From positions 1-38,183 of IMG/VR virus record IMGVR_UViG_2541047893_000009: a DNA stretch of 38,183 nucleotides. One strand, given 5' to 3'. The position numbers and the translations under genes are program-made. Positions within the stretch are counted from its first letter, which is position 1, and every line of letters begins with the position of its first letter. The notes under the pieces were generated by a model. That model had not been told where the DNA came from. It did not search any database and saw nothing but the letters and a program-made list of their open reading frames with translations. The stretch is from a virus. Taxonomy: Duplodnaviria; Heunggongvirae; Uroviricota; Caudoviricetes. This document shows, in pieces, positions 1 through 38,183 of the stretch.

Positions 1-855
1 TCACACTCGGGAGCAGGCTGAGAGCACAGAAGGAAAGTACCTGGCTATTATATCGTTAATTCTGTCAATCAGTTCCAGCCTTTTGAAAGTGATGTGTGCA
101 GATCCCTTCTTAAAGTATTTAATGATGAACATCTCGTCTTCATTGCGCTCTTTACCCTGAACGGACTGGATGTGACCATCCAGACGAATAGTGATGTTTT
201 CCCGGTTGTCGGGGATCGGTTTGCCGCTGAACAGATGTAGCATTCTTTCCAGGTCGACGAGTCGGTCAGTCTGTTGCCCGGTGATAAGATGAAACCCCCA
301 TCGGTCCCACCTCACTAGGTTGTTGACGATAATTTTACTGCCAAATTTGCAGGGGCAATTGGTTTTGTAATTCCAGTTCAGTCCCCTGAAGACGTTGATC
401 ACCCCTCGCTCAAACACCTCATCCTTATTCTGGTGCAGTTGTTCAAATGTGCTCAGAATGTTCGCTTCACTGATTTCCGGAAAATTATCGTATTCCAGTG
501 ACCGGTACCATGTATCACGGGCCTGCGCATCCATTAATGACAGCATCCCGGAACGTTGCATCAGGTCACGCCAGATTTCGCGATCGAGATTGCGGGTGAT
601 GGCTTTCATTGCTGTTTCAGGTTTATCCATCAGCCAGCAGCCACAGCGAAAATCCTGTTTCATGGCCCAGTCCCGGGCGGTTTTACCTCCAATGCTTTCC
701 GTCAGAACTGAGATGTCAGCCAGTTGCCGGATAAGTGTGTCGATTTGCAGCAGTGTACTTTTTCGTACAGCCAGAATGCGGCAGATACTGGTTGAGCAGA
801 TAACGTCCGTATGCCCGTTGACCACTTCCGGACGGGAGGCTGTGATATCAGACAT
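1..855 (-). CDS. Hypothetical protein, DUF4942-like (methyltransferase-like), conserved downstream of the CbtA toxin block
   Basis: Complete 284-aa ORF with its stop at window positions 1-3 on the minus strand; position after the yeeV/yeeW-type genes matches CP4-type islands; family assigned from memory. Confidence 0.5.
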   Translation of the reverse strand: MSDITASRPEVVNGHTDVICSTSICRILAVRKSTLLQIDTLIRQLADISVLTESIGGKTARDWAMKQDFRCGCWLMDKPETAMKAITRNLDREIWRDLMQRSGMLSLMDAQARDTWYRSLEYDNFPEISEANILSTFEQLHQNKDEVFERGVINVFRGLNWNYKTNCPCKFGSKIIVNNLVRWDRWGFHLITGQQTDRLVDLERMLHLFSGKPIPDNRENITIRLDGHIQSVQGKERNEDEMFIIKYFKKGSAHITFKRLELIDRINDIIARYFPSVLSACSRV

Positions 856-873
856 AATCGATATTCCTTTTTG

Positions 874-910
874 CAGATAAATGAAAACGCCAGCCCTGTT
901 CAGGCTGGCG
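874..910 (-). terminator. Putative intrinsic terminator (8-bp stem CGCCAGCC/GGCTGGCG, 7-nt loop, T-rich tail on minus strand)
   Basis: Perfect inverted repeat at 888-910, followed on the minus strand by TTTTCATTTAT; lies between the stop of the 940-1137 gene and the start of the 1-855 gene. Confidence 0.4.
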
Positions 911-939
911 TCAGTGGAATGAAGTCTGGTGAGTAATAT

Positions 940-1137
940 TTACCGGTTCTGGTGCAGAAGCTGCAGATGACGAAGAGTACGGACATCCTCCCGGGCCCCT
1001 TCGATACAGGGCAACAGTGCTGCCGAATCCGTTTTATCCTCATCGTTGTCAAAGATAATTCCCGATTCGCAGTCGATATTGTCCTGCAGCCACACAATCA
1101 GAATATCCAGTGCTGTTTCCGTGGTTAATGATTTCAT
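940..1137 (-). CDS. Small hypothetical protein (65 aa), acidic
   Basis: ORF directly downstream of the YeeW-like gene with 11-nt spacing; no recognisable domain; an overlapping 900-1097 ORF in another frame looks spurious. Confidence 0.35.
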   Translation of the reverse strand: MKSLTTETALDILIVWLQDNIDCESGIIFDNDEDKTDSAALLPCIEGAREDVRTLRHLQLLHQNR

Positions 1138-1148
1138 GTTGTTCCTGG

Positions 1149-1637
1149 TTACCAGTCGAAAGTGGGCAGGTCAGGCAGACATTCAGCGCTGGCATCCAGA
1201 TGAATGAGACTGACGCCATAACGCCGGATAAGTGTGACAACCAGACGGCGGAACGTTTTTGACAGTCCCAGGCGTTTAAGCCGCAGAACCGGGTATGACC
1301 ACGCATCGGTACGTAACAGATATCCGCTACCTGTAAAATGAATCCATTCTGATTCGCCGAAGTCATTCGTCTGATGTGACAGCGAGTACAGCCAGGCGTT
1401 GTCCTTTTCCGTGATATGTGCGGTACTGCAGCGTATGCCGGCAAGGGCCGTAAACGGTGGTGGTGTGCAGGTTGACTGTTGGTCGGATTCCTCCACCACG
1501 CGGAGTGAATAACCGTTTTCAGCGACATGGTTAATCAGTTCAGCGAGATTCACACCATCGACGTCAACGACAATGCGCCCCATGTTCAGTGCCTGCACGT
1601 TAATGCTGTCGGCTTCCAGCGTCAGGGCCAGTTTCAT
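1149..1637 (-). CDS. YeeW-like hypothetical protein, translationally coupled to the cbtA toxin gene
   Basis: 162-aa ORF whose start overlaps the cbtA stop by 4 nt (ATGA arrangement); corresponds positionally to yeeW downstream of yeeV in CP4-44. Confidence 0.5.
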   Translation of the reverse strand: MKLALTLEADSINVQALNMGRIVVDVDGVNLAELINHVAENGYSLRVVEESDQQSTCTPPPFTALAGIRCSTAHITEKDNAWLYSLSHQTNDFGESEWIHFTGSGYLLRTDAWSYPVLRLKRLGLSKTFRRLVVTLIRRYGVSLIHLDASAECLPDLPTFDW

Positions 1638-2011
1638 TGTTTCGCCTCCGGATGCTTACCCAGGGTAATGTCATTTACCGTTCTGTAGTTGTCGCGGGTC
1701 ATCAGGCCGGTTGCCCGGCGTGCCCGGAGGATATCAATACTGTTTATTAACTGAGAACGGGTACAGGCACTGAATTCCGGCTGGTCGGTACGCACCAGTG
1801 CGTATTTTTCAACGAGAAAGTTCACCGCGTCACACAGTGAAATGCCTGCCTCAATATGCTGCTCAATCACACGTTCATCGGCGAACGGTGTGTCATTCAG
1901 GGTAAGGCCGTAATGCTGGCCCAGTAGTCGGGAGAGCAGAGTCTGCCAGATGGTGACGGGAGACGGGCAGCTCGATGCCTCCCGTACGTGTGTATCGGGT
2001 AATGTTTTCAT
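1634..2011 (-). CDS. cbtA: CbtA/YeeV/YkfI/YpjF-family toxin (type IV toxin-antitoxin; cytoskeleton-targeting)
   Basis: Translation from the internal ATG at 2011 (MKTLPDTHV...IWQTLLSRLLGQHYGLTLNDTPFADERVIEQHIEAGISLCDAVNFLVEKYALVRTDQ...) is near-identical over most of its length to the YeeV family as I recall it; the track ORF extends upstream to 2146, but the conserved protein begins at this ATG. Confidence 0.85.
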   Translation of the reverse strand: MKTLPDTHVREASSCPSPVTIWQTLLSRLLGQHYGLTLNDTPFADERVIEQHIEAGISLCDAVNFLVEKYALVRTDQPEFSACTRSQLINSIDILRARRATGLMTRDNYRTVNDITLGKHPEAKQ

Positions 2012-2100
2012 ACTGAAGGTTTTCCTGATATGCAGAGATGAAAAATGGAAAAGTGGCGTGGTGAAAGCACCAGGCCGGAGCAGAAGGTTATTCCGGGGGG

Positions 2101-2529
2101 TTACTTTTTCGTTTCGGGTGTCGGATAAACAGCCAGATAAACGCAACCACAGCTGCCGAGGGTATCGGCTTCGCAGGTCAGCCCTTTTGCATACAGCGTG
2201 ACGGTATGCTGATGGCGGGGATTCAGTTCACCGCTGGTGAGCATGAGTTCCAGTTGTTTCATCAGCAGCGGAAAGGCCTGGTCCAGATGGTATGCATCCG
2301 CGTCGCTGAACCGGCCTCTGATACCGGCACGGTCGGCAAGGTAATGCAACCGGTTACCCTCCTGCACCAGACGTGCCCCGAAACAGGGCGTCACGGTGCA
2401 GGGCAGCCCCCACCAGGGGCGGTCGTGATTGTCGTCGGGATGCGTTGTCCCGGGCAGTGTGTCTGACACGATAAAGTCCTCACAGAAATCAGTTAAGAAT
2501 GGTTCGATGGTGGCGATAATTCGGCTCAT
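2101..2529 (-). CDS. cbeA: CbeA/YeeU/YfjZ/YafW-family antitoxin
   Basis: Translation contains ...SDTLPGTTHPDDNHDRPWWGLPCTVTPCFGARLVQEGNRLHYLADRAGIRG..., matching the YeeU family. The true start may be the in-frame GTG at about 2469 (protein beginning VSDTLPG), which would give about 122 aa. Confidence 0.85.
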   Translation of the reverse strand: MSRIIATIEPFLTDFCEDFIVSDTLPGTTHPDDNHDRPWWGLPCTVTPCFGARLVQEGNRLHYLADRAGIRGRFSDADAYHLDQAFPLLMKQLELMLTSGELNPRHQHTVTLYAKGLTCEADTLGSCGCVYLAVYPTPETKK

Positions 2530-2547
2530 CAGAATGCCCTTCCTGAC

Positions 2548-2769
2548 TCAGTTCAGGGTGACGCTCATCAGCCGGACATACGGGCCAAAACTGTCTTTAC
2601 GGCGTTCTGCAAACACAGCCAGCACACCGGGAATATCCTGCACTTCACGACCGGTATACGCTTCAGTGCTGCCGTGCCAGCGGTATTTGCCGGTACAGAA
2701 CGGAAAAAGACGGGATGCCGGATGTTGTTGGTGAATACGCATGGCTTCACCACGGGTGATGATTTTCAT
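2548..2769 (-). CDS. yeeT: YeeT/YkfH-family protein (DUF987)
   Basis: 73-aa translation MKIITRGEAMRIHQQHP...FPFCTGKYRWHGS...VRLMSVTLN matches the YeeT family as recalled; position between the radC-like and antitoxin genes is canonical. Confidence 0.8.
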   Translation of the reverse strand: MKIITRGEAMRIHQQHPASRLFPFCTGKYRWHGSTEAYTGREVQDIPGVLAVFAERRKDSFGPYVRLMSVTLN

Positions 2770-2837
2770 AGTGTGATACCTCTGAAGACAGAAGATAAAA
2801 GCGAAAACAGGTATGATGTGGTTGTAACGGTGACGGG

Positions 2838-3314
2838 TTAAAGCAGACCGTGTTCCGCAAAGGAGAAAACCTGGCTGCCACCGACTATCAGATGGTCCGG
2901 CACCCGGATATCCACCAGGCCCAGTGCCTGTACCAGACGTTCCGTGATAAGGCGGTCTGCCTTGCTGGGTGTGACTTCACCGGACGGGTGATTGTGCGCC
3001 AGTACCACGGCAGCGGCATTGTGGTACAGGGCGCGTTTAATCACTTCCCGGGGATGGACTTCCGTGCGGTTGATGGTGCCGGTGAAGAGGGTTTCACCGG
3101 CAATCAGCTTATTCTGGTTGTTCAGATACAGCACCCGGAATTCTTCACGCTCCAGTCCCGCCATGTTCAGAATCAGCCATTCCCGTGCCGCACGGGTGGA
3201 GGTGAAGGCCACGCCGGGTTCATGAAGATGGCGGTCCAGGGTTTTCAGGGCCCGCTGAATGAGGCTGCGCTCGCCGGGCGTCATCTCTCCTGGCAGAAAG
3301 GAAAGCTGTTGCAT
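2838..3314 (-). CDS. RadC-like JAB/MPN-domain protein (YeeS/YkfG/YfjY family)
   Basis: 158-aa translation with the JAB metalloprotease signature region HNHPSGEVTPSKADRLITERL; canonical position in CP4-type islands. Confidence 0.85.
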   Translation of the reverse strand: MQQLSFLPGEMTPGERSLIQRALKTLDRHLHEPGVAFTSTRAAREWLILNMAGLEREEFRVLYLNNQNKLIAGETLFTGTINRTEVHPREVIKRALYHNAAAVVLAHNHPSGEVTPSKADRLITERLVQALGLVDIRVPDHLIVGGSQVFSFAEHGLL

Positions 3315-3328
3315 TGTTCCAGCCCCTT

Positions 3329-3814
3329 TCAGTCAATGATGCGCATAATGGCGTTGCATTCCGGATGCTGCAGGGCGTAGTCCCGCAGACGGTAATAATG
3401 AACCGTCATGGCATAACACTCCGTGCGACAGGCATGATGACTGTACGTCATCAGACAGGCAGCAATGCCGGCGGCTTCCGGGCTCATTTCAGCACGGTTA
3501 CCGTTCATGGCATTGAACAGTACCCATGTCTCGTCATCATCGTCATCCGGTTCGGGTGCCATAAATGCCCCGCCGTTGTTCAGGGTGTACAGATTCCAGA
3601 TACCACCGCAGTAGTCTTCGCAAAGATGGTCCATCCAGCCGAAGACACGGGGTTCCAGGGTCACCCACTGTGGAATGAGGCCAAAATGCTGCGGCCAGAA
3701 GCTGATGCGCTGTTCATGAGGAACGAGAGTGGCAACCAGTTGAGGCTGGTCATTCTCTGAAGCTGTGACTACGGAAGCAGAAAGTGTACAGGTGTTCTGA
3801 GAAACAGTTTTCAT
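3329..3814 (-). CDS. Antirestriction protein, ArdB/KlcA family (YfjX/YkfF-like)
   Basis: 161-aa translation with an acidic PEPDDDDDETW stretch and conserved cysteine-rich C-terminus, recalled as typical of YfjX/KlcA; canonical position. Confidence 0.8.
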   Translation of the reverse strand: MKTVSQNTCTLSASVVTASENDQPQLVATLVPHEQRISFWPQHFGLIPQWVTLEPRVFGWMDHLCEDYCGGIWNLYTLNNGGAFMAPEPDDDDDETWVLFNAMNGNRAEMSPEAAGIAACLMTYSHHACRTECYAMTVHYYRLRDYALQHPECNAIMRIID

Positions 3815-3904
3815 GAGTGAAATCCTTATAAAACAAATAAATGCAGGGTTTTCGGGGAGCAGGGGGTAGGGGAGCCTGAATCACGTCTTCAGGGATGTGC
3901 TGCA

Positions 3905-4723
3905 TCAGCGCATGTTCTCCAGCAGCGTTTCTGTCATTACCCACAATGCGCGATTGAGCTTAATGTCCGTGTCGATGCTGTGAATGGCACGGGTGTGGAT
4001 ACGTTTTCCTTTAGCGCTGCGACCGGAAATCCCGCCTTTCAGCATATTCTCCTGGATGGTCTGATATGCGCTCCACAGGTCCTTACCGTAATCCTCCCGG
4101 CGTCGCGGCGTCAGAATGTCGGCGGTGGTGACGGGCTGATGTTCGTCACCATAACGGTAAGTCAGTGCCGCCTGTGCCAGCGCCTGGCGTGCCGGTGGCG
4201 GCAGGACCAGCGACTGCATGGCGTCACGCTTTTCTTCAATCCGGTCAAAAACCCCCACCACCTCGTAAGCCCCTTCGATAACTTTCTCCACTACATTTCC
4301 CCGGTGTGGAACACGCACTTCCCCCAGAGACTGACCACAGACGCATCCGTTCTGGCAGACGAACCTGAAGTAACCCGGCAGCATCTGGTAGCTGGAGGTA
4401 CCGTCATGGGAGTTCAGCAGGATGATTTCAGGGACATGTTGTCCGTTTATCTCCCCGTCACGGCGCAGACGCAGCATGTGTTTGGTGTATCCCCGGCGGC
4501 CCGGGTCGCGCACACGGGTCTGGCAGGCGAAGAATGGCTGAAAACCTTCCCGCTGCAGGCTTTCCAGCACTGTGATGGTGGGGATCCAGGTATAGTTCTC
4601 GCTTCTGGATGTGTGCTTATCTTCCCCGAATACGCTGGGGACGACCTGCATCAGTTCTTCACGAGTTAAGGGACGATCACGGCGTATCTGATTTACATGA
4701 CCAAAACGACTGGCTAATTGCAT
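3905..4723 (-). CDS. DUF932-domain protein (YfjQ/YafZ family)
   Basis: 272-aa ORF; sequence and position between the antirestriction gene and the regulator match YfjQ/YafZ of CP4 islands (memory-based). Confidence 0.7.
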   Translation of the reverse strand: MQLASRFGHVNQIRRDRPLTREELMQVVPSVFGEDKHTSRSENYTWIPTITVLESLQREGFQPFFACQTRVRDPGRRGYTKHMLRLRRDGEINGQHVPEIILLNSHDGTSSYQMLPGYFRFVCQNGCVCGQSLGEVRVPHRGNVVEKVIEGAYEVVGVFDRIEEKRDAMQSLVLPPPARQALAQAALTYRYGDEHQPVTTADILTPRRREDYGKDLWSAYQTIQENMLKGGISGRSAKGKRIHTRAIHSIDTDIKLNRALWVMTETLLENMR

Positions 4724-4750
4724 ACTTTGCTCCTTATGAATGAGTTAGCG

Positions 4751-4791
4751 GTATAAATGAAAAGGCCGCGTCTCCCGGAGAAGACGCGGCC
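4751..4791 (-). terminator. Putative intrinsic terminator / stable hairpin (11-bp perfect stem AGGCCGCGTCT, 8-nt loop) between the DUF905 and DUF932 genes
   Basis: Perfect inverted repeat at 4762-4791; on the minus strand it is followed by TTTCATTTATACC; the TATAAAT at 4751-4757 could also be a -10 element for the downstream gene. Confidence 0.45.
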
Positions 4792-4812
4792 TGATGGATG
4801 AAATGAAGACGT

Positions 4813-5046
4813 TTATTGCCTGAGAATTCCCTCACTGGCGAGATATGGATTTAGCTGTTTTCCGGCATCAGGTTCAAAATTCCAGCACCGCCAGCGTAGC
4901 TGCCCTTCAGCATTGTGGATAACCAGCCGGAAATGCGTTCCCTGATCATCTTCAATAAGCACATTGCGGTAAGCTGTTGTGACAGCCATCGCCTGTTCGC
5001 GTGAGAAAGGGCCTTCGGGCAATAAAACAGGGTGACAGTCCGACAT
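4813..5046 (-). CDS. DUF905-family small protein
   Basis: 77-aa ORF in the conserved position; family assignment from memory. Confidence 0.55.
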
Positions 5047-5051
5047 ACCGG

Positions 5052-5729
5052 CTATTTTCCGATAAATTCAACGCTGGCACCGGTGGCATTACCGTCAGCA
5101 CCAACCGTGACGGTCACTTTGTCGTACGCACGGTCTTCAGGATTGAACACTTCAAACTCAACCTTATTGCCTTTTACTTCGTAAGAGCCAAAATCAGCGG
5201 TTTCTGTTGTTTCCTCGTCATATTCCCGGGCGTATGCCTGCCGGGCAGCCTGCAGGACGGAATCTTTATTAATGGCGGGTGTCTGTTTCGGGGAAAAACC
5301 AGCAAGTGATGTGACAAATTTCGGACAGACCTTCAGCATATCACCGCGGGTGAATTCCATTCGTACACCAAATGCCTGTAAAACGGACACATCACGCTCT
5401 GCTATGGAGTGAACGGCTTTTTTGACCATTTCCGGCGCCTGTCCGACTTCCACCTCAACAGCCCTGAATCCCGTCTGCTGATTACACATTTGTGATGTGG
5501 GGATCAGGTTACCGTTAATACTGATACGGCTGCCCAGGAGCGTCTGTACACCATTCGGGCATCCCTGCATCAGGCCGGTAATACCAATCGTGCCATTTTT
5601 CAGCATTACCAGCGCCTGACCATCTTCCGTCATGGTCTGACACCAGCCGTTTTTGACAGCCCAGTTGCCGGCGGAGGCGGAGAATGATGCCACAGTGAAC
5701 AGCAGGGGAAAAAGAGCTCTGGTATTCAT
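5052..5729 (-). CDS. Secreted protein or lipoprotein of the YfjS/YafY type
   Basis: Start set at the internal ATG at 5729, giving the N-terminus [25 protein letters not shown], a signal-peptide-like sequence; the track ORF extends to 5834 without a hydrophobic N-terminus. Confidence 0.6.
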
Positions 5730-5876
5730 GACTGACCTCTGAAATGAACGTACGGTGTTATTGATAATGATGGAAGGTATGCAGTGACTGTTCAGGGAAT
5801 GACGTAGCCGTATATTTAGTTTTCTGTTCAACATATTGTCTCCATACCTGTTGGGACGGCTTTGGCAGGCCGGCGA

Positions 5877-6557
5877 TCACAGGTTAAAGGTGTTGATAAG
5901 TTTATGGATGAAAGAGAAATGTGGCAGGGCGGAGATAAAACGCTCTTCAGCGACCAGACTGTGGATGTGGCCTCTCCGTTCAAACCGTTCTGATGTCAGG
6001 CTGACTGATTTGATATCTGCCAGAGGAAAGACCTGCAGTTTTCCCTTCTGTAACGCGATCAGATACCAGCTACCGCTGTAATAAATGAGCCGGCAGGGCT
6101 CCAGTGACGGATACCATCGCTCAGCCATCAGAGAGATGTGGATACACTGTCTTATTGCCAGGATGAGTTGCGAGAAACACTCGGGGAACGTTGCAGTGAT
6201 ATCCGGCGCCGGTAGCCAGATAAGGCAGGGAGAGGGCTCCTGGTTGTCGGTAAGACAGGTTATCAGTCGTCCGTTCCGGAGCGGAAGTATCCGTGCGATC
6301 CCGGTATTCTGTATAAAAGAAAGCATTTCAGGGATCGCACCCGGGCTGCTCTGTCGTCTGAGGCTGTACCTGCCATTTCTGTACTCTAAATCCAGGTGAA
6401 CCAGACGCTGATGAAAATCGCGCTGTAAAGTACGTTCTGTAACGCCAAATTCATCTGACAGTGTTTTTAGTGACAGAGATTCTCCGGTCATCAGTCGGCT
6501 GATAATGAGTGATAAGCGAACCGCCAGGCGATCATGCCGGGAACGATTATCAGACAT
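5877..6557 (-). CDS. YfjR-like transcriptional regulator (N-terminal HTH, WYL-type C-terminal domain)
   Basis: 226-aa ORF; N-terminus RLAVRLSLIISRLMTGESLSLKTLSDEFGVTERTLQRD is HTH-like; position beside the GTPase as in CP4-57 yfjR. Confidence 0.7.
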   Translation of the reverse strand: MSDNRSRHDRLAVRLSLIISRLMTGESLSLKTLSDEFGVTERTLQRDFHQRLVHLDLEYRNGRYSLRRQSSPGAIPEMLSFIQNTGIARILPLRNGRLITCLTDNQEPSPCLIWLPAPDITATFPECFSQLILAIRQCIHISLMAERWYPSLEPCRLIYYSGSWYLIALQKGKLQVFPLADIKSVSLTSERFERRGHIHSLVAEERFISALPHFSFIHKLINTFNL

Positions 6558-6759
6558 AGATGTGCACTCCGTAAGAAAACATCTTTTATTTCATGATGTT
6601 ATTATGCATCATGATGTTGAAAGGATGTGTCGCATCCGGATAATCAGGAATAAAATGCAGCAGAAAAAATATTCTTTTAATTATCTGATTTTTAAGCATG
6701 ATTTCATAAAAAGAAGAATGCTCGTTAATCCAGCGACACATCCTGTCGGCGTGAGTGTG

Positions 6760-7644
6760 TCAGAACAGACGCTCCCACAGTGTGATCAGCAGGTGGATAA
6801 TGCGGTCCCGGGTTTTGCGCAGAAGCTGTAACATCCAGGCCGGAAAACTGAAACGGGCAACGGCGTCGTCAAAACTTTTCCCGATGGTTTCACCAAAAGT
6901 CTGTTGTGCGTGTTTCCGGGCCTGTTCAGAGCGGTTTTCTCCCCGGATATGTGAATACACCGCGCTGGTTGCCTGTGGTGGCAGTGCGTGGATCATCAGC
7001 GACACAAACGCCGGAAGGTTCCAGCCGACAGGTGCAGCAACGGAGAGTACTGGAAATGATGAAGGGAACAGGGTTGCCACCCGGGCTGTCACCGTCGCCA
7101 GTGAGAGCGCCTGCTGACGGGACGGGCATTTTTCTGTGGCATTCCATTCTTCAGCAGGAAACACGCGATCGGCATGGCTGAGAACAAACAGAAAACGCGA
7201 GGGATCTGCGCCTTCATTCAGTAAAAACTGATGCATGGTAATGTCGGCGGCATACGCGCGTTCATCTGCCCGCAGGATCCAGATAATCAGATCCAGTTCC
7301 GGTAGCAGCTGACGATAAAGTGTCCGGTATTCCTGATCATGCTGCGGTGTTTCACCAATGCCGGGCAGATCGACCAGCGTCATTCTGCGTTCACCGAGTT
7401 GCAGGGTAAGACGATGAGCCTGGCGGGTGCAGCCGTTCAGGGGATGCGTGGCGCAGATACGGGACTGAAAAATGGCATTACACAGGCTGCTTTTGCCGGT
7501 GCCGGATTTACCCATAATGCCAATCACGGGCTCGTAATGAATAACACTGTGGAGATGTTCAAGGATTTTCTGGCGAATTTCTTCAGGAAGAAACGTCAGA
7601 TATGATTTCACTTGTGCGGAGAGGGAAGAATGGCTGAATGACAT
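6760..7644 (-). CDS. YfjP/YkfA-family GTPase (50S ribosome-binding / dynamin-like GTPase family)
   Basis: 294-aa ORF with P-loop GIMGKSGTGKSS and a DLPG G3-like motif; characteristic first gene of this island module. Confidence 0.8.
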   Translation of the reverse strand: MSFSHSSLSAQVKSYLTFLPEEIRQKILEHLHSVIHYEPVIGIMGKSGTGKSSLCNAIFQSRICATHPLNGCTRQAHRLTLQLGERRMTLVDLPGIGETPQHDQEYRTLYRQLLPELDLIIWILRADERAYAADITMHQFLLNEGADPSRFLFVLSHADRVFPAEEWNATEKCPSRQQALSLATVTARVATLFPSSFPVLSVAAPVGWNLPAFVSLMIHALPPQATSAVYSHIRGENRSEQARKHAQQTFGETIGKSFDDAVARFSFPAWMLQLLRKTRDRIIHLLITLWERLF

Positions 7645-7746
7645 ACCGGTATCCTGTTGATTTCACTGAACCGGATCACACTAATCCGGTTTATCATTCA
7701 GGTAATATGGGCGTGAAAAAATCTGGAGTGACAAAGTTCGGGAGGA

Positions 7747-8700
7747 GTGATGGCATCACTGTCGATTAATACGCTACGCCGAATGAGCATTTGTAAAAGT
7801 CAGGCCTGGAAAGATACCCAGCGAATACTGAAGCGTAGTGGACTTGTGTACAGAGGGGAACGGTCAGAATCGTTTGATCCTGAGAAACATTTTAATCGTT
7901 ATACGGTGCGTTATCTGTACCTGCTTAACATAATTGCGCTTAAGATAAGGTCGGTTAGTAAATTTTCCTGTTGGATCGAGGTGGGACAATGCCATCGTAT
8001 GACTGGTAAACATTTATCTCTTAATGCCCCGCCTTTTATGCTGATTCCGCGTAGTATCCGGAGAAAAGTGGATGGATTCAGACAGTCAAAAGGTGAAGCA
8101 ACCCCAAAATCGGCTCAACCGTTCACGGGCAGTTTGTATGAGGTTTTGAGCAAGGAGAGCGATTCAGCTAAGCTGGACGCATGGATTGCTGAACTGCCTC
8201 TGAACTTGCAGGAGGAGGGAAAGGAAATCTCAGTCATGGGATTTAGTCCACGGGCTGTGGCCCGACCTGTTCTTCGGTCAGCATCCCCGACGTTTGAACT
8301 GTTTTATCAGGAGTATCAATCCCTAAGATTAAAATCTGTTTTTAAATTTGAACCAAGATTTGAACAACTTTTAACAAGACTGAGCTTTAGAAAACAATCA
8401 ATTCTCAGAAAACAACAATACAGGGTTAAATCGCAATTACTGGAGAGACTGGGGAATGTGTTGTTTTTCACGTCGCTTTATAACCAGGGATGTTTAGAGG
8501 AGTTTATAAATGCACTTGTGGAAAAGGAGGACATTTATCTGAAAATGTCCCCTGGGGAGGAAAAGGTGAAAGCACACCAGAAAATGGTTAACTACATTGA
8601 AGCGTTCTGCAACAAAATGACGGAAAAATACCTGATGCCCGCAGCAAGCAGACACTACAAAAAGAAGAAAATCGCTAGGAGCGAAAGTGGTGAAAGTTAA
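7747..8700 (+). CDS. Hypothetical protein, uncharacterised, AT-rich cargo gene
   Basis: 317-aa ORF preceded by a strong Shine-Dalgarno (GGGAGGAG); the ATG at 7750 is the likely start; no recognised motifs; lower GC by eye than flanking DNA. Confidence 0.6.
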   Translation: MMASLSINTLRRMSICKSQAWKDTQRILKRSGLVYRGERSESFDPEKHFNRYTVRYLYLLNIIALKIRSVSKFSCWIEVGQCHRMTGKHLSLNAPPFMLIPRSIRRKVDGFRQSKGEATPKSAQPFTGSLYEVLSKESDSAKLDAWIAELPLNLQEEGKEISVMGFSPRAVARPVLRSASPTFELFYQEYQSLRLKSVFKFEPRFEQLLTRLSFRKQSILRKQQYRVKSQLLERLGNVLFFTSLYNQGCLEEFINALVEKEDIYLKMSPGEEKVKAHQKMVNYIEAFCNKMTEKYLMPAASRHYKKKKIARSESGES

Positions 8701-9485
8701 TCCAGTCTACCGTACAGAATCAGTTGTTCCAGAATAGCCTGCTGTGTTGTTTTCCGCTCTCTGGTCAGTCTGTCCAGAGCGCTTTTTGCGGATGGCGATA
8801 TCTTTACGTTGATTTGTACCCGTTTATCTTTTTTTCCATCGATAAACTGTTTTCTGAATGCATTGTGCATCTTGTCGAAAAATCTTTCTTTTGCAGCGAA
8901 TCCTAGGTGAAATTCTTTTGGCGTCAGTAAACAGGGTGTGTCTGTGGGGAATAACATTTTTAGTAAAACTACAATGGCAATATATCTTTCGTTATCATTT
9001 ACAGGATTAAACCAGGAAAGATATGTGGGTGAGATACGTGCATCAATATATTCCCATGCCCATTTCAGTTGTTCGGTATTCTTTTTAAGCCATTTGGCTT
9101 CGTTTCTCTTTTCGAGTCCCAGCCAGTTTTGATGCATTATTGAGATAATCCGATCTGCTTCCCCATAAAGGATTAACGCATTAATCCATTTCCCTATAAC
9201 ATTCAGTCGTGTTTCATGACTTGAAGGAATAATTGTCATGGGGTTATCCTTCATAACGATCACCCCCTTCAAGGCAGAATTGAACTCAGATTCATTATTA
9301 AGTTTAAGTTTTTCGGGAACTGTATGAGACATAATTAACCAGAACCAGAATGCTGCAATTTCATTTTTTCTGATCCATTCAGGTATGTGATTATCTGCCA
9401 GATTATTATCATTCAATAAATGCTCAGTTGTTTTATTTTTCCAGTCATATCTATTCACGTTATAACCGCCTTTATATTGTTTCAT
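8697..9485 (-). CDS. Hypothetical protein with a C-terminal ribbon-helix-helix-like segment, AT-rich cargo gene
   Basis: Start set at the ATG at 9485 (MKQYKGGYNV...), which has GAGG about 10 nt upstream; the track ORF runs to 9572. The C-terminus RVQINVKISPSAKSALDRLTRERKTTQQAILEQLILYG resembles an RHH DNA-binding fold. The stop overlaps the stop of the convergent 7747-8700 gene (shared TTAA at 8697-8700). Confidence 0.55.
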   Translation of the reverse strand: MKQYKGGYNVNRYDWKNKTTEHLLNDNNLADNHIPEWIRKNEIAAFWFWLIMSHTVPEKLKLNNESEFNSALKGVIVMKDNPMTIIPSSHETRLNVIGKWINALILYGEADRIISIMHQNWLGLEKRNEAKWLKKNTEQLKWAWEYIDARISPTYLSWFNPVNDNERYIAIVVLLKMLFPTDTPCLLTPKEFHLGFAAKERFFDKMHNAFRKQFIDGKKDKRVQINVKISPSAKSALDRLTRERKTTQQAILEQLILYGRLD

Positions 9486-9610
9486 CTGATTACGCCTCAA
9501 TCGTTTTCTTTTCTGGTGATTTTCACCATCACATGTCAGTTGTATATGCAAGGGAATCAATAAAAATATCACCCTGCAAGCACTTCAAAGCTGATTATGG
9601 GGATATTCTA

Positions 9611-9664
9611 GAACTATTCACAAAACTATTCCAGACATATCAAGAACTATTTCTTGATCTATTC
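9611..9664. repeat. Four direct repeats of RAnCTATTC upstream of the 8697-9485 gene
   Basis: gaactattc (9611), aaactattc (9623), gaactattt (9644), gatctattc (9656); spacing 12, 21, 12 bp. Confidence 0.4.
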
Positions 9665-10164
9665 ATAATAAAATAAAACATGCTATCAACTACGGATCAT
9701 ATCCTCCTTAGGTGTGTCGTTGTACTGTTCGACTGTTCTTGTGGTCAGATTAACAATCTGAAGAGTAAAAGCGACAGTAATCTGTCTGTTATAGTGGCGA
9801 TAAAAACACTGACTGCGCATCCTGTATGTGAAATCCTGTCATGTAGAGCAGTAAGCAATGACAGACATGCATGTTATATGTGAAGGGGCCGGGAGACGAC
9901 ATAATCAGTATGGCTGTCATTCTGGTTGTAAAACGCGATCACTTTCCGGGGGTAAAAGATGATATGGAGGTTGACAAACGGTTTGCTTCGGATTGTCTTT
10001 TCTGGGGCCTGAAGTACGGGGGCAGAAAAATAATTCCAGAGTAAATCTGCTCTGTTTTTAGGACAGAAAACTCCATGCTGGCTGTAAAAGTGAAAAATTA
10101 ACACCTAGTATGTATGGAAGTCTGAAGATATTGAGAATGTCGGTATGATACTATATACACATAT

Positions 10165-10285
10165 TTTACTAAGTATTTTTACTAAGCATTTCAGTAAGTG
10201 TTATACACGTATTTTCTACTAAGTGTTTTACCAGACATACACGTGTTTTCATAAACAGCCCTATAAGTGTTTTCATTAAGCATTG
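10165..10285. repeat. Iteron-like cluster of ACTAAG[TC]-containing repeats
   Basis: ttttactaagtattttt, actaagcatt, cagtaagtgtt, ctactaagtgtttt, tataagtgttttcat, cattaagcatt within about 120 bp in an ORF-poor AT-rich tract. Confidence 0.4.
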
Positions 10286-11147
10286 CTGTACACATTGCTT
10301 TGTCTGAAACACATCCAGTTTAGTAAATCTTTACGTTAGCTAAAATCAGTTTAAAGCTGCTGTAAAACCTTTTTGTTTAAGCAATCAATCTGCTATTCGA
10401 TTTTACTGATGTTGCGTTTAACCTTTTCTGAGTTTTTGTGTTTTTAGTCGTTAACCTGAGACAAGTGTCTTTACGTAAAAACGCAAATCCGACTGAGATA
10501 ACCTGGTGTGATTTACGGTGTGCTTGCGACGATTTTGTTAAATGGTTCTATGGATGATTTTGTGACGATGAGATTGATGAGATGATTAACTGGCCCTGGT
10601 GTTTTTTCTCAGTGCAAGGTGATTATCTTTATCATAAGGCTCTTTTCAGAAAAAGCGTGATGATTGGTTCTGGTGTTTTGATTCAGATGAGATTTACGTT
10701 ATCGATGGTTAATCGTTTTTATGGTGTGTTGAAAAGTAACGTTTTCAGGATAAGAAAATCGATTCTGATATTGGTGAACTTTGTTCTTGTGGCAGAGTTA
10801 TCTGTAAACAGGTTTTAAGTGCGCTATTCGGCTCTGTGATTGAGTTGTGTGGTTAAGCTGTAGGTTTTGGTGTTGTTGTTGATTTGCATTGCCAGGAAGC
10901 GTTCTGGTTGCGTTTCTGGTGTTTTGTTCGAATGTTCTGTGGATCCTTTTCCCTTCAGGCTTTTCTCGTCGTCCATGTCGTTTTTAAATCTATTCATGCT
11001 GTTGTTGCGTGTTTTGCTGCTGTGTGCAGGATTATCTTTTCGTTCCGGGATGGTTTGTTCCGTTTCAATCACTCTTAATCAGAGAGTTGTAGCATTGCTC
11101 AATGCCGGATGCCGTAAAGTTTTACCGCGTTGATGAATGATGTGAAG

Positions 11148-11280
<133 letters not shown>

Positions 11281-11309
11281 CAGAACTCGCTCCAGCCTGA
11301 TTGCAGATA

Positions 11310-11699
11310 TTACTCTTTTTTCTCCGTATCTACATCGGGTTCATCAGCAAATAGCTTGCCCTGCATCCGATCCAGTTCTTCTTTTCTTACCCGCTTAACC
11401 ACGCTGTAGACCCACTGAAGCGAAACACCAAATTTGCGGGCCAGTTCATGGTGGTTACGTCCGTTAAACTCCCTGAAGATTTCCCGGTCGCGCTGACTGA
11501 CCTTCCATACCATGCCCATCGGGAAATAAACGTTTTGCCCGCCCCAGACCTGCATCATGCGGTTCGCGACGGCCTGACCAATCTGGTCGGCAATTGCGGG
11601 CTCAATATCAATAATCTCGCGAACGGTCTCAGAGGTATGCTGTGCCAGTTCCACCAGGAGTTCCGGCCCTTTACTTCGAAACTGATTCAGGTCGCTCAT
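11310..11699 (-). CDS. mor: Mor/C-family transcription activator (middle/late gene activator)
   Basis: 129-aa ORF, the same length as Mu Mor; the C-terminal HTH region ...REIFREFNGRNHHELARKFGVSLQWVYSVVKR is typical of the Mor/C family; last gene of the early operon. Confidence 0.85.
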   Translation of the reverse strand: MSDLNQFRSKGPELLVELAQHTSETVREIIDIEPAIADQIGQAVANRMMQVWGGQNVYFPMGMVWKVSQRDREIFREFNGRNHHELARKFGVSLQWVYSVVKRVRKEELDRMQGKLFADEPDVDTEKKE

Positions 11700-12123
11700 G
11701 TTTTACTCCCGCAGCTCTGTGCTGCCACTTCTTCAGTTTCTCAATAACACTGCTTGCCTGTTCAGTATTGAGCCAGCGCAGGGCGCTGATGCCCGTTTCC
11801 CGCTTGATCCACCGCGCTAATGCATTTTCTGAACGGTCACGAACAATGCCGGCAGCAGCCATTTCAAGCCATAGCGCACGGATTTTCCTGGACTGCGGAT
11901 GGTTATCCAGCGGTAAACCGGAGCTGGCTTTTCCGGCAGGCTTAACGCGAAAGCCTTTCCTTTTCATGGATTCCAGCACGCAGTTTAGTTGTGTGGTATC
12001 CATTCCTTTGGTTGAGGCTTTACCGGTCAGCCCCTGTAACATCTGGCGGTAGGTGTCTTCATCCATACCCAGTTCATTACGGGCAATATGAATGAGCTGG
12101 ATAAGACGTTGTTTAGTCATCAT
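11671..12123 (-). CDS. GemA-like protein (Mu gp16 family, DUF1018)
   Basis: Start at the ATG at 12123 (MMTKQRLIQLIHIARNELGMDEDTYRQMLQ...); lies immediately upstream of and overlapping mor, as gemA does in Mu; family from memory. Confidence 0.65.
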   Translation of the reverse strand: MMTKQRLIQLIHIARNELGMDEDTYRQMLQGLTGKASTKGMDTTQLNCVLESMKRKGFRVKPAGKASSGLPLDNHPQSRKIRALWLEMAAAGIVRDRSENALARWIKRETGISALRWLNTEQASSVIEKLKKWQHRAAGVKHERPESVSK

Positions 12124-12328
12124 CGTTGCTCCTTTTACCTGCGCCACCGATATAATCGACATATAAAGGAAGCGCCACAGGCCAGCACAGGAACATCACC
12201 GACCAGCTAATCCAGTAGCCGGCACCACTGTAACGTGAATAAAACCCTGAACGGCGGTGCAGTTCAGCAGTACACCAACCGGCAAAACAATACCAGAACA
12301 GGGCACATACAACAGATTCAGCCGTCAT
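12113..12328 (-). CDS. Small hydrophobic membrane protein (about 71 aa)
   Basis: Internal ATG at 12328 gives MTAESVVCALFWYCFAGWCTAELH...MFLCWPVALPLYV with two hydrophobic segments; tightly packed in the early operon. Confidence 0.4.
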   Translation of the reverse strand: MTAESVVCALFWYCFAGWCTAELHRRSGFYSRYSGAGYWISWSVMFLCWPVALPLYVDYIGGAGKRSNDDD

Positions 12329-12544
12329 TCTGAATATCCCCCCAACTGATATGAATATTACGGGCAGCAATGACAGGGTCGTTATTCCACCATGCACCTG
12401 ACATGTATTTTTCAACCTGTTCGCGTCCGGCAATAACACCAATTGTGATCCCCGGCCTGACGTTCTTAAAAAAGGCGCGGGCAAAAAGGTATCTGGCAGA
12501 TATTCGGCAGGCTTTTAATTTCCGGCTGTTACCTGATAGCGTAA

Positions 12545-13228
12545 TCATCTGGCCTCCAGTTTCTGTTGTTCCTGCCCACTGACCGGGCGGTGCAGTCTGA
12601 CGTTCTGCCCTTCACGAAACCCCGCATAGCGCGAGGCGTCGCCATTGCGGCTTCTTCCCGGTTTACGCGCCCTGGTGGTTTGCGTTTGCGGGTATTTATG
12701 TTCCAGCCACTGTTGCATCAGTTCACGCTCATCATCGGTCAGGGCAAAGGACTGTATTTCACTGATAACGGCCAGTACCCAGCCTTCAGCAAACTGGTTT
12801 CCACGGCTGGTACGGGTGGCGTTTTTTATTCTTTTGTTCTGTGCGCTGATATACTGCTGACGCGCCTTTTTCAGTTGGCGGACCAGCACTTCCCAGGTGT
12901 ACGCAGCCAGTGCCGCTCGTTCCCGGTTACCGTAGAACCCCACAGACGGATGCGTGCCGGGGTGAATGATGGAGTTAACACCAAATGCCTCGCGGATGAT
13001 GTTCATCAGGCCCAGCATGTAGCGCGGTGGACGGAGACTGCCTGTCGGCCAGTAATGACTGATGGTTTCATCAATATCACTCATAGCAATGTCGGAATGT
13101 GTGATGCCGTGAACATCCATCAGTTTACGGGCTCGGCGCAGTGCCAGAGCGGCCTCGTGCGGGTTGCCGGATGCGGCCAGCGCCAGCAACTTTTTCAGTT
13201 TCTCAATGTGTTTATTCTGGTCTGTCAT
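12545..13228 (-). CDS. Early-region hypothetical protein, DUF2786-like N-terminus
   Basis: Start at the ATG at 13228 (MTDQNKHIEKLKKLLALAASGNPHEAALALRRARKLMDVHGI...); the N-terminal motif is recalled as DUF2786-like and common in phage early regions. Confidence 0.5.
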   Translation of the reverse strand: MTDQNKHIEKLKKLLALAASGNPHEAALALRRARKLMDVHGITHSDIAMSDIDETISHYWPTGSLRPPRYMLGLMNIIREAFGVNSIIHPGTHPSVGFYGNRERAALAAYTWEVLVRQLKKARQQYISAQNKRIKNATRTSRGNQFAEGWVLAVISEIQSFALTDDERELMQQWLEHKYPQTQTTRARKPGRSRNGDASRYAGFREGQNVRLHRPVSGQEQQKLEAR

Positions 13229-13440
13229 TGTTCTGTATCTCCGGTATTTTTCTGCCGTTTCCATGCCCGGACAGCGTCGGACAGCTCTTTCAGGCTGTAT
13301 GCTGCTTTAAGCTTTTCCCATAACCACTGTGTTGTTATGTGCATCAGCAGGGCAGCCAGGGCTGCCCCCGCACTGAGGCATGTCGCCAGGCCAGTAAGAA
13401 TCAGTGTCCATGCGGTGATTTCCCTGAGTATGTCAGCCAT
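13225..13440 (-). CDS. Small membrane protein (71 aa)
   Basis: Hydrophobic core WTLILTGLATCLSAGAALAALLM; its stop overlaps the start of the next gene. Confidence 0.4.
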   Translation of the reverse strand: MADILREITAWTLILTGLATCLSAGAALAALLMHITTQWLWEKLKAAYSLKELSDAVRAWKRQKNTGDTEQ

Positions 13441-13454
13441 TGAATGCCTCCCGG

Positions 13455-13751
13455 TTACTCGTTCGTGTAAATCACGCCCAGTCGTGCAGCCAGACGTTCC
13501 AGTTTTTTCTGTTTGTGGAAGTCAATCAGCCGGTCCATCCCCTGAAGGCGCAATTGCTCTGTCATGATTTCCACGTCTGCCAGCTCTGCCGCGAGGTCAC
13601 TTTCGCTGCCCTGTCCGTTCAGATTGCGGGCAGCACTGGCCGCCAGTTCAGCGGCCTCTTCTGTCAGTTTCAGGGCCTGTGCGTCCGGCCCGAAACGCTG
13701 CAGGGCCAGACGGTAGAGGGCGGTGCGGGTGAGTATGGTGTTCCGTGTCAT
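13455..13751 (-). CDS. Early-region hypothetical protein (98 aa)
   Basis: ORF co-oriented with and tightly spaced within the early operon; no recognised motif. Confidence 0.45.
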   Translation of the reverse strand: MTRNTILTRTALYRLALQRFGPDAQALKLTEEAAELAASAARNLNGQGSESDLAAELADVEIMTEQLRLQGMDRLIDFHKQKKLERLAARLGVIYTNE

Positions 13752-13760
13752 GCCGCGCCC

Positions 13761-14033
13761 TCAGTGCTTCCGGCTGACGGTGATGTGCAGGCCGCCTTCT
13801 GCAGTGGTTTCCATCCGGTACGGCACCTCATGCTCTGCCGTGTGGGTGAGTGTGTTCACCAGTACCTGCAGGGCAGCCGCCTTTCCGTTGGTCGCCACAA
13901 TGGCCTGAGCGGTCATGCTGATTAGCGCCGTCAGGACGTGCTTCACATCGGTGAGGTCGCGGCATTCACACTCGTTGACATAGTGTTCAACAAGGGTTCG
14001 GGTGCGCTGTCGTGCTTCCTGTGGGGTAATCAT
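13761..14033 (-). CDS. Early-region hypothetical protein (90 aa)
   Basis: ORF co-oriented with the early operon; its start overlaps the stop of the upstream gene by 4 nt. Confidence 0.45.
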   Translation of the reverse strand: MITPQEARQRTRTLVEHYVNECECRDLTDVKHVLTALISMTAQAIVATNGKAAALQVLVNTLTHTAEHEVPYRMETTAEGGLHITVSRKH

Positions 14034-14224
14034 TGCGAGTCCTCCCTGTCAGGGCGGGAGAATTCCATGACGGGCACGTCTGCCGAAAAATGCTGGCTGC
14101 AGTACGGGCAGACCAGGGTGACGCGTACCGCAGGGATGTGGTATTTACCGGACATCACGGCGATGGCGCTGTGAAAACGCAGGGCTGTTATATCCCTCTC
14201 GCACTGAATACATTTAAATATCAT
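14030..14224 (-). CDS. Small zinc-ribbon-like protein (64 aa)
   Basis: Two CxxC pairs (CIQC ... CPYC) about 35 residues apart; co-oriented with the early operon. Confidence 0.4.
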   Translation of the reverse strand: MIFKCIQCERDITALRFHSAIAVMSGKYHIPAVRVTLVCPYCSQHFSADVPVMEFSRPDREDSQ

Positions 14225-14321
14225 GATTTAATTCTCCTCTGTTTCCGGCGTGCAGAAGCCCGCGGCGCTGACGCCGGAATAAAAAAGAAAATGTTTTTAT
14301 TAAATAATTAACGTGGTGTGT

Positions 14322-14852
14322 TTACTGCACATCCTGCTCAAAAGGAATTATTGAAAAATCCTCAATGTCGCTTTTAATGGAAATACCGGGAATATTTTTC
14401 ACGGCCTCTTTTTCATTCAGGATAGCGTCTTTATTTATTTCCTCTTTTACACGAATAAAGCGCTCAAGCCCCAGACGTCTCAGTAATTCAATAACATTAT
14501 CCGCCCCACGGATACTGACTGATGGCGGACGGTTTCGCCACTGCACCTCGCCGGTGGTGAGGTTAGCGAACTTCACCTTCCCGTTGCCGGTCAGTTCATC
14601 ACGGTGTGCCTCACACCATGTCTGAATACCGGACTGCAGTTCGGCCATGCGTTTTTTCAGGCTCTCGGTGAGCGGGGCATAACGTGCGGTGATATCGCCA
14701 ATGGCGTCATTCATTTCTGTTTCAGCCCTGACCAGTTCACGTTGTGCGTCACCGAGTAGTCTGATTCCCTCAATGACCTCTTCACGTGTCCCCGGCACCC
14801 AGAGTGCTGCTGCGGCCTTGATACGTTTTGCACCTTTTGTACTTTTTGCCAT
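14322..14852 (-). CDS. gam: Gam-like host-nuclease inhibitor (Mu Gam family, dsDNA-end binding)
   Basis: 176-aa translation shares long blocks with Mu Gam as recalled (MAKSTKGAKRIKAAAA..., TEMNDAI, WCEAHRDELT, RPPSVSIRG, GLERFIRVKEEINK, SDIEDFSIIPFEQ). Confidence 0.9.
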   Translation of the reverse strand: MAKSTKGAKRIKAAAALWVPGTREEVIEGIRLLGDAQRELVRAETEMNDAIGDITARYAPLTESLKKRMAELQSGIQTWCEAHRDELTGNGKVKFANLTTGEVQWRNRPPSVSIRGADNVIELLRRLGLERFIRVKEEINKDAILNEKEAVKNIPGISIKSDIEDFSIIPFEQDVQ

Positions 14853-14879
14853 TTTTTATGATTTCTCCAGTTGTGCTGA

Positions 14880-15149
14880 TTACCACAAAGATTCCGGCCA
14901 CACGACGCGACAGCCGTGCAGTTCGAAAACGCCCTGACGGAAATATCCCCTGTGGTCATGTCCGGTATACAGATAACAGGCCTTTCCCTGCTCAAGCATG
15001 CGCATGCAATGCGCACTCCGGGAAACGCGGATGACAGGTTTGTTACCCCTGATGGTGATGCTTTGTACATCCGTGTTCGTCGCCTTAAGCGCCATAATGG
15101 CTGACTGCACTTTGCTGATTTGCTGGTTGATACCTGTGGTGGATTTCAT
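14880..15149 (-). CDS. Early-region hypothetical protein (89 aa)
   Basis: ORF between the B-like and gam genes; its start overlaps the B-like stop; no recognised motif. Confidence 0.4.
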   Translation of the reverse strand: MKSTTGINQQISKVQSAIMALKATNTDVQSITIRGNKPVIRVSRSAHCMRMLEQGKACYLYTGHDHRGYFRQGVFELHGCRVVWPESLW

Positions 15150-15151
15150 TA

Positions 15152-16318
15152 TTAAACCCCTTTGACAACGTCAGCGTTGACCTGTGGAACCCCGATTTCA
15201 GCGGCCAGATTCATGGCGGCTATTACCAGGTTACTGACGGCCAGCGGATACAGCAGGCTGACCATATTTTTACGATGACTTCCCGGATTGCTCAGGCGGG
15301 CACGTATGGCATCCACTGCGCTGGCGTCCATAATGTCCGTCAGTTGTTTACCGGCCCGTTGCAGTTTGAACGTCAGAAACTCTTCAAGGTTATTGTCCAG
15401 AGGCAGAAGTTCGACCACCTCACAGCGCTGAACGACTTCACGGACTTCCATATTGCGTTCAGACAGTTTTGTCGCCAGTTCCGGCTGGCCAATCAGCACG
15501 ATGGACAGCAGTTTTTTGAAACCGGACTCCAGCTCAAAAAAGCGTTTGAGGTGTTTCAGTGTCGGAATGGGCAGACTGTGGGCCTCCTCAATCACCAGAA
15601 CGTGGCTGAACCCCGCCTGGCTGCTGTCTTTCAGGACGCGATGCAGCTGGCGAAAGCGGGCGTCCTGACTGCGTCTGATGCTTTCCAGTGGTGCGATGGT
15701 ACTGATAATGGCTTCGGCAATCGCTGCTGCCTTCAGGGTTTTCCCTTTCACATCGTTGTCTTCCATAGCGATGATGTATGGCTCGATAACAATCACCGGC
15801 GCATTCTCGCGGTTGATACGTTCAGTCAGGTCACGGCGCAGCGTGGATTTACCCGCACCGGACTCACCGATGACGGCCATAAACCCACCATGACGGGCTG
15901 TCTGGTACAGCGCCTCACGCACGTAGCGAATGTCCGGAGTGGTGAACACATCATCAGAACCCTGCATGGCTTCGTCGGCGAACGGGTCACGGAAAAGACC
16001 AAACGCTTTTTTGGTTGCTGGAAATAACACCTGTTTTTTGAGTAACATATTCTCTTCCTCACTGAGGCTCGTTTTATCTGTGGTACCCGCTGTACGGGGC
16101 GTGGCCGCGCCCTGTACAGCATCAAAACTCTTCGTTGTATCAATCCCCTGACTTTCCAGCCAGGACGCAAGACGCCGGCGCACTTCTCCGGGGCTGGTGC
16201 GGGGCCACGCGTTATGATTCACAATCTGGGCCAGCGTGGCCTCAGAAACATCGACAGCTCTCGCCACCACCGCCTGTGGAATACGGGCCTCTTTCAGTTG
16301 CTGCTTCAGTACCAGCAT
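15152..16318 (-). CDS. MuB-like AAA+ ATPase (transposition target-DNA activator)
   Basis: Walker A GESGAGKST and an N-terminal HTH-like segment; start set at the ATG at 16318, which has a strong SD (GAGGAGGG); the track ORF starts at 16345 and would overlap the transposase gene; follows the transposase gene as in Mu. Confidence 0.85.
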   Translation of the reverse strand: MLVLKQQLKEARIPQAVVARAVDVSEATLAQIVNHNAWPRTSPGEVRRRLASWLESQGIDTTKSFDAVQGAATPRTAGTTDKTSLSEEENMLLKKQVLFPATKKAFGLFRDPFADEAMQGSDDVFTTPDIRYVREALYQTARHGGFMAVIGESGAGKSTLRRDLTERINRENAPVIVIEPYIIAMEDNDVKGKTLKAAAIAEAIISTIAPLESIRRSQDARFRQLHRVLKDSSQAGFSHVLVIEEAHSLPIPTLKHLKRFFELESGFKKLLSIVLIGQPELATKLSERNMEVREVVQRCEVVELLPLDNNLEEFLTFKLQRAGKQLTDIMDASAVDAIRARLSNPGSHRKNMVSLLYPLAVSNLVIAAMNLAAEIGVPQVNADVVKGV

Positions 16319-16328
16319 GTATCCCTCC

Positions 16329-18098
16329 TCAGTTGCCGTTAACAATGCTGATAACGCTGCTGCGGGCCGGCGTGGTCAGCGTGGCCATGACTTCATCCAG
16401 TGCGGCTTCCGGTACGCCGTCCGGATACTGTGCCGTTAACTGGCGGTAATGTTCCGGCGTCCAGGTAAGGCCGTCGGCGCTGAACTTATCGCGCAGGGCT
16501 TTCGCGGCCTCCACATGAGTCATGGGACGTTGTTCAGTGCGCGGCCCGCGTACGTCAGAGGCCTGACCTCGCTTCGGCATATAGGCCGGAAGTGTGGCGT
16601 CATCAATATGTTTATATGGGTCAAGCCGCCCGCCGAACGGCAGCGCCTTCGCCTTGCGTGCGGCAGCTGCATCTGCGGCGTTGTCTGTACCGGTGACCAG
16701 CGCTTCGGTTTCTTTTGCCGCCATCTGCGCCGGGGTTTCCGGCAGGGCTTTGTAACTTTCGCCAAATACCGCCGCGCCTTCAGCAAAGCCAAACTCGTTC
16801 TTTCTGACTTCTTCGACCAGGAAGAACGTCTCGTGGCCGTCCTCACCGGTCAGAACCACCTGTGCCACATCGCTGCGCCACGGGTTACGGGTAATCATCA
16901 GTTTTTCACCGACCAGTACGCCCGGTACCGTTGATACGTCAAATTCAGTGCCCCGGAACGAGACACGAAGTTTTGGCGTGACTTTGCGGAGTTCTGGTGC
17001 CGCCACAGCCAGTTCACGACATACCTCAACGGAAGGCGCTTTTTTCAGCTGCTCAGCAGTAATCTTCAGCCAGATATCCGTGCGGGTTTTACCGTGGCGG
17101 CTGTGAACAGCCGTGGCGTTAAAGTGGCTGCGCCATTTCGCGGCCAGCGCATTGAGTTCTTCCAGACTGTGAACCGGCCGGAACTTCAGACCCGGCTCCA
17201 GCTTGCGTTCGATAATGTCCCGCGCCTTTTCCACCTGTCCGGTGGCGCGGGCGTTATGCGGCTTGTGCGCTATCAGGTCGATGCCCAGTGAGCGGCACAT
17301 GTTTTTCGTCATACCCGCGGTGTTTGCCGAGCCGGGGTCGAGATAGAGTATTTTTGGCACGCCGTGCAGCACGTCTGCGCCGCCACGCTCCTGCATGGCG
17401 TTGATAAGCACAGAACACAGGTTCTCACCTGATTCCGCGCCCGTCACATACTCAACGTAAATCCAGCCGCTGGCATGGTCGGTAATCTCGTAACTCCACA
17501 CGCGGTCACTGGCGATACGGGCAAGGTTAGCGGGCTTGTTCTTGTAGAACTTCGCGCTGTCCATCACCTGCAGCCCTTTATGTCCATTGCTCAGGTAGTA
17601 AAGCGTGCAGAGTGAGGCGTCAATCTGCCAGACATGATTGGGGTGCAGACTGGCCACTTCGGTATGCGGTGCAGGAGCATCCAGTTGTTCCGGGTGCAGG
17701 CCATAGTTACGCAGAGCACGGCTGATGGCATCTTCAGACAACGGGAAAAACTCACCGGTGGTTTCATCTGTTCTGCCTGCGGTGATAAAGCCGTTAGCCC
17801 GCAGGGTTTCCACTGCATCTGCGATGGAATAGAGGCGTTTACCGTTCTTGCGGGTGGCCTCACGCAGTGTGGCAGATATCAGCGCGGCTTCGTCGCGGGT
17901 CAGGGCGCTGCGTCCGGCATCAGCGCGTTTTTTGCGTTTATCAGTCACAGAGACCTCCTTCAGCCTGCGCAGCAGAGTGGCGCGGGACATGCCAAGTTCA
18001 GCACAGGCAGCGTCGTATATTGCACCGCGTTTACCATGCCCCGCGTCACGTGCCGCGCGGGCGACATAAACCAGTCGTTCAGTCAGGGCAGCATTCAT
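16329..18098 (-). CDS. DDE transposase of the Mu A type (N-terminal HTH, rve/integrase catalytic core), shorter than MuA
   Basis: 589-aa ORF with a retroviral-integrase-like core region (WQIDAS..., LYLDPGSANT...); paired with the downstream MuB-like ATPase and Gam. Confidence 0.85.
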   Translation of the reverse strand: MNAALTERLVYVARAARDAGHGKRGAIYDAACAELGMSRATLLRRLKEVSVTDKRKKRADAGRSALTRDEAALISATLREATRKNGKRLYSIADAVETLRANGFITAGRTDETTGEFFPLSEDAISRALRNYGLHPEQLDAPAPHTEVASLHPNHVWQIDASLCTLYYLSNGHKGLQVMDSAKFYKNKPANLARIASDRVWSYEITDHASGWIYVEYVTGAESGENLCSVLINAMQERGGADVLHGVPKILYLDPGSANTAGMTKNMCRSLGIDLIAHKPHNARATGQVEKARDIIERKLEPGLKFRPVHSLEELNALAAKWRSHFNATAVHSRHGKTRTDIWLKITAEQLKKAPSVEVCRELAVAAPELRKVTPKLRVSFRGTEFDVSTVPGVLVGEKLMITRNPWRSDVAQVVLTGEDGHETFFLVEEVRKNEFGFAEGAAVFGESYKALPETPAQMAAKETEALVTGTDNAADAAAARKAKALPFGGRLDPYKHIDDATLPAYMPKRGQASDVRGPRTEQRPMTHVEAAKALRDKFSADGLTWTPEHYRQLTAQYPDGVPEAALDEVMATLTTPARSSVISIVNGN

Positions 18099-18101
18099 TG
18101 G

Positions 18102-19016
18102 TTATGCCTCCAGCCCGTTAATCTGTGGCGTCGGCTCAGTCAGCCATGAAGGCGCGGCATTGCCTGTTGGCTCATCCGGCAGGTCAAATGTGGAGCGCAG
18201 GCTACGCGCTGTGCTTTCCAGTTGACAGACCAGGCCTGCCATGAAGTCTCTGGGGGTATCAATCATGTTTTCAGCACAATATGCGCACAGCGTCTCAAAA
18301 GCGCTGGACAGTCGAACGGCGATAGCAGATTCCGCCTCAACCGCTAATGCTGTCACTTCCGCCCGCAGCTTCTTAACCTCTTCATCAGGCTCAGGCGGCT
18401 GAATACGGGATTTCTTCTCCAGTCTGGTGGAGAGTGAGTCTATTTTTTCATTTTTGTCAGCGAGTACGCGCTGTTGTGCTGCGTTGGTTTCGCGCGCTTC
18501 GCGCAGGGCCTGACGCAATTCACGTACTGACATGCGATCAACGTCGTCAAGCGTCAGGCCGGCAACTGTGCCGCCGTCGGCCAATTCATCAAGTTCTTCA
18601 TTATCCAGAACCATCAGGTCGTACAGTTTGGCTTTCCCCAAAACGCTCAACGTTGAGCGTTTTGTTGGCTCATCACCTTCTCCCAAAAACTTCATACTGG
18701 CTTGCATCATGCGGCGAGCAACTTGTGGTGCAAGTCCGAGTTCATTTTCTAAAATGTTTGTAAAATCACCGTGTGGCTCATTTTCTTTTAAGATGATCAG
18801 CCGCTTACCCGCTTCCAGCATAGATTCAGCACTCTGCGCCATATAAAAACGTGCTTCGTGAACAATGCGATCACGTTCATAAGGCAGTCCATCACCAAAC
18901 TGCTGCATAATTTCCATGCGATGCTGTGTCATAGCGTTCAAATTGACATTGATGTTATCTGACAGCGGAACCTCAACATTCAGTTCAGTGTTAACGGGTG
19001 ATTTGGTGCGTCCCAT
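18102..19016 (-). CDS. Early-region hypothetical protein with coiled-coil segment (possibly DUF3102-type)
   Basis: 304-aa ORF whose stop lies 3 nt before the transposase start; family uncertain. Confidence 0.5.
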   Translation of the reverse strand: MGRTKSPVNTELNVEVPLSDNINVNLNAMTQHRMEIMQQFGDGLPYERDRIVHEARFYMAQSAESMLEAGKRLIILKENEPHGDFTNILENELGLAPQVARRMMQASMKFLGEGDEPTKRSTLSVLGKAKLYDLMVLDNEELDELADGGTVAGLTLDDVDRMSVRELRQALREARETNAAQQRVLADKNEKIDSLSTRLEKKSRIQPPEPDEEVKKLRAEVTALAVEAESAIAVRLSSAFETLCAYCAENMIDTPRDFMAGLVCQLESTARSLRSTFDLPDEPTGNAAPSWLTEPTPQINGLEA

Positions 19017-19026
19017 TGATTACTCC

Positions 19027-19335
19027 TTACAAACGACTACCTGAAATAACTCGTTGGTTGATTTCGTTAATACGATCCTGTGCACGCGCCATCTCGTGAC
19101 TGTGAGCCATGGCGATCTGTAGTAACTGGATTCCCGGTGCGAAACGTCCGTTCTCTAATTTCATGGCCAGTCCCTCTTCAATAAGGGTATTAAGTGCTCG
19201 ATTGATATTCGCTGGGGACTCCCCCAGGGCTGATGCCAGTTCACCGTTAGAAACACCGTTCAGAGCATGACCGCGTAGAGCTTTGAGTACACGTAGGATG
19301 CGGGTCCCAGAACTGGAAATATTTACTTTACTCAT
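19027..19335 (-). CDS. Putative winged-helix transcriptional regulator (about 102 aa)
   Basis: Start set at the ATG at 19335 (MSKVNISSSGTRILRVLKAL...); HTH-like segment GVSNGELASALGESPANINRALNTLIEEGL. Confidence 0.5.
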   Translation of the reverse strand: MSKVNISSSGTRILRVLKALRGHALNGVSNGELASALGESPANINRALNTLIEEGLAMKLENGRFAPGIQLLQIAMAHSHEMARAQDRINEINQRVISGSRL

Positions 19336-19387
19336 GTCACATTTCCATTTTTGCAATATGTGATAACCTGTTGCATATGTGGAAAAT

Positions 19388-19576
19388 TTATGCCGCATTT
19401 GACGTGGGTTTTAATCCCAGTTTTACGGCAATTTCATGGGCTTTGCCGTAACGAGCTTTGGTCTGTCCATTGAGAACACGATAGACCTCATTGCGGCTGT
19501 AGCCGTGTTCTTCGGCCCAGCGGGTAAACGTGATACCACGCTGACGGAAGAGATTTTTAACTTGTTCGGAAGTCAT
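19388..19576 (-). CDS. Ner-like/Cro-like small DNA-binding protein, first gene of the early operon
   Basis: 62-aa ORF divergent from the repressor gene; GYSRNEVYRVLNG...GKAHEIAVKLGLKP resembles the Ner family HTH and C-terminal pattern as recalled. Confidence 0.6.
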   Translation of the reverse strand: MTSEQVKNLFRQRGITFTRWAEEHGYSRNEVYRVLNGQTKARYGKAHEIAVKLGLKPTSNAA

Positions 19577-19626
19577 TGTTGTCTCCTTTGTTGATGCAAT
19601 GATGTTTGTTTTATATGTGATAGATT

Positions 19627-20088
19627 ATGAGAACTATTATTCTCATTGTCAATGAGGTTTATGTGAATTTTGATTCTCTTTGCGCGTCGCGGTTCAAAGC
19701 TGAGCGTTCGCGGTTATCACTCAAGCAGGCTGAAGTAGCAGCCCTTTGTGGCGTTTCAAGAGAAATGTGGGGGAAATATGAACGAGGGGTTGCTGTTCCC
19801 GGAGGTGAGTTACTTGCAGCCTTTGCAAGAATTGGGGCCAATGTACAGTTCATTCTTACCGGGGAGTCATCAGGTATAACTTTATCACGTGATGAAATGG
19901 AGTTACTGCAGCACTACCGGCAGGCACCATTACAGGTCAAAGGTTCAGTTTTGTCGGCCTTGACTACTGGCTCCTCCAGAGAACGGGCGGAACAGGTTAT
20001 TCATGGAGATGTTCTGGGGAATGTTATCAAAGGTAACGTAACCATAGGAACAGGTGGAATAATGAACAAAAATACCAAGAGAAGATGA
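19627..20088 (+). CDS. XRE-family HTH repressor (candidate prophage immunity repressor)
   Basis: HTH LSLKQAEVAALCGVSREMWGKYERG; divergent from the early operon. The true start is possibly the in-frame GTG at 19663, because the ATG-initiated N-terminus overlaps the operator-like palindrome. Confidence 0.75.
   Translation: MRTIILIVNEVYVNFDSLCASRFKAERSRLSLKQAEVAALCGVSREMWGKYERGVAVPGGELLAAFARIGANVQFILTGESSGITLSRDEMELLQHYRQAPLQVKGSVLSALTTGSSRERAEQVIHGDVLGNVIKGNVTIGTGGIMNKNTKRR
19642..19656. promoter_or_regulatory. Candidate operator: perfect 7-bp inverted repeat CTCATTG-t-CAATGAG in the divergent repressor / early-operon control region
   Basis: Palindrome read directly at 19642-19656, between the Ner-like start (19576) and the body of the repressor gene. 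Confidence 0.4.
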
Positions 20089-21071
20089 GTAAAGAGAAGC
20101 AAACAGTTAACGGGGATGTGGGTAACGTTGTCAGCGGTGATGTTACCATTCATAACTATTCTGCTGACATACTTCCTTCGGCCCAGCAACCAATTTCGTT
20201 GCTGCAAAAACGCGATTTACACAGATTGATGGATGAATTGGTTGATCTGGGGGAAAGTAAGCGCGAGCTATGGATGACGATCCACACGAAACTTAATACC
20301 AAAACAGTTAATGAAATGACTGCGGCTGATTATCATGGTGCGGTTGAGATCCTTCAGAGATATGCACAACAGATCCAGAATATGAAGGACTGTAATCTTC
20401 TGGTCAGCAAAATAATGGCGCTTACTGACCCTGGGTATCGTCTTGACCGTGACAGATACTGTCTGAAGCATTTCGGTACAACCCATCTTAAAGGCCTAGA
20501 CAAAGAGCAGTTGCAGGCTGTGTTTGGTTATTTTGATGATCTGCTGAATATTCGTGATGAGAGTAAAACTCTATCACCTCCATCGGAAAGCGGTGCAAAA
20601 TCAGTCGCAACTGTACCAACCAGAAGCCGGAAGCCTCATGTAGTAGTGTTGGGGGGAGTGTTAGTTCTTGTAGCAATATTTTTCGTGGGAATGATTGTGT
20701 TCGCTGGTAAATGGGGAAATGCCAAAGCAGTAGCTTCTACTGAAACCAGCGTTTTTAACATTAAAACCAACAATAAAATAATAGAAGATTCCATCCCCGC
20801 ACTGCGCAGCATGTTTCCAGGGTTAAATAAGTACTCAGATGATTTCCATTCGGTTTCAAGCTACAAGCAAAAAACGGGCTGGCATACCCTTAAATTTACT
20901 GTATCAGCAAAGGCATCCGTCCCCGAAAATTATAGTGTTAAGGGCAAGGTTTGTTACATTAACATAAGCCCTGATGGTAGTTATGCTCGGGTTTTGACTG
21001 CTCCATGTCGTTCACTGCTACTTGATCAGCAAAGCACTCCTGACAGTAAATACCGTTTTATTCTTAAATAG
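20085..21071 (+). CDS. Single-pass membrane protein of unknown function (328 aa), translationally coupled to the repressor
   Basis: Its ATG overlaps the repressor stop (ATGA); central TM helix HVVVLGGVLVLVAIFFVGMIVFAG; AT-rich; N-terminus shares a GDV-GNV-G-VTI motif with the repressor C-terminus. Confidence 0.6.
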   Translation: MSKEKQTVNGDVGNVVSGDVTIHNYSADILPSAQQPISLLQKRDLHRLMDELVDLGESKRELWMTIHTKLNTKTVNEMTAADYHGAVEILQRYAQQIQNMKDCNLLVSKIMALTDPGYRLDRDRYCLKHFGTTHLKGLDKEQLQAVFGYFDDLLNIRDESKTLSPPSESGAKSVATVPTRSRKPHVVVLGGVLVLVAIFFVGMIVFAGKWGNAKAVASTETSVFNIKTNNKIIEDSIPALRSMFPGLNKYSDDFHSVSSYKQKTGWHTLKFTVSAKASVPENYSVKGKVCYINISPDGSYARVLTAPCRSLLLDQQSTPDSKYRFILK

Positions 21072-21152
21072 AAAATAACAGCTGAATTACCATGGGATCA
21101 GAAAAAAGACAAAGGCGGCATCATGCTGCGTTCTGAAATTTTAATGTAAAAG

Positions 21153-21743
21153 GTGATGAACATGGCAGGGATTCAGGTTATCGCAGGAAGTTTTCCTAAA
21201 GGGTGGGCAAGCATGGGGTTCGGTACCATCGTGTTTGCCAAAAAACCAAAACAAGGCTTTCCTGAAAATATTGTATTAAATCTGAAAGAAGAGCTTTTAT
21301 CGATTGAACTTGCGGATAGTGAAGAGGAAAGCCGTATAGGTAAGGCGGCAGGCGCAGGTTTGCTTGGTGGATTAATCTTTGGTGGTGCAGGGTTGGTCAT
21401 TGGAGGTTTGCTTGGTGCGGCGGACAAGACGAAAAAAACTATCACTTTTAAGGCAATGTTTACGGGAAATAGGTTACTTCTGGCTAAAACAGATTCAAAA
21501 ACTTTTGTAAAACTTCAGTCAATTGCTGCTGATAATGCCCATAACGCATCTGTAATCAACATGAAGCAAACTAATAGGGGCGATGTTTCTTCTCGTAAAC
21601 AACTAACAGAAAATCCACAGCAGCAAGACTTACCTGCGCCCGCTACAACAGTAAAAATGACTGCCAAAGATAAGTTAGAATCGGCTCTTGGGCTGGGAAT
21701 CATCGTTATAGCTGTTTGGGCAATAATACACTTCTTTTTTTAG
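21153..21743 (+). CDS. Glycine-zipper membrane protein of unknown function (about 194 aa)
   Basis: AAGAGLLGGLIFGGAGLVIGGLLGAA glycine-zipper TM segment plus a C-terminal TM (LGLGIIVIAVWAIIHFFF); the likely start is the ATG at 21162 with AAGGTG upstream; followed by a terminator. Confidence 0.6.
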   Translation: MMNMAGIQVIAGSFPKGWASMGFGTIVFAKKPKQGFPENIVLNLKEELLSIELADSEEESRIGKAAGAGLLGGLIFGGAGLVIGGLLGAADKTKKTITFKAMFTGNRLLLAKTDSKTFVKLQSIAADNAHNASVINMKQTNRGDVSSRKQLTENPQQQDLPAPATTVKMTAKDKLESALGLGIIVIAVWAIIHFFF

Positions 21744-21744
21744 T

Positions 21745-21770
21745 GCAGCCCTTCAGGGCTGTTTCTGTTC
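21745..21770 (+). terminator. Rho-independent terminator (stem CAGCCC/GGGCTG, loop TTCA, then TTTCTGTTC)
   Basis: Hairpin read directly, 2 nt after the stop of the 21153-21743 gene. Confidence 0.6.
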
Positions 21771-21780
21771 AGGAGGTATC

Positions 21781-22257
21781 TTAAGGATTATCCGGGGCGT
21801 TTTCCTGTTTGCCGTACTTCGGAGACGAACAACATTCTGTTGGCTGACCGGTGAGTTTACGTAACTCCTTCATGAGCAGCTCCTGATCGTAAACTGTCAT
21901 CAGTGCCGCAATGGTGGCATGCAGTGCATCGGGCAGTATCCAGGGTTGCCGGCCCGTGGGGCATATAACATCCAGCAGCTCATTCGTCCGACAGATACGC
22001 TCCTCGCCGTATGACAACAGGCCCTGTCCCGTGTATTCCTCTAGCCTGATCACTGTGCCACCCCGTGGCTTCTGCCAGGTCGTCAGATCTTCGCCATTCA
22101 TACGGCGCTCATTCTCCACGTCAGCAGCATCGACAATGACGCTGTTTCCGAGTTCCTGTTTCACCATCTCTTCTATCCGCGCCAGTACGTAACTTTTACC
22201 GCTGCCCACAGGACCGGACACAGTGACAGTGATGACCGGATTCAGTGTGTGCGTCAT
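21781..22257 (-). CDS. Small P-loop NTPase/kinase-like protein (158 aa)
   Basis: Walker A VSGPVGSGKSYV and a possible Walker B SVIVDAAD; convergent with the repressor-linked operon and divergent from the late operon. Confidence 0.55.
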   Translation of the reverse strand: MTHTLNPVITVTVSGPVGSGKSYVLARIEEMVKQELGNSVIVDAADVENERRMNGEDLTTWQKPRGGTVIRLEEYTGQGLLSYGEERICRTNELLDVICPTGRQPWILPDALHATIAALMTVYDQELLMKELRKLTGQPTECCSSPKYGKQENAPDNP

Positions 22258-22387
22258 ATCGTATTCTCCTCTGTGAATAATTCATCGTTTATCCTGCACA
22301 TCCCGTATCCCCGGCTCTCTTAACGCGCTTTAAAATCCTTTGCGCCCTGTATTTGTGATGCTGTCTCCACCAAACGAGGAGACACAC
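22258..22387. promoter_or_regulatory. Divergent promoter region: likely Mor-dependent late promoter for the lysis/late operon and promoter of the P-loop gene
   Basis: 130-bp intergenic between divergent genes; inferred from Mu, where C-dependent late promoters precede lys; no motif confirmed. Confidence 0.3.
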
Positions 22388-22738
22388 ATGAAAAACCTGA
22401 AAAAATTCATTCCCCCTGTTAAAAAACCTCGCCTCAGCGGCTGGCTGCTGACCTCAGTGCTGTTGCTGGGCACCATCGCTCTGGTCTCACCACAGCAGCT
22501 GCCTGTTGTGATCTACAAGCTGGCACTCATCACGCTGGCAGCAGTGCTGGGTTACTGGCTTGACCGTTCGCTCTTCCCCAAAGCCCGTCCCGGTCAGTAC
22601 CTGAAACATGACGACAGGCTGATGGCTGAAGGGCGTTTCCCGGTACAGACCGGCCTTCACCTGGTGTTTTCTGCTGCGTTAATCCGCCGTGCACTGATTG
22701 TTGCAGCGGTCTGCCTGGCTGTTGCGATGGGGCTTTAA
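22388..22738 (+). CDS. Putative holin / multi-TM membrane protein (116 aa)
   Basis: ATG at 22388 with GAGGA SD; three hydrophobic segments; immediately upstream of the endolysin gene. Confidence 0.5.
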   Translation: MKNLKKFIPPVKKPRLSGWLLTSVLLLGTIALVSPQQLPVVIYKLALITLAAVLGYWLDRSLFPKARPGQYLKHDDRLMAEGRFPVQTGLHLVFSAALIRRALIVAAVCLAVAMGL

Positions 22739-22740
22739 TC

Positions 22741-23481
22741 ATGAACTGGCCGCAGATCACCTGGATTGTATGCATGTCCCTGAAACTGGCTTTCGAAGCC
22801 TTTCGGGTCTTCATCAGAACCGAACGCCTGTCAGTCCGCGCCGGGACCTTTCTGGTTCATATGGCATGGGTATTCTTTGTCGCAATGTTGCTCTGGTGTG
22901 GCGGCTTTTTCAGCCAGGCATGCGCAGCACAACCTCCGCAGGCTGCGCTGCAGTATCGCGATGATGTGATCCGTAATGCCCGGCTTGAATGGGGACTGTC
23001 TGCGCCGGTGGCCGATTTCGCCGCGCAACTGCATCAGGAAAGCGGCTGGCGACCTGATGCGATCTCGCCGGCTGGCGCTCAGGGACTGGCGCAGTTCATG
23101 CCTGCCACTGCCGACTGGATAAGCCAGTTGATACCGATGCTGAGCAGTCGTGAGCCGTTTAATCCGGCATGGGCTATCCGGGCGCTGGTCAGCTATGACC
23201 GCTGGCTGTGGCAGCGTGTCAGCGCCGCCAGTGACTGCGAGCGTATGGCCATGACACTGTCGGGCTATAACGGTGGTCTGGGCTGGGTACAACGGGACAG
23301 GCGGCTTGCATCACAGAAAGGTCTGGACAGCACCCGCTGGTTCGGACATGTCGCCACGGTGAATGCCGGACGCAATGCGGCCAGCTGGCGGGAGAACCGC
23401 CATTATCCGCAGCGCATCCTGCGCGAACTGGCACCGCGATATCTCACATGGGGAGGCAGCAGTTGTGTGGCATCTGATTAA
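22741..23481 (+). CDS. Endolysin, lytic transglycosylase (SLT domain), with a probable N-terminal signal or signal-anchor
   Basis: SLT signature AQLHQESGWRPDAISPAGAQGLAQFMPATA; hydrophobic MAWVFFVAMLLWCGGFF segment (alternative start at 22861). Confidence 0.8.
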   Translation: MNWPQITWIVCMSLKLAFEAFRVFIRTERLSVRAGTFLVHMAWVFFVAMLLWCGGFFSQACAAQPPQAALQYRDDVIRNARLEWGLSAPVADFAAQLHQESGWRPDAISPAGAQGLAQFMPATADWISQLIPMLSSREPFNPAWAIRALVSYDRWLWQRVSAASDCERMAMTLSGYNGGLGWVQRDRRLASQKGLDSTRWFGHVATVNAGRNAASWRENRHYPQRILRELAPRYLTWGGSSCVASD

Positions 23482-24115
23482 AAAGCTGCCGTGGCGCGGC
23501 ATTCTGCTGGCCATTCTTATCAATGCCTTTCTGGTCGGCCTGTATGCCATGGGATACAGAAGTGGTCATGACTCTGCAAAGCGTGACGGTGATACCGCGC
23601 TCAGTCAGTTGCAGTCAGCATTTGACGCGTACAAAACGGAGCAGGCAACGCTTGAGAATGCTGCGCTGCGGGCCTGGGCCAGACGGTATCAGGAGCAGGT
23701 GGCCGCCGGGCAGCGGGCTGAAGCCGGTTATCTTGAGCAGATTGCTCAACTGGAGAGCCGGAATAAACAACTACAGGGGCAAATTAACGATGTCACACAG
23801 CGCTGGATTGATGAAAAAGGTAAGAGCCATCCCATTGAGTGCGTGTTTACTCGCGGTTTCGTGCGCCAGTACAACGCCGCACTCGGATATGACAACGCAT
23901 CCGTCGACACCGGTCATTCAGACTCAGTTGCCGCCGCTGGCACCCGCTCTGGCACAGCGACCGGGCAACCTGAAACCACTGACACCCGGTTACGCGATTC
24001 GGGTGTCTCCCAGCGTGACGTTCTCGCCAACATCATCGACAACGCAGGACAATGTCGTCGCTGGCGGAACCAGATAAACGCGTTACTGGATGAACGGGAA
24101 GGATTACAGAAATGA
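23465..24115 (+). CDS. Rz-like inner-membrane spanin (i-spanin)
   Basis: Probable GTG start at 23465 overlapping the endolysin 3' end; N-terminal TM (ILLAILINAFLVGLYAMGY) then a coiled-coil-like region; the track ORF starts at 23363. Confidence 0.6.
   Translation: MWHLIKKLPWRGILLAILINAFLVGLYAMGYRSGHDSAKRDGDTALSQLQSAFDAYKTEQATLENAALRAWARRYQEQVAAGQRAEAGYLEQIAQLESRNKQLQGQINDVTQRWIDEKGKSHPIECVFTRGFVRQYNAALGYDNASVDTGHSDSVAAAGTRSGTATGQPETTDTRLRDSGVSQRDVLANIIDNAGQCRRWRNQINALLDEREGLQK
23811..24077 (+). CDS. Rz1-like outer-membrane lipoprotein spanin (o-spanin), fully embedded in the +1 frame of the Rz-like gene
   Basis: ATG at 23811 gives MKKVRAIPLSACLLAVSC... with a lipobox-like LAVSC and a proline-rich mature region. 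Confidence 0.6.
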   Translation: MKKVRAIPLSACLLAVSCASTTPHSDMTTHPSTPVIQTQLPPLAPALAQRPGNLKPLTPGYAIRVSPSVTFSPTSSTTQDNVVAGGTR

Positions 24116-24438
24116 CACTGCAGGTTGAATTCTGGACGGTGGTGAGTTTTCTGCTCACCTTCATGGGGTTTGTGGGAGGGCTCGCCAAATGGTTGTTCAG
24201 TAAAACAGAAGAACGCCAGGCGGCACGATTCGCCTCCCTTGAACAGGCCCTGCAACAATCCGCCTCCAACTGGGGCGAGCTGGAAAAAGAATTTATGCGA
24301 TTTAAAGCGGATTTACCGCTGAATTATGTCCGTCGAGAGGATTATATCCGTGGCCAGACAGTCATTGAGGCCAAACTGGACGCGCTTTATAACAAACTGG
24401 AAGTGGTACAGCAGTACCGCAATACCGGAGGTCAATAA
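24112..24438 (+). CDS. Small membrane protein (108 aa), post-lysis-cassette
   Basis: N-terminal TM FWTVVSFLLTFMGFVGGLA followed by a coiled-coil-like region; overlaps the Rz-like stop. Confidence 0.45.
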   Translation: MTLQVEFWTVVSFLLTFMGFVGGLAKWLFSKTEERQAARFASLEQALQQSASNWGELEKEFMRFKADLPLNYVRREDYIRGQTVIEAKLDALYNKLEVVQQYRNTGGQ

Positions 24439-24749
24439 TGGTCGATATTACCCGGGTACGCCGCGAATCCCTGCGCTGGAGTCTGCTGGTTGCCCTGAAC
24501 AAGACCCGCCCTTACACCGCCAGCGAGACGCTGCTGCTGGATGTGTCCCGTGCCATCTACCCGGACACCACACCGCTGGAACTGCGCCGCGAACTGGATT
24601 ATCTGGCTGACCGTAAAATGGTTGATCTGGAGAAAAAACCTTCTGGCGACTGGTTTGCTGACCTGACCCGCCTCGGCGTAGACCTGGTGGAATACACCGT
24701 GGAATGTGGTCCGGGTATTGCCCGCCCGGAAAAGTACTGGAGTGAATAA
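24438..24749 (+). CDS. Late-region hypothetical protein (103 aa)
   Basis: ORF tightly packed upstream of the terminase genes. Confidence 0.45.
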   Translation: MVDITRVRRESLRWSLLVALNKTRPYTASETLLLDVSRAIYPDTTPLELRRELDYLADRKMVDLEKKPSGDWFADLTRLGVDLVEYTVECGPGIARPEKYWSE

Positions 24750-25294
24750 TGGCCAGACGCAGCACAATAGAAAAGCTGCCGGAAGACGTGCGCCGCTGGC
24801 TTGAACGGGCGCTGACTGAATCCGGCTTCAGCGGGTATAACGAGCTGGAGTCCCTGCTGCGTGAGCGGGGGTACGTCATCAGCAAATCCGCTATCCATCG
24901 CTATGGACAGAAGATTGAGCGCCGCTATGGTGCTATCCGTGCGGCAACAGAAGCGGCCCGCATGCTGATCGAAGGCGCAGCAGACGATCAGGATGCGCGT
25001 TCGGAGGCTGTGATAGCCCTTATTCAGACCGAGCTGTTCGAGAGTATTGTCCAGTTGCAGGAGGCGGAAGAAGGCGAAGTCGATCCTAAAGAACGCGTGG
25101 CCCTGCTGTCGAAGGTGGCGAAGAATGTGGCTACGCTGTCCCGCGCGTCCGTCAACCTCAAAAAGTTCCAGTCTGAAGTACGGGCCAGAGCGCAGCAGGC
25201 AGCCAGCAACGCCGAGAAAATTGCCCGTAAGGGGGGACTGTCAAGCGACGCAGTACAGGCGCTTCGTCGCGAGATTCTGGGGATTGCCACATGA
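24749..25294 (+). CDS. Terminase small subunit candidate (Mu gp27-like, DUF3486)
   Basis: 181-aa ORF directly upstream of and overlapping the large terminase; N-terminus MARRSTIEKLPEDVRRWLERAL...GFSGYNELESLL recalled as Mu gp27-like. Confidence 0.6.
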   Translation: MARRSTIEKLPEDVRRWLERALTESGFSGYNELESLLRERGYVISKSAIHRYGQKIERRYGAIRAATEAARMLIEGAADDQDARSEAVIALIQTELFESIVQLQEAEEGEVDPKERVALLSKVAKNVATLSRASVNLKKFQSEVRARAQQAASNAEKIARKGGLSSDAVQALRREILGIAT

Positions 25295-26886
25295 CAAAAT
25301 CATCCGGAGTGATTTTAAACGCCGCTGGCGGCGGCCCCGAAGGGATGAGTCCCATGGACGGGAGGAATAACCTTGCTCCCGTTTTGCCTGATACCTCGGC
25401 GCTGGATGCCCCTCCCGTTCTGTTGCCTTACCAGCAGCGCTGGGTGGCAGACACCTCTCCGCTTAAGGTGATAGAAAAGAGCCGTCGTACCGGTATTACA
25501 TGGGCTGAGGCATCCGATAACGTACTGACCGCCGCCTCTTCTGCGCCAGCAGGCGGGATGAATGTGTATTACATCGCTTATAACCAGGACATGACCGTCG
25601 AATACATTCAGGCGTGTGCGATGTGGGCACGGGCATTCAACTATGCGGCCAGTGAAATTGAAGAAGGATTCTGGGAAGAGGACGACGACGACAAACACAT
25701 CAAGACTTACACCATCAAATTTCCTGACTCCGGCTTTCGTATTGTTGCGCTCTCCAGCCGCCCGTCTAACCTGCGTGGCCGTCAGGGTATTATTGTTATC
25801 GACGAAGCGGCGTTCCATGAGCAACTGGACGAACTGCTGAAAGCGGCGCTGGCGATGCTTATCTGGGGGGGAAAGGTACGCGTTATCTCCACCCATGACG
25901 GTGACGACAATCCGTTCAATACGCTTATCGGGGATATCCGTGCCGGACGTCAGGGAGGCAGCATACATCGCATCACTTTCCGGGAAGCCGTATCTGAGGG
26001 GCTGTTCCGGCGCGTCTGTCTGCGCACCGGGAAGGAATGGTCGGAGGCATCCGAGCAAGCCTGGATGGCATCGGTGTACAAATTCTACGGTGCCGGCGCA
26101 TCCGAAGAGCTTGACTGTATTCCGGCCAACGGTGGCGGTGCCTGGCTGTCCCGTGCCCTGATAGAGTCCCGCATGTCCGCTGATACGCCGGTATTGCGTC
26201 TGACCTGCAAGGAAGGTTATGAACTGCTGTCTGATGAGGTTCGCTTCCGCGAGACGCAGGACTGGCTTGATGAGTATCTGAAACCCTTGCTGGAGGCACT
26301 CCCCACTGATGCCCGCTCTTTCCTGGGGCGCGACTTTGGCCGTAGCGGTGATTTGTCGGTGGACTATCCCCTGCTGCAGGAGAAGAACCTGGTACGACGC
26401 GTGCCATTCGTACTGGAGCTGCGTAACGTGCCGTTCAGACAGCAGGAGCAAATCACCTGGTATCTGATGGATGGCCTGCCCGGTCTGCTGGGTGCAGCGT
26501 TTGATGCCCGTGGTAATGGTGCCTATCTGGCTGAATACGCCATGCAGCGCTACGGCTCCAGCCGGGTTCAGCAGGTGATGCCAACCGAAGGCTGGTACCG
26601 GGAGCATATGCCTCCGGTCAAAGCTGCACTGGAAGACGGTAACCTGGTGGACTTACCAAAGGATGAAGACACACTGGATGACCTGCGGGCCGTTCAGGTG
26701 GTGAACGGTGTCCCCCGCGTACCGGAGCAACGCTCAAAAGCAAAGGCTGACGGTGGTAAACGCCACGGGGATTCAGCCATCGCACTGGCGCTGGCGTATT
26801 TCGCCAGCCGTGAAATTAACAAAGGGCCGGTGAAGGCAAGCTCACGCCGTCGTCGTCAGGCGGCCCGTATGCTGGAGGGATTCTGA
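25291..26886 (+). CDS. Terminase large subunit (Mu gp28-like)
   Basis: 531-aa ORF with an ATPase region (KSRRTGITWAEAS) and a nuclease-type C-terminus; position upstream of portal. Confidence 0.85.
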   Translation: MTKSSGVILNAAGGGPEGMSPMDGRNNLAPVLPDTSALDAPPVLLPYQQRWVADTSPLKVIEKSRRTGITWAEASDNVLTAASSAPAGGMNVYYIAYNQDMTVEYIQACAMWARAFNYAASEIEEGFWEEDDDDKHIKTYTIKFPDSGFRIVALSSRPSNLRGRQGIIVIDEAAFHEQLDELLKAALAMLIWGGKVRVISTHDGDDNPFNTLIGDIRAGRQGGSIHRITFREAVSEGLFRRVCLRTGKEWSEASEQAWMASVYKFYGAGASEELDCIPANGGGAWLSRALIESRMSADTPVLRLTCKEGYELLSDEVRFRETQDWLDEYLKPLLEALPTDARSFLGRDFGRSGDLSVDYPLLQEKNLVRRVPFVLELRNVPFRQQEQITWYLMDGLPGLLGAAFDARGNGAYLAEYAMQRYGSSRVQQVMPTEGWYREHMPPVKAALEDGNLVDLPKDEDTLDDLRAVQVVNGVPRVPEQRSKAKADGGKRHGDSAIALALAYFASREINKGPVKASSRRRRQAARMLEGF

Positions 26887-28382
26887 TGGCGAGGGGTATC
26901 TGGGTTTCACCCGATGAATTTGTTGCTTTTTCTGAGCCTCAGAAATCACTGACCGCGCAGATTGCCTCCCGCAGCCGCGCGATCGACTTTTACGGACTGG
27001 GCATGTATCTGCCCAATCCTGATCCCATTCTCAAGGCTCAGGGACGGGATATCCGTATCTACCGCGAACTGCGCACCGACCCGCTGGTCGGGGGCTGTAT
27101 CCGCAGACGTAAAGCAGCGCTCAAATCGCTGGAGCGTGGACTGGAGCGTGGTCACGCCTCTGCCCGGGTCTTCCGTTTCATCCGCGACATGCTCGACGAT
27201 CTGGATCTGTCCCGCATCATCGGTGAAATGAGCGATGCCGTGCTCTACGGGTATCAGCCCTGTGAAATCATGTGGGGCCGTTCGGTCAGGTCGTGGGCGG
27301 TGACGGATATTGTCGGCAAACCGCCTGAGTGGTTTCAGTTTGATACGGACAACTGCCTGCGCTTCCGGGCGCGTGATGCGGGTGTGGAGGGTGAGCTGCT
27401 GTCACCGTCAAAATTCGTGGTGCCGGCACAGGATGCCTCGTATGACAATCCTTACGGTTTCCCGGACCTGTCCATGTGCTTCTGGCCGGTCGCCTTCAAG
27501 AAAGGCGGGATGAAATTCTGGCTCCGCTTTGCCGAAAAGTTTGGCTCCCCGTGGGTGATCGGTAAGCACCCGAGGGGCGCAAATGATGCAGAGATTGAAA
27601 AACTGCTGGACTCCATGGAGCAGATGGTGGAGGACGCGGTGGCCGCCATCCCCGATGACAGCAGTATTGAGCTCAGGGCAGCGGATGGCAAGGCAGACAG
27701 CAGCGAGGTATTTCGCGAGCTGATCACACTGTCACGCAGTGAGATCTCCATTGCATTACTCGGTCAGAATCAGACCACGGAAGCGAACAGTAACAAGGCC
27801 TCTGCACAGGCCGGGCTGGAGGTAACGGCTGATATCCGCGATGCGGATGCGGACATCATTCAGGCGGCAGTGAATCAGGTCATCAGAACGGTGGTCACCC
27901 TGAACTTCGGCGATGTGCCGTGTCCGGTCTGGGCCATGTGGGAACAGGAGGCCATTGATGACACCCGTGCCACCCGCGACGAAAAACTCACCCGGGCGGG
28001 TCTGCGTCTGACCCCGCAGTACTTCAAGCGTGAGTACCAACTGCAGGACGGCGATATTGACGAGACACCACCGTCGGAACGCCAGAATAACATGCTGCCG
28101 CTGTCATTTGCCGAGGCGATTGATGCTGATATTCAGGCTCAGCAGCAGCTTGACGACGCGCTGGACATTCTGATGAACGGAGGCGCGTTAAATGGCACGC
28201 TGGAACCCGTCCTGGCACCTCTGTTCAGGCGGGTCGAAAATGGGGTTAACCCGTCTGAGCTGCTGGGCGAACTGGCGGAGCTCTACCCTCAGATGAACAC
28301 GGACGATCTGCAGGAGCGGCTGGCCCGCATTCTCTTTGTGACAAATATCTGGGGGCGTCTGCATGAGCGTGACAACGGCTGA
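26886..28382 (+). CDS. Portal protein (Mu gp29-like, DUF935)
   Basis: 498-aa ORF between the terminase and the F-like gene; portal-sized; family from memory. Confidence 0.85.
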   Translation: MARGIWVSPDEFVAFSEPQKSLTAQIASRSRAIDFYGLGMYLPNPDPILKAQGRDIRIYRELRTDPLVGGCIRRRKAALKSLERGLERGHASARVFRFIRDMLDDLDLSRIIGEMSDAVLYGYQPCEIMWGRSVRSWAVTDIVGKPPEWFQFDTDNCLRFRARDAGVEGELLSPSKFVVPAQDASYDNPYGFPDLSMCFWPVAFKKGGMKFWLRFAEKFGSPWVIGKHPRGANDAEIEKLLDSMEQMVEDAVAAIPDDSSIELRAADGKADSSEVFRELITLSRSEISIALLGQNQTTEANSNKASAQAGLEVTADIRDADADIIQAAVNQVIRTVVTLNFGDVPCPVWAMWEQEAIDDTRATRDEKLTRAGLRLTPQYFKREYQLQDGDIDETPPSERQNNMLPLSFAEAIDADIQAQQQLDDALDILMNGGALNGTLEPVLAPLFRRVENGVNPSELLGELAELYPQMNTDDLQERLARILFVTNIWGRLHERDNG

Positions 28383-29184
28383 ACTGGCGTACTGCATGAC
28401 GCTTCCCCCGAAGCGGGCAATCAACTACCTGAAGTCCAAAGGGTATCAGATTACCTGGGACTGGGAAGAAATGTGGCAGGAGGCCCATGCCCGCGCCTTT
28501 ACCGTTGCTAAAGTGACCCGCCTGGATATCCTGGAAGATATTCGCGGGGCACTGCAGCAGGCTGTCGATGAAGGAAAAACCGATCGCTGGTTCCGGCAGG
28601 AGCTGGAGCCGGTGCTGAAGCGTAAGGGATGGTGGGGACCACGTGACACGACTGACCCGGTAACGGGTGAGCCGGTCACCATTCAGCAGGGCAGTCCGTG
28701 GCGGCTCGATACCATCTTTCGCACCAATATGTCCGTACTCTACAGCGCCGGTCGTTGGGCGGAACAGATGGAAAACGTCGACGACAGGCCGTACTGGATG
28801 TATACCGGCATCAACGACAGCCATACCCGCAGGAGCCATCTGGCGCTGCATGGTCTGGTGCTGCGCTGGGATGACCCGTTCTGGCAGGCATTTTACCCGC
28901 CGAACGGCTGGCGCTGCCGCTGTAGTGTGATTGCCCTGAGTGCGGCGGATGTACGTGCCCGTGGCCTGAAGGTTATCAGCTCCGGCTCTGCCATGGGCCA
29001 GGAACTGAAACTGGTCTCAGAGAAAACCGGCGAAATGCGGAACGTGGCCACCTTTAATACCGGCACCACGAAGGTGACCACCGACGTCGGCTGGTCTTAT
29101 GCACCGGGGGCAGCATACCGTCCCGACCTGGCCCGCTATCAGGGTACGCTTCAGCCACTGGCACAACAGGAACTGAGAGGATAA
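28363..29184 (+). CDS. Head morphogenesis protein, Mu F-like (minor head protein)
   Basis: 273-aa ORF overlapping the portal 3' end; conserved YTGINDSHTRRSHLALHG...WRCRCS motif typical of the Mu F / SPP1 gp7 family. Confidence 0.8.
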   Translation: MSVTTAELAYCMTLPPKRAINYLKSKGYQITWDWEEMWQEAHARAFTVAKVTRLDILEDIRGALQQAVDEGKTDRWFRQELEPVLKRKGWWGPRDTTDPVTGEPVTIQQGSPWRLDTIFRTNMSVLYSAGRWAEQMENVDDRPYWMYTGINDSHTRRSHLALHGLVLRWDDPFWQAFYPPNGWRCRCSVIALSAADVRARGLKVISSGSAMGQELKLVSEKTGEMRNVATFNTGTTKVTTDVGWSYAPGAAYRPDLARYQGTLQPLAQQELRG

Positions 29185-29186
29185 CA

Positions 29187-29645
29187 ATGGCTTCCGATAA
29201 CCTGGTCAGTATCACCATTAACGATAAATCCCTGCGCCGGAGCCTCCGTGCGCTGGATCTTGCTGCCACAGACCTGGAGCCCGCGATGCGCAAAATCGCC
29301 GGAACCCTGCTGGCGGAAACACAGTTTAACTTTCTTGATGAGGGGCGTCCGGGGTGGATGCCCTCGCTGGCAGCGGAAGAACGTGACGGGCAGACACTGC
29401 AGGATACCGGGCGTCTGATGGGGTCAGTATCAACCGACCATGACGACCGGCAGGCTGTTGTGGGGACCAACGTTGTTTACGGTGCCATTCACCAGTTCGG
29501 GGGTAAAACGGGGCGTAATGAGTCTGTTGAACTTCCGGCCCGCCCGTTCCTGCCGGTGACGGGGGATGGAGAACTACAGCCTGAAGTGGTAATCCCCATC
29601 CTCGATACCATTGTCCGCCATCTTGAATCAGCGGCCCGTCGCTGA
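29187..29645 (+). CDS. Virion morphogenesis protein, Mu G-like
   Basis: 152-aa ORF directly after the F-like gene; Mu G family by position and sequence memory. Confidence 0.65.
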   Translation: MASDNLVSITINDKSLRRSLRALDLAATDLEPAMRKIAGTLLAETQFNFLDEGRPGWMPSLAAEERDGQTLQDTGRLMGSVSTDHDDRQAVVGTNVVYGAIHQFGGKTGRNESVELPARPFLPVTGDGELQPEVVIPILDTIVRHLESAARR

Positions 29646-29859
29646 GTTTTCTCTCTTCAGGCGGGTGATTTATCATTGCCAGAGAATGAGGGGCTGTATT
29701 ACCTTTATAAAGGCTTTACAGCCTCTGTTTTATAACCGCCTCCGGTTCACCGCATTGCTTTCCCTGTCCTTCTCCCCTGATGTTTTCTAAAGCAGATTAA
29801 AATCGCCGGGCCTGCATTTCTCACAAACTGTCTCCGACAACATAACGCGGGACAGCAAA
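29646..29859 (+). promoter_or_regulatory. ORF-free intergenic region between the G-like and I-like genes; candidate internal late promoter; contains a GGCTGTA...TACAGCC hairpin
   Basis: 215 bp with no ORF above about 16 aa; Mu has a C-dependent promoter upstream of I (established knowledge); no motif confirmed. Confidence 0.3.
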
Positions 29860-30975
29860 ATGTCAGCCATTCACATTTTTAAAGCCGGTACTCATACCGA
29901 TATGCACGGCAAAAAACTGCCGTTCACGCCAGACGATCTTGCCGCCTGCGTGAAAGCCTATGACCCGTCCGTCCATGAAGCACCACTCGTGATTGGTCAT
30001 CCCAGAACGGAAGACCCGGCGTGGGGCTGGGTGAAAGCCCTGTCGCTCAGCGGCGTCGATCTGATGGCAGAGCCTGCCCAGCTGGACCCGCAGTTTGCTG
30101 AGATGGTCACCGACGGACGATTCAAAAAAGTGTCCGCCTCTTTCTACCTCCCGGATTCACCGTCCAATCCGAAGCCCGGCGTGCTCTACCTTCGCCATGT
30201 GGGCTTTCTCGGGGCACAGCCACCTTCCATCAAGGGGCTGAAACAGGTGTCCTTCAGTGAGCAGGAAGAAGGTGTGGTGGAGTTCGCCGACTGGCAGGCC
30301 ATCACGAATGCCTCCCTGTGGGGAAAGCTGCGCGATTTTCTGATCGCCCGCTTCAGTCTGGACGAGGCAGAAAAAGTCCTGCCGGAATGGCAGCTCAACA
30401 GTCTGCGCGAAGAGGCGTACCGCGACACACTGTCGCAGGATGCAGCAGGTGCACAATTCAGTGAGACAGGCCCGGGGCCGTCTTCCGCAAGTAACGAGGA
30501 ATCATCGATGACAAAAGAAGAGATTGAAACCCTTCAGGAGGAGAACCGCCGCCTGAAGCAGCAGGCTGCTGATCGCGATGCGCGTGATGCACAGGTCAGA
30601 CAGGAGCAACTGCATAAGGACAATGTGGCCTTTGCAGAAAAACTGGTCGCAGAGGGCCGTCTGGCTCCCCGCGCCTCCTCCGTGGTGGTTGCCCTGCTGG
30701 ATGCCGTCGCCGGTGGCGACAAGCCGGTGGAGTTTGCTGAGGGGGAAAGCCGCACACCGCTGGCCACCGCCTTTCGTTCATTGCTCTCCGACGGGGAGCC
30801 GGTGATGAATTTCGCCGAACAGGCCACAAAAGAGCGTGTCGGCGACACGGTGAAGGTGGATGTGGCAGAGTTTGCGGAAGCCGATCCTGAGCGTCTGGCC
30901 CTGCATCAGAAAGCAGTGGCCCTGTCCAAAAAAGAAGGCATCAGCTATGAGGCTGCTGTCGCACGCTGCCTGTAA
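29860..30975 (+). CDS. Head maturation protease / scaffold, Mu I-like
   Basis: 371-aa ORF directly upstream of the major head gene; coiled-coil C-terminal half (EEIETLQEENRRLKQQAADRDARD). Confidence 0.7.
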   Translation: MSAIHIFKAGTHTDMHGKKLPFTPDDLAACVKAYDPSVHEAPLVIGHPRTEDPAWGWVKALSLSGVDLMAEPAQLDPQFAEMVTDGRFKKVSASFYLPDSPSNPKPGVLYLRHVGFLGAQPPSIKGLKQVSFSEQEEGVVEFADWQAITNASLWGKLRDFLIARFSLDEAEKVLPEWQLNSLREEAYRDTLSQDAAGAQFSETGPGPSSASNEESSMTKEEIETLQEENRRLKQQAADRDARDAQVRQEQLHKDNVAFAEKLVAEGRLAPRASSVVVALLDAVAGGDKPVEFAEGESRTPLATAFRSLLSDGEPVMNFAEQATKERVGDTVKVDVAEFAEADPERLALHQKAVALSKKEGISYEAAVARCL

Positions 30976-30989
30976 TTTAAGGAGAGAGC

Positions 30990-31943
30990 ATGTCTGATTA
31001 CTTAAAAGGTAAACGTGTCGTTGATCCGGTACTGACCAGTATCGCCCGTGGCTATAAAAATGCCGCATTCATCGGCGAACGTATTTTCCCCGTCGTGCTG
31101 ACGGACAAGGAAGGCGTGCGTGTACCGACCTTCGGGAAAACCGCCTTTGTGGAATATGACACCGAGCGTGCCGTCGGGGCGGACAGCAATGTTCTGGTCC
31201 GTGAAAAAACAGGCACGCTGGACCTGGTGCTGGGTGAACACGATCTGGCTGCGCCGGTGGACTATCGCGAGCAGGCGGAGTCCATGTTTAACGAAGAGAG
31301 CAAGGCCATCCGTCGCGCCACGAATGGCGTGAACCTGCGCCGTGAACTTATCGCTGCCCGTCTGGCTCAGGATGAAAAGGTCTACCGTACCGGGCACGTC
31401 AAAAAACTGACAGCCAGTGATCGCTGGGCCGGTGGTAAGGGGGACCCCATCGGGGTGATTGAAGCCGGTATGGAAGCGGTCCGTACGGCCACGGGGCTGC
31501 GTCCTAACCTGATGACCATGGGGGCCGGCGTGATGGCGCTGCTGAAGTTCCACCCGGCGATTCAGGCCGCCATCGGAGCCAACGAACGCAAGCGCATCAC
31601 CACAGAAATCCTGCAGGACCTCTTTCAGATCGAAGAGATCGTCATCGGTGCCCCAGTCTCCCTGCCGTCCATGAAAGCGGCAATGGATAAGAACAGCGTG
31701 CCGGCGGATATCTGGGGAGACAATCTGATGCTGCACTATGTCGGCAAACCGCAGCCGGGGGCGGACAGCGCGGACGAGAACGAGCCGTCCTTCGGCTACA
31801 CCCTGCGTCGTAAGGGGATGCCTGTTGCCGACAAATACGACGGAGCCGGTGGCAAGGTGAAGTACTGCCGTTATACCGATATCTACAAAGTCGCCGTGGT
31901 TGGTGGCGATGCCGGGTATCTCATTACCGGTATCAGTAAATAA
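30990..31943 (+). CDS. Major head (capsid) protein, Mu T-like
   Basis: 317-aa ORF with a strong SD (AGGAGAGAGC ATG); position after the protease/scaffold gene. Confidence 0.8.
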   Translation: MSDYLKGKRVVDPVLTSIARGYKNAAFIGERIFPVVLTDKEGVRVPTFGKTAFVEYDTERAVGADSNVLVREKTGTLDLVLGEHDLAAPVDYREQAESMFNEESKAIRRATNGVNLRRELIAARLAQDEKVYRTGHVKKLTASDRWAGGKGDPIGVIEAGMEAVRTATGLRPNLMTMGAGVMALLKFHPAIQAAIGANERKRITTEILQDLFQIEEIVIGAPVSLPSMKAAMDKNSVPADIWGDNLMLHYVGKPQPGADSADENEPSFGYTLRRKGMPVADKYDGAGGKVKYCRYTDIYKVAVVGGDAGYLITGISK

Positions 31944-31952
31944 GGAGGCGTT

Positions 31953-32291
31953 ATGGGAACCACTCAGCAGGTCATTCTGATCACAACCGTAACGGCAGGG
32001 GCAGCACTGGCACAGCAGCGTTTTGTCGGGGCAGATAATACCCCCTGTAAAGCCGGTGCCGCAGCGCTCGGGGTTGCCGAAGTGGATGCTGTTACCGGCG
32101 ACAGCACGCCGGTGAGCGTTCTGGGCATTATTGCTGTCGAGGCCGGGGCCGCTGTCAGCCGTGGTGTGGCTGTTCAGTCAGATGCTCAGGCCAGAGCCGT
32201 GCCGCAGTCCGGCGACGGTAAATCCTGTGGTATTGCACTTGATGAAGCCGGGGGTGAAGGCGACGTCATTCGTATCCTGCGCGGGGTGTGA
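31953..32291 (+). CDS. Head-associated hypothetical protein (Ala/Gly/Val-rich, possibly DUF2190-type)
   Basis: 112-aa ORF with SD; follows the major head gene. Confidence 0.45.
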   Translation: MGTTQQVILITTVTAGAALAQQRFVGADNTPCKAGAAALGVAEVDAVTGDSTPVSVLGIIAVEAGAAVSRGVAVQSDAQARAVPQSGDGKSCGIALDEAGGEGDVIRILRGV

Positions 32292-32292
32292 C

Positions 32293-32739
32293 ATGTACTG
32301 CACCCTGGAGGATTTGCTTGCGCAGGTGCCGGAGCGGACGCTTATCGAACTCACCAGTGAAGAGATGGACTTCGACTCGCCTGCAACAGTGAATACCCGT
32401 GTGGTGGACAGCTGTATCCGCTATGCCGACGAGCTGATTGATGCCCATCTGCGCGGACGCTATATCCTGCCACTGGCAGAGATACCGACTGTTCTGCGGG
32501 ACATTGCCATCACGCTGGTCCGTTACCGGCTCTACGCCCGCCGCCCGGAAGGTGACCTCCCGGATACGGTGAAGGATGACCACAAAGAAGCGCTGCGGCA
32601 ACTCAGGGAGTTACGTGATAACAGGCTCACGCTGGGGCTGCCGTCCACTCAGAAAGATGTGCCTGAGCCTGGCGAGTTTCGTGTACGCAGTCGCCCGGCC
32701 ACTTTCGGCGGTCGTGACGGTTTACTGGAGAAATACTGA
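32293..32739 (+). CDS. Mu gp36-like protein (DUF1320-type) candidate
   Basis: Start set at the ATG at 32293 (MYCTLEDLLAQVPER...), 2 nt after the previous stop; the track ORF beginning at 32131 overlaps the upstream gene. Confidence 0.5.
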   Translation: MYCTLEDLLAQVPERTLIELTSEEMDFDSPATVNTRVVDSCIRYADELIDAHLRGRYILPLAEIPTVLRDIAITLVRYRLYARRPEGDLPDTVKDDHKEALRQLRELRDNRLTLGLPSTQKDVPEPGEFRVRSRPATFGGRDGLLEKY

Positions 32740-33203
32740 TGAACGTTCTGCCCGTCCTTGATGCGGTGCTGGCCCGGTTACGCGAGAAGCTGCCGCAACT
32801 GCAGGTGGAGTACTTCCCGGAGAAACCGGCTGAATATCGCCTGAACCATCCGGTTGGCGCGTTGCTGCTGAGCTATGCCGGTTCGCGCTTTGACAGGCCG
32901 GATGATACCGGTGCGGTGATCCAGTCTCAGACTATCCAGCTCTGCGTCACGGTGGTCTTCCGCCAGCTCAACGGTAAAAAAGGGGCGATTAATGTCCTGG
33001 ATGCTGTCCGCCGCATTCTCGGTGGCCACACCCCGCCCGGGTGCCGCTGCCGTATCTGGCTGACCCGCGAGGTGTTTATCGGTGAAGTCAGGGGGCTGTG
33101 GCAATACGCCCTCGACTTCGCGACTGAAAGCATCTTTATCGAAGACAGCGATTTACCGTCCGGCCCGCTGTTAACCGAAGTGAACTATGAGGAAAGCGAG
33201 TGA
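32739..33203 (+). CDS. Mu gp37-like protein (DUF1834-type) candidate
   Basis: 154-aa ORF, stop-start overlap with flanking genes. Confidence 0.5.
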   Translation: MNVLPVLDAVLARLREKLPQLQVEYFPEKPAEYRLNHPVGALLLSYAGSRFDRPDDTGAVIQSQTIQLCVTVVFRQLNGKKGAINVLDAVRRILGGHTPPGCRCRIWLTREVFIGEVRGLWQYALDFATESIFIEDSDLPSGPLLTEVNYEESE

Positions 33204-33454
33204 TGAAAGAATACCGCTATTCCGGCCCGGCCAGCGGCGTCACGCTGTCGGACGGAACCGAAATCCTGCTCTGGCCGGGGAAGACGGTTTCCCTGCCGGA
33301 GGAGCATGACTACGTGAAGGTACTGGTGGCGCTGAAGCATCTGACGCCGGTACCAGAAGATACTAAACCCGCCGTCACACCGGCTGTGCAGTCACCAAAG
33401 CGCAGAAGCAGCAGTGACAGCGAAGTGAAAACGGAGGACGCCCATGGCAGCTAA
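33200..33454 (+). CDS. Late-region hypothetical protein (84 aa)
   Basis: ORF overlapping the start of the sheath gene. Confidence 0.4.
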   Translation: MMKEYRYSGPASGVTLSDGTEILLWPGKTVSLPEEHDYVKVLVALKHLTPVPEDTKPAVTPAVQSPKRRSSSDSEVKTEDAHGS

Positions 33455-34871
33455 CTATCTGCATGGTCCCGAAACCATTGAGGTGGAAAACGGAGCCCGC
33501 CCGGTTAAAACGGTGAAATCTGCCGTTATTGGCCTGATTGGTACCGCCCCGATGGGGGATGTCAATACGCTGGTACAGTGCCTGTCTGAGAAAGACGCAG
33601 CGGCATTTGGCAGCCAGTTCACCGGCTTTACCATTCCGCAGGCGCTGGATGCGATTTATGACCATGGTGCAGGTACCGTTCTGGTCATTAACGTCCTCGA
33701 CCCGGCGAAACATAAAACGGCGATCGAGGATGAGGTGGTTACCTTTGACAAATCGACAGGGCAGGCCAGACTGGCGCATCCGGTTGTCGCTAATGTGGTG
33801 GTGAAAAACAGTGAAGGCAGCACCACCCACACGGCGAACACGGACTACCGTGTTGATGCGCAGGCGGGTGTGCTCACGAACCTGGGCAAGGCTATTGAGG
33901 CCGGTGGCAGCGTGAAGGTGAGCTATGAGTACGCGGACCCGTCGAAGGTGACTGCGGCGGACATCATCGGCGGGGTGAACAGCGCCGGAAACCGAACCGG
34001 CATGAAGCTGCTTAACGACAGCTTCAACCTGTACGGCTATTTCGCCAAAATTCTGATTGCGCCGGTGTTCTGCACCCAGAAGAGTGTCGCAGTTGAGCTT
34101 ATCGCCATGGCAGAGAAGCTGGGCGCGGTAACCTACATTGATGCGCCTGTCGGTACCACCTTTGCACAGGCTCTGGCAGGTCGTGGCCCGGAAGGCACCA
34201 TCAACTTCAATACCAGCTCCGACCGCGTCCGTCTGTGCTATCCGCATGTGAAGGTATATGACCCGGTGACAAACACAGAGCGTCTGGAGCCGCTCAGCCA
34301 GCGTGCAGCAGGTCTGCGTGCCAGAGTCGATCTGGACAAGGGCTACTGGTGGTCATCCTCCAATCAGGAGATTCTGGGGATCACCGGCGTGGAGCGCCAG
34401 CTGTCCGCGATGATTGATGACCCGCAGAGTGAGGTGAACCTGCTTAACGAACAGGGGATCACCACGGTATTCAGCAGTTACGGCAGCGGCCTTCGTCTGT
34501 GGGGTAACCGGACGGCAGCATGGCCAACGGTCACCCATATGCGTAACTTTGAGAACGTTCGCCGCACCGGTGATGTGATCAACGAGTCCATTCGTTATTT
34601 CAGCCAGCAGTACATCGACATGCCGATTACTCAGGCGCTGATTGATGCACTGACGGAGTCGGTCAACGCCTACGGTCGCAAAATGACTGGTGATGGTGCG
34701 GTACTGGGCTTCCGTTGCTGGTTTGATCCGGCCCGCAATCCGGAGACGGAGCTGGCCGCCGGGCACCTGTTGCTGAGCTACAAATATACGCCACCACCGC
34801 CGCTGGAGCGACTGACGTTTGAGACTGAGATCACCTCGGAATACCTGTTAACCCTGAAAGGGGGCAACTGA
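33444..34871 (+). CDS. Tail sheath protein (Mu L-like)
   Basis: 475-aa ORF immediately upstream of the tube gene; size and position typical of contractile-tail sheath. Confidence 0.85.
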   Translation: MAANYLHGPETIEVENGARPVKTVKSAVIGLIGTAPMGDVNTLVQCLSEKDAAAFGSQFTGFTIPQALDAIYDHGAGTVLVINVLDPAKHKTAIEDEVVTFDKSTGQARLAHPVVANVVVKNSEGSTTHTANTDYRVDAQAGVLTNLGKAIEAGGSVKVSYEYADPSKVTAADIIGGVNSAGNRTGMKLLNDSFNLYGYFAKILIAPVFCTQKSVAVELIAMAEKLGAVTYIDAPVGTTFAQALAGRGPEGTINFNTSSDRVRLCYPHVKVYDPVTNTERLEPLSQRAAGLRARVDLDKGYWWSSSNQEILGITGVERQLSAMIDDPQSEVNLLNEQGITTVFSSYGSGLRLWGNRTAAWPTVTHMRNFENVRRTGDVINESIRYFSQQYIDMPITQALIDALTESVNAYGRKMTGDGAVLGFRCWFDPARNPETELAAGHLLLSYKYTPPPPLERLTFETEITSEYLLTLKGGN

Positions 34872-35392
34872 TGTCAAAGATTGAGATAAACCGCATCACG
34901 AATGCCAACATCTATCTGGATGGTACTAACCTGCTGGGACGGGCTGAGGAAGTCAAACTCCCCGATGTCTCCATGATTATGCAGGAACACAAGGCGCTGG
35001 GGATGGTGGGTAAGGTGGAACTCCCGGCTGGTTTTGACAAGCTGGAAGGCGAAATCAAATGGAACAGCTTTTACCGCGATGCGATGCTGTCTGCCGCGAA
35101 CCCGTACAGGTCGCTGGCACTGCAGTGTCGTTCCAGCGTCCAGCGCTACAGCTCGCAGGGGCTGATTGACGAAATCCCGCTGGTCACCTTCCTGACGATT
35201 ATGTTCAAGAAGAACCCGCTGGGGACGTTCAAACAGCACGAGAACGCCGAGTTCTCCAGTAGCTTCACCTGCACGTATATCAGACAGGTACTGGATGGTG
35301 AAGAGCTGCTGCAACTGGACTATCTGGCCAACATCTTCCGGGTCGGCGGTGTTGATCAACTGACTGACTACCGTATCAATATCGGGGGCTGA
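34871..35392 (+). CDS. Tail tube protein (Mu M-like)
   Basis: 173-aa ORF following the sheath gene. Confidence 0.8.
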   Translation: MSKIEINRITNANIYLDGTNLLGRAEEVKLPDVSMIMQEHKALGMVGKVELPAGFDKLEGEIKWNSFYRDAMLSAANPYRSLALQCRSSVQRYSSQGLIDEIPLVTFLTIMFKKNPLGTFKQHENAEFSSSFTCTYIRQVLDGEELLQLDYLANIFRVGGVDQLTDYRINIGG

Positions 35393-35394
35393 CG

Positions 35395-35676
35395 GTGAGT
35401 GTTGAACTGACGGATAAAGGAGGACGATGTGCGGCACTGGGCATGTCAAATGGTACGTGGTTTACCCTCCTTGATATTCCGGGGGTGGAAACCCTTTTTA
35501 ATACCCGTAAAACCAATGACCCGATTGACTGCACACGTTCAAAGGCCCGCAAACTGGCGGATTTGATTGAAGCATGGGAGCCTCCCGACCACTGGTTCTC
35601 CGGCATCGGCAAATCTGAGGGAAAGACGCTTCTCATCGCTTTCCTGCGTAACTGCAAGGGGTTTCGCACTTGCTGA
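35395..35676 (+). CDS. Hypothetical protein (93 aa), probably GTG-initiated
   Basis: ORF 2 nt after the tube stop; followed by a terminator-like hairpin. Confidence 0.4.
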   Translation: MSVELTDKGGRCAALGMSNGTWFTLLDIPGVETLFNTRKTNDPIDCTRSKARKLADLIEAWEPPDHWFSGIGKSEGKTLLIAFLRNCKGFRTC

Positions 35677-35682
35677 CATCAC

Positions 35683-35706
35683 AGGGGCTCCGGCCCCTTC
35701 TTCTTA
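35683..35706 (+). terminator. Terminator-like hairpin (AGGGGC-tccg-GCCCCT) with T-rich tail inside the tail operon
   Basis: Read directly at 35683-35698, followed by TCTTCTTAATCTCC. Confidence 0.45.
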
Positions 35707-35773
35707 ATCTCCTTTAATATCCGTCACGCGCTTCTCCCGACATACTGCCCTGAACTTACACAGGAGCACAATC

Positions 35774-36109
35774 ATGTCACAGACCCCATCCGATACTTTT
35801 AAATTGTCTTATCCCTTCACCACTGCTGCAGGCACCAGAATTGAGCTGGTTGAACTGAAACGCCTGACGGTAAAAGACCTGAAGCAGGTGCGCAAAATCA
35901 GCAAAAACCCGGCAGACTGGGACGAACCGCTGATTGCCCGCAGTACTGGTCTTCTCCCGGAAGATCTCGACAATATGGATCTGGCTGATTACCTGCAGTT
36001 ACAGAAACGATTTCAGCTCATCACGGGGATGGGTGAGAGCAACCAGGGCGCTGACGCAGGCGCAGGGGCTGCTGGCGAGATGGTTCCGGTTTCAGCCGGG
36101 GGAGATTGA
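35774..36109 (+). CDS. Tail assembly chaperone candidate (possible frameshift-extended product)
   Basis: 111-aa ORF just upstream of the tape measure gene; overlapping +1-frame ORF 35934-36191; G-run near its stop. Confidence 0.5.
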   Translation: MSQTPSDTFKLSYPFTTAAGTRIELVELKRLTVKDLKQVRKISKNPADWDEPLIARSTGLLPEDLDNMDLADYLQLQKRFQLITGMGESNQGADAGAGAAGEMVPVSAGGD

Positions 36110-36266
36110 TGCCCTCGATACTGACGATCTGGAGATGTGGCTGGAGCAGGCTGAAGAGCAAATCAAAAGCGAGTACGGCGACAAATCATAGTACAGACAG
36201 CCGCCAGTAGCGGCTGTTCTGCGTTATCCCCTCACGTCTTTTCACCTTCCCCGGAGGTTAACCACT

Positions 36267-38183
36267 ATGTCGGGACAGTTTTCAGTCGGCGTTGTTATCG
36301 GCGGGATGATTGGCAGCACATTCCGTTCTGCAATGAGCGGTACCCGCCGTGCGCTTGATTCCCTGAGCGATACCTCACGCCGCCTGCAGGAACGTCAGAA
36401 CGCTTTAACCCGTGCAACAGAACGTTATGGTCAACTGGGTTCTTCCCGGATGCAGCATCTCAACAGCGAGCTGCTGCGGGTAAGCCGCACCATGGAGCAA
36501 ATTGAGCGCCAGCAGCGCCGTCTGTCAGCGGCATCCGCTACCAGTGATGCGCTGAAAGCTAACCGCATGGCGCTGTATGGTCAGGGGATTGAAGCGTATG
36601 GCATGGCACAGACTGTTTATCATACGGTTTCCCCTGCCGTTCAGCAGTCCATGTCTTTTCAGGACAAAATGATTGATATGTCGATCACCGCAAAATATGA
36701 CAATAAAACGCGGGATGCACTTGCCGGACAGATAAAAGGCTGGGCGCTTAAATACAATCAGTATCAGGATGAGCTGCAGGAGGCGGTGGGTTCACTCATC
36801 AGCGACAATATTGATAATGTGTCAGATATCGGTTTTCTGATGCCGGATATTGCCCGCGCGGCAACGGCAACACGCACGTCTGCTCAGGACTGGGCAAAAG
36901 TGGCCGCAGTCTGGCAAAACTCCCTGAAAGGTGCGGCCAGAGATTTTGGTGCCGTTCAGAATATTATGGCTTATGCCGGTGACCAGGGGTCATTTGAAAT
37001 CCCGGATCAGGTCAAGTGGATGCAGTCCCTGGCCCCAATGATGGCGGGTCTTGCCAGTGGAAAAGAGGCTGTTGCTGAAATCGGGGCCAGTCTCCAGATA
37101 GCAAAAATCGGTGCAGGTTCCACCGACGAAGCAGCCAATAATTTTAAAAACTTTCTTACCAAAATTTTTGCCCGCGATACTCAGAAACAGTTTGCTGATC
37201 TGGGTATTGATTTGCAGGGATCTATTGCGAGTTATAAAGCTGCGGGGATCTCTCCGATTGAAGGGATGTTGAGTGTTATAGAACGTTACCTCAATGCCAA
37301 AAGCCCCGAAGCGCTGGCCGGCTTCAAATCAGCCATGAAAATAAAGAATGATACGGCAAGAGATGAGGCACTTCAGGCTCTGGCGAAAAACTTTGGTCTG
37401 GGCGATATGTTCGCGGATATGCAGGTCATGGCATTTATCCGCCCGATGCTGGCCAACATGGACAGATATCGAGAGATCCGTGCCGGTGCTCTCAGGGCTG
37501 CGGATAACGATTTGCTTGCCAGTGCTTATGATCAGCGGCTGAAATCTCCCCTTGAAGCCACTAAAACACTTATGGTCAGCAGTCGCGATCTGGCAATTAC
37601 GCTGGGCGATCAATTAGCTCCATCTTTTATTTCTCTGACTCAGGAACTGCTCCCACTCATTCAGGGGACAAAACACTGGGTAGCGACTCACCCGCAATTT
37701 GTCAGTGGGGCTTTTAAGCTCATCAGTGCGCTCCTTGCGATTAAGATAGCGACTATTGGTCTCAAACTGGGGCTGAATCTCCTTATTTCCCCCTTTGTGA
37801 ACGTCTGGAAAACTACTGTTTTACTCCGGACCAACTGGCATCGACTGACTACCGCACTCGGAGAAGGTGGCAAATTACGCTGGCTTGTCACTGGATTCAG
37901 CCGACTGACCAGCGGAGGACTGAAACTCAGCAAAGTTCTGGCGGGCAGCCTCGTTCGCGGTTTTATGAGCGCTGCACGTGCCGTTCTCTGGATTGGGCGA
38001 GCGCTGATGATGAATCCCATCGGTCTCGTTATCACCGCTGTCGCGACAGCAGCTTACCTTATCTACCGCAACTGGGGGGCTGTCAGTGGTTGGTTTAAAC
38101 AGCGCTGGGCTGACATTCAGGAAGCCTTTAACGGCGGCATTGTGGGAATTGGTAAGTTGCTGATTAACTGGTCGCCGGCAGGC
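36267..38183 (+). CDS. Tail tape measure protein, 5' partial (open reading frame continues past the window end)
   Basis: ATG at 36267 with GGAGG SD; read through to 38183 without a stop (639 codons); helix-rich, hydrophobic segments typical of tape measure; absent from the ORF track because it has no stop in the window. Confidence 0.75.
   Translation, partial: MSGQFSVGVVIGGMIGSTFRSAMSGTRRALDSLSDTSRRLQERQNALTRATERYGQLGSSRMQHLNSELLRVSRTMEQIERQQRRLSAASATSDALKANRMALYGQGIEAYGMAQTVYHTVSPAVQQSMSFQDKMIDMSITAKYDNKTRDALAGQIKGWALKYNQYQDELQEAVGSLISDNIDNVSDIGFLMPDIARAATATRTSAQDWAKVAAVWQNSLKGAARDFGAVQNIMAYAGDQGSFEIPDQVKWMQSLAPMMAGLASGKEAVAEIGASLQIAKIGAGSTDEAANNFKNFLTKIFARDTQKQFADLGIDLQGSIASYKAAGISPIEGMLSVIERYLNAKSPEALAGFKSAMKIKNDTARDEALQALAKNFGLGDMFADMQVMAFIRPMLANMDRYREIRAGALRAADNDLLASAYDQRLKSPLEATKTLMVSSRDLAITLGDQLAPSFISLTQELLPLIQGTKHWVATHPQFVSGAFKLISALLAIKIATIGLKLGLNLLISPFVNVWKTTVLLRTNWHRLTTALGEGGKLRWLVTGFSRLTSGGLKLSKVLAGSLVRGFMSAARAVLWIGRALMMNPIGLVITAVATAAYLIYRNWGAVSGWFKQRWADIQEAFNGGIVGIGKLLINWSPAG

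Follow-up and report, generated by a model that had tools for sequence, protein, structure and literature searches.

The ambiguous start of the cbeA antitoxin gene in the E. coli genomic island analysed here is explained by the start codon of a deleted neighbour and a one-nucleotide deletion. The gene appears to be translated from the GTG codon at position 2469, and the ATG at 2529 that would lengthen its product by 20 residues is, together with the AGGAAGGG site that precedes it, what is left of the initiation region of a deleted gene (hereafter gene X). This explanation is new: an earlier examination of the DNA from its letters only (the sequence-only reading) had pointed out the two possible starts and had not seen the relic. 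A GTG-started cbeA and the relic origin of the upstream ATG, together with a DUF5983 gene co-transcribed with and probably translationally coupled to the cbtA toxin gene, and an optional sub-module encompassing DUF5983 and DUF957, make up an account of the locus that we regard, taken as a whole, as very probable.

The window, the 38,183-nt stretch of DNA that was analysed (IMG/VR record IMGVR_UViG_2541047893_000009), shares 100% identity between positions 900 and 2900 with many complete E. coli chromosomes. The PGAP annotation used here was borrowed from one of them, NZ_AP022171.1, whose match to the window covers positions 1-7720 only. In this identical DNA, PGAP orders the genes as DUF932, antirestriction, JAB/RadC, DUF987, cbeA (369 nt), CbtA-family toxin, DUF5983, DUF957 and DUF4942, beyond which lie an integrase fragment and then cadC. 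The ORF map, Pfam and PGAP all place the antitoxin and toxin genes on one strand, the former directly 5' of the latter, within a CP4-type string of island genes. The same gene order is present in at least 40 related loci, and related copies (a median of three per genome) were detected in 4983 of 5426 complete E. coli genomes. The region hence corresponds to the distal part of an E. coli genomic island of the CP4-44 type, with the genes from DUF932 to DUF957 on the minus strand, and the cbeA/cbtA pair and its third gene constitute a known, already catalogued system. The main features of the locus are collected in Table 1; antitoxin, toxin and third ORF all lie on the minus strand where the sequence-only reading had placed them, and their Pfam assignments (E values given below) are much too strong to be due to chance.

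Table 1. Features of the cbeA/cbtA locus, in window coordinates
Feature	Position	Strand	Evidence and remarks
Terminator-like hairpin, T-rich tail	886..912	-	3' of DUF957; 11-bp stem, 7 GC pairs; predicted
DUF957 gene, 65 aa	940..1137	-	PGAP name; starts 11 nt past the DUF5983 stop
DUF5983 gene (full-length YeeW, alias Aec77), 162 aa, two domains	1149..1637	-	PF25638 and PF19419
ATGA start/stop overlap, cbtA-DUF5983	1634..1637	-	ATG 1637-1635 and TGA 1636-1634; shown in GCGAAACAATGAAACTG
cbtA (yeeV-family) toxin gene, 125 aa	1634..2011	-	PF06755; PGAP WP_000854747.1
GGAGG, putative Shine-Dalgarno of DUF5983, inside last cbtA codons	1645..1649	-	anti-SD duplex -9.5 kcal/mol
cbeA-cbtA spacer, 89 nt	2012..2100	-	sequence reading; no Rfam match
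cbeA (yeeU) antitoxin gene, 122 aa, GTG start	2101..2469	-	PF06154; 2INW/2H28; PGAP WP_024186867.1
20-codon in-frame extension, MSRIIATIEPFLTDFCEDFI	2470..2529	-	makes the 142-aa ORF; not a conserved part of CbeA
GAGGA, putative Shine-Dalgarno of cbeA GTG	2477..2481	-	anti-SD duplex -5.9 kcal/mol, 6-nt spacing
TTT run (TTTT in relatives)	2486..2488	-	alignments A1 and A3; loss of 1 nt brings ATG 2529 into frame with cbeA
5' remnant of gene X, ATGAGCCGAATTATCGCCACCA, first 7 codons MSRIIAT	2508..2529	-	matches the starts of P0244 and L002:2307-2948
Shine-Dalgarno-like AGGAAGGG for ATG 2529	2537..2544	-	anti-SD duplex -7.0 kcal/mol, 7-nt spacing; relic RBS of gene X
DUF987 (YeeT-like) gene, 73 aa	2548..2769	-	Pfam PF06174, E = 2e-39; PGAP on identical DNA; directly upstream

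The antitoxin frame is open from 2101 to 2529, encoding 142 aa if read from the ATG at 2529, and contains an in-frame GTG (2469-2467) that yields a product of 122 aa. The assignment of this product to CbeA, already made in the sequence-only reading, agrees with its match to the CbeA_antitoxin family of Pfam (PF06154, E = 9.3e-54) and to two YeeU structures in the PDB (2INW, E = 8e-79; 2H28, E = 1e-77). The Pfam match begins at residue 38 of the 142-aa form, and the alignment with 2INW and 2H28 opens exactly one residue past the GTG (chain residue 2), with no extension in either structure, the N-termini of these constructs reflecting annotation and not a measured N-terminus. In every genome inspected, the RefSeq/PGAP start is the GTG.

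For 52 loci encoding CbeA relatives, taken from one genome per species, the reading frame 5' of the conserved CbeA core was inspected. Among the close relatives, namely E. ruysiae, E. albertii, Shigella and other E. coli at 89-96% identity, a stop codon 24 nt upstream of the GTG closes the cbeA frame (loci L002-L008, L038 and L053), the putative Shine-Dalgarno is kept as GAGGA or AAGGA in all of them, the cbeA-cbtA spacers are of similar length, and one locus (L007) presents an ATG instead of the GTG at the same codon. At 60-83% identity (distant relatives), approximately 0-46 nt separate the DUF987 stop from the cbeA start, which is preceded by a TAAGGAG-type site, and at three loci this stop overlaps the predicted start, leaving no room for an N-terminal extension. 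The gene itself presents dN/dS values of 0.14-0.20. The 20 residues upstream of the GTG were checked for conservation among CbeA orthologues, as the sequence-only reading had suggested, and are not conserved. Its proposal of a GTG start near 2469 is thus upheld by the stop codons in eight close relatives, the lack of room in distant ones, the RefSeq start and the changes that the extension has accumulated (see below), all of which argue for translation of cbeA from this codon.

The origin of the upstream ATG became apparent in a database look-up with the 142-aa sequence, which returned a 214-aa protein (P0244) starting MSRIITTTVYTL (MSRIITTT...). Gene X, encoding approximately 214 aa, keeps its place between DUF987 and cbeA elsewhere in the Enterobacterales and is deleted in the window. 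In five related loci (L002, L009, L024, L027 and L036) it occupies the approximately 700 bp that separate DUF987 from cbeA, and in L033 it sits between cbeA and cbtA. Neither a Pfam family nor a PDB relative was found for its product. The L002 leader, GAGTCAGTAAGGGCATTCTGATGAGCAGAATTATCACCACC, which precedes an intact or pseudogenised gene X, is identical to that of the window, and the L002 sequence located 3' of the X stop codon (...CATCGTTAAACCATTCTTAACCGATTTTCTGTGAGGATTTTATCGTG) is likewise identical to the window sequence before the GTG, an internal stretch of approximately 640 bp being absent from the window relative to L002. Given the shared leader and the shared 3' flank, the 78-nt "intergenic" region of the window consists of the first 22 or so nucleotides of gene X (2529-2508) joined to its 3' flank, with the relic ATG located 18 nt past the TGA stop of DUF987 (2550-2548). 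The same deletion is common to the K-12-type allele. Overall, an internal deletion of approximately 640 bp removed gene X and left its initiation region upstream of cbeA.

In most alleles, the relic ATG opens a dead-end ORF of 16 codons in a frame other than that of cbeA. Such an ORF (MSRIIATTGPFLTDFL) is observed in the relatives, where the upstream ATG is conserved and the ORF terminates, by TGA or TAA, within the cbeA ribosome binding site. Alignment A1 shows the window with GA-TTTCTGTGAGGA and all eight close relatives with GATTTTCTGTGAGGA; in the allele of the window, the loss of one T fuses the relic ATG in frame to cbeA, generating the 142-aa ORF. The exact 96-nt allele is present in 398 of the 5426 complete E. 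coli genomes (approximately 7%), including CFT073 and ST131 strains. A comparison of five fused-type alleles (alignment A3; window, CFT073, STEC367, EH031 and ETEC1716) identified four nonsynonymous, one nonsense and two synonymous changes in the 20-codon extension, with ETEC1716 presenting an in-frame TTC TGA in the extension and an intact 122-aa cbeA. The extension hence appears to be free of coding constraint and not maintained by selection, which designates the GTG as the conserved functional start, even though some N-terminally extended CbeA may be made. The choice of start affects annotation, as the sequence-only reading had remarked, and the same DNA has been deposited as both a 122-aa antitoxin (on at least 1000 contigs) and a 142-aa antitoxin (on 151).

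The eight genes from DUF932 to DUF957 run in one direction with gaps of at most 91 nt and, in a consensus scan, are bracketed by terminator-like hairpins at 4792-4763 and 912-886, the latter probably marking where transcription ends. One long transcription unit spanning these genes is plausible. As no sigma-70-like promoter was detected on the coding strand between positions 800 and 5000 in a consensus scan, which also returned no candidate for a promoter of the cbeA/cbtA pair itself, the evidence for this unit consists of the gene spacing and the two predicted hairpins. For the K-12 paralogue, the upstream genes have been reported to seem part of the same operon, with no autoregulation by either toxin or antitoxin (Wen et al., PMC5371832). 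Searches for Rfam families and tRNAs returned no match anywhere in the window. Likewise, NCBIfam and PADLOC yielded no matches for its uncharacterised genes, and in PHROGs DUF5983 and DUF987 matched only families without assigned function. The flanking DUF4942 protein showed a weak PHROGs match to a DNA-methyltransferase family.

The toxin gene, recognised as cbtA in the sequence-only reading, encodes a full-length CbtA_toxin domain (PF06755, E = 1.8e-61), with residues 1-112 of the protein aligning to positions 1-112 of the 112-position profile. In K-12, the CbeA orthologue is a type IV antitoxin, which counteracts CbtA via the cytoskeletal filaments rather than via the toxin. By analogy, the pair studied here would work like its K-12 orthologues, with CbtA acting on FtsZ and MreB and CbeA protecting the filaments. 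The K-12 toxin binds FtsZ and MreB independently, blocking both division and elongation, with F65 as the FtsZ-binding determinant and R15 as the MreB-binding determinant, and an R15C substitution abolishes MreB binding (Heller et al. 2017, PMC5624674). In the window toxin, F65 is present and residue 15 is a Cys, not an Arg. YpjF and YkfI also carry a natural C15 and YpjF nonetheless binds MreB (PMC5624674), so the Cys15 observed here does not allow MreB binding to be predicted in either direction and is no sign of lost function.

The third gene is the full-length form of YeeW (DUF5983), with both Pfam domains complete: DUF5983_N (PF25638, E = 1.5e-30) at residues 4-59 and the C-terminal DUF5983 domain (PF19419, E = 4.3e-22) at residues 69-162. 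Its product shares 88-96% identity with numerous E. coli proteins of 162 aa that bear the name DUF5983 or Aec77. The overlap of its start codon with the toxin stop (ATGA), also noticed beforehand, is read directly in the window, and the GGAGG located within the end of cbtA forms the strongest predicted anti-Shine-Dalgarno duplex of the ten starts compared. The same -4 spacing was observed in 23 of 23 related loci with an interpretable junction, spanning protein identities from 93% down to 56% and the genera Escherichia, Scandinavium, Kluyvera, Klebsiella, Yokenella, Yersinia, Serratia and Mixta, with a Shine-Dalgarno-like purine run 6-10 nt upstream of the DUF5983 start. This conserved gene anatomy lends good support to the co-transcription of DUF5983 with cbtA, in line with the co-expression that the overlap had been taken to imply, and the combination of the ATGA overlap with the GGAGG in the cbtA end suggests that the two genes are probably translationally coupled.

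DUF5983 or a remnant of it was found downstream of cbtA in 26 of 46 readable loci, and in the other 20 no trace of it was detected. Truncated or frameshifted copies lie beside intact cbeA and cbtA genes at several loci, and in the K-12-type locus DUF5983 is reduced to a 64-aa stump. Judging from this distribution, DUF5983 is an accessory and not an obligatory component. DUF5983 (dN/dS = 0.12-0.33) and DUF957 (0.13-0.19) are under purifying selection comparable to that of CbtA (0.14-0.35). Among the related loci examined, DUF957, for which current Pfam-A holds no model, was detected only where DUF5983 is present, and the two genes would thus form an optional accessory sub-module.

A profile search against 1.84 billion representative sequences returned only 275 matches to DUF5983, mostly fragments and island chimeras, indicating that the family is narrow and apparently confined to these islands. 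Apparent fusions to DUF932, AIDA, YjcZ and antirestriction domains were considered and discarded as clues to function, since the domains concerned are incomplete and the proteins resemble chimeras produced by deletion or assembly. An AlphaFold2 model of DUF5983 built on 90 sequences (pLDDT 76.8, pTM 0.56) predicts two domains with a disordered linker (residues 52-59) between them, and a structure search with this model returned no fold match. A literature search on the yeeU upstream ORF and Aec77 found no relevant report. A survey of E. coli toxin-antitoxin systems, based on automated scoring, lists DUF5983 as invariably the downstream partner of CbtA in most sequence types (PMC10790755), and a 2026 preprint argues that AntiFam ANF00264, found with DUF5983 beside cbtA/cbeA, is a real protein or domain.

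The upstream ATG admits two other readings. One is that the real antitoxin of this allele is a lineage-specific CbeA of 142 aa, possibly with altered properties, in which the GTG would be an internal codon. In its favour, the well-spaced AGGAAGGG site has a predicted duplex similar to, and at least as good as, that of the GTG site (-7.0 versus -5.9 kcal/mol), ATG is a stronger initiator than GTG, ribosomes terminating at the DUF987 stop 18 nt upstream could reinitiate at 2529, and the exact allele, with this frame open, is carried by the aforementioned 398 genomes, its exact protein having been deposited. However, the extension is missing or closed in eight close and in all distant relatives, it presents nonsynonymous changes among fused alleles and a TGA in one strain that leaves the 122-aa gene intact, the GTG has a conserved GAGGA site of its own, and both the Pfam domain and the crystallised YeeU constructs do without the additional residues. 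We consider it very unlikely that the 142-aa form is the real antitoxin. The other reading takes the short upstream ORF as a functional leader peptide that would control cbeA translation through termination-reinitiation or unmasking of the ribosome binding site. The conservation of the ATG and its ribosome binding site in L004, L006, L008 and L032, together with a stop (TGA or TAA) that keeps its position 11 nt before the GTG and overlaps the GAGGA/AAGGA, would fit such a role. Nevertheless, a gene X 5' end joined to the X 3' flank accounts for the ORF in full, the encoded peptide varies freely (T/I/V, G/E, P/A, L/F, T/A), and the folding of the leader RNA is no stronger than that of shuffled sequence (z = 0.78). 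Furthermore, the ORF is absent from loci with an intact gene X and from all distant loci, most of the upstream ribosome binding site is gone from the K-12-type allele, and the fused allele abolishes the ORF in approximately 7% of genomes. A functional leader peptide is hence extremely improbable, and was set aside in favour of a deletion scar.

A further alternative concerns the composition of the module, in which DUF5983 might be an obligatory third component acting as a second antitoxin, a chaperone or a regulator. The 4-nt overlap with cbtA that remains invariant across genera, a purifying selection similar to that on CbtA and the partnership reported by the automated survey (PMC10790755) would all be expected of such a component. 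Against this stand the 20 of 46 cbtA loci without any trace of the gene, the truncated or frameshifted copies next to intact pairs and a product that neither fold nor family connects with any known chaperone, regulator or antitoxin. Moreover, the K-12-type pair, accompanied by a 64-aa stump, has been experimentally characterised as toxin and antitoxin (PMC5624674, PMC5371832). An obligatory role is hence unlikely, and a two-gene module with an optional DUF5983/DUF957 sub-module is preferred.

The biological consequence of these results is small, since RefSeq and published surveys already contain the module together with its third gene and the GTG start. What the analysis adds is the history behind the two possible starts and a count of how widely the start/stop overlap is conserved. 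The start codon of a deleted neighbour, brought in frame by a 1-nt deletion, provides a reason to prefer the 122-aa model in annotation, and the case cautions against calling starts by the longest ORF. That the fused alleles, in approximately 7% of E. coli genomes, make an N-terminally extended CbeA, or that DUF5983 and DUF957 are working CbtA accessory components, we put forward tentatively and as rather less than likely. If DUF5983 and DUF957 were indeed CbtA accessories, for instance as a toxin-bound modulator or a sensor of the release trigger, the locus would encode a four-gene system of which K-12 carries only a stump. The invariant overlap and the purifying selection make both genes reasonable targets for studies on the trigger of CbtA-family toxins.

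Tripartite toxin-antitoxin systems include a toxin-antitoxin-chaperone type with a SecB-like chaperone. The likeness to the locus studied here would reside in a tightly linked and apparently co-translated third gene in the operon. Unlike in those systems, the third gene of the window lies 3' of the toxin gene and is dispensable at many loci, and its product shows no sequence or predicted-fold similarity to known chaperones or regulators. The YfjZ-YpjF (CP4-57) and YafW-YkfI (CP4-6) pairs, type IV paralogues encoded by K-12, share with the window the same two Pfam families and the island context, and are more distant in sequence than the K-12 CP4-44 pair. The YfjZ structures 2JN7 and 2EA9 match the window antitoxin in the core only, from residue 39 of the long ORF (E ~1e-41), and the YpjF and YkfI toxins present Cys15 and Phe65, like the window toxin (PMC5624674).

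The K-12 CP4-44 cbeA-cbtA-yeeW locus has the gene order, strand and upstream DUF987 and RadC genes in common with the window. Compared to the K-12-type copy (L005), the window proteins are 93% (CbeA) and 90% (CbtA) identical. The window differs from K-12 in toxin residue 15 (Cys versus Arg in K-12 CbtA) and from the K-12-type copy in a third gene that is full length (162 aa) rather than a truncated ORF of 64 aa. The window allele is also one T shorter than the K-12-type allele, and only in the former does the relic ATG lie in the cbeA frame. The two copies nonetheless share the GTG start, the relic upstream ORF and the ATGA junction.

The gene of about 214 codons represented by database protein P0244, hereafter gene X, is a variable member of the CbeA-CbtA module. 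In most of the loci carrying it the gene lies in the interval between DUF987 and cbeA, and in Mixta it occupies the interval between cbeA and cbtA. The copy in the E. ruysiae locus (L002) is pseudogenised, its reading frame carrying two internal stops, and the window retains a relic of the gene (table below). The product, named 'antitoxin of toxin-antitoxin stability system' by NCBI, has no Pfam family and no relative in the PDB.

Coordinates and annotation of features in the window and in related loci
Feature	Location	Strand	Detail
Gene X	L002:2307-2948; L009:2305-2946; L024:2315-2956; L027:2309-2950; L036:136-777; L033:3357-4001		~214 aa (P0244), starts MSRIITTTVYTLNEL...
Gene X relic	window 2508-2529		
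cbeA codon 108 (122-aa form)	window 2146-2148	minus	Cys, within motif GSCGCVYLAVYP
cbeA-cbtA untranslated spacer	window 2012-2100		89 nt
cbtA codon 15	window 1967-1969	minus	Cys
DUF957 (PGAP name)	window 940-1137	minus	65 aa
Mu-like prophage annotated genes			integrase-core transposase, ExeA/MuB-like protein, DUF935 portal protein, DUF3102, major capsid protein

The DUF957 gene is under purifying selection (dN/dS 0.13-0.19), and its product returned no matches among current Pfam-A models. A 2026 preprint argues that AntiFam ANF00264, which adjoins DUF5983, is a real protein; the candidates for it are the DUF957 gene and the DUF5983 N-terminal domain. Chimeric predictions involving DUF5983 are also present in databases (P0095, 279 aa; P0001, 214 aa; P0280; P0283-P0285). 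They comprise a CbtA-DUF5983 fusion, a DUF5983 protein with internally repeated segments, and combinations of the DUF5983 C-terminal domain with partial DUF932, AIDA, YjcZ or antirestriction domains, and most likely reflect frameshifts, deletions or assembly artefacts inside such islands.

In four of the loci encoding CbeA relatives (L007, L026, L053 and L006), the cbe genes exceed 90% identity to those of E. coli. The contigs that carry them are tiny and of very low coverage in Arthrobacter, Neorhizobium and Mesorhizobium assemblies, and one is a short contig in a Lachnospiraceae MAG; the probable explanation is E. coli contamination or mis-binning within these records.

The island of E. coli record NZ_AP022171.1 aligns with the window over positions 1-7720 only (99.2%). 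From approximately 11146 to 32000, and beyond, the window sequence matches at 100% identity a Mu-like transposable prophage carried by about 96 E. coli genomes.

By the standards of toxin-antitoxin pairs, cbeA and cbtA are separated by an unusually long spacer, in which neither an RNA family nor a promoter consensus was found. The ribosome-binding site of cbtA (-4.3 kcal/mol) is the weakest of the gene string.

The window's toxin retains the FtsZ determinant F65. At residue 15 it shares the Cys of YpjF and YkfI, whereas K-12 CbtA presents an Arg at this position, and the R15C substitution abolishes MreB binding by K-12 CbtA (PMC5624674). In the antitoxin, the position of Cys108 is occupied by Tyr in the aligned YeeU/YfjZ structures (2INW, 2H28 and 2JN7).

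Follow-up and report, generated by a model that had tools for sequence, protein, structure and literature searches.

This locus raises the question of whether two AT-rich genes beside the GTPase gene of a CP4-57-like island are cargo in a variable slot and plausible defence hotspot, as the preliminary description had proposed, or belong to the island itself, and what they might do there. In the window (the whole analysed stretch of 38,183 nt), gene A is a plus-strand open reading frame of 317 aa from a GTG (7747..8700), its RefSeq CDS starting one codon later at ATG 7750 (7750..8700, 316 aa, WP_000157734.1). Gene B, on the minus strand, is a 291-aa frame from a GTG in the ORF list (8697..9572), with the ATG at 9485 used in RefSeq and in all homologues, giving a CDS of 262 aa (8697..9485, WP_000816188.1). 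The ORF list and RefSeq bear out the arrangement noted earlier: the two genes are convergent, tail to tail, and their stops overlap on the tetranucleotide TTAA (8697..8700), with the TAA of A at 8698-8700 and the stop of B as the reverse complement of 8697-8699. The AT-richness judged by eye also held: GC content is 43.0% in A and 37.3% in B, compared with 53.6% in the GTPase gene, 52.4% in the remaining island and 50–54% in the neighbours.

At the local composition, chance open frames of 316 and 262 codons have probabilities of about 1e-9 and 4e-8, both proteins have full-length homologues at identities down to 23–30%, and dN/dS stays below 1 throughout (0.1–0.65, with a single short segment at 0.85). 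Because of these odds, distant homologues and dN/dS values, A and B are real genes under purifying selection and not chance ORFs. Both products are basic (predicted pI 9.9 for A and 9.5 for B) and, as had been supposed, uncharacterised: A, searched with single sequences and member by member, matched no family in Pfam, NCBIfam, PADLOC, PHROGs or PDB, and B gave nothing in these resources beyond a weak C-terminal ribbon-helix-helix (RHH) signal, with PDB sequence and profile searches finding nothing for either. Isolated chance-level matches (E at least 0.011) were all that 22 A-family and 10 B-family members returned from PADLOC-DB v2; phage genomes held no match to A or B and viral contigs none to A, and the literature, searched by accession, gene name and island module, yielded no functional work on either gene. 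Homology between A and B themselves was rejected (hhalign probability 0.2%).

Genomically, the YfjP/YeeP-type GTPase gene (6760..7644, minus strand, Pfam MMR_HSR1) heads a leftward backbone operon ordered GTPase, WYL, DUF905, DUF932, antirestriction, RadC and CbeA/CbtA, in which the WYL regulator (5877-6557) follows the GTPase gene; gene A is transcribed divergently from this operon, and gene B, in the same orientation as the operon, diverges from the Gp2-like/AlpA module on the other side. The copy analysed here is the kps/ireA-associated island of E. coli ATCC 11775 and S88. Among 5426 E. coli genomes, 1871 (about a third of complete genomes) carried the GTPase gene, at 2507 places in all. 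A(+) and B(−) were convergent in 13 of 13 distinct contexts (the window/L001, L002, L005, L022, L024, L026, L008, L011, L012, L013, L014, L015 and L021), a small sample whose makeup was shaped by what the searches returned. These contexts range over E. coli, a Serratia MAG and metagenomes, with A identity down to 23–30%, and a scan of genome contigs gave a single Serratia locus. In each of the nine contexts for which a direct comparison was made, the partner gene proved to be a genuine homologue of B (blastp E 1e-10 to 1e-135; hmmsearch). Long contigs in all cases had the pair flanked by the GTPase and/or WYL operon and, at the opposite end, by a YagK_YfjJ/REP_ORF2-G2P gene, sometimes accompanied by AlpA, and in all of these long contexts B diverges from the Gp2-like/AlpA genes. 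Locus L008 keeps this gene order at identities of ~50–56% for the GTPase, ~30% for A and ~27% for B, and there, as in L029, B is directly divergent from an alpA-like gene.

This synteny places A and B in the backbone of a widespread CP4-57-like integrative island family of Enterobacterales, and not among variable cargo. The idea of a variable slot survives to the extent that the locus is allele-rich rather than invariant; the pair itself is fixed in position and orientation among backbone genes, and this brings it close to the island core genes from which the preliminary description had set both proteins apart. The two genes are also separable. B occurs without A in Klebsiella plasmid islands, the B-only islands being L028 and L029, where it heads the operon, and a long A paralogue occurs without B in ST131-type islands, the A-paralogue-only islands being L018-L020, which retain the Gp2-like gene. 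That each exists alone argues against an obligate two-gene system, and on this distribution A is not an obligate partner of B. An IS-disrupted A was found beside an intact B in three genomes.

The 4-nt stop overlap is kept as TTAA in the E. coli alleles L002, L005, L022, L024 and L026 and as CTAA in L008, and is replaced by gaps of 13–121 nt in L011-L015 and L021. Compared across these loci, the overlap is a lineage-specific compaction and not the core of a mechanism, and the antisense interference that had been suggested for it is impossible as a conserved mechanism, since distant pairs are 13–121 nt apart. Several of the 3′ gaps between A and B hold hairpins that, judged by eye, resemble bidirectional terminators.

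The A family comprises 68 E. coli-type homologues and about 16 full-length distant ones, with W20, Q24, L56, R105, K106, L129, Y130, E188 and F240 invariant, and dN/dS for gene A lies at 0.28–0.85. The AF2 model is confident (pLDDT 83.8, pTM 0.82) and has no structural neighbour in PDB or BFVD, so that A offers a well-predicted structure without a PDB or viral counterpart. The N-terminal 130 aa have a pI of 10.5; the protein is basic and probably nucleic-acid binding, and its family is uncharacterised.

Gene B combines a Trp-rich helical N-terminal domain with a C-terminal RHH (residues 206-262, 8700..8870, minus strand), in which the strand QINVKIS is followed by helices 231-243 and 248-257. 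The RHH-like end of the minus-strand protein had been pointed out before, and at the family level it finds support: residues 215-257 match RHH_1 (PF01402) and RepB-RCR_reg (PF10723), and although the window copy scores 13.3 and 13.0 bits, below the Pfam cut-offs of 20.5 and 21, PF10723 is matched at the same C-terminal position by 7 of 10 B-family members (best E 2e-5) and RHH_1 by five of the ten, with NCBIfam PRK13702 RepA2 beside PF10723 among the best profile matches. The strand-helix-helix pattern is present, Q224-I-N226-V-K-I229-S being conserved and both helices appearing in the AF2 model. That model is mediocre (pLDDT 65) and predicts the RHH part poorly as a monomer; the strand does not form in it, which is expected of a monomer model of an obligate dimer. 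RHH amino-acid identity is 91–95% in alleles whose N-terminal domain has dropped to 27–48%, and its dN/dS is 0.11–0.29 where dS is not saturated. B probably acts as a regulator that binds DNA and whose sensor-like domain can be exchanged.

Evolutionarily, the N-terminal domain (residues 1-205, 8871..9485, minus strand) is homologous in all family members, with W37, R93, I97, W132, L133, W142, W144, P161, E166 and A170 invariant, and falls into deeply diverged alleles. Between the window and L022, DNA identity drops from 100% to 24–68% between about 8860 and 9700 and then returns to 92–100%; A is ~100% identical over residues 1-230 and the B N-terminus 29–48%, and dS in the latter is 1.49 to saturated versus 0.0–0.011 in the adjacent A residues 1-230. 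The N-terminal domain and promoter of B (~8860-9700) are a sharply bounded cassette of ancient alleles exchanged by recombination, and the alleles vary under purifying selection (dN/dS 0.3–0.55). No segment of the island is richer in alleles than the A/B locus, as the nested counts in E. coli genomes also record (2507 places for the GTPase, 810 for the A N-terminus, 607 for the A 3′ end plus RHH, 535 for the B N-terminus). Co-variation of the A and B proteins was rejected, L022 having replaced the B N-terminus and left A residues 1-230 unchanged. An R-x5-H string had earlier been read as weak evidence of a HEPN-like fold, and in this string and its all-helical N-terminal domain B does resemble HEPN RNases, but RIISIMH (aa 112-118) is found in this allele only, R112 being replaced by W/K/E/R/I/Q and H118 by Y/R/Q in homologues, and the domain lacks the HEPN helical-bundle fold; this assignment was rejected.

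Upstream of B, a promoter scan gave TTGTGA-18-CATAAT at 9623..9594, within a minus-strand region of putative promoter and repeats (9594..9664). Four same-strand AACTATTC-like repeats lie at 9612, 9624, 9645 and 9657 (spacing 12, 21 and 12), all within 53 nt and overlapping the putative promoter. The motif also lies upstream of B in L005, L022 and L024, the islands that share this RHH, with one or two copies only in L022, and is absent from L002, whose RHH is only 40% identical; window-wide the motif is not enriched, and AT-rich DNA easily gives short repeats. From position and co-occurrence we infer that the AACTATTC repeats are a candidate RHH operator. To the right of this region, an unannotated conserved non-coding block (9848..10060, plus strand) has at its end a hairpin that resembles a terminator (10037-10054), with a T-run after it, and may be part of the control region of B. 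RNA folding gave no convincing structure for the block (9845-10062; z −1.7 and −2.3), an Rfam search over 5000-12000 gave only a sub-threshold c4-a1b1 match, and a 57-aa ORF at 9871-10044 was rejected as coding because the islands differ there by indels of 1, 2 and 13 nt. On the other flank, the 105-bp divergent region between the GTPase operon and A (7645..7749) holds a GGAGG ribosome-binding site before the A start and a perfect inverted repeat, AACCGGAT-N7-ATCCGGTT (7669-7676 / 7684-7691), which carries little weight because the same scan did not find it in L008, L021 or L026.

Our preferred reading, offered tentatively and at somewhat less than an even chance, is that B works as a switch regulator of the RHH type, autoregulated and encoded at the island's divergent control region, A and B both being backbone genes. 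Its RHH, of the CopG / CopB-RepA2 type and fused to the Trp-rich helical domain, would act at a site between the leftward accessory operon and the rightward Gp2-like/AlpA replication-excision module; dimers of B would bind the AACTATTC repeats overlapping its own promoter, and bound B would repress both itself and rightward transcription, thereby serving as an island maintenance switch, with the N-terminal allele setting which signal or partner protein releases B. Over its last ~55 residues, B is indeed like the RHH regulators of mobile elements (CopG/Arc/MetJ; PF01402, PF10723 and the IncFII CopB/RepA2 of PRK13702), and it lies beside its own putative promoter and short direct repeats, an arrangement shared with autoregulated RHH repressors; it differs from them in placing the RHH at the C-terminus, behind a Trp-rich helical domain of ~205 aa without known relative.

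The basic charge of A and B and the neighbouring initiator gene would also suit a DNA-processing module, in which B would be an RHH accessory factor comparable to TraY, TrwA, VirC2 or CopG, marking an ori/oriT in the AT-rich spacer for the Gp2-like HUH nickase and A a further DNA-binding or processing factor, the pair serving replication or transfer of the excised island. TraY, TrwA and VirC2 are RHH relaxosome or origin accessory proteins, and VirC2, like B, carries its RHH at the C-terminus. The RHH of B is likewise encoded near an HUH-type (Gp2-like) initiator gene, B always adjoins the YagK_YfjJ/REP_ORF2-G2P gene, its top profiles are RHH replication regulators (PF10723 RepB-RCR_reg, PRK13702 RepA2), and B is separated from the Gp2-like gene by the conserved non-coding block, which contains an inverted repeat. 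Against this, no origin, oriT or nick site was identified here, and the RHH pattern is all that B has in common with the relaxosome proteins in sequence; B points the same way as the accessory operon and in B-only islands stands at the head of that operon, not of the Gp2 operon, and the Gp2-like gene persists in long-A-only islands, which lack B. Accessory factors and repressors of the RHH kind are indistinguishable by sequence, and we regard the DNA-processing role as possible, though on balance unlikely. A toxin-antitoxin addiction module, with A as toxin and B as RHH antitoxin and autorepressor stabilising the island, is very unlikely: RHH domains are frequent in type II antitoxins, A and B are adjacent and the island already holds another such pair (CbeA/CbtA), but the genes are convergent in 13/13 contexts and form no co-directional bicistronic operon, an RHH at the C-terminus of a 262-aa protein is atypical, and A is unlike any toxin family in Pfam, NCBIfam, PADLOC, PDB or BFVD. 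Co-occurrence, moreover, is not obligate (L018-L020; L028, L029), A and B do not co-vary in L022, and the three genomes with IS-disrupted A and intact B are uninformative and lend the idea no help.

The defence reading that the preliminary description had favoured would make the pair an abortive-infection-like, two-gene anti-phage system in a hotspot beside the GTPase gene, with B as sensor or regulator and A as effector. In K-12 CP4-57, rnlA-rnlB do lie directly upstream of yfjP, as had been stated, with the AbpAB defence genes beside them (PMC10732053), and RnlAB and AbpAB thus hold the same relative position as A/B, between the Gp2-like gene (yfjJ) and the GTPase gene (yfjP). A and B are AT-rich and allele-rich, the N-terminal domain of B is hypervariable, as a conflict interface would be, and the conserved R/K/Y/E residues of A could be catalytic. 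They are, however, not homologous to RnlAB or AbpAB, their profiles matching nothing, not even a remnant, in CP4-57, and RnlAB forms a co-directional operon, whereas A/B are convergent, without an operon, and are not lineage-specific cargo but syntenic with one backbone down to 23–30% identity rather than scattered over varied contexts or defence islands. None of the 22 A-family and 10 B-family members matched PADLOC, each gene occurs alone, phage genomes contain neither and viral contigs lack A, and the variation in B consists of ancient alleles under purifying selection (dN/dS 0.3–0.55), not of fast positive selection. We consequently find no support for a two-gene phage-defence cassette and consider this role improbable; the earlier interpretation as a whole is partly supported. 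As for the notion that the genes have no present function and are remnants in decay, or frames wrongly called, in AT-rich DNA silenced by H-NS, it could appeal to their composition, to ~25 years of annotation as 'hypothetical' and to occasional IS interruption, and orf42-45 beside the GTPase gene of the SRL PAI, candidate homologues of A/B, were listed as having 'no similarity' (PMC6980539). Intact full-length homologues down to 23% identity, conserved family motifs, dN/dS below 1 and the confident AF2 model of A effectively refute it, and we give it next to no credence.

If B is the switch regulator that we tentatively propose, the natural class for comparison is that of phage-satellite master repressors, such as SaPI Stl, and of the mosaic immunity regions of temperate phages. 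Like Stl, B lies in a divergent control region beside AlpA/Gp2-like excision and replication genes, the location of a master repressor, and carries a putative DNA-binding domain, the RHH; like Stl and the immunity regions, it joins a conserved DNA-binding part to a diverged, recombining second domain. It differs from Stl in having no sequence or fold kinship with it, its predicted DNA-binding domain being an RHH and not an HTH, and from phage satellites in that A is absent from viral contigs. A master repressor would predict variation in DNA specificity; in B, the non-DNA-binding domain varies most. Such variation fits a sensor, though only by analogy.

A bolder version of the switch, which we think rather improbable, would have B as the master switch of the CP4-57-like family, its N-terminal alleles each recognising a different helper (phage or plasmid) inducer, and A counteracting it from the opposite strand to form a bistable switch; we know of no helper phage or inducer for CP4-57-like islands. 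In the strains examined, the island adjoins the kps capsule genes and the siderophore-receptor gene ireA and also bears toxin-antitoxin genes, and two conserved, unnamed families sit at the junction of its two transcription modules, one of them with a putative DNA-binding domain and a cassette-like specificity domain. A and B are obvious candidates for its control switch and would offer a handle on island induction. Were the master-switch reading true, the 'cryptic' islands, including the kps/ireA virulence island, would be inducible, mobilisable satellites.

Judged by their sequences, A and B are functional protein-coding genes. They occupy open reading frames at 7747..8700 (+) and 8697..9572 (−) in an ORF scan of the window, and in the RefSeq annotation of the identical island of E. 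coli ATCC 11775 they begin with ATG codons at 7750 and 9485 and encode 'hypothetical proteins' of 316 aa (A, WP_000157734.1) and 262 aa (B, WP_000816188.1), the start at 9485 being supported by the MKQY start that B homologues share. The preliminary description of a convergent, stop-overlapping, AT-rich pair was accurate: both TAA stops share TTAA at 8697-8700, and GC content is 43.0% in A and 37.3% in B, against 53.6% in the adjoining GTPase gene. The chance of so long an open frame at local composition is ~1e-9 for A and ~4e-8 for B, and dN/dS (Nei-Gojobori) is below 1 in all segments (A, 0.28-0.85; B N-terminus, 0.32-0.55; B C-terminus, 0.11-0.29). All E. coli alleles retain the 4-nt stop overlap (TTAA), as does a metagenomic locus, L008 (CTAA), and more distant pairs are separated by 13-121 nt, with several of these gaps containing, by eye, hairpins that resemble bidirectional terminators. 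What is conserved is the convergent adjacency, not the overlap or any antisense interference through it.

The A family comprises 68 clustered Escherichia homologues (50-99% identity) and, from an exhaustive profile search, ~16 further full-length relatives (23-31% identity), with W20, Q24, L56, R105, K106, L129, Y130, E188, and F240 invariant. B homologues in large protein searches came from Escherichia or unnamed metagenome sources. Genes adjoining distant A homologues are genuine members of the B family, with blastp E values of 1e-10 to 1e-27 and, for the copies in Serratia and Klebsiella, profile E values of 1e-33 to 1e-45. Their earlier labeling as uncharacterized held, since neither protein matched Pfam, NCBIfam, PADLOC, PHROGs, or PDB sequences except at the B C-terminus, and no A- or B-family member matched a PADLOC model. 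Both families are unnamed; A is a conserved basic protein whose predicted fold has no match among PDB or viral structures. Residues 215-257 of the window B gave sub-threshold matches to RHH_1 and RepB-RCR_reg, and its C-terminus another to an IncFII RepA2-type regulator. Family-wide, RepB-RCR_reg was matched by 7 of 10 members (best E 2e-5) and RHH_1 by 5 of 10 at the same place, and a conserved QINVKIS strand, with two predicted helices after it, is consistent with a ribbon-helix-helix (RHH). The RHH-like end noticed in B recurs across its family, and the HEPN suggestion for the same protein fails. B would be a new architecture among RHH regulators of mobile elements, a known kind.

Genomically, the window matches the ATCC 11775 island as far as 11148, and the genes around A and B are a CP4-57-type backbone. 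In RefSeq (ATCC 11775), the leftward genes, all on the minus strand, are the YfjP/YeeP-type GTPase (6760-7644), a WYL/HTH regulator, a 225-aa protein, DUF905, DUF932, antirestriction, RadC/JAB, DUF987, and CbeA/CbtA; to the right, the plus strand carries an 'inovirus Gp2 family' (YfjJ-like) gene. Among the places where diverged A and B homologues are encoded, A(+) was followed by convergent B(−) in every A/B context looked up, including E. coli alleles (L005, A 81% and B 71% identical; L002, 57% and 28%; L022, A ~99% and B N-terminus 29-48%; L024 and L026, further alleles of both), metagenomic loci (L008, A 30% and B 27%; L011-L015, 24-29% and 25-31%), and a Serratia MAG (L021, A 37% to P0102, B profile E 1e-44). 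Wherever the contig was long enough, A's side was occupied by the GTPase and/or WYL operon and B's side by the Gp2-like gene, alone or together with AlpA. Defence cargo is not usually locked to one backbone down to 25% identity, whereas this pair is, so that it looks like core genes and not the variable-slot cargo it had been taken for. Neither gene was found in phage genomes, nor A in viral contigs. In the Shigella SRL island, ORFs of the corresponding interval, possible A/B homologues, were already reported with 'no similarity' in 2001 (PMC6980539).

Beyond the matching stretch, 11149-38183 is a Mu-like transposable prophage encoding Mor (11310-11699), GemA (11671-12162), an AAA MuB-like protein (15152-16345, −), an rve transposase (16329-18098, −), and a terminase (25291-26886, +). 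It sits precisely at the boundary between the island's AT-rich spacer and the Gp2-like gene, the next gene in ATCC 11775, and its gene order is odd for Mu, with mor beside the junction and early and late genes diverging from ~19.4-19.6 kb.

Across islands, A and B are separable, which argues against an obligate two-gene defence or toxin–antitoxin (TA) system; convergent orientation also speaks against a TA module, and either reading of the pair lacks support. B is absent from the islands of an ST131 strain and two other human isolates, where the GTPase is 94-97% identical and the place next to it holds a single 376-407-aa protein (L018 6070-7200; L019 and L020 5986-7209), which is distantly paralogous to A (profile E 1e-12 to 1e-7; 25% by blastp in the motif region) and extended at its N-terminus. 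This ~100-aa extension has a C-x4-C...C-x2-H pattern and is possibly a zinc-binding DNA-binding module substituting for B. Islands on Klebsiella plasmid records lack A and encode B homologues of 322-365 aa (L028 5743-6711; L029 5614-6711), with profile E values of 5e-43 and 2e-33. B is the first gene in them, divergent from an AlpA-like gene and running in the direction of the GTPase or WYL/DUF932/antirestriction/RadC genes, which makes B co-oriented with the leftward operon and at its head and leaves A as the only gene opposed to that operon. In three complete genomes (SF-088, CH436, and PE144), ISEc52 splits A and leaves B intact (L027, from SF-088, 451-2654). Neither gene is present in K-12 CP4-57, where abpAB, yfjM, and rnlAB take up the equivalent interval, rnlAB as the preliminary description had stated.

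Variation at the locus has the form of an allele cassette. DNA identity to L022 is 100% from ~7100 to 8460 and 86-96% up to 8860, drops abruptly to 24-68% until ~9700, and then returns to 92-100%, the low-identity interval being exactly B residues 1-~205 plus the region upstream of B. Between the proteins, identity is 99-100% for A residues 1-230 (dS 0.0-0.011) and 95% for the B RHH (dS 0.2), against 29% for B residues 1-100 and 48% for 101-205 (dS 1.49 over 1-205). These values point to B N-terminal variants that are old alleles moved by recombination, not products of recent positive selection. Relative to L002, the tract from ~8516 to 9848 is unalignable, with the GTPase still 93% identical. 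Segment counts among 5426 complete E. coli genomes are nested, from the GTPase gene (2507 places) through the A N-terminus (810) and the A 3' end with the B RHH (607) to the B N-terminus (535). The site was rightly called variable, being the most variable spot of the island, but the variation is allelic diversity of a resident gene.

Upstream of B, a promoter scan placed a promoter-like site at 9623..9594 (−), overlapped by four same-strand AACTATTC-like repeats (9612, 9624, 9645, and 9657); the motif is not enriched window-wide, yet forms a marked local cluster of four copies in 53 nt. The motif is found again upstream of B in L005, L022, and L024, which have the same RHH, and is absent there in L002, where the RHH is 40% identical; other islands have different repeats of their own upstream of B, weak evidence in such AT-rich DNA. 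A putative 67-aa ORF divergent from B (9680-9883) was called by gene callers in L022 and L023, where it is ~80% identical, and is not conserved in L024. Farther on, an unannotated 210-nt non-coding block (9848-10060) contains an inverted repeat (9857-9877/9901-9921) and, at its end, a terminator-like hairpin (10037-10054) with a T-run after it. Its identity is 79-98% even between islands whose B genes cannot be aligned, and a count over E. coli genomes gave 2168 places in 1688 of them. A 57-aa ORF within the block was rejected as coding because of indels, Rfam gave no match, and fold z-scores were weak; an sRNA is one possibility for the block, a DNA-level site (ori or oriT) another. The 1.6-kb, 38% GC spacer from B to the Gp2-like gene also contains iteron-like direct repeats at 10150-10290 (unit type TACTAAGT(A/G)TTTT; families D3, D4, and D7), and strand skew is strong at 10500-11000 (GC skew +0.33, AT skew −0.36). 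On the other side, the GTPase/A divergent intergenic region has a perfect 8-bp inverted repeat, AACCGGAT-N7-ATCCGGTT (7669-7691), possibly an operator on which the WYL regulator or A acts; L008, L021, and L026 did not yield this repeat in the same scan. In the gap that separates the WYL regulator gene from the next one, 5833-5876 gave a sub-threshold Rfam match to c4-a1b1, the targets of P1/P7 C4 antisense RNA (18.6 bits, E 0.4; gathering score 46.7), probably by chance.

Together, the best-supported reading is that B would act as an RHH DNA-binding regulator at a divergent control region, with the accessory operon on one side and the Gp2-like/AlpA module on the other; A is itself divergent from the GTPase operon. 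B would probably be autoregulated via the direct repeats and would receive through its N-terminal domain an input that differs by allele, whether a signal or a partner. By analogy only, B and its control region resemble satellite master repressors and mosaic phage immunity regions. A close rival would have B serve the Gp2-like HUH protein as an RHH accessory factor of the origin or relaxosome. Literature searches turned up no transcript, binding, or phenotype data on A or B, and all functional roles given here are inferred. The locus reveals no new defence system; it offers an unusual allele cassette at the domain level, together with probable control genes for a family of islands that is very common and poorly understood.

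Follow-up and report, generated by a model that had tools for sequence, protein, structure and literature searches.

A divergently organized BcepMu/B3-type transposable prophage inserted into a genomic island of Escherichia coli

The window analyzed here, the whole 38,183-nucleotide stretch of viral record IMGVR_UViG_2541047893_000009, contains host island DNA followed by a prophage whose genes form two divergent arms (Table 1). The element begins at 11149 and leaves the window at 38183; the part from 11310 to 24115 runs from the Mor stop codon to the end of the spanin gene. RefSeq annotation mapped from identical copies shows an unbroken run of 16 annotated genes between 11310 and 19576, all of them on the minus strand; from 19627 to the window end every gene is on the plus strand, with a truncated gene at 21781-22257 as the sole exception. 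The minus arm carries, in order, Mor, GemA, small early genes, Gam, an AAA+ B-like protein, an rve transposase, a DUF3102 protein and two HTH proteins, and the plus arm carries the repressor, two cargo genes, a lysis cassette, and head and tail genes. A preliminary description had placed Mor, GemA-like, Gam, B and A on the minus strand, read away from the repressor, and the lysis and structural genes on the plus strand; Pfam and PHROG matches agree with both placements, the latter from 19627 onward.

The leftward early arm encodes the transposition machinery. The transposase A is 69 % identical over 581 aa to BcepMu gp09 (Tn552/IS1604-like) and 57 % to B3 ORF12, and is present in 69 phage records, none of which is Mu. 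The gene for its ExeA-type AAA+ partner (59 % identity to BcepMu gp08, 55 % to B3 ORF11) sits directly after the transposase gene, as in BcepMu-like phages. MuA, Mu c and Mu Ner had no match in the window at E<=1, and MuB had none at E<=0.1, its single tblastn match being at chance level (E 0.14). Mor shares 54 % identity with BcepMu gp01 and 31 % with Mu Mor; it is the only Mor/C-family member in the window, where no paralogue was found. GemA shows 44 % identity to BcepMu gp02 and the DUF2786 protein 34 % to B3 ORF5. Gam is 62 % identical to Mu Gam and had no BLASTP match among the BcepMu and B3 early proteins. The proteins adjoining the switch, namely DUF3102 (51 % to B3 ORF13, 41 % to BcepMu gp10), the winged-helix regulator (57 % to B3 ORF14) and the 62-aa HTH protein (71 % to B3 ORF17, 45 % to BcepMu gp16), are closer to B3 than to BcepMu, so that the genome is a mosaic.

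The arms meet at a predicted divergent switch. It contains a leftward promoter candidate that matches the consensus (TTGACA-17-CATAAT, 19652-19624), the palindrome CTCATTGTCAATGAG (19642-19656) and two 24-nt repeats (19625-19648 and 19659-19682) that may be operators. The repressor to its right is 39 % identical to BcepMu gp17 and 36 % to B3 ORF18. The cargo stretch behind it (20085-21743) is low in G+C and missing from phage PhiKM, and G+C falls to 0.43-0.46 between 19 and 22 kb. The P-loop gene that follows, the only minus-strand gene of the right arm, is truncated in all copies of the prophage; PhiKM has it at full length, and homology of PhiKM to the window breaks at 21793. The low-G+C stretch at 19.6-21.8 kb is a swappable repressor and cargo cassette, exchanged in an ancient swap inside one phage and not created by a join. 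In PhiKM other genes stand in the place of the cassette (19628-21793), which is bordered by the gene truncated in the swap.

The rightward arm continues with the lysis cassette and a long block of packaging, head and tail genes: a membrane protein, a gp26-like protein, the Mu gp27 TerS, TerL, portal, F, G and protease/scaffold, then capsid, DUF2190, gp36, gp37, sheath, tube and a tail assembly protein. TerL and portal are 63 % and 59 % identical to their BcepMu counterparts, and sheath and tube (33444-35392) are 76 % and 67 % identical to BcepMu gp39 and gp40. Homologues of gpU/X/D/V/W/J/I are annotated in full-length copies elsewhere and belong, with sheath and tube, to a P2-like contractile tail module. 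A conserved 18-mer found ahead of late genes occurs twice, exactly, in BcepMu and also in the window, where the holin-proximal copy is weak, with more than 3 mismatches.

Table 1 Features of the window, with coordinates, strand and supporting evidence
Feature	Coordinates	Strand	Evidence or remark
Host flank, CFT073-type genomic island with CP4-like module	1-11148		99.9 % identity to CFT073 4919569-4934447
TGAAGT, predicted left copy of 6-bp target duplication	11143-11148		B2.3 empty site; right copy beyond window
Prophage left end TGATTAGACTTGAGATAAATGACAGGGAATAAGTGAGATATTTATGGG	11149-11200	+	Start of homology to prophages inserted elsewhere
Mor/C-family late-gene activator	11310-11699	-	Pfam Mor E 1e-43; final gene of leftward early operon
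GemA (gp16 family)	11671-12162	-	Pfam GemA E 2e-40; also delimited as 11671-12120
Seven small early genes	12113-14224	-	Include DUF2786/DUF7168 protein, 12545-13228
Gam host-nuclease inhibitor	14322-14852	-	Pfam Phage_Mu_Gam E 1e-40
Small early gene, no assigned function	14880-15149	-	Annotation mapping
B-like AAA+ transposition ATPase, ExeA family	15152-16345	-	AAA_22 E 4e-20; phrog_296 'DNA transposition protein' E 1e-93; also delimited as 15152-16318
A, DDE (rve) transposase, BcepMu/B3 type	16329-18098	-	Pfam rve E 1e-8; phrog_310 'transposase' E 5e-148
DUF3102 protein	18102-19016	-	Directly upstream of A (switch side); position conserved in BcepMu and B3
Winged-helix regulator	19027-19335	-	HTH_IclR E 2e-6; phrog_1368
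First early gene, 62-aa HTH protein in Ner/Cro position	19388-19576	-	phrog_925 E 1e-32
Divergent switch (predicted function)	19577-19690		Promoter candidate, palindrome, 24-nt repeats
Repressor, cI/c2-type HTH	19627-20088	+	HTH_31 and HTH_3
Cargo gene, 328 aa, predicted membrane protein	20085-21071	+	In repressor operon
Cargo gene, 193 aa, predicted membrane protein	21162-21743	+	In repressor operon
Terminator-like hairpin, ends repressor operon	21745-21762	+	Sequence feature
3'-truncated P-loop gene, 158 aa versus 242 in family	21781-22257	-	phrog_3787 positions 1-157 of 242
Region of presumed Mor-dependent late (lysis) promoter	22258-22387	+	Contains TAACGCGCTTTAAAATCC; weak
Holin	22388-22738	+	Holin_2-3, E 2e-41
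SLT transglycosylase endolysin	22741-23481	+	Lysis cassette 22388-24115
Rz-like spanin	23465-24115	+	phrog_1403, E 4e-92
Packaging, head and tail block	24112-36109	+	45-76 % identity to BcepMu gp25-gp41, order kept
Mu gp27 (TerS)	24749-25294	+	Family match
Tape-measure gene, cut by window end	36267-38183	+	Mapped from EBJ003 annotation

The host flank also matches strain B2.3, in one piece and at 99.9 % identity. It encodes DUF4942, DUF957, DUF5983, CbtA/CbeA, DUF987, JAB/RadC, antirestriction, DUF932, DUF905, HTH, GTPase and hypothetical proteins, among which the B2.3 and CFT073 annotation reveals a CP4-44/CP4-57-type module (YeeP/YfjP-like GTPase, DUF932, antirestriction, JAB/RadC, DUF987, CbeA/CbtA). 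In CFT073 only a tyrosine recombinase fragment lies between cadC and the island, and the window contains no P4-type integrase beside a tRNA gene. The left junction, 11148|11149, was mapped to an intergenic position inside the island, and the right junction lies beyond the window. The empty site is present in CFT073 and B2.3, the latter reading ...GATGTGAAGT|CAATCC. The prophage had been described as adjoining a CP4-type island, which was taken to suggest transposition into or next to it. The CP4-type module is indeed there, and the element lies within the island and not beside it, since in the empty-site genomes island DNA resumes on the other side (an inovirus-Gp2-family gene, ireA, pap).

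The left end of the prophage holds a pair of sub-terminal GAGATAWWT repeats, which are probably bound by the transposase. This end, together with the right end seen in sister copies, can be aligned with the BcepMu and B3 ends. The right end of the present copy falls beyond 38183 and is expected to read ...GCGCGGCGCATCA, followed by TGAAGTCAATCC. In three copies the full-length element reads TGATTAG...GCGCATCA, measures about 37 kb and has 6-bp target duplications on both sides.

Sister copies establish the continuity of the element. The 27,035 bp of 11149-38183 match the copies in EBJ003 and M-17 without gaps at 99.97 % identity, and the IAI39 copy is 99.6 % identical. With the present copy included, four insertion loci are occupied: the island described here, lom of a lambdoid prophage (IAI39), the tusE-yccA spacer (M-17) and gcd (EBJ003). 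The three copies with both ends visible are bounded by the duplications GCACAT, TAAAGC and CGTGAC. Full-length copies also carry a Gin-like invertase and invertible tail-fibre genes. Three genes of the IAI39 copy have internal stops, so not every copy is active. The transposition module is found in 641 of 5426 complete E. coli genomes.

Comparison of the whole prophage with BcepMu and B3 shows that layout and proteins correspond gene by gene, bearing out the earlier assignment to a BcepMu/B3-type organization. In both phages the bottom strand carries Mor, GemA, B, A, DUF3102 and the HTH genes, and the top strand carries the repressor, lysis and structural genes. BcepMu (NC_005882; Bcepmuvirus) has the same divergent arms meeting at a repressor/HTH switch, the same gene order from Mor to the tail assembly gene, homologous TGA...TCA ends with paired sub-terminal repeats, and the late-gene 18-mer. 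However, DNA similarity to BcepMu is patchy: by blastn about 9.1 kb of the 27 kb seen aligns, at 66-76 %. The prophage has Gam and DUF2786, both absent from BcepMu, lacks BcepMu gp03-gp07 and carries different cargo behind the repressor; the Gin-type invertible tail-fibre segment of the full-length sister copies is likewise absent from BcepMu (PMC2771037). Enterobacterial relatives of BcepMu include SalMu, PhotoMu, Escherichia phage PhiKM (PQ738613), Klebsiella phage KP12 and Phi06_2974 B. PhiKM, an isolated phage filed by NCBI under Bcepmuvirus, is 96 % identical in DNA over 81 % of 11310-24115, and its transposase is 98.8 % identical to A of the window, whereas the repressor and cargo cassette differs. 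B3 (NC_006548; Beetrevirus) shares the inverted early operon, A and B of B3 type, and homologous ends, but is a siphovirus without sheath or tube, and its head genes are only 25-38 % identical to those of the prophage.

Mu (NC_000929; Muvirus) has in common with the prophage a transposase and ATPase, TG...CA ends, a temperate lifestyle, the Mor/C, GemA and Gam families, and gp27/gp28-type packaging; an invertible tail-fibre region is present in Mu and in the full-length sister copies. By analogy, the prophage presumably follows the same overall life cycle. The arrangement is nevertheless different. On the Mu map c is a minus-strand gene and the plus strand carries ner, A, B, gam, gemA, mor, C, lys and the structural genes, in line with the earlier statement that the early and late blocks of Mu are co-directional. 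Mu has two activators (Mor, then C) where the prophage window has one, and its switch is at the left end by attL. Relative to Mu the entire c-to-mor block is flipped in the prophage, which puts mor next to the left end and the switch 8.4 kb into the genome.

The prophage thus has a divergent early-left/late-right layout with a central switch, which supports the BcepMu/B3 kind and not that of Mu. In BcepMu two gene clusters have been described, with early genes on the bottom strand, repressor, lysis and morphogenesis genes on the top strand and lysogeny control at the interface (PMC2771037); the early operon of B3 is inverted (PMC5977238), and further literature supports the same reading (PMC3417384). 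The characters of the BcepMu-like group in the broad sense are present: an rve transposase, an ExeA ATPase, two clusters, TG...CA ends, insertion at several loci with a short duplication, and a P2-like tail module. In ICTV practice the members of a genus share at least about 70 % of their nucleotides, genome-wide, with the type phage. The prophage falls below this level relative to BcepMu, and its patchy DNA similarity makes membership in Bcepmuvirus in the strict sense doubtful, despite the NCBI filing of PhiKM. With Beetrevirus it shares the inverted early operon with B3-type A and B and not the siphovirus tail; MuA/MuB orthologues, a left-end c/Ner switch and co-directional genes, which define Muvirus (Mu, D108), were not found in the window.

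The G+C dip between 19 and 22 kb, over a stretch with no counterpart in PhiKM and with a truncated gene at its right edge, could suggest that recombination or an assembly join has fused two distinct elements between 19.6 and 22.3 kb, a scenario that the preliminary description had named as its own refutation. The ungapped 99.97 % match and the enclosing duplications exclude it. Complete genomes produced by independent projects contain the sequence from 11149 to 38183 in continuous form, and do so at other loci; in three full-length copies both halves lie between one pair of BcepMu-like ends flanked by a 6-bp duplication; and BcepMu and B3 have the same two arms with variable small genes at the same position. 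We therefore give two separate elements virtually no chance: both halves belong to one element.

It is also very improbable that the element is a true Mu relative (Muvirus) whose early region was inverted by a strain-specific rearrangement, even though Mor, GemA, Gam (62 % to Mu Gam) and gp27 are Mu-family proteins and the full-length copies have a Gin-like invertase and invertible tail-fibre genes, as Mu does. MuA, c and Ner give no match in the window at E<=1 and MuB only one at chance level, whereas the prophage shares 69 % identity with BcepMu in the transposase and 59 % in the ATPase, and has a P2/BcepMu-like tail. Target duplications are 6 bp long, compared with the 5 bp generally known for Mu. 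The layout is identical in all copies, BcepMu and B3, and is thus an ancestral trait of the group rather than the product of a local inversion. Decay of this copy into an inactive remnant is a more serious concern, yet we consider it unlikely. The right third lies outside the window, the IAI39 copy has its three interrupted genes, and the gene at 21781-22257 is truncated in every copy. But each gene in the 27 kb has the length of its intact counterpart in M-17 and EBJ003, the alignments being ungapped and showing 5-7 substitutions. Almost identical copies, with intact duplications, at four loci speak for recent transposition, and a close relative, PhiKM, was isolated as a phage.

We conclude, with a probability of roughly 0.93, that the 27 kb of prophage in the window form the left part of a temperate transposable phage of about 37 kb, of the BcepMu/B3 group and with a P2-like contractile tail, residing as a prophage in an E. 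coli island. Of this copy the window shows the left end and the left TGAAGT, the right third and the right junction lying outside it. In the lysogen, the repressor would be read rightward together with the two membrane-protein cargo genes as far as the hairpin, and would shut the early promoter, which points leftward and overlaps the 5′ end of the repressor gene. Lifting of repression would turn on a single leftward operon, from the Cro/Ner-like HTH gene through winged-helix, DUF3102, A, B, Gam, small genes and GemA to Mor. A and B would then replicate the genome by transposition via the TGA...TCA ends and paired GAGATAAAT-type sites. Mor, as the last product, would activate late promoters that point rightward and precede the holin and protease genes, so that lysis, head and tail proteins would be produced and packaging would follow the Mu-type headful mode. 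In this scheme promoters, operators and Mor sites are inferred from consensus matches and a short motif.

The layout has already been described in the literature, and the prophage is real but ordinary, common and already catalogued. Tentatively, its cassette at 19628-21793 may serve lysogenic conversion or superinfection exclusion, as an uncharacterised module that moves along with the immunity region among BcepMu-like prophages of enterobacteria.

The window is E. coli DNA, and the prophage occupies it from 11149 to the window's end at 38183. Its genes form two arms: 16 consecutive genes lie on the minus strand, followed by more than 20 on the plus strand, and such a division is no chance pattern. 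Pfam and PHROG scans agree with all gene labels of the preliminary description and bear out its reading of an early block on the minus strand with lysis and structural genes on the plus strand. Mor, the last gene of the leftward early operon, lies 161 bp from the left end, and the operon reads toward the island.

Features of the prophage and its left junction, with BLASTP identities of window proteins to BcepMu and B3 proteins
Feature	Position	Strand	Label source	BcepMu	B3
TGAAGT, predicted target duplication	11143-11148				
Paired GAGATAAAT sites	11149-11200				
Mor	11310-11699	minus	Pfam/PHROG	54%	28%
GemA	11671-12120	minus	Pfam/PHROG		
Gam	14322-14852	minus	Pfam/PHROG		
B, AAA+ ExeA-type ATPase	15152-16318	minus	Pfam/PHROG	59%	55%
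A, rve-type transposase	16329-18098	minus	Pfam/PHROG	69%	57%
DUF3102 protein	after A, on switch side	minus	Pfam/PHROG	41%	51%
Winged-helix protein	after DUF3102	minus	Pfam/PHROG	34%	57%
62-aa HTH protein, first early gene	19388-19576	minus	Pfam/PHROG	45%	71%
Leftward sigma-70 match	19652-19624				
24-nt repeats	19625-19648, 19659-19682				
cI-type HTH repressor	19627-20088	plus	Pfam/PHROG		
Low-G+C cassette	19628-21793				
15-bp palindrome	19642-19656				
Hairpin, repressor operon end	21745-21762				
P-loop gene	21781-22257	minus			
Holin	22388-22738	plus	Pfam/PHROG		
SLT endolysin, then Rz-like spanin	to 24115	plus	Pfam/PHROG		
Mu gp27, then head and tail genes		plus	Pfam/PHROG		
TerL				63%	28%
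Portal				59%	27%
Sheath				76%	none
Tube				67%	none
Hairpin between virion gene G and protease gene	29689-29726				
18-mer AAAGCAGATTAAAATCGC	29789-29806				
Tape-measure gene	from 36267				

Comparison of the prophage genes in the window with BcepMu and B3 upholds the BcepMu/B3-type organisation that had been proposed, through strands, gene order and protein identities to both phages. In the annotated BcepMu and B3 genomes the Mor, GemA, B, A, DUF3102 and HTH genes occupy the bottom strand and the repressor, lysis and morphogenesis genes the top strand, and gene order matches throughout. The idea that B3 is co-linear with Mu is ruled out by the B3 record, where ORFs 1-17 are all on the minus strand; the literature agrees on the inverted early genes of B3-like phages (PMC5977238) and also describes the BcepMu layout (PMC2771037). 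The contrast with a co-directional Mu, likewise part of the preliminary description, is real since the Mu record has c on the minus strand and ner through the structural genes all on the plus strand.

At the protein level, MuA, Mu c and Mu Ner have no match in the window at E<=1, and MuB has one chance-level match only (E 0.14). When A and B were searched against PDB sequences, neither MuA nor MuB came up, and the matches to retroviral integrase cores or P-loops were only weak. Tblastn of the transposase matched 69 phage records, comprising B3-like Pseudomonas phages, BcepMu-like Burkholderia phages, PhiKM, Phi06_2974 B, KP12 plus several others; where a record begins at the left end, the transposase lies on the minus strand at ~5-8 kb. 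The prophage genome is a BcepMu/B3-group mosaic with a BcepMu-type myovirus body; it presumably works like Mu, yet is no Muvirus. Under the 70% nucleotide identity rule, the patchy DNA similarity to BcepMu falls short of a shared genus, so the prophage belongs to the BcepMu group only in the broad sense. Compared with BcepMu, it has Gam and another cargo cassette, and its full-length sister copies have a Gin-type invertible tail-fibre segment, reported absent from BcepMu. Gam is 62% identical to that of Mu, finds no BLASTP match among BcepMu and B3 early proteins, and appears to be a module exchanged among transposable phages of both kinds. Some B3-like phages (H72) carry Gam.

The divergent layout could have arisen from two different elements brought together, for example by a join made in assembly at 19.6-22.3 kb. 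This is excluded by ungapped matches at unrelated loci and by the duplications that enclose both arms. The EBJ003 prophage aligns with the whole of 11149-38183 in one piece, ungapped over 27,035 bp, and differs at 7 positions; the M-17 prophage differs at 5, and identity to the IAI39 copy is 99.6%. These sister copies lie inside gcd (EBJ003), in the tusE-yccA spacer (M-17) and in lom of a lambdoid prophage (IAI39), and each runs from TGATTAGACTT... to ...GCGCGGCGCATCA over 36.9-37.5 kb. The direct duplications around the EBJ003, M-17 and IAI39 copies, listed as CGTGAC, TAAAGC and GCACAT, give a length of 6 bp from three junction pairs; for BcepMu, a search of the literature turned up no usable published length of its target duplication. 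Because the ends and duplications enclose both arms in all three copies, the two arms belong to a single transposable unit. BcepMu and B3 have ends that align with these, each having TGA and then two GNGATAWWT sites ~22 bp apart, and the left end's paired GAGATAAAT sites are likely transposase-binding sites.

Within this single contiguous element, the G+C dip at 19.6-21.8 kb (0.43-0.46) coincides with the sole long stretch unmatched in PhiKM (PQ738613), an isolated phage of 96% identity that has a dam methylase, among other genes, in its place. Besides the repressor, the cassette encodes two predicted membrane proteins, one of 328 aa with one TM helix, the other of 193 aa with a C-terminal TM and a segment rich in Gly. 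Neither has a Pfam match or a significant PADLOC match; NCBIfam gave only a sub-threshold match, to a Flk-like N-terminus in the 328-aa protein, for which tblastn against phages found partial 25% matches only. The adjoining P-loop gene, a RefSeq 'ABC transporter ATPase' with only a sub-threshold AAA_30 match in Pfam (E 0.003), is probably a 3'-truncated remnant of a cassette swap, since it covers positions 1-157 of the 242-position phrog_3787, is full length in PhiKM and lies where PhiKM homology breaks, at 21793. The right border thus appears to be the scar left when a cassette was exchanged within the phage, and not a join of two elements.

The repressor gene and first early gene diverge 50 bp apart. 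An 11/12 leftward sigma-70 match (TTGACA-17-CATAAT) overlaps the repressor start codon, and a perfect palindrome covers the -35 of this candidate promoter; the palindrome and the two nearby 24-nt repeats are plausible operators. In the most likely regulatory scheme, read from the anatomy and known families, derepression would activate the leftward operon, supplying first the regulators, next A and B for transposition, after them Gam and, last of all, Mor, the sole Mor/C-family gene within the window. In the lysogen, the hairpin at the end of the repressor operon and the convergent truncated gene would insulate the lysis genes.

For candidate late promoters the comparison is with BcepMu, where an exact 18-bp repeat, AAAGCCGATTAAAAGACC, lies just upstream of the holin gene and of the protease gene. 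In a motif search of the window the exact motif occurs solely before the protease gene, as AAAGCAGATTAAAATCGC, 54 bp upstream; a weaker relative, TAACGCGCTTTAAAATCC, with more than 3 mismatches, precedes the holin gene by 45 bp. The protease-proximal 18-mer is preceded by a strong hairpin (z = -4.8) and then a U-rich tract. Both the loop of this hairpin, TTTATAAAGGCTTTAC, and the 18-mer are conserved in BcepMu (18729-18831), although protein identity nearby is ~45-50%. The hairpin and 18-mer before the protease gene are a likely terminator and late promoter; this site and the one before the holin gene are read as candidate activator-dependent late promoters, each behind a terminator. A minus-strand motif match at 24297-24314 looks like chance.

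The preliminary description suggested transposition into or next to a CP4-type island. Positions 1-11148 are 99.9% identical to the CFT073 island adjoining cadC and to the B2.3 island, and carry genes for a DUF4942 protein, CbtA/CbeA, DUF987, RadC-like JAB, an antirestriction protein, DUF932 and a GTPase, an accessory module typical of CP4-44/CP4-57-type islands. Island homology stops at 11148, and homology to prophages elsewhere starts at 11149. The empty site in B2.3 reads ...GATGTGAAGT|CAATCCAAATC... and is intergenic, with the start codon of an 'inovirus Gp2 family' gene (L004, 17149-17917) 28 bp downstream; next come ireA and, in CFT073, a pap operon. As island DNA continues past the empty site, transposition was into the island itself rather than next to it. 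The left side of the insertion is thereby mapped and the right side is predicted: with TGAAGT as the target duplication, GCGCGGCGCATCA would be followed by TGAAGT and CAATCC..., ~10 kb past the window end. Four scans of genome_contigs and metagenome_contigs found 0 exact matches to this junction or to the observed left one, so the right junction stays a prediction; among the collection's complete E. coli genomes, none carries this prophage at the site. Given the 28-bp spacing, the inovirus Gp2 family gene is probably cut from its promoter.

Sister copies also differ among themselves. The last 100 bases of the window (38083-38183) match three places, ~160 and 260 bp apart, in M-17/EBJ003 (100%, 98% and 92%), pointing to a tandem repeat within the tape-measure gene; this gene measures 2952 nt in IAI39 and 3213 nt in M-17. 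The right ends of full-length copies (IAI39 record L001, 39049-40819; L007, 35865-38149; L008, 36175-38459) hold a Gin-like serine recombinase and oppositely oriented tail-fibre/assembly genes, a Mu-like invertible host-range segment whose count of tail-fibre gene fragments varies between copies. IAI39 has internal stops in gp27-like (L001 17612-18157), small tail-region (28258-28539) and gpW/gp25 (34967-35314) genes, whereas the copies in the window, M-17 and EBJ003 are intact wherever positions can be compared, so that sister copies are at differing stages of decay.

The BcepMu/B3-type layout found here is already known. SalMu and PhotoMu are enterobacterial BcepMu relatives named with BcepMu's publication, as cited in PMC3417384, and reports of Bcepmuvirus prophages from E. 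coli genomes are routine (bioRxiv 10.1101/2022.05.07.487787). PhiKM was isolated on uropathogenic E. coli and is filed under Bcepmuvirus. For annotation, the prophage should be labeled a BcepMu/B3-type transposable phage, not Mu-type, and the layout has little import beyond that. Because transposase, ATPase, 6-bp duplication and internal switch all differ from those of Mu, the expectations attached to Mu (a 5-bp duplication, an operator/enhancer beside the left end and a Mor-then-C cascade) should not be applied to it. Insertion almost anywhere, as in gcd (EBJ003) or lom (IAI39), makes gene disruption possible. Of 5426 complete E. coli genomes, 641 have the A/B/DUF3102 module, in most cases with 90-99% identity, and a prophage carried by about 12% of them would be a frequent source of insertional variation.

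What the first reader, a model, noticed from the sequence alone, without database searches (positions are those of the whole stretch)
19627..21770. Repressor-coupled, AT-rich two-gene membrane-protein operon: a cI-rexAB-like candidate defence or exclusion module
The XRE repressor gene is followed by a 328-aa single-pass membrane protein whose ATG overlaps the repressor stop (ATGA), then by a glycine-zipper membrane protein with its own SD, then by a clean rho-independent terminator (21745-21770). The two downstream genes look markedly AT-richer than the prophage structural genes (by eye), which suggests they are an acquired moron. A lysogen-expressed repressor operon carrying membrane proteins is the architecture of lambda cI-rexA-rexB and of several superinfection-exclusion systems. 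I do not recognise either protein as a known family, so this is my best candidate for an undescribed system.
Basis: partly seen in the sequence, partly recalled or inferred. Interest (0 to 1): 0.75.

Follow-up and report, generated by a model that had tools for sequence, protein, structure and literature searches.

The report
Phage repressor with motif-matched membrane partner
This is the immunity operon of a Mu-like E. coli prophage, in which the repressor's tail and the start of the membrane protein encoded next to it carry the same short glycine/asparagine-rich motif, and that motif changes in step in dozens of other prophages, which points to an undescribed physical link between a phage repressor and the cell membrane.

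Summary
An XRE repressor gene is followed by an ATGA-overlapped gene for a 328-aa single-pass membrane protein (C1), a glycine-zipper membrane protein (C2) and a terminator hairpin. GC is 0.42-0.43 here against 0.57 in the late genes.

The rexAB-like reading of a two-gene membrane system is not supported, because C1 and C2 are separable. C2 (Pfam PH_gly_zipper) follows a different repressor without C1 in Citrobacter-type prophages. Other repressor-C1 prophages carry other cargo in that position.

C1 is tied to the repressor. The repressor's C-terminal tail (VIHGDVLGNVIKGNVTI) and the C1 N-terminus (TVNGDVGNVVSGDVTI) share a motif found nowhere else in the window. In about 45 P2-like and Mu-like prophage loci the same tail/N-terminus match recurs. 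At least four motif classes co-vary between the two proteins (z = 4-14 against shuffles), whatever the partner's globular domain (Flk_N or zinc ribbon). The partner has a predicted membrane segment wherever its full sequence was read.

Position, length and composition match bacterial amyloid signalling motifs (BASS), which are not known from repressors.

My best reading is that C1 is a membrane-anchored partner that couples to the repressor through homotypic motif association. Mechanism and direction are inferred. C2 is independent cargo of unknown function.

The parts
19624..19652 (-). Sigma-70-like early promoter (TTGACA-17-CATAAT, 11/12) that drives the leftward Ner-like/transposase operon
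   Evidence: It faces the Ner-like gene 19388-19576.
19627..19646 (.). Operator-like palindrome ATGAGAA-N6-TTCTCAT, lying between the -35 and -10 of the early promoter. A degenerate second copy at 19659-19682 overlaps the probable repressor start.
   Evidence: (D1, I2). That it is a repressor binding site is inferred.
19627..20088 (+). XRE-family immunity repressor (annotated ATG 19627; probable true start GTG 19663). It consists of an HTH, a conserved helix (ELLQHYRQAPLQVKGSVLSALTTGSS), the tail motif and a basic C-terminus.
19996..20058 (+). Coding region of the repressor C-terminal tail motif (VIHGDVLGNVIKGNVTIGTGG, residues 124-144)
20085..21071 (+). C1, a 328-aa bitopic membrane protein translationally coupled to the repressor (ATGA overlap)
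20103..20159 (+). Coding region of the C1 N-terminal motif (TVNGDVGNVVSGDVTIHNY, residues 7-25). It matches the repressor tail.
   Evidence: The motif is disordered in the AF2 monomer.
20175..20564 (+). C1 cytoplasmic helical Flk_N domain (about residues 31-160)
   Evidence: NCBIfam Flk E 2.9e-12; hhalign against true Flk gives 98.5% probability; AF2 pLDDT about 90
20643..20711 (+). C1 transmembrane helix (about residues 187-209). The preceding residues TRSRKPH suggest an N-in topology.
20757..21068 (+). C1 periplasmic alpha/beta domain (about residues 225-328) with two conserved Cys. It is homologous to a family of stand-alone lipoproteins encoded downstream of repressor/motif-protein pairs in other Mu-like prophages.
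21162..21743 (+). C2, a 193-aa PH_gly_zipper-family protein with a glycine zipper (residues 62-87) and a C-terminal TM segment (171-193). It is independent cargo, not part of the repressor-C1 pair.
21745..21770 (+). Terminator-like hairpin (7-bp stem, 5 GC pairs, 4-nt loop) plus a T-rich tail, closing the operon

Best explanation
The region is the immunity operon of a BcepMu-like transposable prophage. It holds two things.

1. An obligate pair: an XRE repressor and a membrane-anchored partner, C1. The two are made by translational coupling (inferred from the ATGA overlap). The last ~35 residues of the repressor and the first ~25 residues of C1 carry the same G/N/V-rich motif of about 20 residues.
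2. An unrelated, exchangeable cargo gene, C2.

C1 is built from the N-terminal motif, a cytoplasmic Flk_N helical domain, one TM helix and a periplasmic domain. Elsewhere that periplasmic domain is a separate lipoprotein.

Inferred mechanism: the two motif copies associate homotypically, by beta-strand or amyloid-like pairing, as in BASS signalling pairs. The membrane-anchored partner would then capture, template or release the repressor. This would tie the amount of active repressor, and so induction or immunity, to something sensed at the envelope.

Shown here: the gene coupling, the shared motif, its co-variation and purifying selection, and the membrane anchoring.
Inferred: physical contact between the two proteins, the amyloid-like nature of the contact, and the direction and output of signalling.

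C2 most likely acts on its own at the membrane as a lysogen-expressed accessory protein.
For: Pairing
- The repressor-C1 pair with a 4-bp overlap is conserved in Yersinia, Serratia, Salmonella and other enterobacterial prophages, while the third gene varies.
- Reverse test: 13 of 13 IMG/VR relatives of the repressor keep the tail, and C1 follows in the 5 loci where the script could read the next gene.

The motif in this window
- The repressor C-terminal half is nearly invariant while the HTH part diverges. The C1 N-terminal motif is nearly invariant.
- The tail against the C1 N-terminus gives a Smith-Waterman score of 55, against 19.7 +/- 4.3 for shuffles (z = 8.2).
- The motif pattern occurs only twice in the six-frame translation of the window.
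- Motif codons show up to 14 of 22 synonymous codon changes and at most 5 non-synonymous between orthologues, which indicates purifying selection rather than recent gene conversion.

The motif in distant loci
- Distant Flk_N+TM proteins (23-30% identity) lie just downstream of the repressor in P2-like prophages (next gene in Yersinia; a further tail-bearing paralogue or a small ORF intervenes in Erwinia and Silvimonas; an integrase follows in Erwinia and Yersinia) and in Mu-like prophages. In each case the repressor tail matches its partner's N-terminus.
- The score matrix is block-diagonal for the GDV, AGRD and FHG classes. A fourth class (FNG) appears in L070 and L072.
- The partner's globular domain can be replaced by a zinc ribbon while the matching motif and the TM segments stay (L069 z = 14.2, L077 z = 10.1).
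- Some operons carry a second TM protein with the same N-terminal motif (L027, L041).

Negative control
- The same phage backbone with a CI-type repressor lacking the tail has no C1 (L009-L012).

Resemblance to BASS
- Motif composition is N 3.05x, G 2.56x, V 1.74x and Q 1.4x background, with L 0.19x, K 0.40x and no P. This is the bias reported for BASS motifs.
- The arrangement of adjacent genes, with a C-terminal motif on one protein and an N-terminal motif on the next, defines amyloid signalling pairs, including Bab/Agp in E. coli.

Link to the periplasm
- The C1 periplasmic domain is a separate lipoprotein gene just downstream in L007/L008, L023 and L068-L081. This fusion/fission pattern links it to the cassette.

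Repressor role
- An operator-like palindrome sits inside the divergent early promoter.
Against: - There is no experimental evidence and no complex prediction, because the tools fold single chains only.
- The motif is simply disordered in the AF2 monomer, which fits many explanations.
- Most family members are tail-anchored and have no periplasmic domain, so envelope sensing is not general.
- In one class (L019-L021, L068, L071, L073-76, L079-81) the middle protein keeps a BASS-like motif, but the repressor has a different C-terminus and no second motif copy is found within +/-3 kb.
- The two genes are inherited together, so the number of independent co-variation events is about 4 motif classes, not 45 loci.
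- The partners are not the NLR/TGP sensors and Bell/TIR effectors of known BASS systems.
- No match to a defined BASS family could be tested.
- A competing-ligand model that needs no amyloid fits the same data.
Confidence: 0.5

Rival explanations
1. One reading: C1 and C2 together form a repressor-coupled membrane defence or exclusion system analogous to lambda RexA/RexB.
For: The gene order is repressor, two membrane proteins, terminator. The region is AT-rich. Both proteins are uncharacterised, and the slot varies between related prophages.
Against: - C1 and C2 occur independently. C2 sits behind another repressor without C1. C1 occurs without C2 in Serratia, Yersinia and Salmonella and in 27 E. 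coli genomes.
- There is no similarity to RexA/RexB or to any PADLOC model.
- The repressor tail does not match the C2 N-terminus convincingly (z = 2.0).
Confidence: 0.07
2. C1 is a superinfection-exclusion protein. Its periplasmic lipoprotein-type domain blocks DNA entry of incoming phages at the inner membrane, as Ltp, Sie2009, T4 Imm/Sp and HK97 gp15 do. The shared motif would only serve co-regulation or co-localisation with the repressor.
For: C1 is a membrane protein in the repressor (lysogeny) operon. Its periplasmic domain belongs to a family of small prophage lipoproteins that always sit in the immunity operon. Known Sie proteins have this kind of position and topology (established knowledge).
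Against: - Most Flk_N+TM relatives have no periplasmic domain at all.
- The best-conserved parts of C1 are cytoplasmic, namely the motif and Flk_N.
- This model does not explain why the motif co-varies with the repressor tail even when the partner domain changes.
- No homology to known Sie proteins was detected.
Confidence: 0.17
3. An abortive-infection version of amyloid signalling with the roles reversed. The DNA-bound repressor is the sensor, for example displaced by an incoming phage's antirepressor. Its freed tail templates the N-terminal motif of one or several membrane proteins, which then damage the membrane.
For: The motif evidence is the same as for the best explanation. Several membrane proteins can share the motif in one operon. 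The precedent Bab/Agp kills through a membrane-targeting effector.
Against: - In known pairs the N-terminal motif sits on the sensor and the C-terminal motif on the effector, which is the opposite of this assignment.
- Flk_N, the zinc-ribbon proteins and the 130-aa TM protein show no similarity to pore-forming Bell/HeLo domains.
- Constant 1:1 co-expression of trigger and toxin would be risky for the lysogen.
Confidence: 0.13
4. A non-amyloid competition model. The Flk_N domain (or the zinc-ribbon domain) binds the motif as a peptide ligand. The partner's own N-terminal copy is an autoinhibitory pseudo-ligand, and a signal frees the domain to bind the repressor tail. This would be a membrane-anchored anti-repressor resembling the anti-sigma/sigma logic.
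Against: The motif stays the same when the globular domain is swapped from Flk_N to a zinc ribbon. This argues that the motif copies recognise each other rather than a co-evolved domain pocket. The fold matches are not significant.
Confidence: 0.2
5. C1 mimics host Flk. It acts on the flagellar type III export gate (FlhA) to change flagellation of the lysogen, for example to exclude flagellotropic phages.
For: The Flk_N domain is truly homologous to Flk. Flk is a membrane-anchored inhibitor of the export specificity switch and interacts with FlhA-C in two-hybrid assays.
Against: - The similarity covers one domain only, at 21% identity.
- C1 scores 46.5 bits against the 353-bit Flk cut-off.
- Flk lacks the N-terminal motif.
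- This model explains neither the repressor-tail match nor the partners in which Flk_N is replaced.
Confidence: 0.05

Closest known systems
Bacterial amyloid signalling sequence (BASS) gene pairs, e.g. Bab/Agp of E. coli ECOR25 and Bell/NLR pairs of Actinobacteria and Cyanobacteria
   Same: The genes are adjacent. A motif of about 20-25 residues sits at the C-terminus of one product and at the N-terminus of the next. The composition is rich in G/N/Q/V/I and poor in K/P/L. The motif diverges between lineages but stays matched within a pair. The motif is modular and attaches to different globular domains.
   Different: The partners here are a phage HTH repressor and membrane-anchored Flk_N or zinc-ribbon proteins. 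They are not NLR/TGP sensors with Bell/TIR/CHAT effectors. The context is the lysis-lysogeny operon of P2-like and Mu-like prophages. Amyloid formation is untested, and no match to BASS1-11 could be checked.
Lambda cI-rexA-rexB operon
   Same: Accessory genes lie directly downstream of the repressor gene in what looks like one operon (co-transcription is inferred), and at least one product is a membrane protein.
   Different: There is no sequence or domain similarity. RexB has four TM helices and RexA is cytoplasmic. Here the two downstream genes are separable, and the first shares a motif with the repressor, which Rex does not.
ImmR/ImmA-type repressor and co-transcribed anti-repressor pairs (ICEBs1 and many Gram-positive prophages)
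   Same: An XRE repressor is followed in the same operon by a dedicated protein proposed to control it. This gives a way to induce a prophage whose repressor lacks a LexA-like self-cleavage domain.
   Different: C1 has no metallopeptidase (COG2856/M78) domain. It is membrane-anchored. The proposed coupling is through a shared terminal motif, not through proteolysis.
Flk (Fluke/RflH), the flagellar export-switch inhibitor of Salmonella and E. coli
   Same: It has a homologous Flk_N helical domain (hhalign 98.5%) on the cytoplasmic face of the inner membrane, held there by a TM anchor.
   Different: Flk has no N-terminal G/N/V motif, has additional Flk-specific cytoplasmic sequence after Flk_N (343-427 aa in all), and has a C-terminal tail anchor with no periplasmic domain. 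C1 lies far below the Flk equivalog cut-off and sits in a prophage immunity operon.
Prophage superinfection-exclusion lipoproteins and membrane proteins encoded beside the repressor (Ltp of TP-J34, Sie2009, Cor, Llp)
   Same: These are small envelope-exposed proteins encoded in the lysogeny module. The C1 periplasmic domain belongs to a lipoprotein family always found there.
   Different: No homology was detected. C1's conserved core is cytoplasmic and matched to the repressor by the motif.

Membership tests
Lambda Rex (RexA/RexB) exclusion system | Homology to RexA and RexB | tested here: not met
   Pfam, NCBIfam, PHROG and PADLOC scans of C1 and C2 give no Rex hits.
Lambda Rex (RexA/RexB) exclusion system | Two downstream genes that act, and are inherited, as a pair | tested here: not met
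   C2 occurs without C1 (L009-L012). C1 occurs without C2.
BASS-type amyloid signalling gene pair | Adjacent genes with a shared motif at the C-terminus of one product and the N-terminus of the other | tested here: met
   Window pair: Smith-Waterman score 55, z = 8.2. About 45 further loci give z = 3.8-14.2.
BASS-type amyloid signalling gene pair | Motif of about 20-25 residues, enriched in G/N/Q/V/I and depleted in K/P/L | tested here: met
   N 3.05x, G 2.56x, V 1.74x, Q 1.4x, L 0.19x, K 0.40x, P 0 over 436 motif residues.
BASS-type amyloid signalling gene pair | The N-terminal motif sits on an oligomerising sensor (NLR/STAND or TGP) and the C-terminal motif on a death effector (Bell, TIR, CHAT...) | tested here: not met
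   The N-terminal side is Flk_N/zinc-ribbon plus TM. The C-terminal side is an HTH repressor.
BASS-type amyloid signalling gene pair | The motif forms amyloid fibrils, behaves as a prion, and cross-seeds its partner | not testable with these tools
   This needs peptides or GFP fusions. AF2 only shows the motif as disordered in the monomer.
Flk (NCBIfam PRK10715 equivalog) | Full-length match above the curated cut-off (353 bits) | tested here: not met
   46.5 bits, residues 19-147 only.
Pfam Flk_N domain (PF27202) | Homology of the cytoplasmic helical domain to the Flk N-terminal domain | tested here: met
   Precomputed PF27202 hits on C1 homologues. hhalign gives 98.5% probability, E 2.8e-15, over 126 columns.
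Pfam PH_gly_zipper (PF27000), for C2 | Match to the family model | tested here: inconclusive
   There are only precomputed hits, marked weak, on C2 homologues. The model is not in the local Pfam copy. The AF2 model of C2 failed (pLDDT 34).
ImmR/ImmA-type repressor/anti-repressor pair | The partner is a COG2856/M78 metallopeptidase | tested here: not met
   No peptidase domain in C1 or C2.
BcepMu-like (Bcepmuvirus-type) transposable prophage | Leftward early operon (Ner-like, transposase, ExeA/B-like ATPase, Gam, GemA, Mor) diverging from a rightward lysis and Mu-type head/tail operon, with random insertion sites | tested here: met
   Annotation and Pfam. The same prophage end (TGATTAGAC..., window 11148) abuts three different flanks in three genomes.

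The most novel reading that the evidence does not exclude
A new class of lysis-lysogeny control. Membrane-anchored proteins carrying an N-terminal prion/amyloid-like (BASS-type) motif would template or capture the identical motif on the C-terminal tail of the prophage repressor. Envelope-level events would then be converted into repressor inactivation, or into reinforcement of immunity. The plug-in motif would let different membrane sensors (Flk_N, zinc ribbon, small TM proteins, with periplasmic lipoprotein partners) feed one repressor. The arrangement is widespread in P2-like and Mu-like prophages of Proteobacteria.
Probability: 0.25. Interest if true: 0.9.

Novelty: new variant of a known kind. 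Interest (0 to 1): 0.74.

Why it matters
Many P2-like and Mu-like prophages have repressors without a LexA-type self-cleavage domain, and how they are induced is mostly unknown. A repressor whose tail is motif-matched to a co-translated membrane protein offers a concrete, testable route from the cell envelope to the genetic switch.

If the motif works like BASS motifs, amyloid-type signalling would extend beyond cell-death immunity to transcriptional control by phages, and into Enterobacterales, where only Bab/Agp is known.

C1 is present in 127 of 5426 complete E. coli genomes, including clinical and extra-intestinal isolates such as IAI39 and CE10. It is almost absent from isolated phage genomes, so it has escaped study.

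The result also corrects the picture of the locus. The defence-candidate pair is really a regulatory pair plus an unrelated cargo gene.

Tried and rejected
- The AF2 model of C2 failed (pLDDT 34, shallow alignment), so nothing structural can be said about C2.
- Sequence searches against PDB gave no hits for C1 or C2.
- PADLOC gave no credible defence-family hit.
- The genome-contig scan with the C1 alignment returned a single locus, and the diverse alignment A3 was too divergent for pattern scanning. The context survey therefore relied on the look-up of encoding contigs and IMG/VR.
- tblastn of C1 and distant Flk_N proteins against 50,697 phage records found only Escherichia phage 520873, where the gene is frameshifted and unannotated.
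- Literature searches found nothing linking amyloid motifs, Flk_N or PH_gly_zipper to phage repressors.
- Recent gene conversion as the cause of the motif match was considered and rejected, because the two copies and their orthologues differ at many synonymous sites.
- A compositional artefact was considered and rejected, because composition-preserving shuffles give z = 4-14 and the score matrix is block-diagonal.
- A search for a second motif copy in the exception class (repressors ending KLVVNH) found none within +/-3 kb.
Full report
**1. What is there**

The window carries a BcepMu-like (Bcepmuvirus-type) transposable prophage of E. coli. The 3-kb core is 100% identical to strain DSM 101139 and 99.9% identical to IAI39 and CE10.

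A leftward early operon runs from 19576 down to about 11310. It encodes a Ner-like HTH (19388-19576), an IclR-type HTH, a DUF3102 protein, the DDE transposase (16329-18098), an ExeA-type ATPase, Gam, GemA and Mor (11310-11699). It diverges from rightward genes that end in a lysis cassette (holin from 22340, SLT 22741-23481) and Mu-type head and tail genes.

The prophage end (TGATTAGAC..., window 11148) abuts three unrelated flanks in the window, DSM 101139 and IAI39. This is what a transposing phage is expected to leave.

The finding lies between the two operons:
- the XRE repressor (19627-20088);
- C1 (20085-21071), whose ATG overlaps the repressor stop as ATGA;
- C2 (RefSeq start 21162, ending 21743);
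- a hairpin at 21745-21762 followed by a T-rich tail.

GC is 0.43 for C1 and 0.42 for C2, against 0.57 for the late genes. The repressor (0.46) and the two neighbouring regulators (0.46-0.48) are also AT-rich.

Two details:
- The repressor probably starts at GTG 19663, which has a GAGG upstream and matches the orthologue starts.
- An operator-like palindrome, ATGAGAA-N6-TTCTCAT (19627-19646), sits between the -35 and -10 of the leftward promoter. A degenerate second copy lies over the GTG start. This fits an immunity repressor, although binding is inferred.

**2. C1 and C2 are not one system**

Full-length C1 homologues (44-82% identity among the complete ones) occur in E. coli, Salmonella, Serratia, Yersinia and Morganella. 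In every context examined the repressor gene immediately precedes C1 with the same 4-bp overlap. The next gene differs from case to case:
- a 249-aa protein in Yersinia;
- nothing in Serratia;
- an 89-aa protein in Salmonella;
- a 177-aa lipoprotein in L007/L008;
- a 203-aa protein plus a DUF2441 protein in E. coli WS3294A.

Conversely, a C2 homologue (71% identity, very common in Citrobacter-type prophages) follows a different, CI-type 121-aa repressor on the same phage backbone, with no C1.

Among E. coli complete genomes, C1 is in 127 of 5426 and C2 in about 100. Twenty-seven genomes have C1 without C2. Phage PhiKM, of the same genus, has yet other genes in the slot.

However, C1 belongs with the repressor, and C2 is independent cargo.

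C2 has precomputed weak hits to Pfam PH_gly_zipper and no defence-family match. Its structure prediction failed, so its function stays open.

**3. Anatomy of C1**

- Residues 1-29 are disordered in the model but nearly invariant in sequence.
- Residues about 31-160 form a confident helical domain (pLDDT about 90).
- Residues about 187-209 form one TM helix, preceded by basic residues, which suggests the N-terminus is inside the cell.
- Residues about 225-328 form a confident alpha/beta domain with two conserved cysteines, which fits a periplasmic location.

The helical domain is homologous to the N-terminal domain of Flk, the membrane-anchored inhibitor of the flagellar export switch (NCBIfam E 2.9e-12; hhalign 98.5%). 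C1 is nevertheless far below the Flk cut-off and has a different architecture.

An exhaustive profile search splits C1 into two families found separately:
- proteins of about 180-270 aa with an N-terminal motif, Flk_N and a C-terminal TM anchor;
- proteins of about 130-200 aa, mostly lipoproteins, made of the C1 periplasmic domain.

In L007/L008 a short C1 (Flk_N + TM) is followed by such a lipoprotein. C1 is therefore a fusion of two neighbouring genes.

**4. The key result: a shared, co-varying terminal motif**

The repressor ends ...QVIHGDVLGNVIKGNVTIGTGGIMNKNTKRR. C1 begins MSKEKQTVNGDVGNVVSGDVTIHNY.

- The local alignment scores 55, against 19.7 +/- 4.3 for composition-preserving shuffles (z = 8.2).
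- The pattern occurs nowhere else in the six-frame translation of the window.
- Both copies are nearly invariant among orthologues, while the HTH part of the repressor diverges.
- The motif codons carry many synonymous and few non-synonymous changes. This means purifying selection on the protein, not recent gene conversion.

Distant Flk_N+TM proteins (23-30% identity) lie in the lysogeny region of P2-like prophages, downstream of the repressor and, in Erwinia and Yersinia, upstream of the integrase (a further tail-bearing repressor paralogue or a small ORF can lie between repressor and partner). This was seen in Erwinia, Yersinia enterocolitica, Silvimonas and Escherichia phage 520873. They also lie next to the repressor in about 30 Mu-like IMG/VR contigs.

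I used a repressor HMM built without the last 40 residues. With it, a family member ends -4 to +20 nt before the partner gene in 39 of 41 usable loci; in one further locus (L016) it ends 411 nt before the partner gene, with a small ORF in between, and the remaining locus (L028) is cut off by the contig end.

The tail and the partner's N-terminus match within each locus, even though the motif differs between lineages:

| Class | Repressor tail | Partner N-terminus |
|---|---|---|
| GDV | HGDVGQTVKGNVTI | HGDVGIVAEGDV |
| AGRD | GQRIAGRDFHE | QNRGAGRDFHE |
| FHG | QTFHGSVGQSVAGNVTNKSGVTFNVG | QDFHGDVGQAAAGDINNYGVSISL |
| FNG | IFNGDISGQFAGNQIINNG | EFNGTAQGQFSSRDIINI |

Cognate scores give z = 3.8-14.2. 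The tail-by-N-terminus matrix is block-diagonal: AGRD tails score 41-53 with AGRD partners and 13-27 with the rest.

Three further observations argue that the motif itself is the functional link:
- The partner's globular domain can be swapped for a zinc ribbon, while the matching motif and the membrane segments remain (L069, L077/78).
- Some operons encode a second TM protein with the same N-terminal motif (L027, L041).
- The same phage backbone with a tail-less CI-type repressor has no such partner (L009-L012).

In the reverse direction, all 13 IMG/VR relatives of the window repressor keep the tail. C1 follows in the 5 loci where the script could read the next gene.

**5. What the motif resembles**

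- Length is about 20-25 residues.
- Position is the C-terminus of one product and the N-terminus of the adjacent one.
- Composition is N 3.05x, G 2.56x, V 1.74x and Q 1.4x background, with L 0.19x, K 0.40x and no P.

These are the features by which bacterial amyloid signalling sequences (BASS) were discovered. They also characterise the E. coli Bab/Agp abortive-infection pair.

The partners here are different. They are an HTH repressor and membrane-anchored Flk_N or zinc-ribbon proteins, not NLR/TGP sensors with Bell/TIR effectors. Amyloid formation cannot be tested with these tools.

I found no paper connecting such motifs, Flk_N or PH_gly_zipper to phage repressors.

**6. Mechanism**

Shown:
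- the ATGA overlap that implies translational coupling;
- the motif identity, co-variation and selection;
- predicted membrane anchoring of the partner wherever its full sequence was read;
- recurrent association of a periplasmic or lipoprotein component.

Inferred:
- the two motif copies associate homotypically, by beta or amyloid-like pairing;
- the membrane partner thereby captures, templates or releases the repressor;
- this links the switch to the envelope.

The arrangement in which the N-terminal motif sits on the upstream, oligomerising component matches the known paradigm if C1 is the sensor and the repressor is the output.

The rivals are a Sie-type exclusion role for the periplasmic domain, a reversed abortive-infection version, a non-amyloid pseudo-ligand competition model, and Flk mimicry. 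Each is scored separately in this report.

**7. Caveats**

- The pair is co-inherited, so independent support amounts to about four motif classes and two partner-domain types, not 45 loci.
- One class of loci (repressors ending KLVVNH/R) has a BASS-like motif on the middle protein but none on the repressor or elsewhere within +/-3 kb.
- Most family members lack a periplasmic domain.
- Fold searches gave nothing significant.
- C2 remains functionally unassigned.

**8. Verdict**

The proposed interpretation is only partly right. The locus contains a previously undescribed pairing of a repressor with a membrane partner through a BASS-like motif. This pairing is widespread in P2-like and Mu-like prophages but almost absent from isolated phage genomes. 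I rate it a new variant of a known kind (terminal-motif signalling pairs) in a new biological role, with high interest and a directly testable mechanism.

Noticed in passing
window 21781-22257 (-): A P-loop protein of 158 aa (annotated 'ABC transporter ATPase', phrog_3787) matches only positions 1-157 of the 242-position PHROG profile. In phage PhiKM the gene under the matching DNA is annotated at 243 aa. The copy in the window therefore looks C-terminally shortened, exactly where the C2/terminator block abuts it, possibly a recombination scar.
   Followed up: partly
window 19627-19663: The RefSeq start of the repressor (ATG 19627) lies inside the operator-like palindrome and the early promoter. 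GTG 19663, with an upstream GAGG, matches the orthologue N-termini and is the more likely start.
   Followed up: partly
window 11148 (prophage left end): The prophage end TGATTAGACTTGAG... is shared by the window, DSM 101139 and IAI39, but it is joined to three unrelated flanks (the sucABCD-hut region, the sitABCD/lambdoid remnant, and the island described in the next item). This is direct evidence of transposition-type insertion. The end starts with the TG typical of Mu-type ends.
   Followed up: yes
window 1-11147: The left flank is a different mobile or defence-like island. It encodes a DUF932 protein (3905-4723), a WYL/HTH regulator (5877-6557), a dynamin/MMR_HSR1-type GTPase (6760-7644) and two large ORFs without Pfam hits (7747-8700, 8697-9572). 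A very AT-rich stretch (GC 0.34-0.40) spans about 8500-11000.
   Followed up: partly
L014 4535-5991 (Erwinia pyrifoliae P2-like prophage): Three tandem paralogues of the tail-bearing repressor all end in INVSGSGQRVAGRDYHEG(E/K)K, upstream of one Flk_N+TM partner. In the sister genome L015 one of them is replaced by a YebY-family periplasmic protein.
   Followed up: no
L027 4303-4695 and L041 4249-4641 (IMG/VR Mu-like contigs): A second downstream protein of 130 aa with TM segments starts with MGNQSFNGDVGQVAGGNINNYG. This is the same motif class as the repressor tail and the Flk_N partner, so one repressor may have several motif-matched membrane partners.
   Followed up: partly
L069 2617-2973; L077 about 2560-2930: An alternative partner has an N-terminal AGRD motif, a CxxC...CxxC zinc ribbon and one or two TM segments, with no Flk_N. 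It lies between a tail-bearing repressor and the lipoprotein. In L077 it appears to use a non-ATG start.
   Followed up: partly
L019-L021, L068, L071, L073-L076, L079-L081: In this exception class the repressor has a different helical C-terminus (...KLVVNH/R) and no motif. The middle membrane protein carries an extra N-terminal helix followed by an internal BASS-like motif (ITISVGGNNHGSIHVGSVVNI or KVKGNNANINFGTQLNF). No second copy was found nearby.
   Followed up: partly
L052 (Escherichia phage 520873, NC_049344) 2040-3080: This is the only isolated-phage record with the pair. The Flk_N gene is broken by frameshifts and left unannotated, the integrase is split in two, and a YebY-like ORF is fragmented. 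The record is either a decaying prophage or has sequence errors.
   Followed up: partly
L001 (IAI39) 25450-25995, 36096-36377, 42805-43001: The IAI39 copy of the prophage has internal stops in the DUF3486, a small tail-region gene and the gp25-like baseplate gene. In DSM 101139 the first two genes are annotated without internal stops; the gp25-like gene lies beyond the stretch retrieved. The immunity operon is thus kept intact (99.9% identity) in a prophage that is otherwise decaying.
   Followed up: no

Follow-up and report, generated by a model that had tools for sequence, protein, structure and literature searches.

The window analysed here is a stretch of 38,183 nucleotides of Mu-like prophage DNA, in which a gene for a prophage repressor-like XRE-family HTH protein (19627..20088, + strand; 153 aa as annotated) is followed by the gene for a 328-aa membrane protein (20085..21071, + strand). 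Pfam HTH_31 and HTH_3 exceed cut-off on the first protein, and its PHROG matches are transcriptional regulator/repressor families. Its homologues start at MNFDSL, and the true start is probably the GTG at 19663, giving a product of 141 aa. Behind the HTH (residues 17-78) come two helices (88-117) and then, at 119-153, a disordered tail, with pLDDT values in the AF2 monomer above 88 at residues 21-80 and below 40 at 119-153, and the protein carries neither an S24 domain nor another obvious dimerisation domain. The repressor gene is divergent from a Ner-like/transposase early operon, whose strong sigma-70-like leftward promoter (TTGACA-17-CATAAT; 19652..19624, - strand) is overlapped by two operator-like, partly palindromic repeats (19625-19648 and 19659-19682); judging from their position, these candidate operators (19625-19682) would be bound by the repressor. 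With HTH_3/HTH_31, a divergent early operon and operator-like repeats between the two, the protein has the features by which an XRE-family temperate-phage repressor may be recognised, and the name "repressor" that an earlier note had given it from the DNA sequence appears reasonable, resting on the XRE-type HTH and on synteny.

The tail ends in a basic C-terminal cap, NKNTKRR (20065..20085, + strand), and most motif-bearing tails of related repressors have a K/R-rich end; such a cap might act as an aggregation "gatekeeper" or contact the membrane or DNA. The repressor and 328-aa genes share 4 nt (ATGA, 20085-20088), an overlap through which the second gene is predicted to be translationally coupled to the first. 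The third gene of the transcription unit (21153..21743, + strand; phrog_12025) encodes a 196-aa protein with a glycine-zipper segment and a C-terminal TM, and a terminator-like hairpin found by consensus scan directly after it (21745..21762, + strand) probably ends the repressor operon.

The 328-aa protein (WP_000031883.1 in E. coli IAI39; phrog_10002) begins with a stretch of low confidence in the AF2 monomer (residues 1-30, pLDDT about 42), followed by a cytoplasmic all-helical Flk_N domain (residues ~31-160; 20175..20564, + strand; pLDDT >90), a single hydrophobic TM segment evident from the sequence (VVVLGGVLVLVAIFFVGMIVFAG, residues 186-208; 20640..20708, + strand), at which AF2 puts a low-confidence helix (residues 191-204), and a C-terminal alpha/beta domain that is presumably periplasmic (residues 221-328; 20745..21068, + strand; pLDDT >90). 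Homologues of the C-terminal domain stand alone elsewhere as lipoprotein-like proteins with signal/lipobox-like N-termini; no solved-structure match was found for this domain. Membership of the Flk_N domain family is indicated by the NCBIfam Flk model (NF007987; E 2.9e-12, residues 19-147), by BLASTP against E. coli K-12 Flk (25% identity, 133 aa, E 2e-5) and by PF27202 (Flk_N), precomputed on a 99%-identical protein, while phrog_6521, labelled "moron / membrane protein", matches the N-terminal part. The description as a membrane protein thus holds, with one TM helix and Flk_N as the cytoplasmic domain. The protein is not a full-length equivalent of Flk, since it has an extra periplasmic domain, lies in a prophage and scores 46.5 against the NF007987 equivalog cut-off of 353 bits. 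Searches of Pfam, NCBIfam and PADLOC gave no toxin or defence family match for it, a result still compatible with a toxin of a new family, PADLOC returned no defence-system match, and NTPase, TPR and WD domains found no match in the protein.

A matched motif pair at the junction of the two genes

The repressor tail contains the core GDVLGNVIKGNVTIG (20005-20049, residues G127-G141) and the N-terminus of the 328-aa protein the core GDVGNVVSGDVTIH (20112-20153, residues G10-H23), with one codon of indel between the copies. The full matched segments are longer than these cores, running from Q123 to G143 in the repressor (QVIHGDVLGNVIKGNVTIGTG; 19993..20055, + strand) and from Q6 to Y25 in the membrane protein (QTVNGDVGNVVSGDVTIHNY; 20100..20159, + strand). 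The local BLOSUM62 score of the pair is 58, a value that none of 20,000 composition-preserving shuffles reaches (mean 20, sd 4.3, maximum 51). Ranking the N-termini of the window's 178 ORFs (60 aa or longer) by this score puts the 328-aa ORF first (58; next 28); the pattern G[DN]V..G[DN]V..G[DN]V occurs in the six-frame translation of the window only at these two sites, and a motif profile matches only the repressor tail and the 328-aa N-terminus (E about 1e-12; next E 2.4), with no third copy in a profile search of the prophage window. The duplicated motif described in the earlier note is therefore real: its coordinates and translations are exact, the one-codon indel is confirmed and chance is excluded by the score. 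Between the tail and N-terminal versions there are also conserved side-specific differences, namely an extra L and IK versus VS.

The suggestion that the motif resembles hexapeptide repeats did not survive, as neither Hexapep nor bactofilin matches in Pfam and the G[DN]V units, of which there are only about three, are spaced 4 and 5 rather than 6 residues apart. A hexapeptide left-handed beta-helix or bactofilin fold was likewise rejected, there being no Pfam match at E <= 0.1 in either protein and no 6-residue periodicity. The RHIM/BASS3 tetrad [IV]-Q-[IVLC]-G is missing from both window motifs; it is found on both partners at two related loci (L107 and L115).

The codons show whether the likeness resides in the DNA or in the proteins. 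The two cores are identical at 28 of 42 nucleotides (67%), and the longest exact DNA runs common to both copies are a few bases. Because identity amounts to 11/14 and 12/14 at codon positions 1 and 2 and only 5/14 at position 3, the similarity is held at the protein level. The same holds across 28 matched pairs (543 aligned codons; 62/69/36% identity at the three positions), in which identical residues use the same codon in only 42% of cases and third-codon identity is 36%, as in the window pair. Selection, as read from these codons, is acting on the protein sequence of the motifs, and since synonymous sites are saturated, the match has long been maintained by it. A recent local duplication, which the earlier note had offered as an alternative, is at odds with the third-codon identity of 36% and with the conservation of both copies down to 44%-identical orthologues, and gene conversion is likewise excluded by the codon-position identities. 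An RNA-level element was also rejected (fold z-score -1.18, with 25 of 200 shuffles folding equally well or better, and no Rfam match).

Conservation and recurrence of the pair

In 18 homologues of the membrane protein, down to 44% identity, G10, G13, N14, V15, V16, S17, G18, V20, I22 and Y25 are invariant, and the 44%-identical orthologue (P0021) is still paired with a matching tail. Loss of the motif in orthologous pairs had been named as a way to refute an interaction, and both copies proved to be conserved in every such pair. The tail is identical at 33-37 of 41 positions where the repressor HTH is identical at only 23-37 of 68, whereas repressors with an HTH identity of 49-54/68 and another partner have another tail. 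The tail thus travels with the downstream gene and not with the DNA-binding domain, and tail and downstream gene together form a mosaic module. Within the same Mu-like family, the same HTH is also found fused to an S24 peptidase, in which case there is no tail and no matching downstream protein; this bears out the expectation that homologous repressors without the partner gene should lack the tail, as the S24-bearing sister repressors have neither.

The arrangement recurs with other motif sequences in related prophages. When an adjacent pair above the 99th percentile of shuffles was taken as matching (0.5 of 50 expected), the repressor tail matched the downstream N-terminus in 28 of 50 non-redundant loci from Mu-like and P2/186-like prophages; for three to four further repressors a matching partner lies slightly more downstream. 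Over the 50 non-redundant repressor/downstream pairs the median score was 43 for cognate versus 19 for non-cognate combinations, with 16 cognates ranking first of 50. The motifs fall into ten classes or more, each common to both partners (for example V.VSG.GNRVAGRDY.E, FNG..GQF..IIN, GQV.A.NIYNI, HR[FI]ALGDY.E and [VI]Q[VI]G.V.G), and the covariation extends to the fine scale, as in the double change at locus L099, where HR[FI]ALGDY is present on both partners. E. coli prophages alone have at least two unrelated classes, each matched inside its own pair. Sampling from the Flk_N side, which is independent of repressor homology, yielded four of five loci in which the upstream HTH belongs to another subfamily and the tail matches.

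The matched segments average 19.7 aa, with N (2.7x), G (2.1x), Q (1.5x), V (1.4x) and I (1.1x) in excess and L (0.17x), P (0.10x) and K (0.73x) underrepresented. Gaps between paired genes in related loci are mostly -4 to about 35 nt. The downstream partners vary (Flk_N, Zn-ribbon, multi-TM), are mostly membrane-anchored and share the matched N-terminus; in the largest class (NRVAGRDY) two pseudo-repeats are frequent on the membrane partner, against one on the repressor. Some Flk_N proteins, among them Lonsdalea/Pseudomonas variants and that of island L128, have a G-rich motif without a matching repressor tail, and a search for matching partners of Flk_N proteins that accompany a helical-tailed repressor found none within about 4 kb.

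Of 5,426 complete E. coli genomes, 97 contain the region. A search of characterised phages (50,697 phage records) found no full-length relative of the 328-aa protein, and the only phage record with a related pair is Escherichia phage 520873, in which the partner gene is unannotated and frameshifted. Our literature search on amyloid or prion-like signalling or Flk tied to phage repressors found nothing relevant, nor any description of mirroring between a repressor tail and a membrane partner, which looks like an undescribed direct link.

Discussion

The explanation that we favour, with a probability of roughly 45%, is that a disordered, beta-prone motif pair couples the repressor tail to the Flk_N membrane protein by like-on-like beta pairing, and that the membrane protein controls the repressor. 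A direct link between repressor and membrane partner is suggested by the recurrence of the mirroring in no fewer than ten different motif sequences, and because it is likeness and not complementarity that is preserved, in-register like-on-like beta stacking would be the most economical structure. Gly would lie at turns of such a stack and Asn and Val would form ladders, a principle that may be shared with the amyloid signalling motif pairs HET-s/NWD2, BASS and Bab/Agp. The earlier note had proposed an interaction interface or co-assembly, and this reading is indirectly but strongly supported by motifs that are kept in all orthologous pairs and change in concert in at least ten versions, from which we infer the interaction.

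In the mechanism that we envisage, the C-terminal tail of the repressor would enter a direct and specific association with the co-translated Flk_N protein, at the cytoplasmic N-terminus of the latter. Once triggered to cluster, the membrane protein would nucleate assembly via its N-terminal motifs, and the nucleated assembly would recruit repressor tails and thereby sequester or inactivate the repressor. With the repressor removed from the operators at 19625-19682, the Ner/transposase early operon would be de-repressed. The pair might thus serve as an SOS-independent induction or commitment switch that fills the place of the S24 autocleavage domain in the sister repressors, and the different motif classes would insulate co-resident prophages from one another. 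Amyloid signalling between adjacent prophage genes has an E. coli precedent in Bab/Agp, which speaks for this explanation, while the lack of an NLR/STAND or TGP sensor and of a Bell/HeLo effector in the pair counts against it. So do the Flk_N proteins whose G-rich motif has no matching repressor tail, and the side-specific differences kept by the two copies. Moreover, the lysogen co-translates the two proteins; were they to interact constitutively, switching would call for an additional level of regulation. The direction of control is ambiguous, given the two pseudo-repeats on the membrane partner and one on the repressor and a HET-s paradigm in which the repressor would be the template. A stronger version, which we regard as doubtful though worth stating, is a prion-like amyloid-templating lysogeny switch of Mu-like and P2/186-like phages of Proteobacteria, in which the Flk_N protein would nucleate a cross-beta structure and convert or sequester the repressor, in an irreversible, SOS-independent lytic commitment with at least ten orthogonal codes; if true, this would be the first amyloid signalling pair with a transcription-factor output and a non-NLR sensor.

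The logic could also be reversed, the repressor tail restraining or activating the membrane protein in the manner of a toxin-antitoxin or amyloid-effector pair, with the membrane protein as the output (superinfection exclusion, abortive infection, an addiction toxin or a lysis helper) that is released or triggered upon loss of the repressor or a change in its oligomeric state. The gene layout, in which a small membrane protein is translationally coupled to an HTH protein whose C-terminal tail is disordered, does resemble type II TA operons, the partners are mostly small, membrane-anchored and architecturally varied, phrog_6521 bears the label "moron / membrane protein", and the frequent two pseudo-repeats on the membrane protein against one on the repressor in the NRVAGRDY class are those of the effector side in HET-s-type systems. 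We nevertheless consider this arrangement unlikely, as toxin and defence families are unmatched in PADLOC, Pfam and NCBIfam, the closest relative, Flk, has a regulatory role rather than a toxic one, known amyloid pairs have the opposite assignment (C-terminal motif on the effector, N-terminal motif on the sensor), and the exchange of S24 for the tail in sister repressors points to a function acting on the repressor.

If, on the other hand, the two motifs were independent self-association tags, their likeness would be a remnant of an old local duplication kept by parallel constraints, with no hetero-interaction. The G-rich N-terminal motif is kept on Flk_N proteins even without a matching tail, so it may mainly serve self-association; repressors need oligomerisation, and these have no S24 or other obvious dimerisation domain, and the side-specific peculiarities are conserved. 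Such tags would, however, drift apart, whereas the copies stay matched over at least ten classes and various HTH subfamilies and partner architectures, with fine-scale double changes (L099) and saturated synonymous sites, which makes independent tags quite improbable. Still less probable is a common third factor reading both motifs, be it a protease (a ClpXP, Lon or FtsH degron), a chaperone or a phage antirepressor. There is precedent for C-terminal tails that govern how other phage repressors are degraded, as with ClpXP and the Mu repressor, and both motifs are terminal, exposed and disordered; but a reader supplied by the host should restrict each host to a single motif, contrary to the unrelated classes in E. 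coli prophages, and the window has no third motif copy. A phage-encoded reader that co-varies with the motifs is conceivable, but nothing points to one. Chance likeness of low-complexity segments, recent DNA duplication or an RNA/DNA-level element might come to mind for two short, G/N/V-rich segments encoded by direct repeats 107 nt apart, but we give these a negligible probability in view of the shuffles (0/20,000), the third codon positions (5/14), the deep conservation and the RNA results (z-score -1.18, no Rfam match).

For the Mu-like/P2-like group whose repressors lack the RecA-sensitive S24 domain, a motif-matched membrane partner suggests a concrete way out of lysogeny, in which the repressor would be sequestered at the membrane or aggregated by templating. 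If the coupling of repressor and Flk_N protein is confirmed, amyloid-type signalling would extend from NLR/death-effector pairs to transcriptional control in enterobacterial phages, the motifs would constitute naturally orthogonal pairing tags of ~20 residues, and the Flk_N domain family would gain its first functional handle.

Comparison with known systems

The genomic signature of the pair is that of the bacterial motif families BASS1-10 and the fungal HET-s-NWD2, PP and sigma amyloid signalling motifs (Dyrka et al., bioRxiv 10.1101/2020.01.06.895854): the motif is at the C-terminus and N-terminus of neighbouring products of overlapping or closely spaced ORFs, and there are several orthogonal motif families of ~25 aa with Q/N/G/V/I enrichment, K/P/L depletion and occasional pseudo-repeats. 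By the BASS/FASS definition, the window pair has the shared terminal motif on adjacent collinear genes, the length and composition and the ORF overlap, but its N-terminal-motif partner is not an NLR/STAND or other known oligomerising immune sensor, and its C-terminal-motif partner is an XRE-family HTH and not a cell-death or immune effector (Bell/HeLo, TIR, CHAT). BASS pairs link an NLR (NB-ARC/NACHT plus repeats) to Bell/HeLo or enzymatic effectors, whereas here a transcription factor carries the C-terminal motif and no NTPase is present; they have been reported mainly from multicellular Actinobacteria and Cyanobacteria, whereas the present pairs belong to the immunity regions of temperate phages in Gamma- and Betaproteobacteria. 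The BASS papers make no mention of HTH proteins, repressors or phage.

Closest in setting is Bab/Agp (BASS11), an abortive-infection pair from a defence island of an E. coli prophage (bioRxiv 10.1101/2024.11.07.622273). Both systems consist of adjacent collinear genes in an E. coli prophage, with a motif of ~20-25 residues at the upstream C-terminus and the downstream N-terminus that is G/N-rich, has glycines as strand breakers and is disordered beside folded domains. The motif sequences differ, as do the proteins: in place of an HTH repressor and a Flk_N membrane protein, Bab/Agp has a Bell-type membrane-targeting death effector (Bab) and a TPR-GreA/B-C-PIN sensor (Agp). Moreover, the amyloid is proven for BASS11, while that of the window pair is putative.

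Flk (Fluke/RflH), which regulates the flagellum's type III secretion switch in Salmonella and E. coli, is cytoplasmic and tethered to the inner membrane through an anchor at its C-terminus (PMC13344023). Homology to Flk_N is seen in the helical domain that the 328-aa protein has in the cytoplasm, and relatives of the phage protein with a length of ~200 aa share the topology of Flk. Flk itself is without the periplasmic domain, and the E. coli protein has two tandem Flk_N-like repeats, a P/G-rich N-terminus rather than a beta-prone motif, and no adjacent HTH gene.

Among repressors, the S24 LexA/CI-type proteins have an HTH (SREMWGKYERG core) homologous to that in the window, set in the same Mu-like neighbourhood of genes (P0093/L126), and it is the C-terminal module that varies: S24 confers RecA-stimulated self-cleavage, and the window repressor has instead two helices, a disordered motif tail and a matched membrane partner. 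Inactivation of a repressor without cleavage is known from Qtip and cI of vibriophage VP882, where the repressor is sequestered and aggregated into assemblies by a small, soluble, inducible protein that is not known to have a motif in common with it. The outcome would be the one proposed here, whereas the partner in the window is membrane-bound, co-transcribed and motif-matched.

Organisation of the repressor operon

The window holds an E. coli prophage of the transposable, Mu-like type that is 100% identical to DSM 101139 and 99.9% identical to the copies in IAI39 and CE10, and the 2.5-kb region around the motif pair is found in 97 of 5,426 complete E. coli genomes (coverage ≥80%). The IAI39 copy (L001) may be defective, as its DUF3486 gene and one tail-region gene (25450-25995 and 36096-36377 of L001) are annotated with internal stops. 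Minus-strand early genes encode a Ner-like protein, a small HTH protein, a DUF3102 protein, the transposase and then the remaining early region; diverging from them, on the plus strand, lies a gene (19627-20088) whose product, annotated at 153 aa, is an XRE-family HTH protein that, judging by synteny, is likely the prophage repressor because of its gene position and HTH_31/HTH_3 domain. It is followed on the plus strand by the genes for the 328-aa protein (20085-21071) and for a third protein of 196 aa (21153-21743, phrog_12025), a terminator-like hairpin 3' of the latter (within 21153-21762), and then holin, lysis and late genes. The 196-aa protein lacks the shared motif; it contains a segment resembling a glycine zipper (GKAAGAGLLGGLIFGGAGLVIGGLLG) and, at the C-terminus, a TM helix. 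A convergent gene (21781-22257, minus strand) encodes a 158-aa P-loop protein (phrog_3787), whose RefSeq annotation "ABC transporter ATPase" looks over-specific, as it has only weak, AAA/KAP-type Walker-A matches.

An operator-like, partly palindromic repeat (TTATGAGAA-N6-TTCTCATTG) occupies 19625-19648, with a 79% copy at 19659-19682, both overlapping a near-consensus sigma-70-like promoter of the leftward early operon (TTGACA-17-CATAAT, 19652..19624, minus strand). Since the annotated repressor ATG (19627) falls within the first repeat and repressor homologues begin at MNFDSL, the true start is probably the GTG at 19663, predicting a protein of 141 aa.

The repressor tail matches the N-terminus of the 328-aa protein

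The earlier note had described a duplicated motif at the repressor C-terminus and the start of the downstream protein, and its coordinates proved exact to the nucleotide. The repressor copy at 20005-20049 specifies GDVLGNVIKGNVTIG, the downstream copy at 20112-20153 specifies GDVGNVVSGDVTIH, and the 3-nt indel reported between them is one codon. The copies share 28/42 nucleotides, with identities of 11/14, 12/14 and 5/14 at codon positions 1, 2 and 3. The similarity score of the two peptides is 58, a value reached by none of 20,000 composition-preserving shuffles (maximum 51). Among 178 ORF N-termini in the window, that of the 328-aa protein ranks first against the repressor tail by a wide margin, and a motif profile run against the six-frame translation of the window finds these two sites only. 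An RNA-level element was rejected as a reading of the pair (fold z-score -1.18, no Rfam match).

In the AlphaFold2 model of the repressor, the HTH (residues 17-78) and two helices (88-117) precede a tail (119-153) with pLDDT <40. The model of the 328-aa protein likewise has disordered residues 1-30 (pLDDT about 42), followed by a confident all-helical domain (31-160), a single hydrophobic segment (186-208) and a confident alpha/beta domain (221-328; 20745-21068). The helical domain is Flk_N (PF27202); its homology to the flagellar regulator Flk is confined to the domain level. Among solved structures there was no convincing match, and no relative of the C-terminal domain. Stand-alone homologues of that domain (130-200 aa, e.g. 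P0138-P0144) have signal-peptide or lipobox-like N-termini and share the motif FS[VI].TDN....LP.IR...PGLDKY. The 328-aa protein belongs to a small family, which has 74 representatives (E ≤ 1e-3) among 1.84 billion representative proteins; nearly every Flk_N member opens with a variable G/N/Q-rich motif.

Matching termini recur across unrelated motif classes

We surveyed 120 loci encoding repressor relatives, drawn from genomes and viral contigs, by comparing the last 40 residues of the repressor with the first 45 of the next ORF. In 50 non-redundant pairs the median score was 43 for cognate versus 19 for non-cognate partners; 28 adjacent pairs exceeded the 99th percentile of composition-preserving shuffles (0.5 expected), and the cognate partner ranked first of 50 in 16. 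At three or four additional loci the partner is shifted slightly downstream. At one locus (L072 3001-4870) two tandem HTH genes, both ending in the tail NR[IV]AG.DYNETKG, precede a partner starting VNSNGSNNRVAGRDFHE; all three termini match, and thus one motif is common to three proteins. When loci were sampled from the downstream-protein side, 4/5 had a matching tail on an upstream HTH protein from another subfamily. The matching is independent of how loci were picked.

At least ten unrelated motif classes can be distinguished among the matched sequences, and within a locus both partners carry the same class: besides GDV.GNV..GNVTI of the window pair, examples are V.VSG.GNRVAGRDY.E, FNG..GQF..IIN, FHG.VGQV..GD, GQV.A.NIYNI, G.QAAGR[ND]I.N, HR[FI]ALGDY.E, HGGQF..INNY, KNVAGRDII and the RHIM-like [VI]Q[VI]G.V.G. 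Downstream partners other than Flk_N proteins differ in their bodies (Zn-ribbon plus TM, multi-TM, short tail-anchored), most being membrane-anchored, and all begin with a motif matching their own repressor. The loci are mostly Mu-like; members of the largest class are found in P2/186-like prophages as well, one being the deposited Escherichia phage 520873. In this phage (NC_049344.1, record 2495-3065) no annotation covers the partner gene 3' of gp04 ("transcriptional regulator"). The gene is spread over three frames and is thus frameshifted or affected by sequencing errors, yet its N-terminus matches the gp04 tail. At two unrelated loci (L128 2232-2504 and L129 1095-1361) the Flk_N gene is directly preceded by a conserved gene of 88-90 aa (MEH[RS]Y[IL][ST]E.RP.FD...), which at L129 separates the Flk_N gene from the repressor gene.

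Over the 28 pairs, identity at the three codon positions is 62/69/36%, and the same codon is used at only 42% of identical residues. The low third-position identity and codon sharing argue that the match is upheld by selection on the proteins; the same figures speak against the recent local duplication suggested by the earlier note, and on codon-position identity we likewise rejected gene conversion as its source.

The tail follows the downstream gene

The N-terminal motif is almost invariant in 18 homologues of the 328-aa protein from Salmonella, Serratia, Yersinia, Morganella and others, down to 44% identity, and a matching tail is retained even by the repressor paired with the most divergent orthologue. 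Repressors paired with these homologues keep 33-37/41 tail residues but only 23-37/68 HTH residues, whereas repressors with very similar HTHs (49-54/68) and other downstream genes have other tails, which indicates that the tail is a module travelling with the downstream gene and not with DNA-binding specificity.

In the same Mu-like neighbourhood, a homologous HTH is fused to a LexA-type S24 peptidase domain; this sister repressor has no tail, and none of the proteins encoded downstream matches it at the N-terminus. Where a repressor ends in a plain helical tail, a matching partner is likewise absent. The check proposed in the earlier note thus has its answer, homologues without the partner lacking the tail. 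Some Flk_N proteins carry the motif without a matching repressor, a caveat for the switch proposed below. In a Lonsdalea/Pseudomonas prophage variant (L006-L010, L016, L020, L022, L096) the repressor has a helical tail ...VLKLV[IV]N[HR], and the downstream Flk_N-type protein opens with an extra helix (DNELQELADQVAGSL...) before an internal G-rich motif; since no motif matches between the two, they may be coupled in another way, helix to helix.

A proposed membrane-coupled repressor switch

The covariation across classes preserves likeness and not complementarity, as expected for in-register stacking in a parallel beta structure. We infer a physical interaction, its cross-beta nature, a direction of control and a phenotype; in our best explanation the membrane protein would capture the repressor via the matched motifs and, on some signal, sequester or convert it, giving SOS-independent lysogeny control in the place otherwise occupied by the S24 domain. 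As the two proteins are co-translated, such a switch would need an additional trigger. Rival readings of the same matched termini are that the logic is reversed, the repressor tail controlling a membrane effector; that the motifs are independent self-association tags; or that a shared third party reads both.

Relation to known systems

E. coli K-12 Flk (L122 5951-6946) contains two Flk_N-like repeats in tandem (about residues 28-146 and 160-290), with a Pro/Gly-rich N-terminus in place of the beta-prone motif and no adjacent HTH gene; it may descend from the phage-type Flk_N family, or the reverse.

Paired terminal motifs in adjacent genes are a known principle. Their coupling to a phage repressor and an Flk_N membrane protein appears new: the literature searched on amyloid/prion-like signalling and phage repressors, on Flk and prophages, and on PF27202 yielded no description of the pairing. 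The pair motifs average 20 residues, are enriched in N, G, Q and V and depleted in L, P and K, are terminal and predicted to be disordered beside folded domains, and have the C-terminus/N-terminus layout of adjacent genes with overlapping ORFs. Length, composition, terminal position, disorder and adjacent-gene layout are the properties that define bacterial amyloid signalling sequences (BASS; bioRxiv 10.1101/2020.01.06.895854), exemplified in E. coli prophages by Bab/Agp (bioRxiv 10.1101/2024.11.07.622273). Unlike these systems, the window pair includes neither a sensor of the NLR or TGP type nor a Bell/HeLo effector, its partners being a transcription factor and an Flk_N membrane protein. Because the partner proteins differ, we do not file the window pair as a BASS family member, and propose by analogy that it works like a BASS pair.

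Follow-up and report, generated by a model that had tools for sequence, protein, structure and literature searches.

The locus in the BcepMu-like prophage

The stretch of DNA analysed here (the window) is 38,183 nucleotides long and corresponds to positions 1 to 38,183 of IMG/VR record IMGVR_UViG_2541047893_000009. From ~11.3 kb on, the window consists of an E. coli transposable prophage of the BcepMu-like type (Bcepmuvirus); the prophages in IAI39, CE10, and others match it with 100% identity. Leftward from 19576, the prophage carries a ner-like gene, an IclR-like gene, a DUF3102 gene, the transposase, an ExeA-like B protein, gam, and mor. Rightward, it starts with the repressor (19627–20088), followed by the genes of a 328-aa and a 196-aa membrane protein and then by the subject of this work, a minus-strand gene with a P-loop motif. 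Past this gene come the holin, SLT endolysin, spanin, DUF3486 TerS, TerL, portal, head, and tail genes. At the other end (window ~3675–11310), comparison with the identical IAI39 region shows that the mor end of the prophage (mor, 11310–11699) abuts remnants of a lambdoid tail-fibre gene and a truncated Lom gene, past which lies sitABCD. Apparently, the transposable phage integrated within or next to a decayed lambdoid prophage.

The P-loop gene (21781–22257, minus strand) starts with ATG and encodes a 158-aa protein, with the Walker A motif GPVGSGKS at residues 15–22 (22192–22215, minus strand). It converges on the repressor-linked operon, whose 196-aa ORF ends on the plus strand at 21743 after a gap of 37 nt, and it diverges from the late operon, whose holin gene (22388–22738) lies across a spacer of 130 nt. 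The initial annotation had described the gene, its motif, and its orientation in the same way.

The gene has its own Shine–Dalgarno sequence, GAGGAG (22266–22271, minus strand), 8 nt upstream of the ATG, and the GAGGA of this sequence is kept in divergent prophages. The region upstream of the gene (22258–22319, minus strand) is cassette-specific, as homology to L039, a prophage of E. coli 503025 that lacks the gene, starts only at 22320. This region presumably holds the promoter of the gene. A promoter scan of 22258–22319 found no sigma-70 consensus or promoter for the gene; a conserved GCAGGAT block is present there. In the 37-nt convergent gap, a terminator scan detected a GC-rich hairpin (21745–21762, plus strand), which looks like the terminator of the plus-strand membrane-protein operon and part of that cassette; homology with the allele of prophage L049 is already gone at this point. 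No Rfam family was found in 19000–24000.

Spurious ORFs are numerous in the region around the P-loop gene. The 158-aa ORF is more than a chance ORF because it matches PHROG 3787 with an E-value of 2.1e-107 (359 bits; residues 1–157 on profile positions 1–157 of 242), because the pairwise dN/dS between alleles is 0.15–0.35, and because the G/GK residues of the Walker A motif are invariant. Judged by sequence comparison, it is a real, intact gene under selection.

Distribution and cassette structure

Of the 5426 complete E. coli genomes, 583 have the P-loop gene, in each case within a BcepMu-like transposable prophage. The allele of the window (≥99% identity), annotated as “ABC transporter ATPase”, accounts for 107 of these genomes, and the 242/247-aa alleles, annotated as “hypothetical protein”, for ~436. 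One cultured phage, Escherichia phage PhiKM (Bcepmuvirus), has a PHROG 3787 gene at the same position. In every gene-bearing locus that retains the upstream flank, the gene is directly divergent from the holin gene, and this synteny holds even where the holins are 63–68% identical and the N-terminal domains of the P-loop proteins 47–57% identical. Downstream, the gene is usually followed by a convergent 126/134-aa gene and a 71-aa gene, and these by a Dam methylase and the repressor. In these Dam-containing layouts, the 126/134-aa gene (L003, 5705–6109, minus strand; L049, 5720–6100, minus strand) converges on the P-loop gene. It is 27% identical between the two allele contexts and overlaps the 3′ end of the long allele by 25 nt.

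BcepMu lacks the P-loop gene; gp17 (the repressor) to gp20 and then the holin are all on one strand. Gp18–gp20 occupy the same variable slot between the immunity repressor and the lysis genes as the P-loop gene, but they are on the repressor strand and not homologous to it. The KS10/BcepMu paper confirms only that the repressor-to-holin slot varies. The P-loop gene is not a member of the core gene set of Mu-like and BcepMu-like phages. It is dispensable, since BcepMu and some E. coli relatives (the L039-type prophages) do without it. Homology to a Mu-like core gene of known function, an outcome that the initial annotation had singled out, was not found.

Other genes occupy the slot elsewhere. 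In L039 (5008–6604), a 203-aa protein and a DUF2441 protein fill it, and in another prophage (L004), a pair of membrane proteins of 297 and 145 aa follows the repressor. The slot behaves as a hotspot of alternative cassettes, which could be candidate defence systems.

The boundaries of homology fall exactly at the stop codon of the P-loop gene and ~60 nt upstream of its start. At the first of these boundaries, the DNA homology between the window and the L049 allele ends exactly after the TAA. These breaks delimit a discrete cassette of ~535 bp (21781 to about 22319) with its own ribosome-binding site, which fits the suggestion, made among others in the initial annotation, that the gene is an independent moron.

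A family of mini P-loop proteins

PHROG 3787 (function unknown) has a profile of 242 positions, of which the window protein, a short allele, lacks the last ~85. A literature search found no paper naming the accessions of the gene or PHROG 3787. When 1.84 billion representative proteins were searched with a profile, 66 matched. Past the close E. coli relatives, only profile positions 1–75 match, in proteins of 73–364 aa whose C-termini are mosaic and unrelated. In the window protein, this part corresponds to residues 1–76 (22030–22257, minus strand), the sole part conserved across the wider family.

The order of elements in the domain is a strand, the Walker A motif GxxGxGK[ST], a helix, a second strand, an E–R loop, a Trp, and a final strand with Glu at its end. 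The Walker A motif thus follows a β strand, as in the P-loop NTPase superfamily. In an alignment of 28 diverse domains, residues G20 and K21 are invariant and G15 and I28 nearly so, and the G/GK residues of Walker A are the only invariant columns across distant relatives. S/T22 is usual, with GKN in place of GK[ST] in three relatives. Further conserved are the E50–R51 motif, W61, and T68; residue D43 after strand 2 is not conserved. The predicted third strand, TVIRLEE (residues 68–74; 22036–22056, minus strand), ends in the nearly invariant Glu74, which 90% or more of 48 sequences retain at the end of a hydrophobic strand (hhhLxE). The sequence fits the Walker B pattern, which makes this strand a candidate Walker B.

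The domain also occurs as complete proteins of 70–82 aa in unrelated phages. In a Yersinia mollaretii prophage, the stand-alone gene lies after the spanin genes and before HNH, TerS, and TerL; in Acinetobacter pittii and related prophages, it lies after Lar and HNH genes and before TerS. The Yersinia and Acinetobacter proteins are 71 aa long. A further stand-alone gene is present in an HK97-like prophage on a Logan assembly contig. Two homologues are 82 aa long, one from a spring-water siphovirus (virome), near a Lar gene and mis-annotated as a kinase, and one from Vibrio phage 1.101.O (L057, 2998–3246), between the thymidylate synthase and DHFR genes. No conserved downstream partner of the stand-alone homologues was found. 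We also considered that these genes are split, with the missing C-terminal module encoded downstream, and rejected this idea because no such module was found.

Longer relatives carry the domain in front of other sequences. The window protein has a C-terminal helical module, W.LPDA.HA.IAAL..YD..L..ELRK (residues 105–135; 21853–21945, minus strand), which some relatives also have, at their C-terminal end. For 10 long relatives, the C-terminal modules matched no Pfam family. One relative of 159 aa (P0087) has the domain at residues 79–157, behind an N-terminal region whose sequence reads like that of a peptidoglycan-binding domain. Either the two are genuinely fused or the gene was called wrongly. 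Taken together, these comparisons define the family by a 70–75-aa N-terminal mini P-loop domain that stands alone or appears fused to interchangeable, mostly helical C-terminal modules.

The domain is present in only 3 of the 50,697 phage records and is otherwise a family of prophages and metagenomes. A back-translated Walker A pattern was too generic for use on genome contigs (at least two loci). The initial annotation had called the gene an orphan, a label that no longer applies given PHROG 3787, its occurrence in 583 genomes of E. coli, and its relatives in Yersinia, Acinetobacter, Pseudomonas, Vibrio, and marine phages.

Several relatives have DNA methyltransferases adjacent or nearby, and Lar-type proteins are encoded near some of the stand-alone homologues. 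Acb2/Tad1-hairpin proteins are a family of anti-CBASS/anti-Thoeris sponges. One longer relative, in a Pseudomonas prophage, is located two genes upstream of an Acb2/Tad1-hairpin gene (L048, 5730–5960), and another, on a large phage-like contig, ~4.4 kb (seven genes) from such a gene (L054, 1–96).

Structure prediction

The AF2 prediction for the 247-aa form, made with a shallow alignment, has a pLDDT of 44 and is unusable. A low-confidence AF2 model pairs strand 69–75 with strand 8–14. For the 158-aa form, AF2 with 48 sequences gives a pLDDT of 73 (87–93 over residues 10–70), no sheet, and predicted helices at residues 110–122 and 125–136. The conserved unit, with ~3 strands, lacks the three-layer α/β architecture of P-loop NTPases, whose parallel sheet has five or more strands, and no structural matches to kinases or P-loop families were found.

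The palindrome, the holin leader, and a possible role in the lytic cycle

A conserved palindrome, TTAACGCGCTTTAA (22320–22333), marks the border between the P-loop cassette and the holin/late-promoter region. It occurs only once in the window at up to one mismatch and is kept in seven divergent prophages and in L039, which has no P-loop gene. It is likely a site for a late (Mor/C-type) activator of the lysis operon. Between the palindrome and the holin gene, the holin leader contains an inverted repeat, GTCTCC-N9-GGAGAC (22363–22383, plus strand), which overlaps the holin Shine–Dalgarno sequence (ATG at 22388). Its stems are invariant in seven divergent BcepMu-like prophages and in one prophage without the P-loop gene. 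The RNA hairpin folds with −14.2 kcal/mol (z −2.1) and may serve translational control of lysis.

This setting raises the question of whether the P-loop protein helps the lytic cycle, in lysis timing, late transcription, or DNA packaging. In BcepMu-like prophages, the gene is always directly upstream of and divergent from the lysis–terminase operon, beside the palindrome, and in five lambdoid/HK97-like prophages, the homologue is located just upstream of HNH, TerS, and TerL or just after the spanin genes. However, BcepMu and the L039-type prophages keep the palindrome and the holin leader without the gene. Because they are retained where the gene is missing, both elements belong to the holin side, and shared bidirectional control through the palindrome, which we had considered, is weakened. 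Moreover, other homologues lie in early or nucleotide-metabolism regions, and one would not usually expect a packaging or lysis factor to have hypervariable C-termini. A role as a lytic-cycle helper is rather unlikely.

Allele classes and the integrity of the 158-aa form

The E. coli alleles of the gene encode proteins of 121/128, 141, 158, 182 (with an internal deletion), 242, and 247 aa, with mosaic C-termini. Residues 1–152 of the window protein are identical to the 242-aa allele of L004, with one synonymous difference in the DNA, and similarity of the window gene to the long alleles decays after nt 465. Such a match would be expected if the 158-aa protein were a decaying, functionless remnant of the 242/247-aa form that has lost its last ~85 residues. 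The numerous fragmentary and frameshifted copies in databases and the internal deletion of the 182-aa allele agree with this reading.

The comparison of alleles argues otherwise. A second 158-aa allele (P0008, in L049), 83% identical to the first, has the same PDNP-stop ending in another downstream context, a 126-aa gene followed by Dam, and the ending is common to alleles 83–87% identical. In addition, the module at residues 105–135 comes last in the 141-aa allele and in several distant relatives (P0034, P0036, and P0057), and the 158-aa form ends 23 residues past it. Because the homology to the 158-aa allele of the other context ends exactly at the stop codon, and because the module before the tail is terminal elsewhere, the 158-aa form is, as far as the alignments tell, an intact allele class and not a truncation. 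Truncation by insertion of the neighbouring moron, suggested by the end of the match at nt 465, is rejected on account of the same 158-aa ending in the Dam-containing context. The dN/dS well below 1 and the size of the cluster with the 158-aa form (369 member sequences) also speak against decay, and we consider it unlikely that the protein is a remnant. The many truncated and frameshifted database copies suggest that some lineages are losing the gene.

Comparison with known P-loop families

The matches of the 158-aa protein to Pfam, NCBIfam, PADLOC, and PDB profiles are all sub-threshold and mostly confined to the first strand, Walker A, and the first helix. They include ABC_tran (E 0.11), T2SSE, AAA_30, KAP_NTPase (E 0.019), Zeta_toxin (E 0.09), and cytidylate kinase 1q3t (E 0.0012). 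The best PADLOC E-values, 0.003–0.007 (Csx3, SngB, mad8, and HerA), are below significance, and the matches to SngB, HerA, and Csx3 do not reach beyond the P-loop region. The protein thus carries the sequence hallmarks of a P-loop protein, but its fold and size agree with those of no P-loop family compared.

Alleles of the same gene have been named “ABC transporter ATPase”, “KAP family NTPase”, “P-loop NTPase fold protein”, and “hypothetical protein” in RefSeq (WP_000149906.1, WP_240775459.1, and others). The PGAP name “ABC transporter ATPase” (WP_000149906.1) is rejected. The sequence of 158 residues, compared with about 240, has no ABC signature LSGGQ, Q-loop, or H-loop, and its scores are far under the cut-offs, with 13.6 bits vs 25 for ABC_tran and 14–15 bits vs 266–875 for the NCBIfam ABC models (15 vs 875 for TIGR00958). 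The PGAP name “KAP family NTPase”, given to shorter alleles, is rejected as well, since PF07693 is under its gathering threshold (14.6 bits vs a cut-off of 20, over residues 4–43 only). A virome record calls the 82-aa homologue a “bifunctional thymidylate/uridylate kinase”; the profile scores support no specific name.

The initial annotation considered the protein too small for an AAA+ protein or a zeta toxin and proposed instead a minimal nucleotide or polynucleotide kinase or a kinase-type toxin. Our analysis supports the judgement on size and describes a small cytoplasmic Walker A protein. Kinase/GTPase-type P-loop NTPases (NMP kinases, zeta toxin, AAA_33, and UreG/CobW) share with the mini P-loop domain the succession of strand, Walker A, helix, and strand, and a later strand ending in an acidic residue. 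In particular, the first ~45 residues, with a strand, Walker A, a helix, and a second strand followed by acidic residues, resemble the starts of NMP, shikimate, and zeta-type kinases. The matches to Zeta_toxin and 1q3t, together with sub-threshold guanylate/uridine kinase models (E 0.05–0.07), the automatic annotation of the 82-aa homologue, and the position of another homologue between thymidylate synthase and DHFR, point in the same direction.

However, these matches cover Walker A and the first helix only and fall under the curated cut-offs (Zeta_toxin, 12.6 bits vs 22.3; kinase NCBIfam models, 12–13 bits vs 180–263), and the AAA_33 and Pnk profiles do not match the 158-aa protein. Whereas kinase/GTPase-type folds have at least five strands and at least 150 aa, the mini P-loop unit has ~3 strands and two helices in ~75 aa and no LID or substrate domain, for which the complete 70–82-aa proteins leave no space. 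Furthermore, D43 after strand 2 varies, no structural match to kinases was found, and the protein has no conserved antitoxin-like partner. The genes in the convergent slot (126/134, 164, 182, and 196 aa) are mostly unrelated across alleles, which differs from the arrangement of a type II toxin–antitoxin system. On this evidence, a minimal kinase acting on nucleotides or polynucleotides is improbable, and so is a kinase toxin of the zeta type.

Relation to the repressor-linked membrane-protein module

The 328-aa membrane protein (20085–21071, plus strand) appears to be fused from two genes that are separate in other prophages. The first part corresponds to a 197-aa protein with a Flk_N-like domain and a transmembrane segment (67% identical over residues 1–153), and the second part to a lipoprotein of ~175 aa (24–27% identical over residues 193–319). 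Base composition changes sharply around this cassette. The repressor, 328-aa, and 196-aa genes (19627–21743) have a GC content of 42–46% and a GC3 of 36–40%, compared with 54–60% in the flanking phage genes, and the step falls at the cassette junction (21743–21781). The P-loop gene has a GC content of 54% and a GC3 of 60%, like the holin, SLT, and TerL genes.

The initial annotation proposed that the P-loop gene could be a third component of the module formed by the two membrane-protein genes. They are physically adjacent in the window, and the arrangement is identical in about 97–107 E. coli genomes, but the co-occurrence check fails both ways. Both membrane-protein genes are present in 97 E. 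coli genomes, compared with 583 for the P-loop gene, most copies of which adjoin the 126/134-aa gene and Dam methylase or other cassettes instead; the 328-aa gene is found without its 196-aa partner in ~30 further genomes; and in E. coli 503025 (L039), two other genes separate the 328-aa gene, which follows the repressor, from the holin, and the P-loop gene is missing. The third-component idea is refuted because distribution and base composition differ, and, with the P-loop gene on the opposite strand, its own ribosome-binding site, and a homology break exactly at its stop codon, we give it next to no credence.

Proposed function and implications

Of the readings considered, the one we favour, by a narrow balance of probability, is that the P-loop gene is an accessory member of an uncharacterised phage family whose products bind a nucleotide or phosphate ligand as oligomers, plausibly in conflict. 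Most of the weight of this composite proposal is carried by the part that says what the protein is. Its nucleotide-binding-oligomer step, taken by itself and as read from conserved residues, is perhaps a little less probable than its opposite.

The domain would bind a phosphate-bearing ligand (ATP/GTP or a nucleotide derivative) via the Walker A lysine K21 and S/T22, with Glu74 in a Walker-B-like role; the GKN of three relatives counts against such binding. A P-loop NTPase fold requires more than three strands, so the protein is likely to act as a dimer or a larger assembly, and its partner or target is probably determined by the variable C-terminal modules. As for the biological role, the protein would be an accessory factor, most plausibly in phage–host or phage–phage conflict, rather than a kinase toxin or a structural or core replication protein. 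A role in conflict is favoured because the neighbourhoods are rich in methyltransferases, Lar, and Acb2/Tad1-like genes and because the C-termini are hypervariable. The neighbourhood evidence is guilt by association, as these regions hold many kinds of small genes, and the positions beside thymidylate synthase/DHFR or HNH/terminase genes would fit nucleotide metabolism or packaging just as well. A specific counter-defence role, whichever it might be, is unlikely.

Phosphate-loop prototypes (PDB 6c2u/6c2v) need oligomerisation to bind phosphate ligands. These designed proteins are likewise very small strand–P-loop–helix units, and 6c2u is a weak profile match that is not significant (E 0.22). 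The likeness is conceptual, since the prototypes are laboratory constructs, whereas the mini P-loop proteins are a natural phage family under purifying selection. A more daring version of our proposal is that the 70–75-aa unit is a natural autonomous “half” P-loop domain that binds nucleotides as an oligomer. Alone or joined to variable adaptor modules, it would enable phages to sense or sequester a nucleotide, such as a second messenger of immunity or a component of the NTP/dNTP pool. We regard this version as a long shot.

Even if the protein is inert, the analysis corrects an annotation and removes a false three-gene-module hypothesis. The case also illustrates cleanly how transposable prophages exchange cassettes with codon precision in the accessory region from repressor to lysis genes. 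Roughly one complete E. coli genome in nine carries the gene, with ST131 among the clinical lineages concerned, and it is mis-named in RefSeq. Its compact, strongly conserved domain is not in Pfam and exists as a free-standing protein of ~70 residues in phages of several genera. If the domain binds nucleotides as an oligomer, it would be among the smallest natural P-loop units known and a candidate new player in the manipulation of nucleotides or immune signals by phages. If it is in addition an autonomous “half” P-loop, the family would represent a new class of phage counter-defence or nucleotide-manipulating proteins and would show in living form the minimal P-loop fragments from which P-loop NTPases have been proposed to descend.
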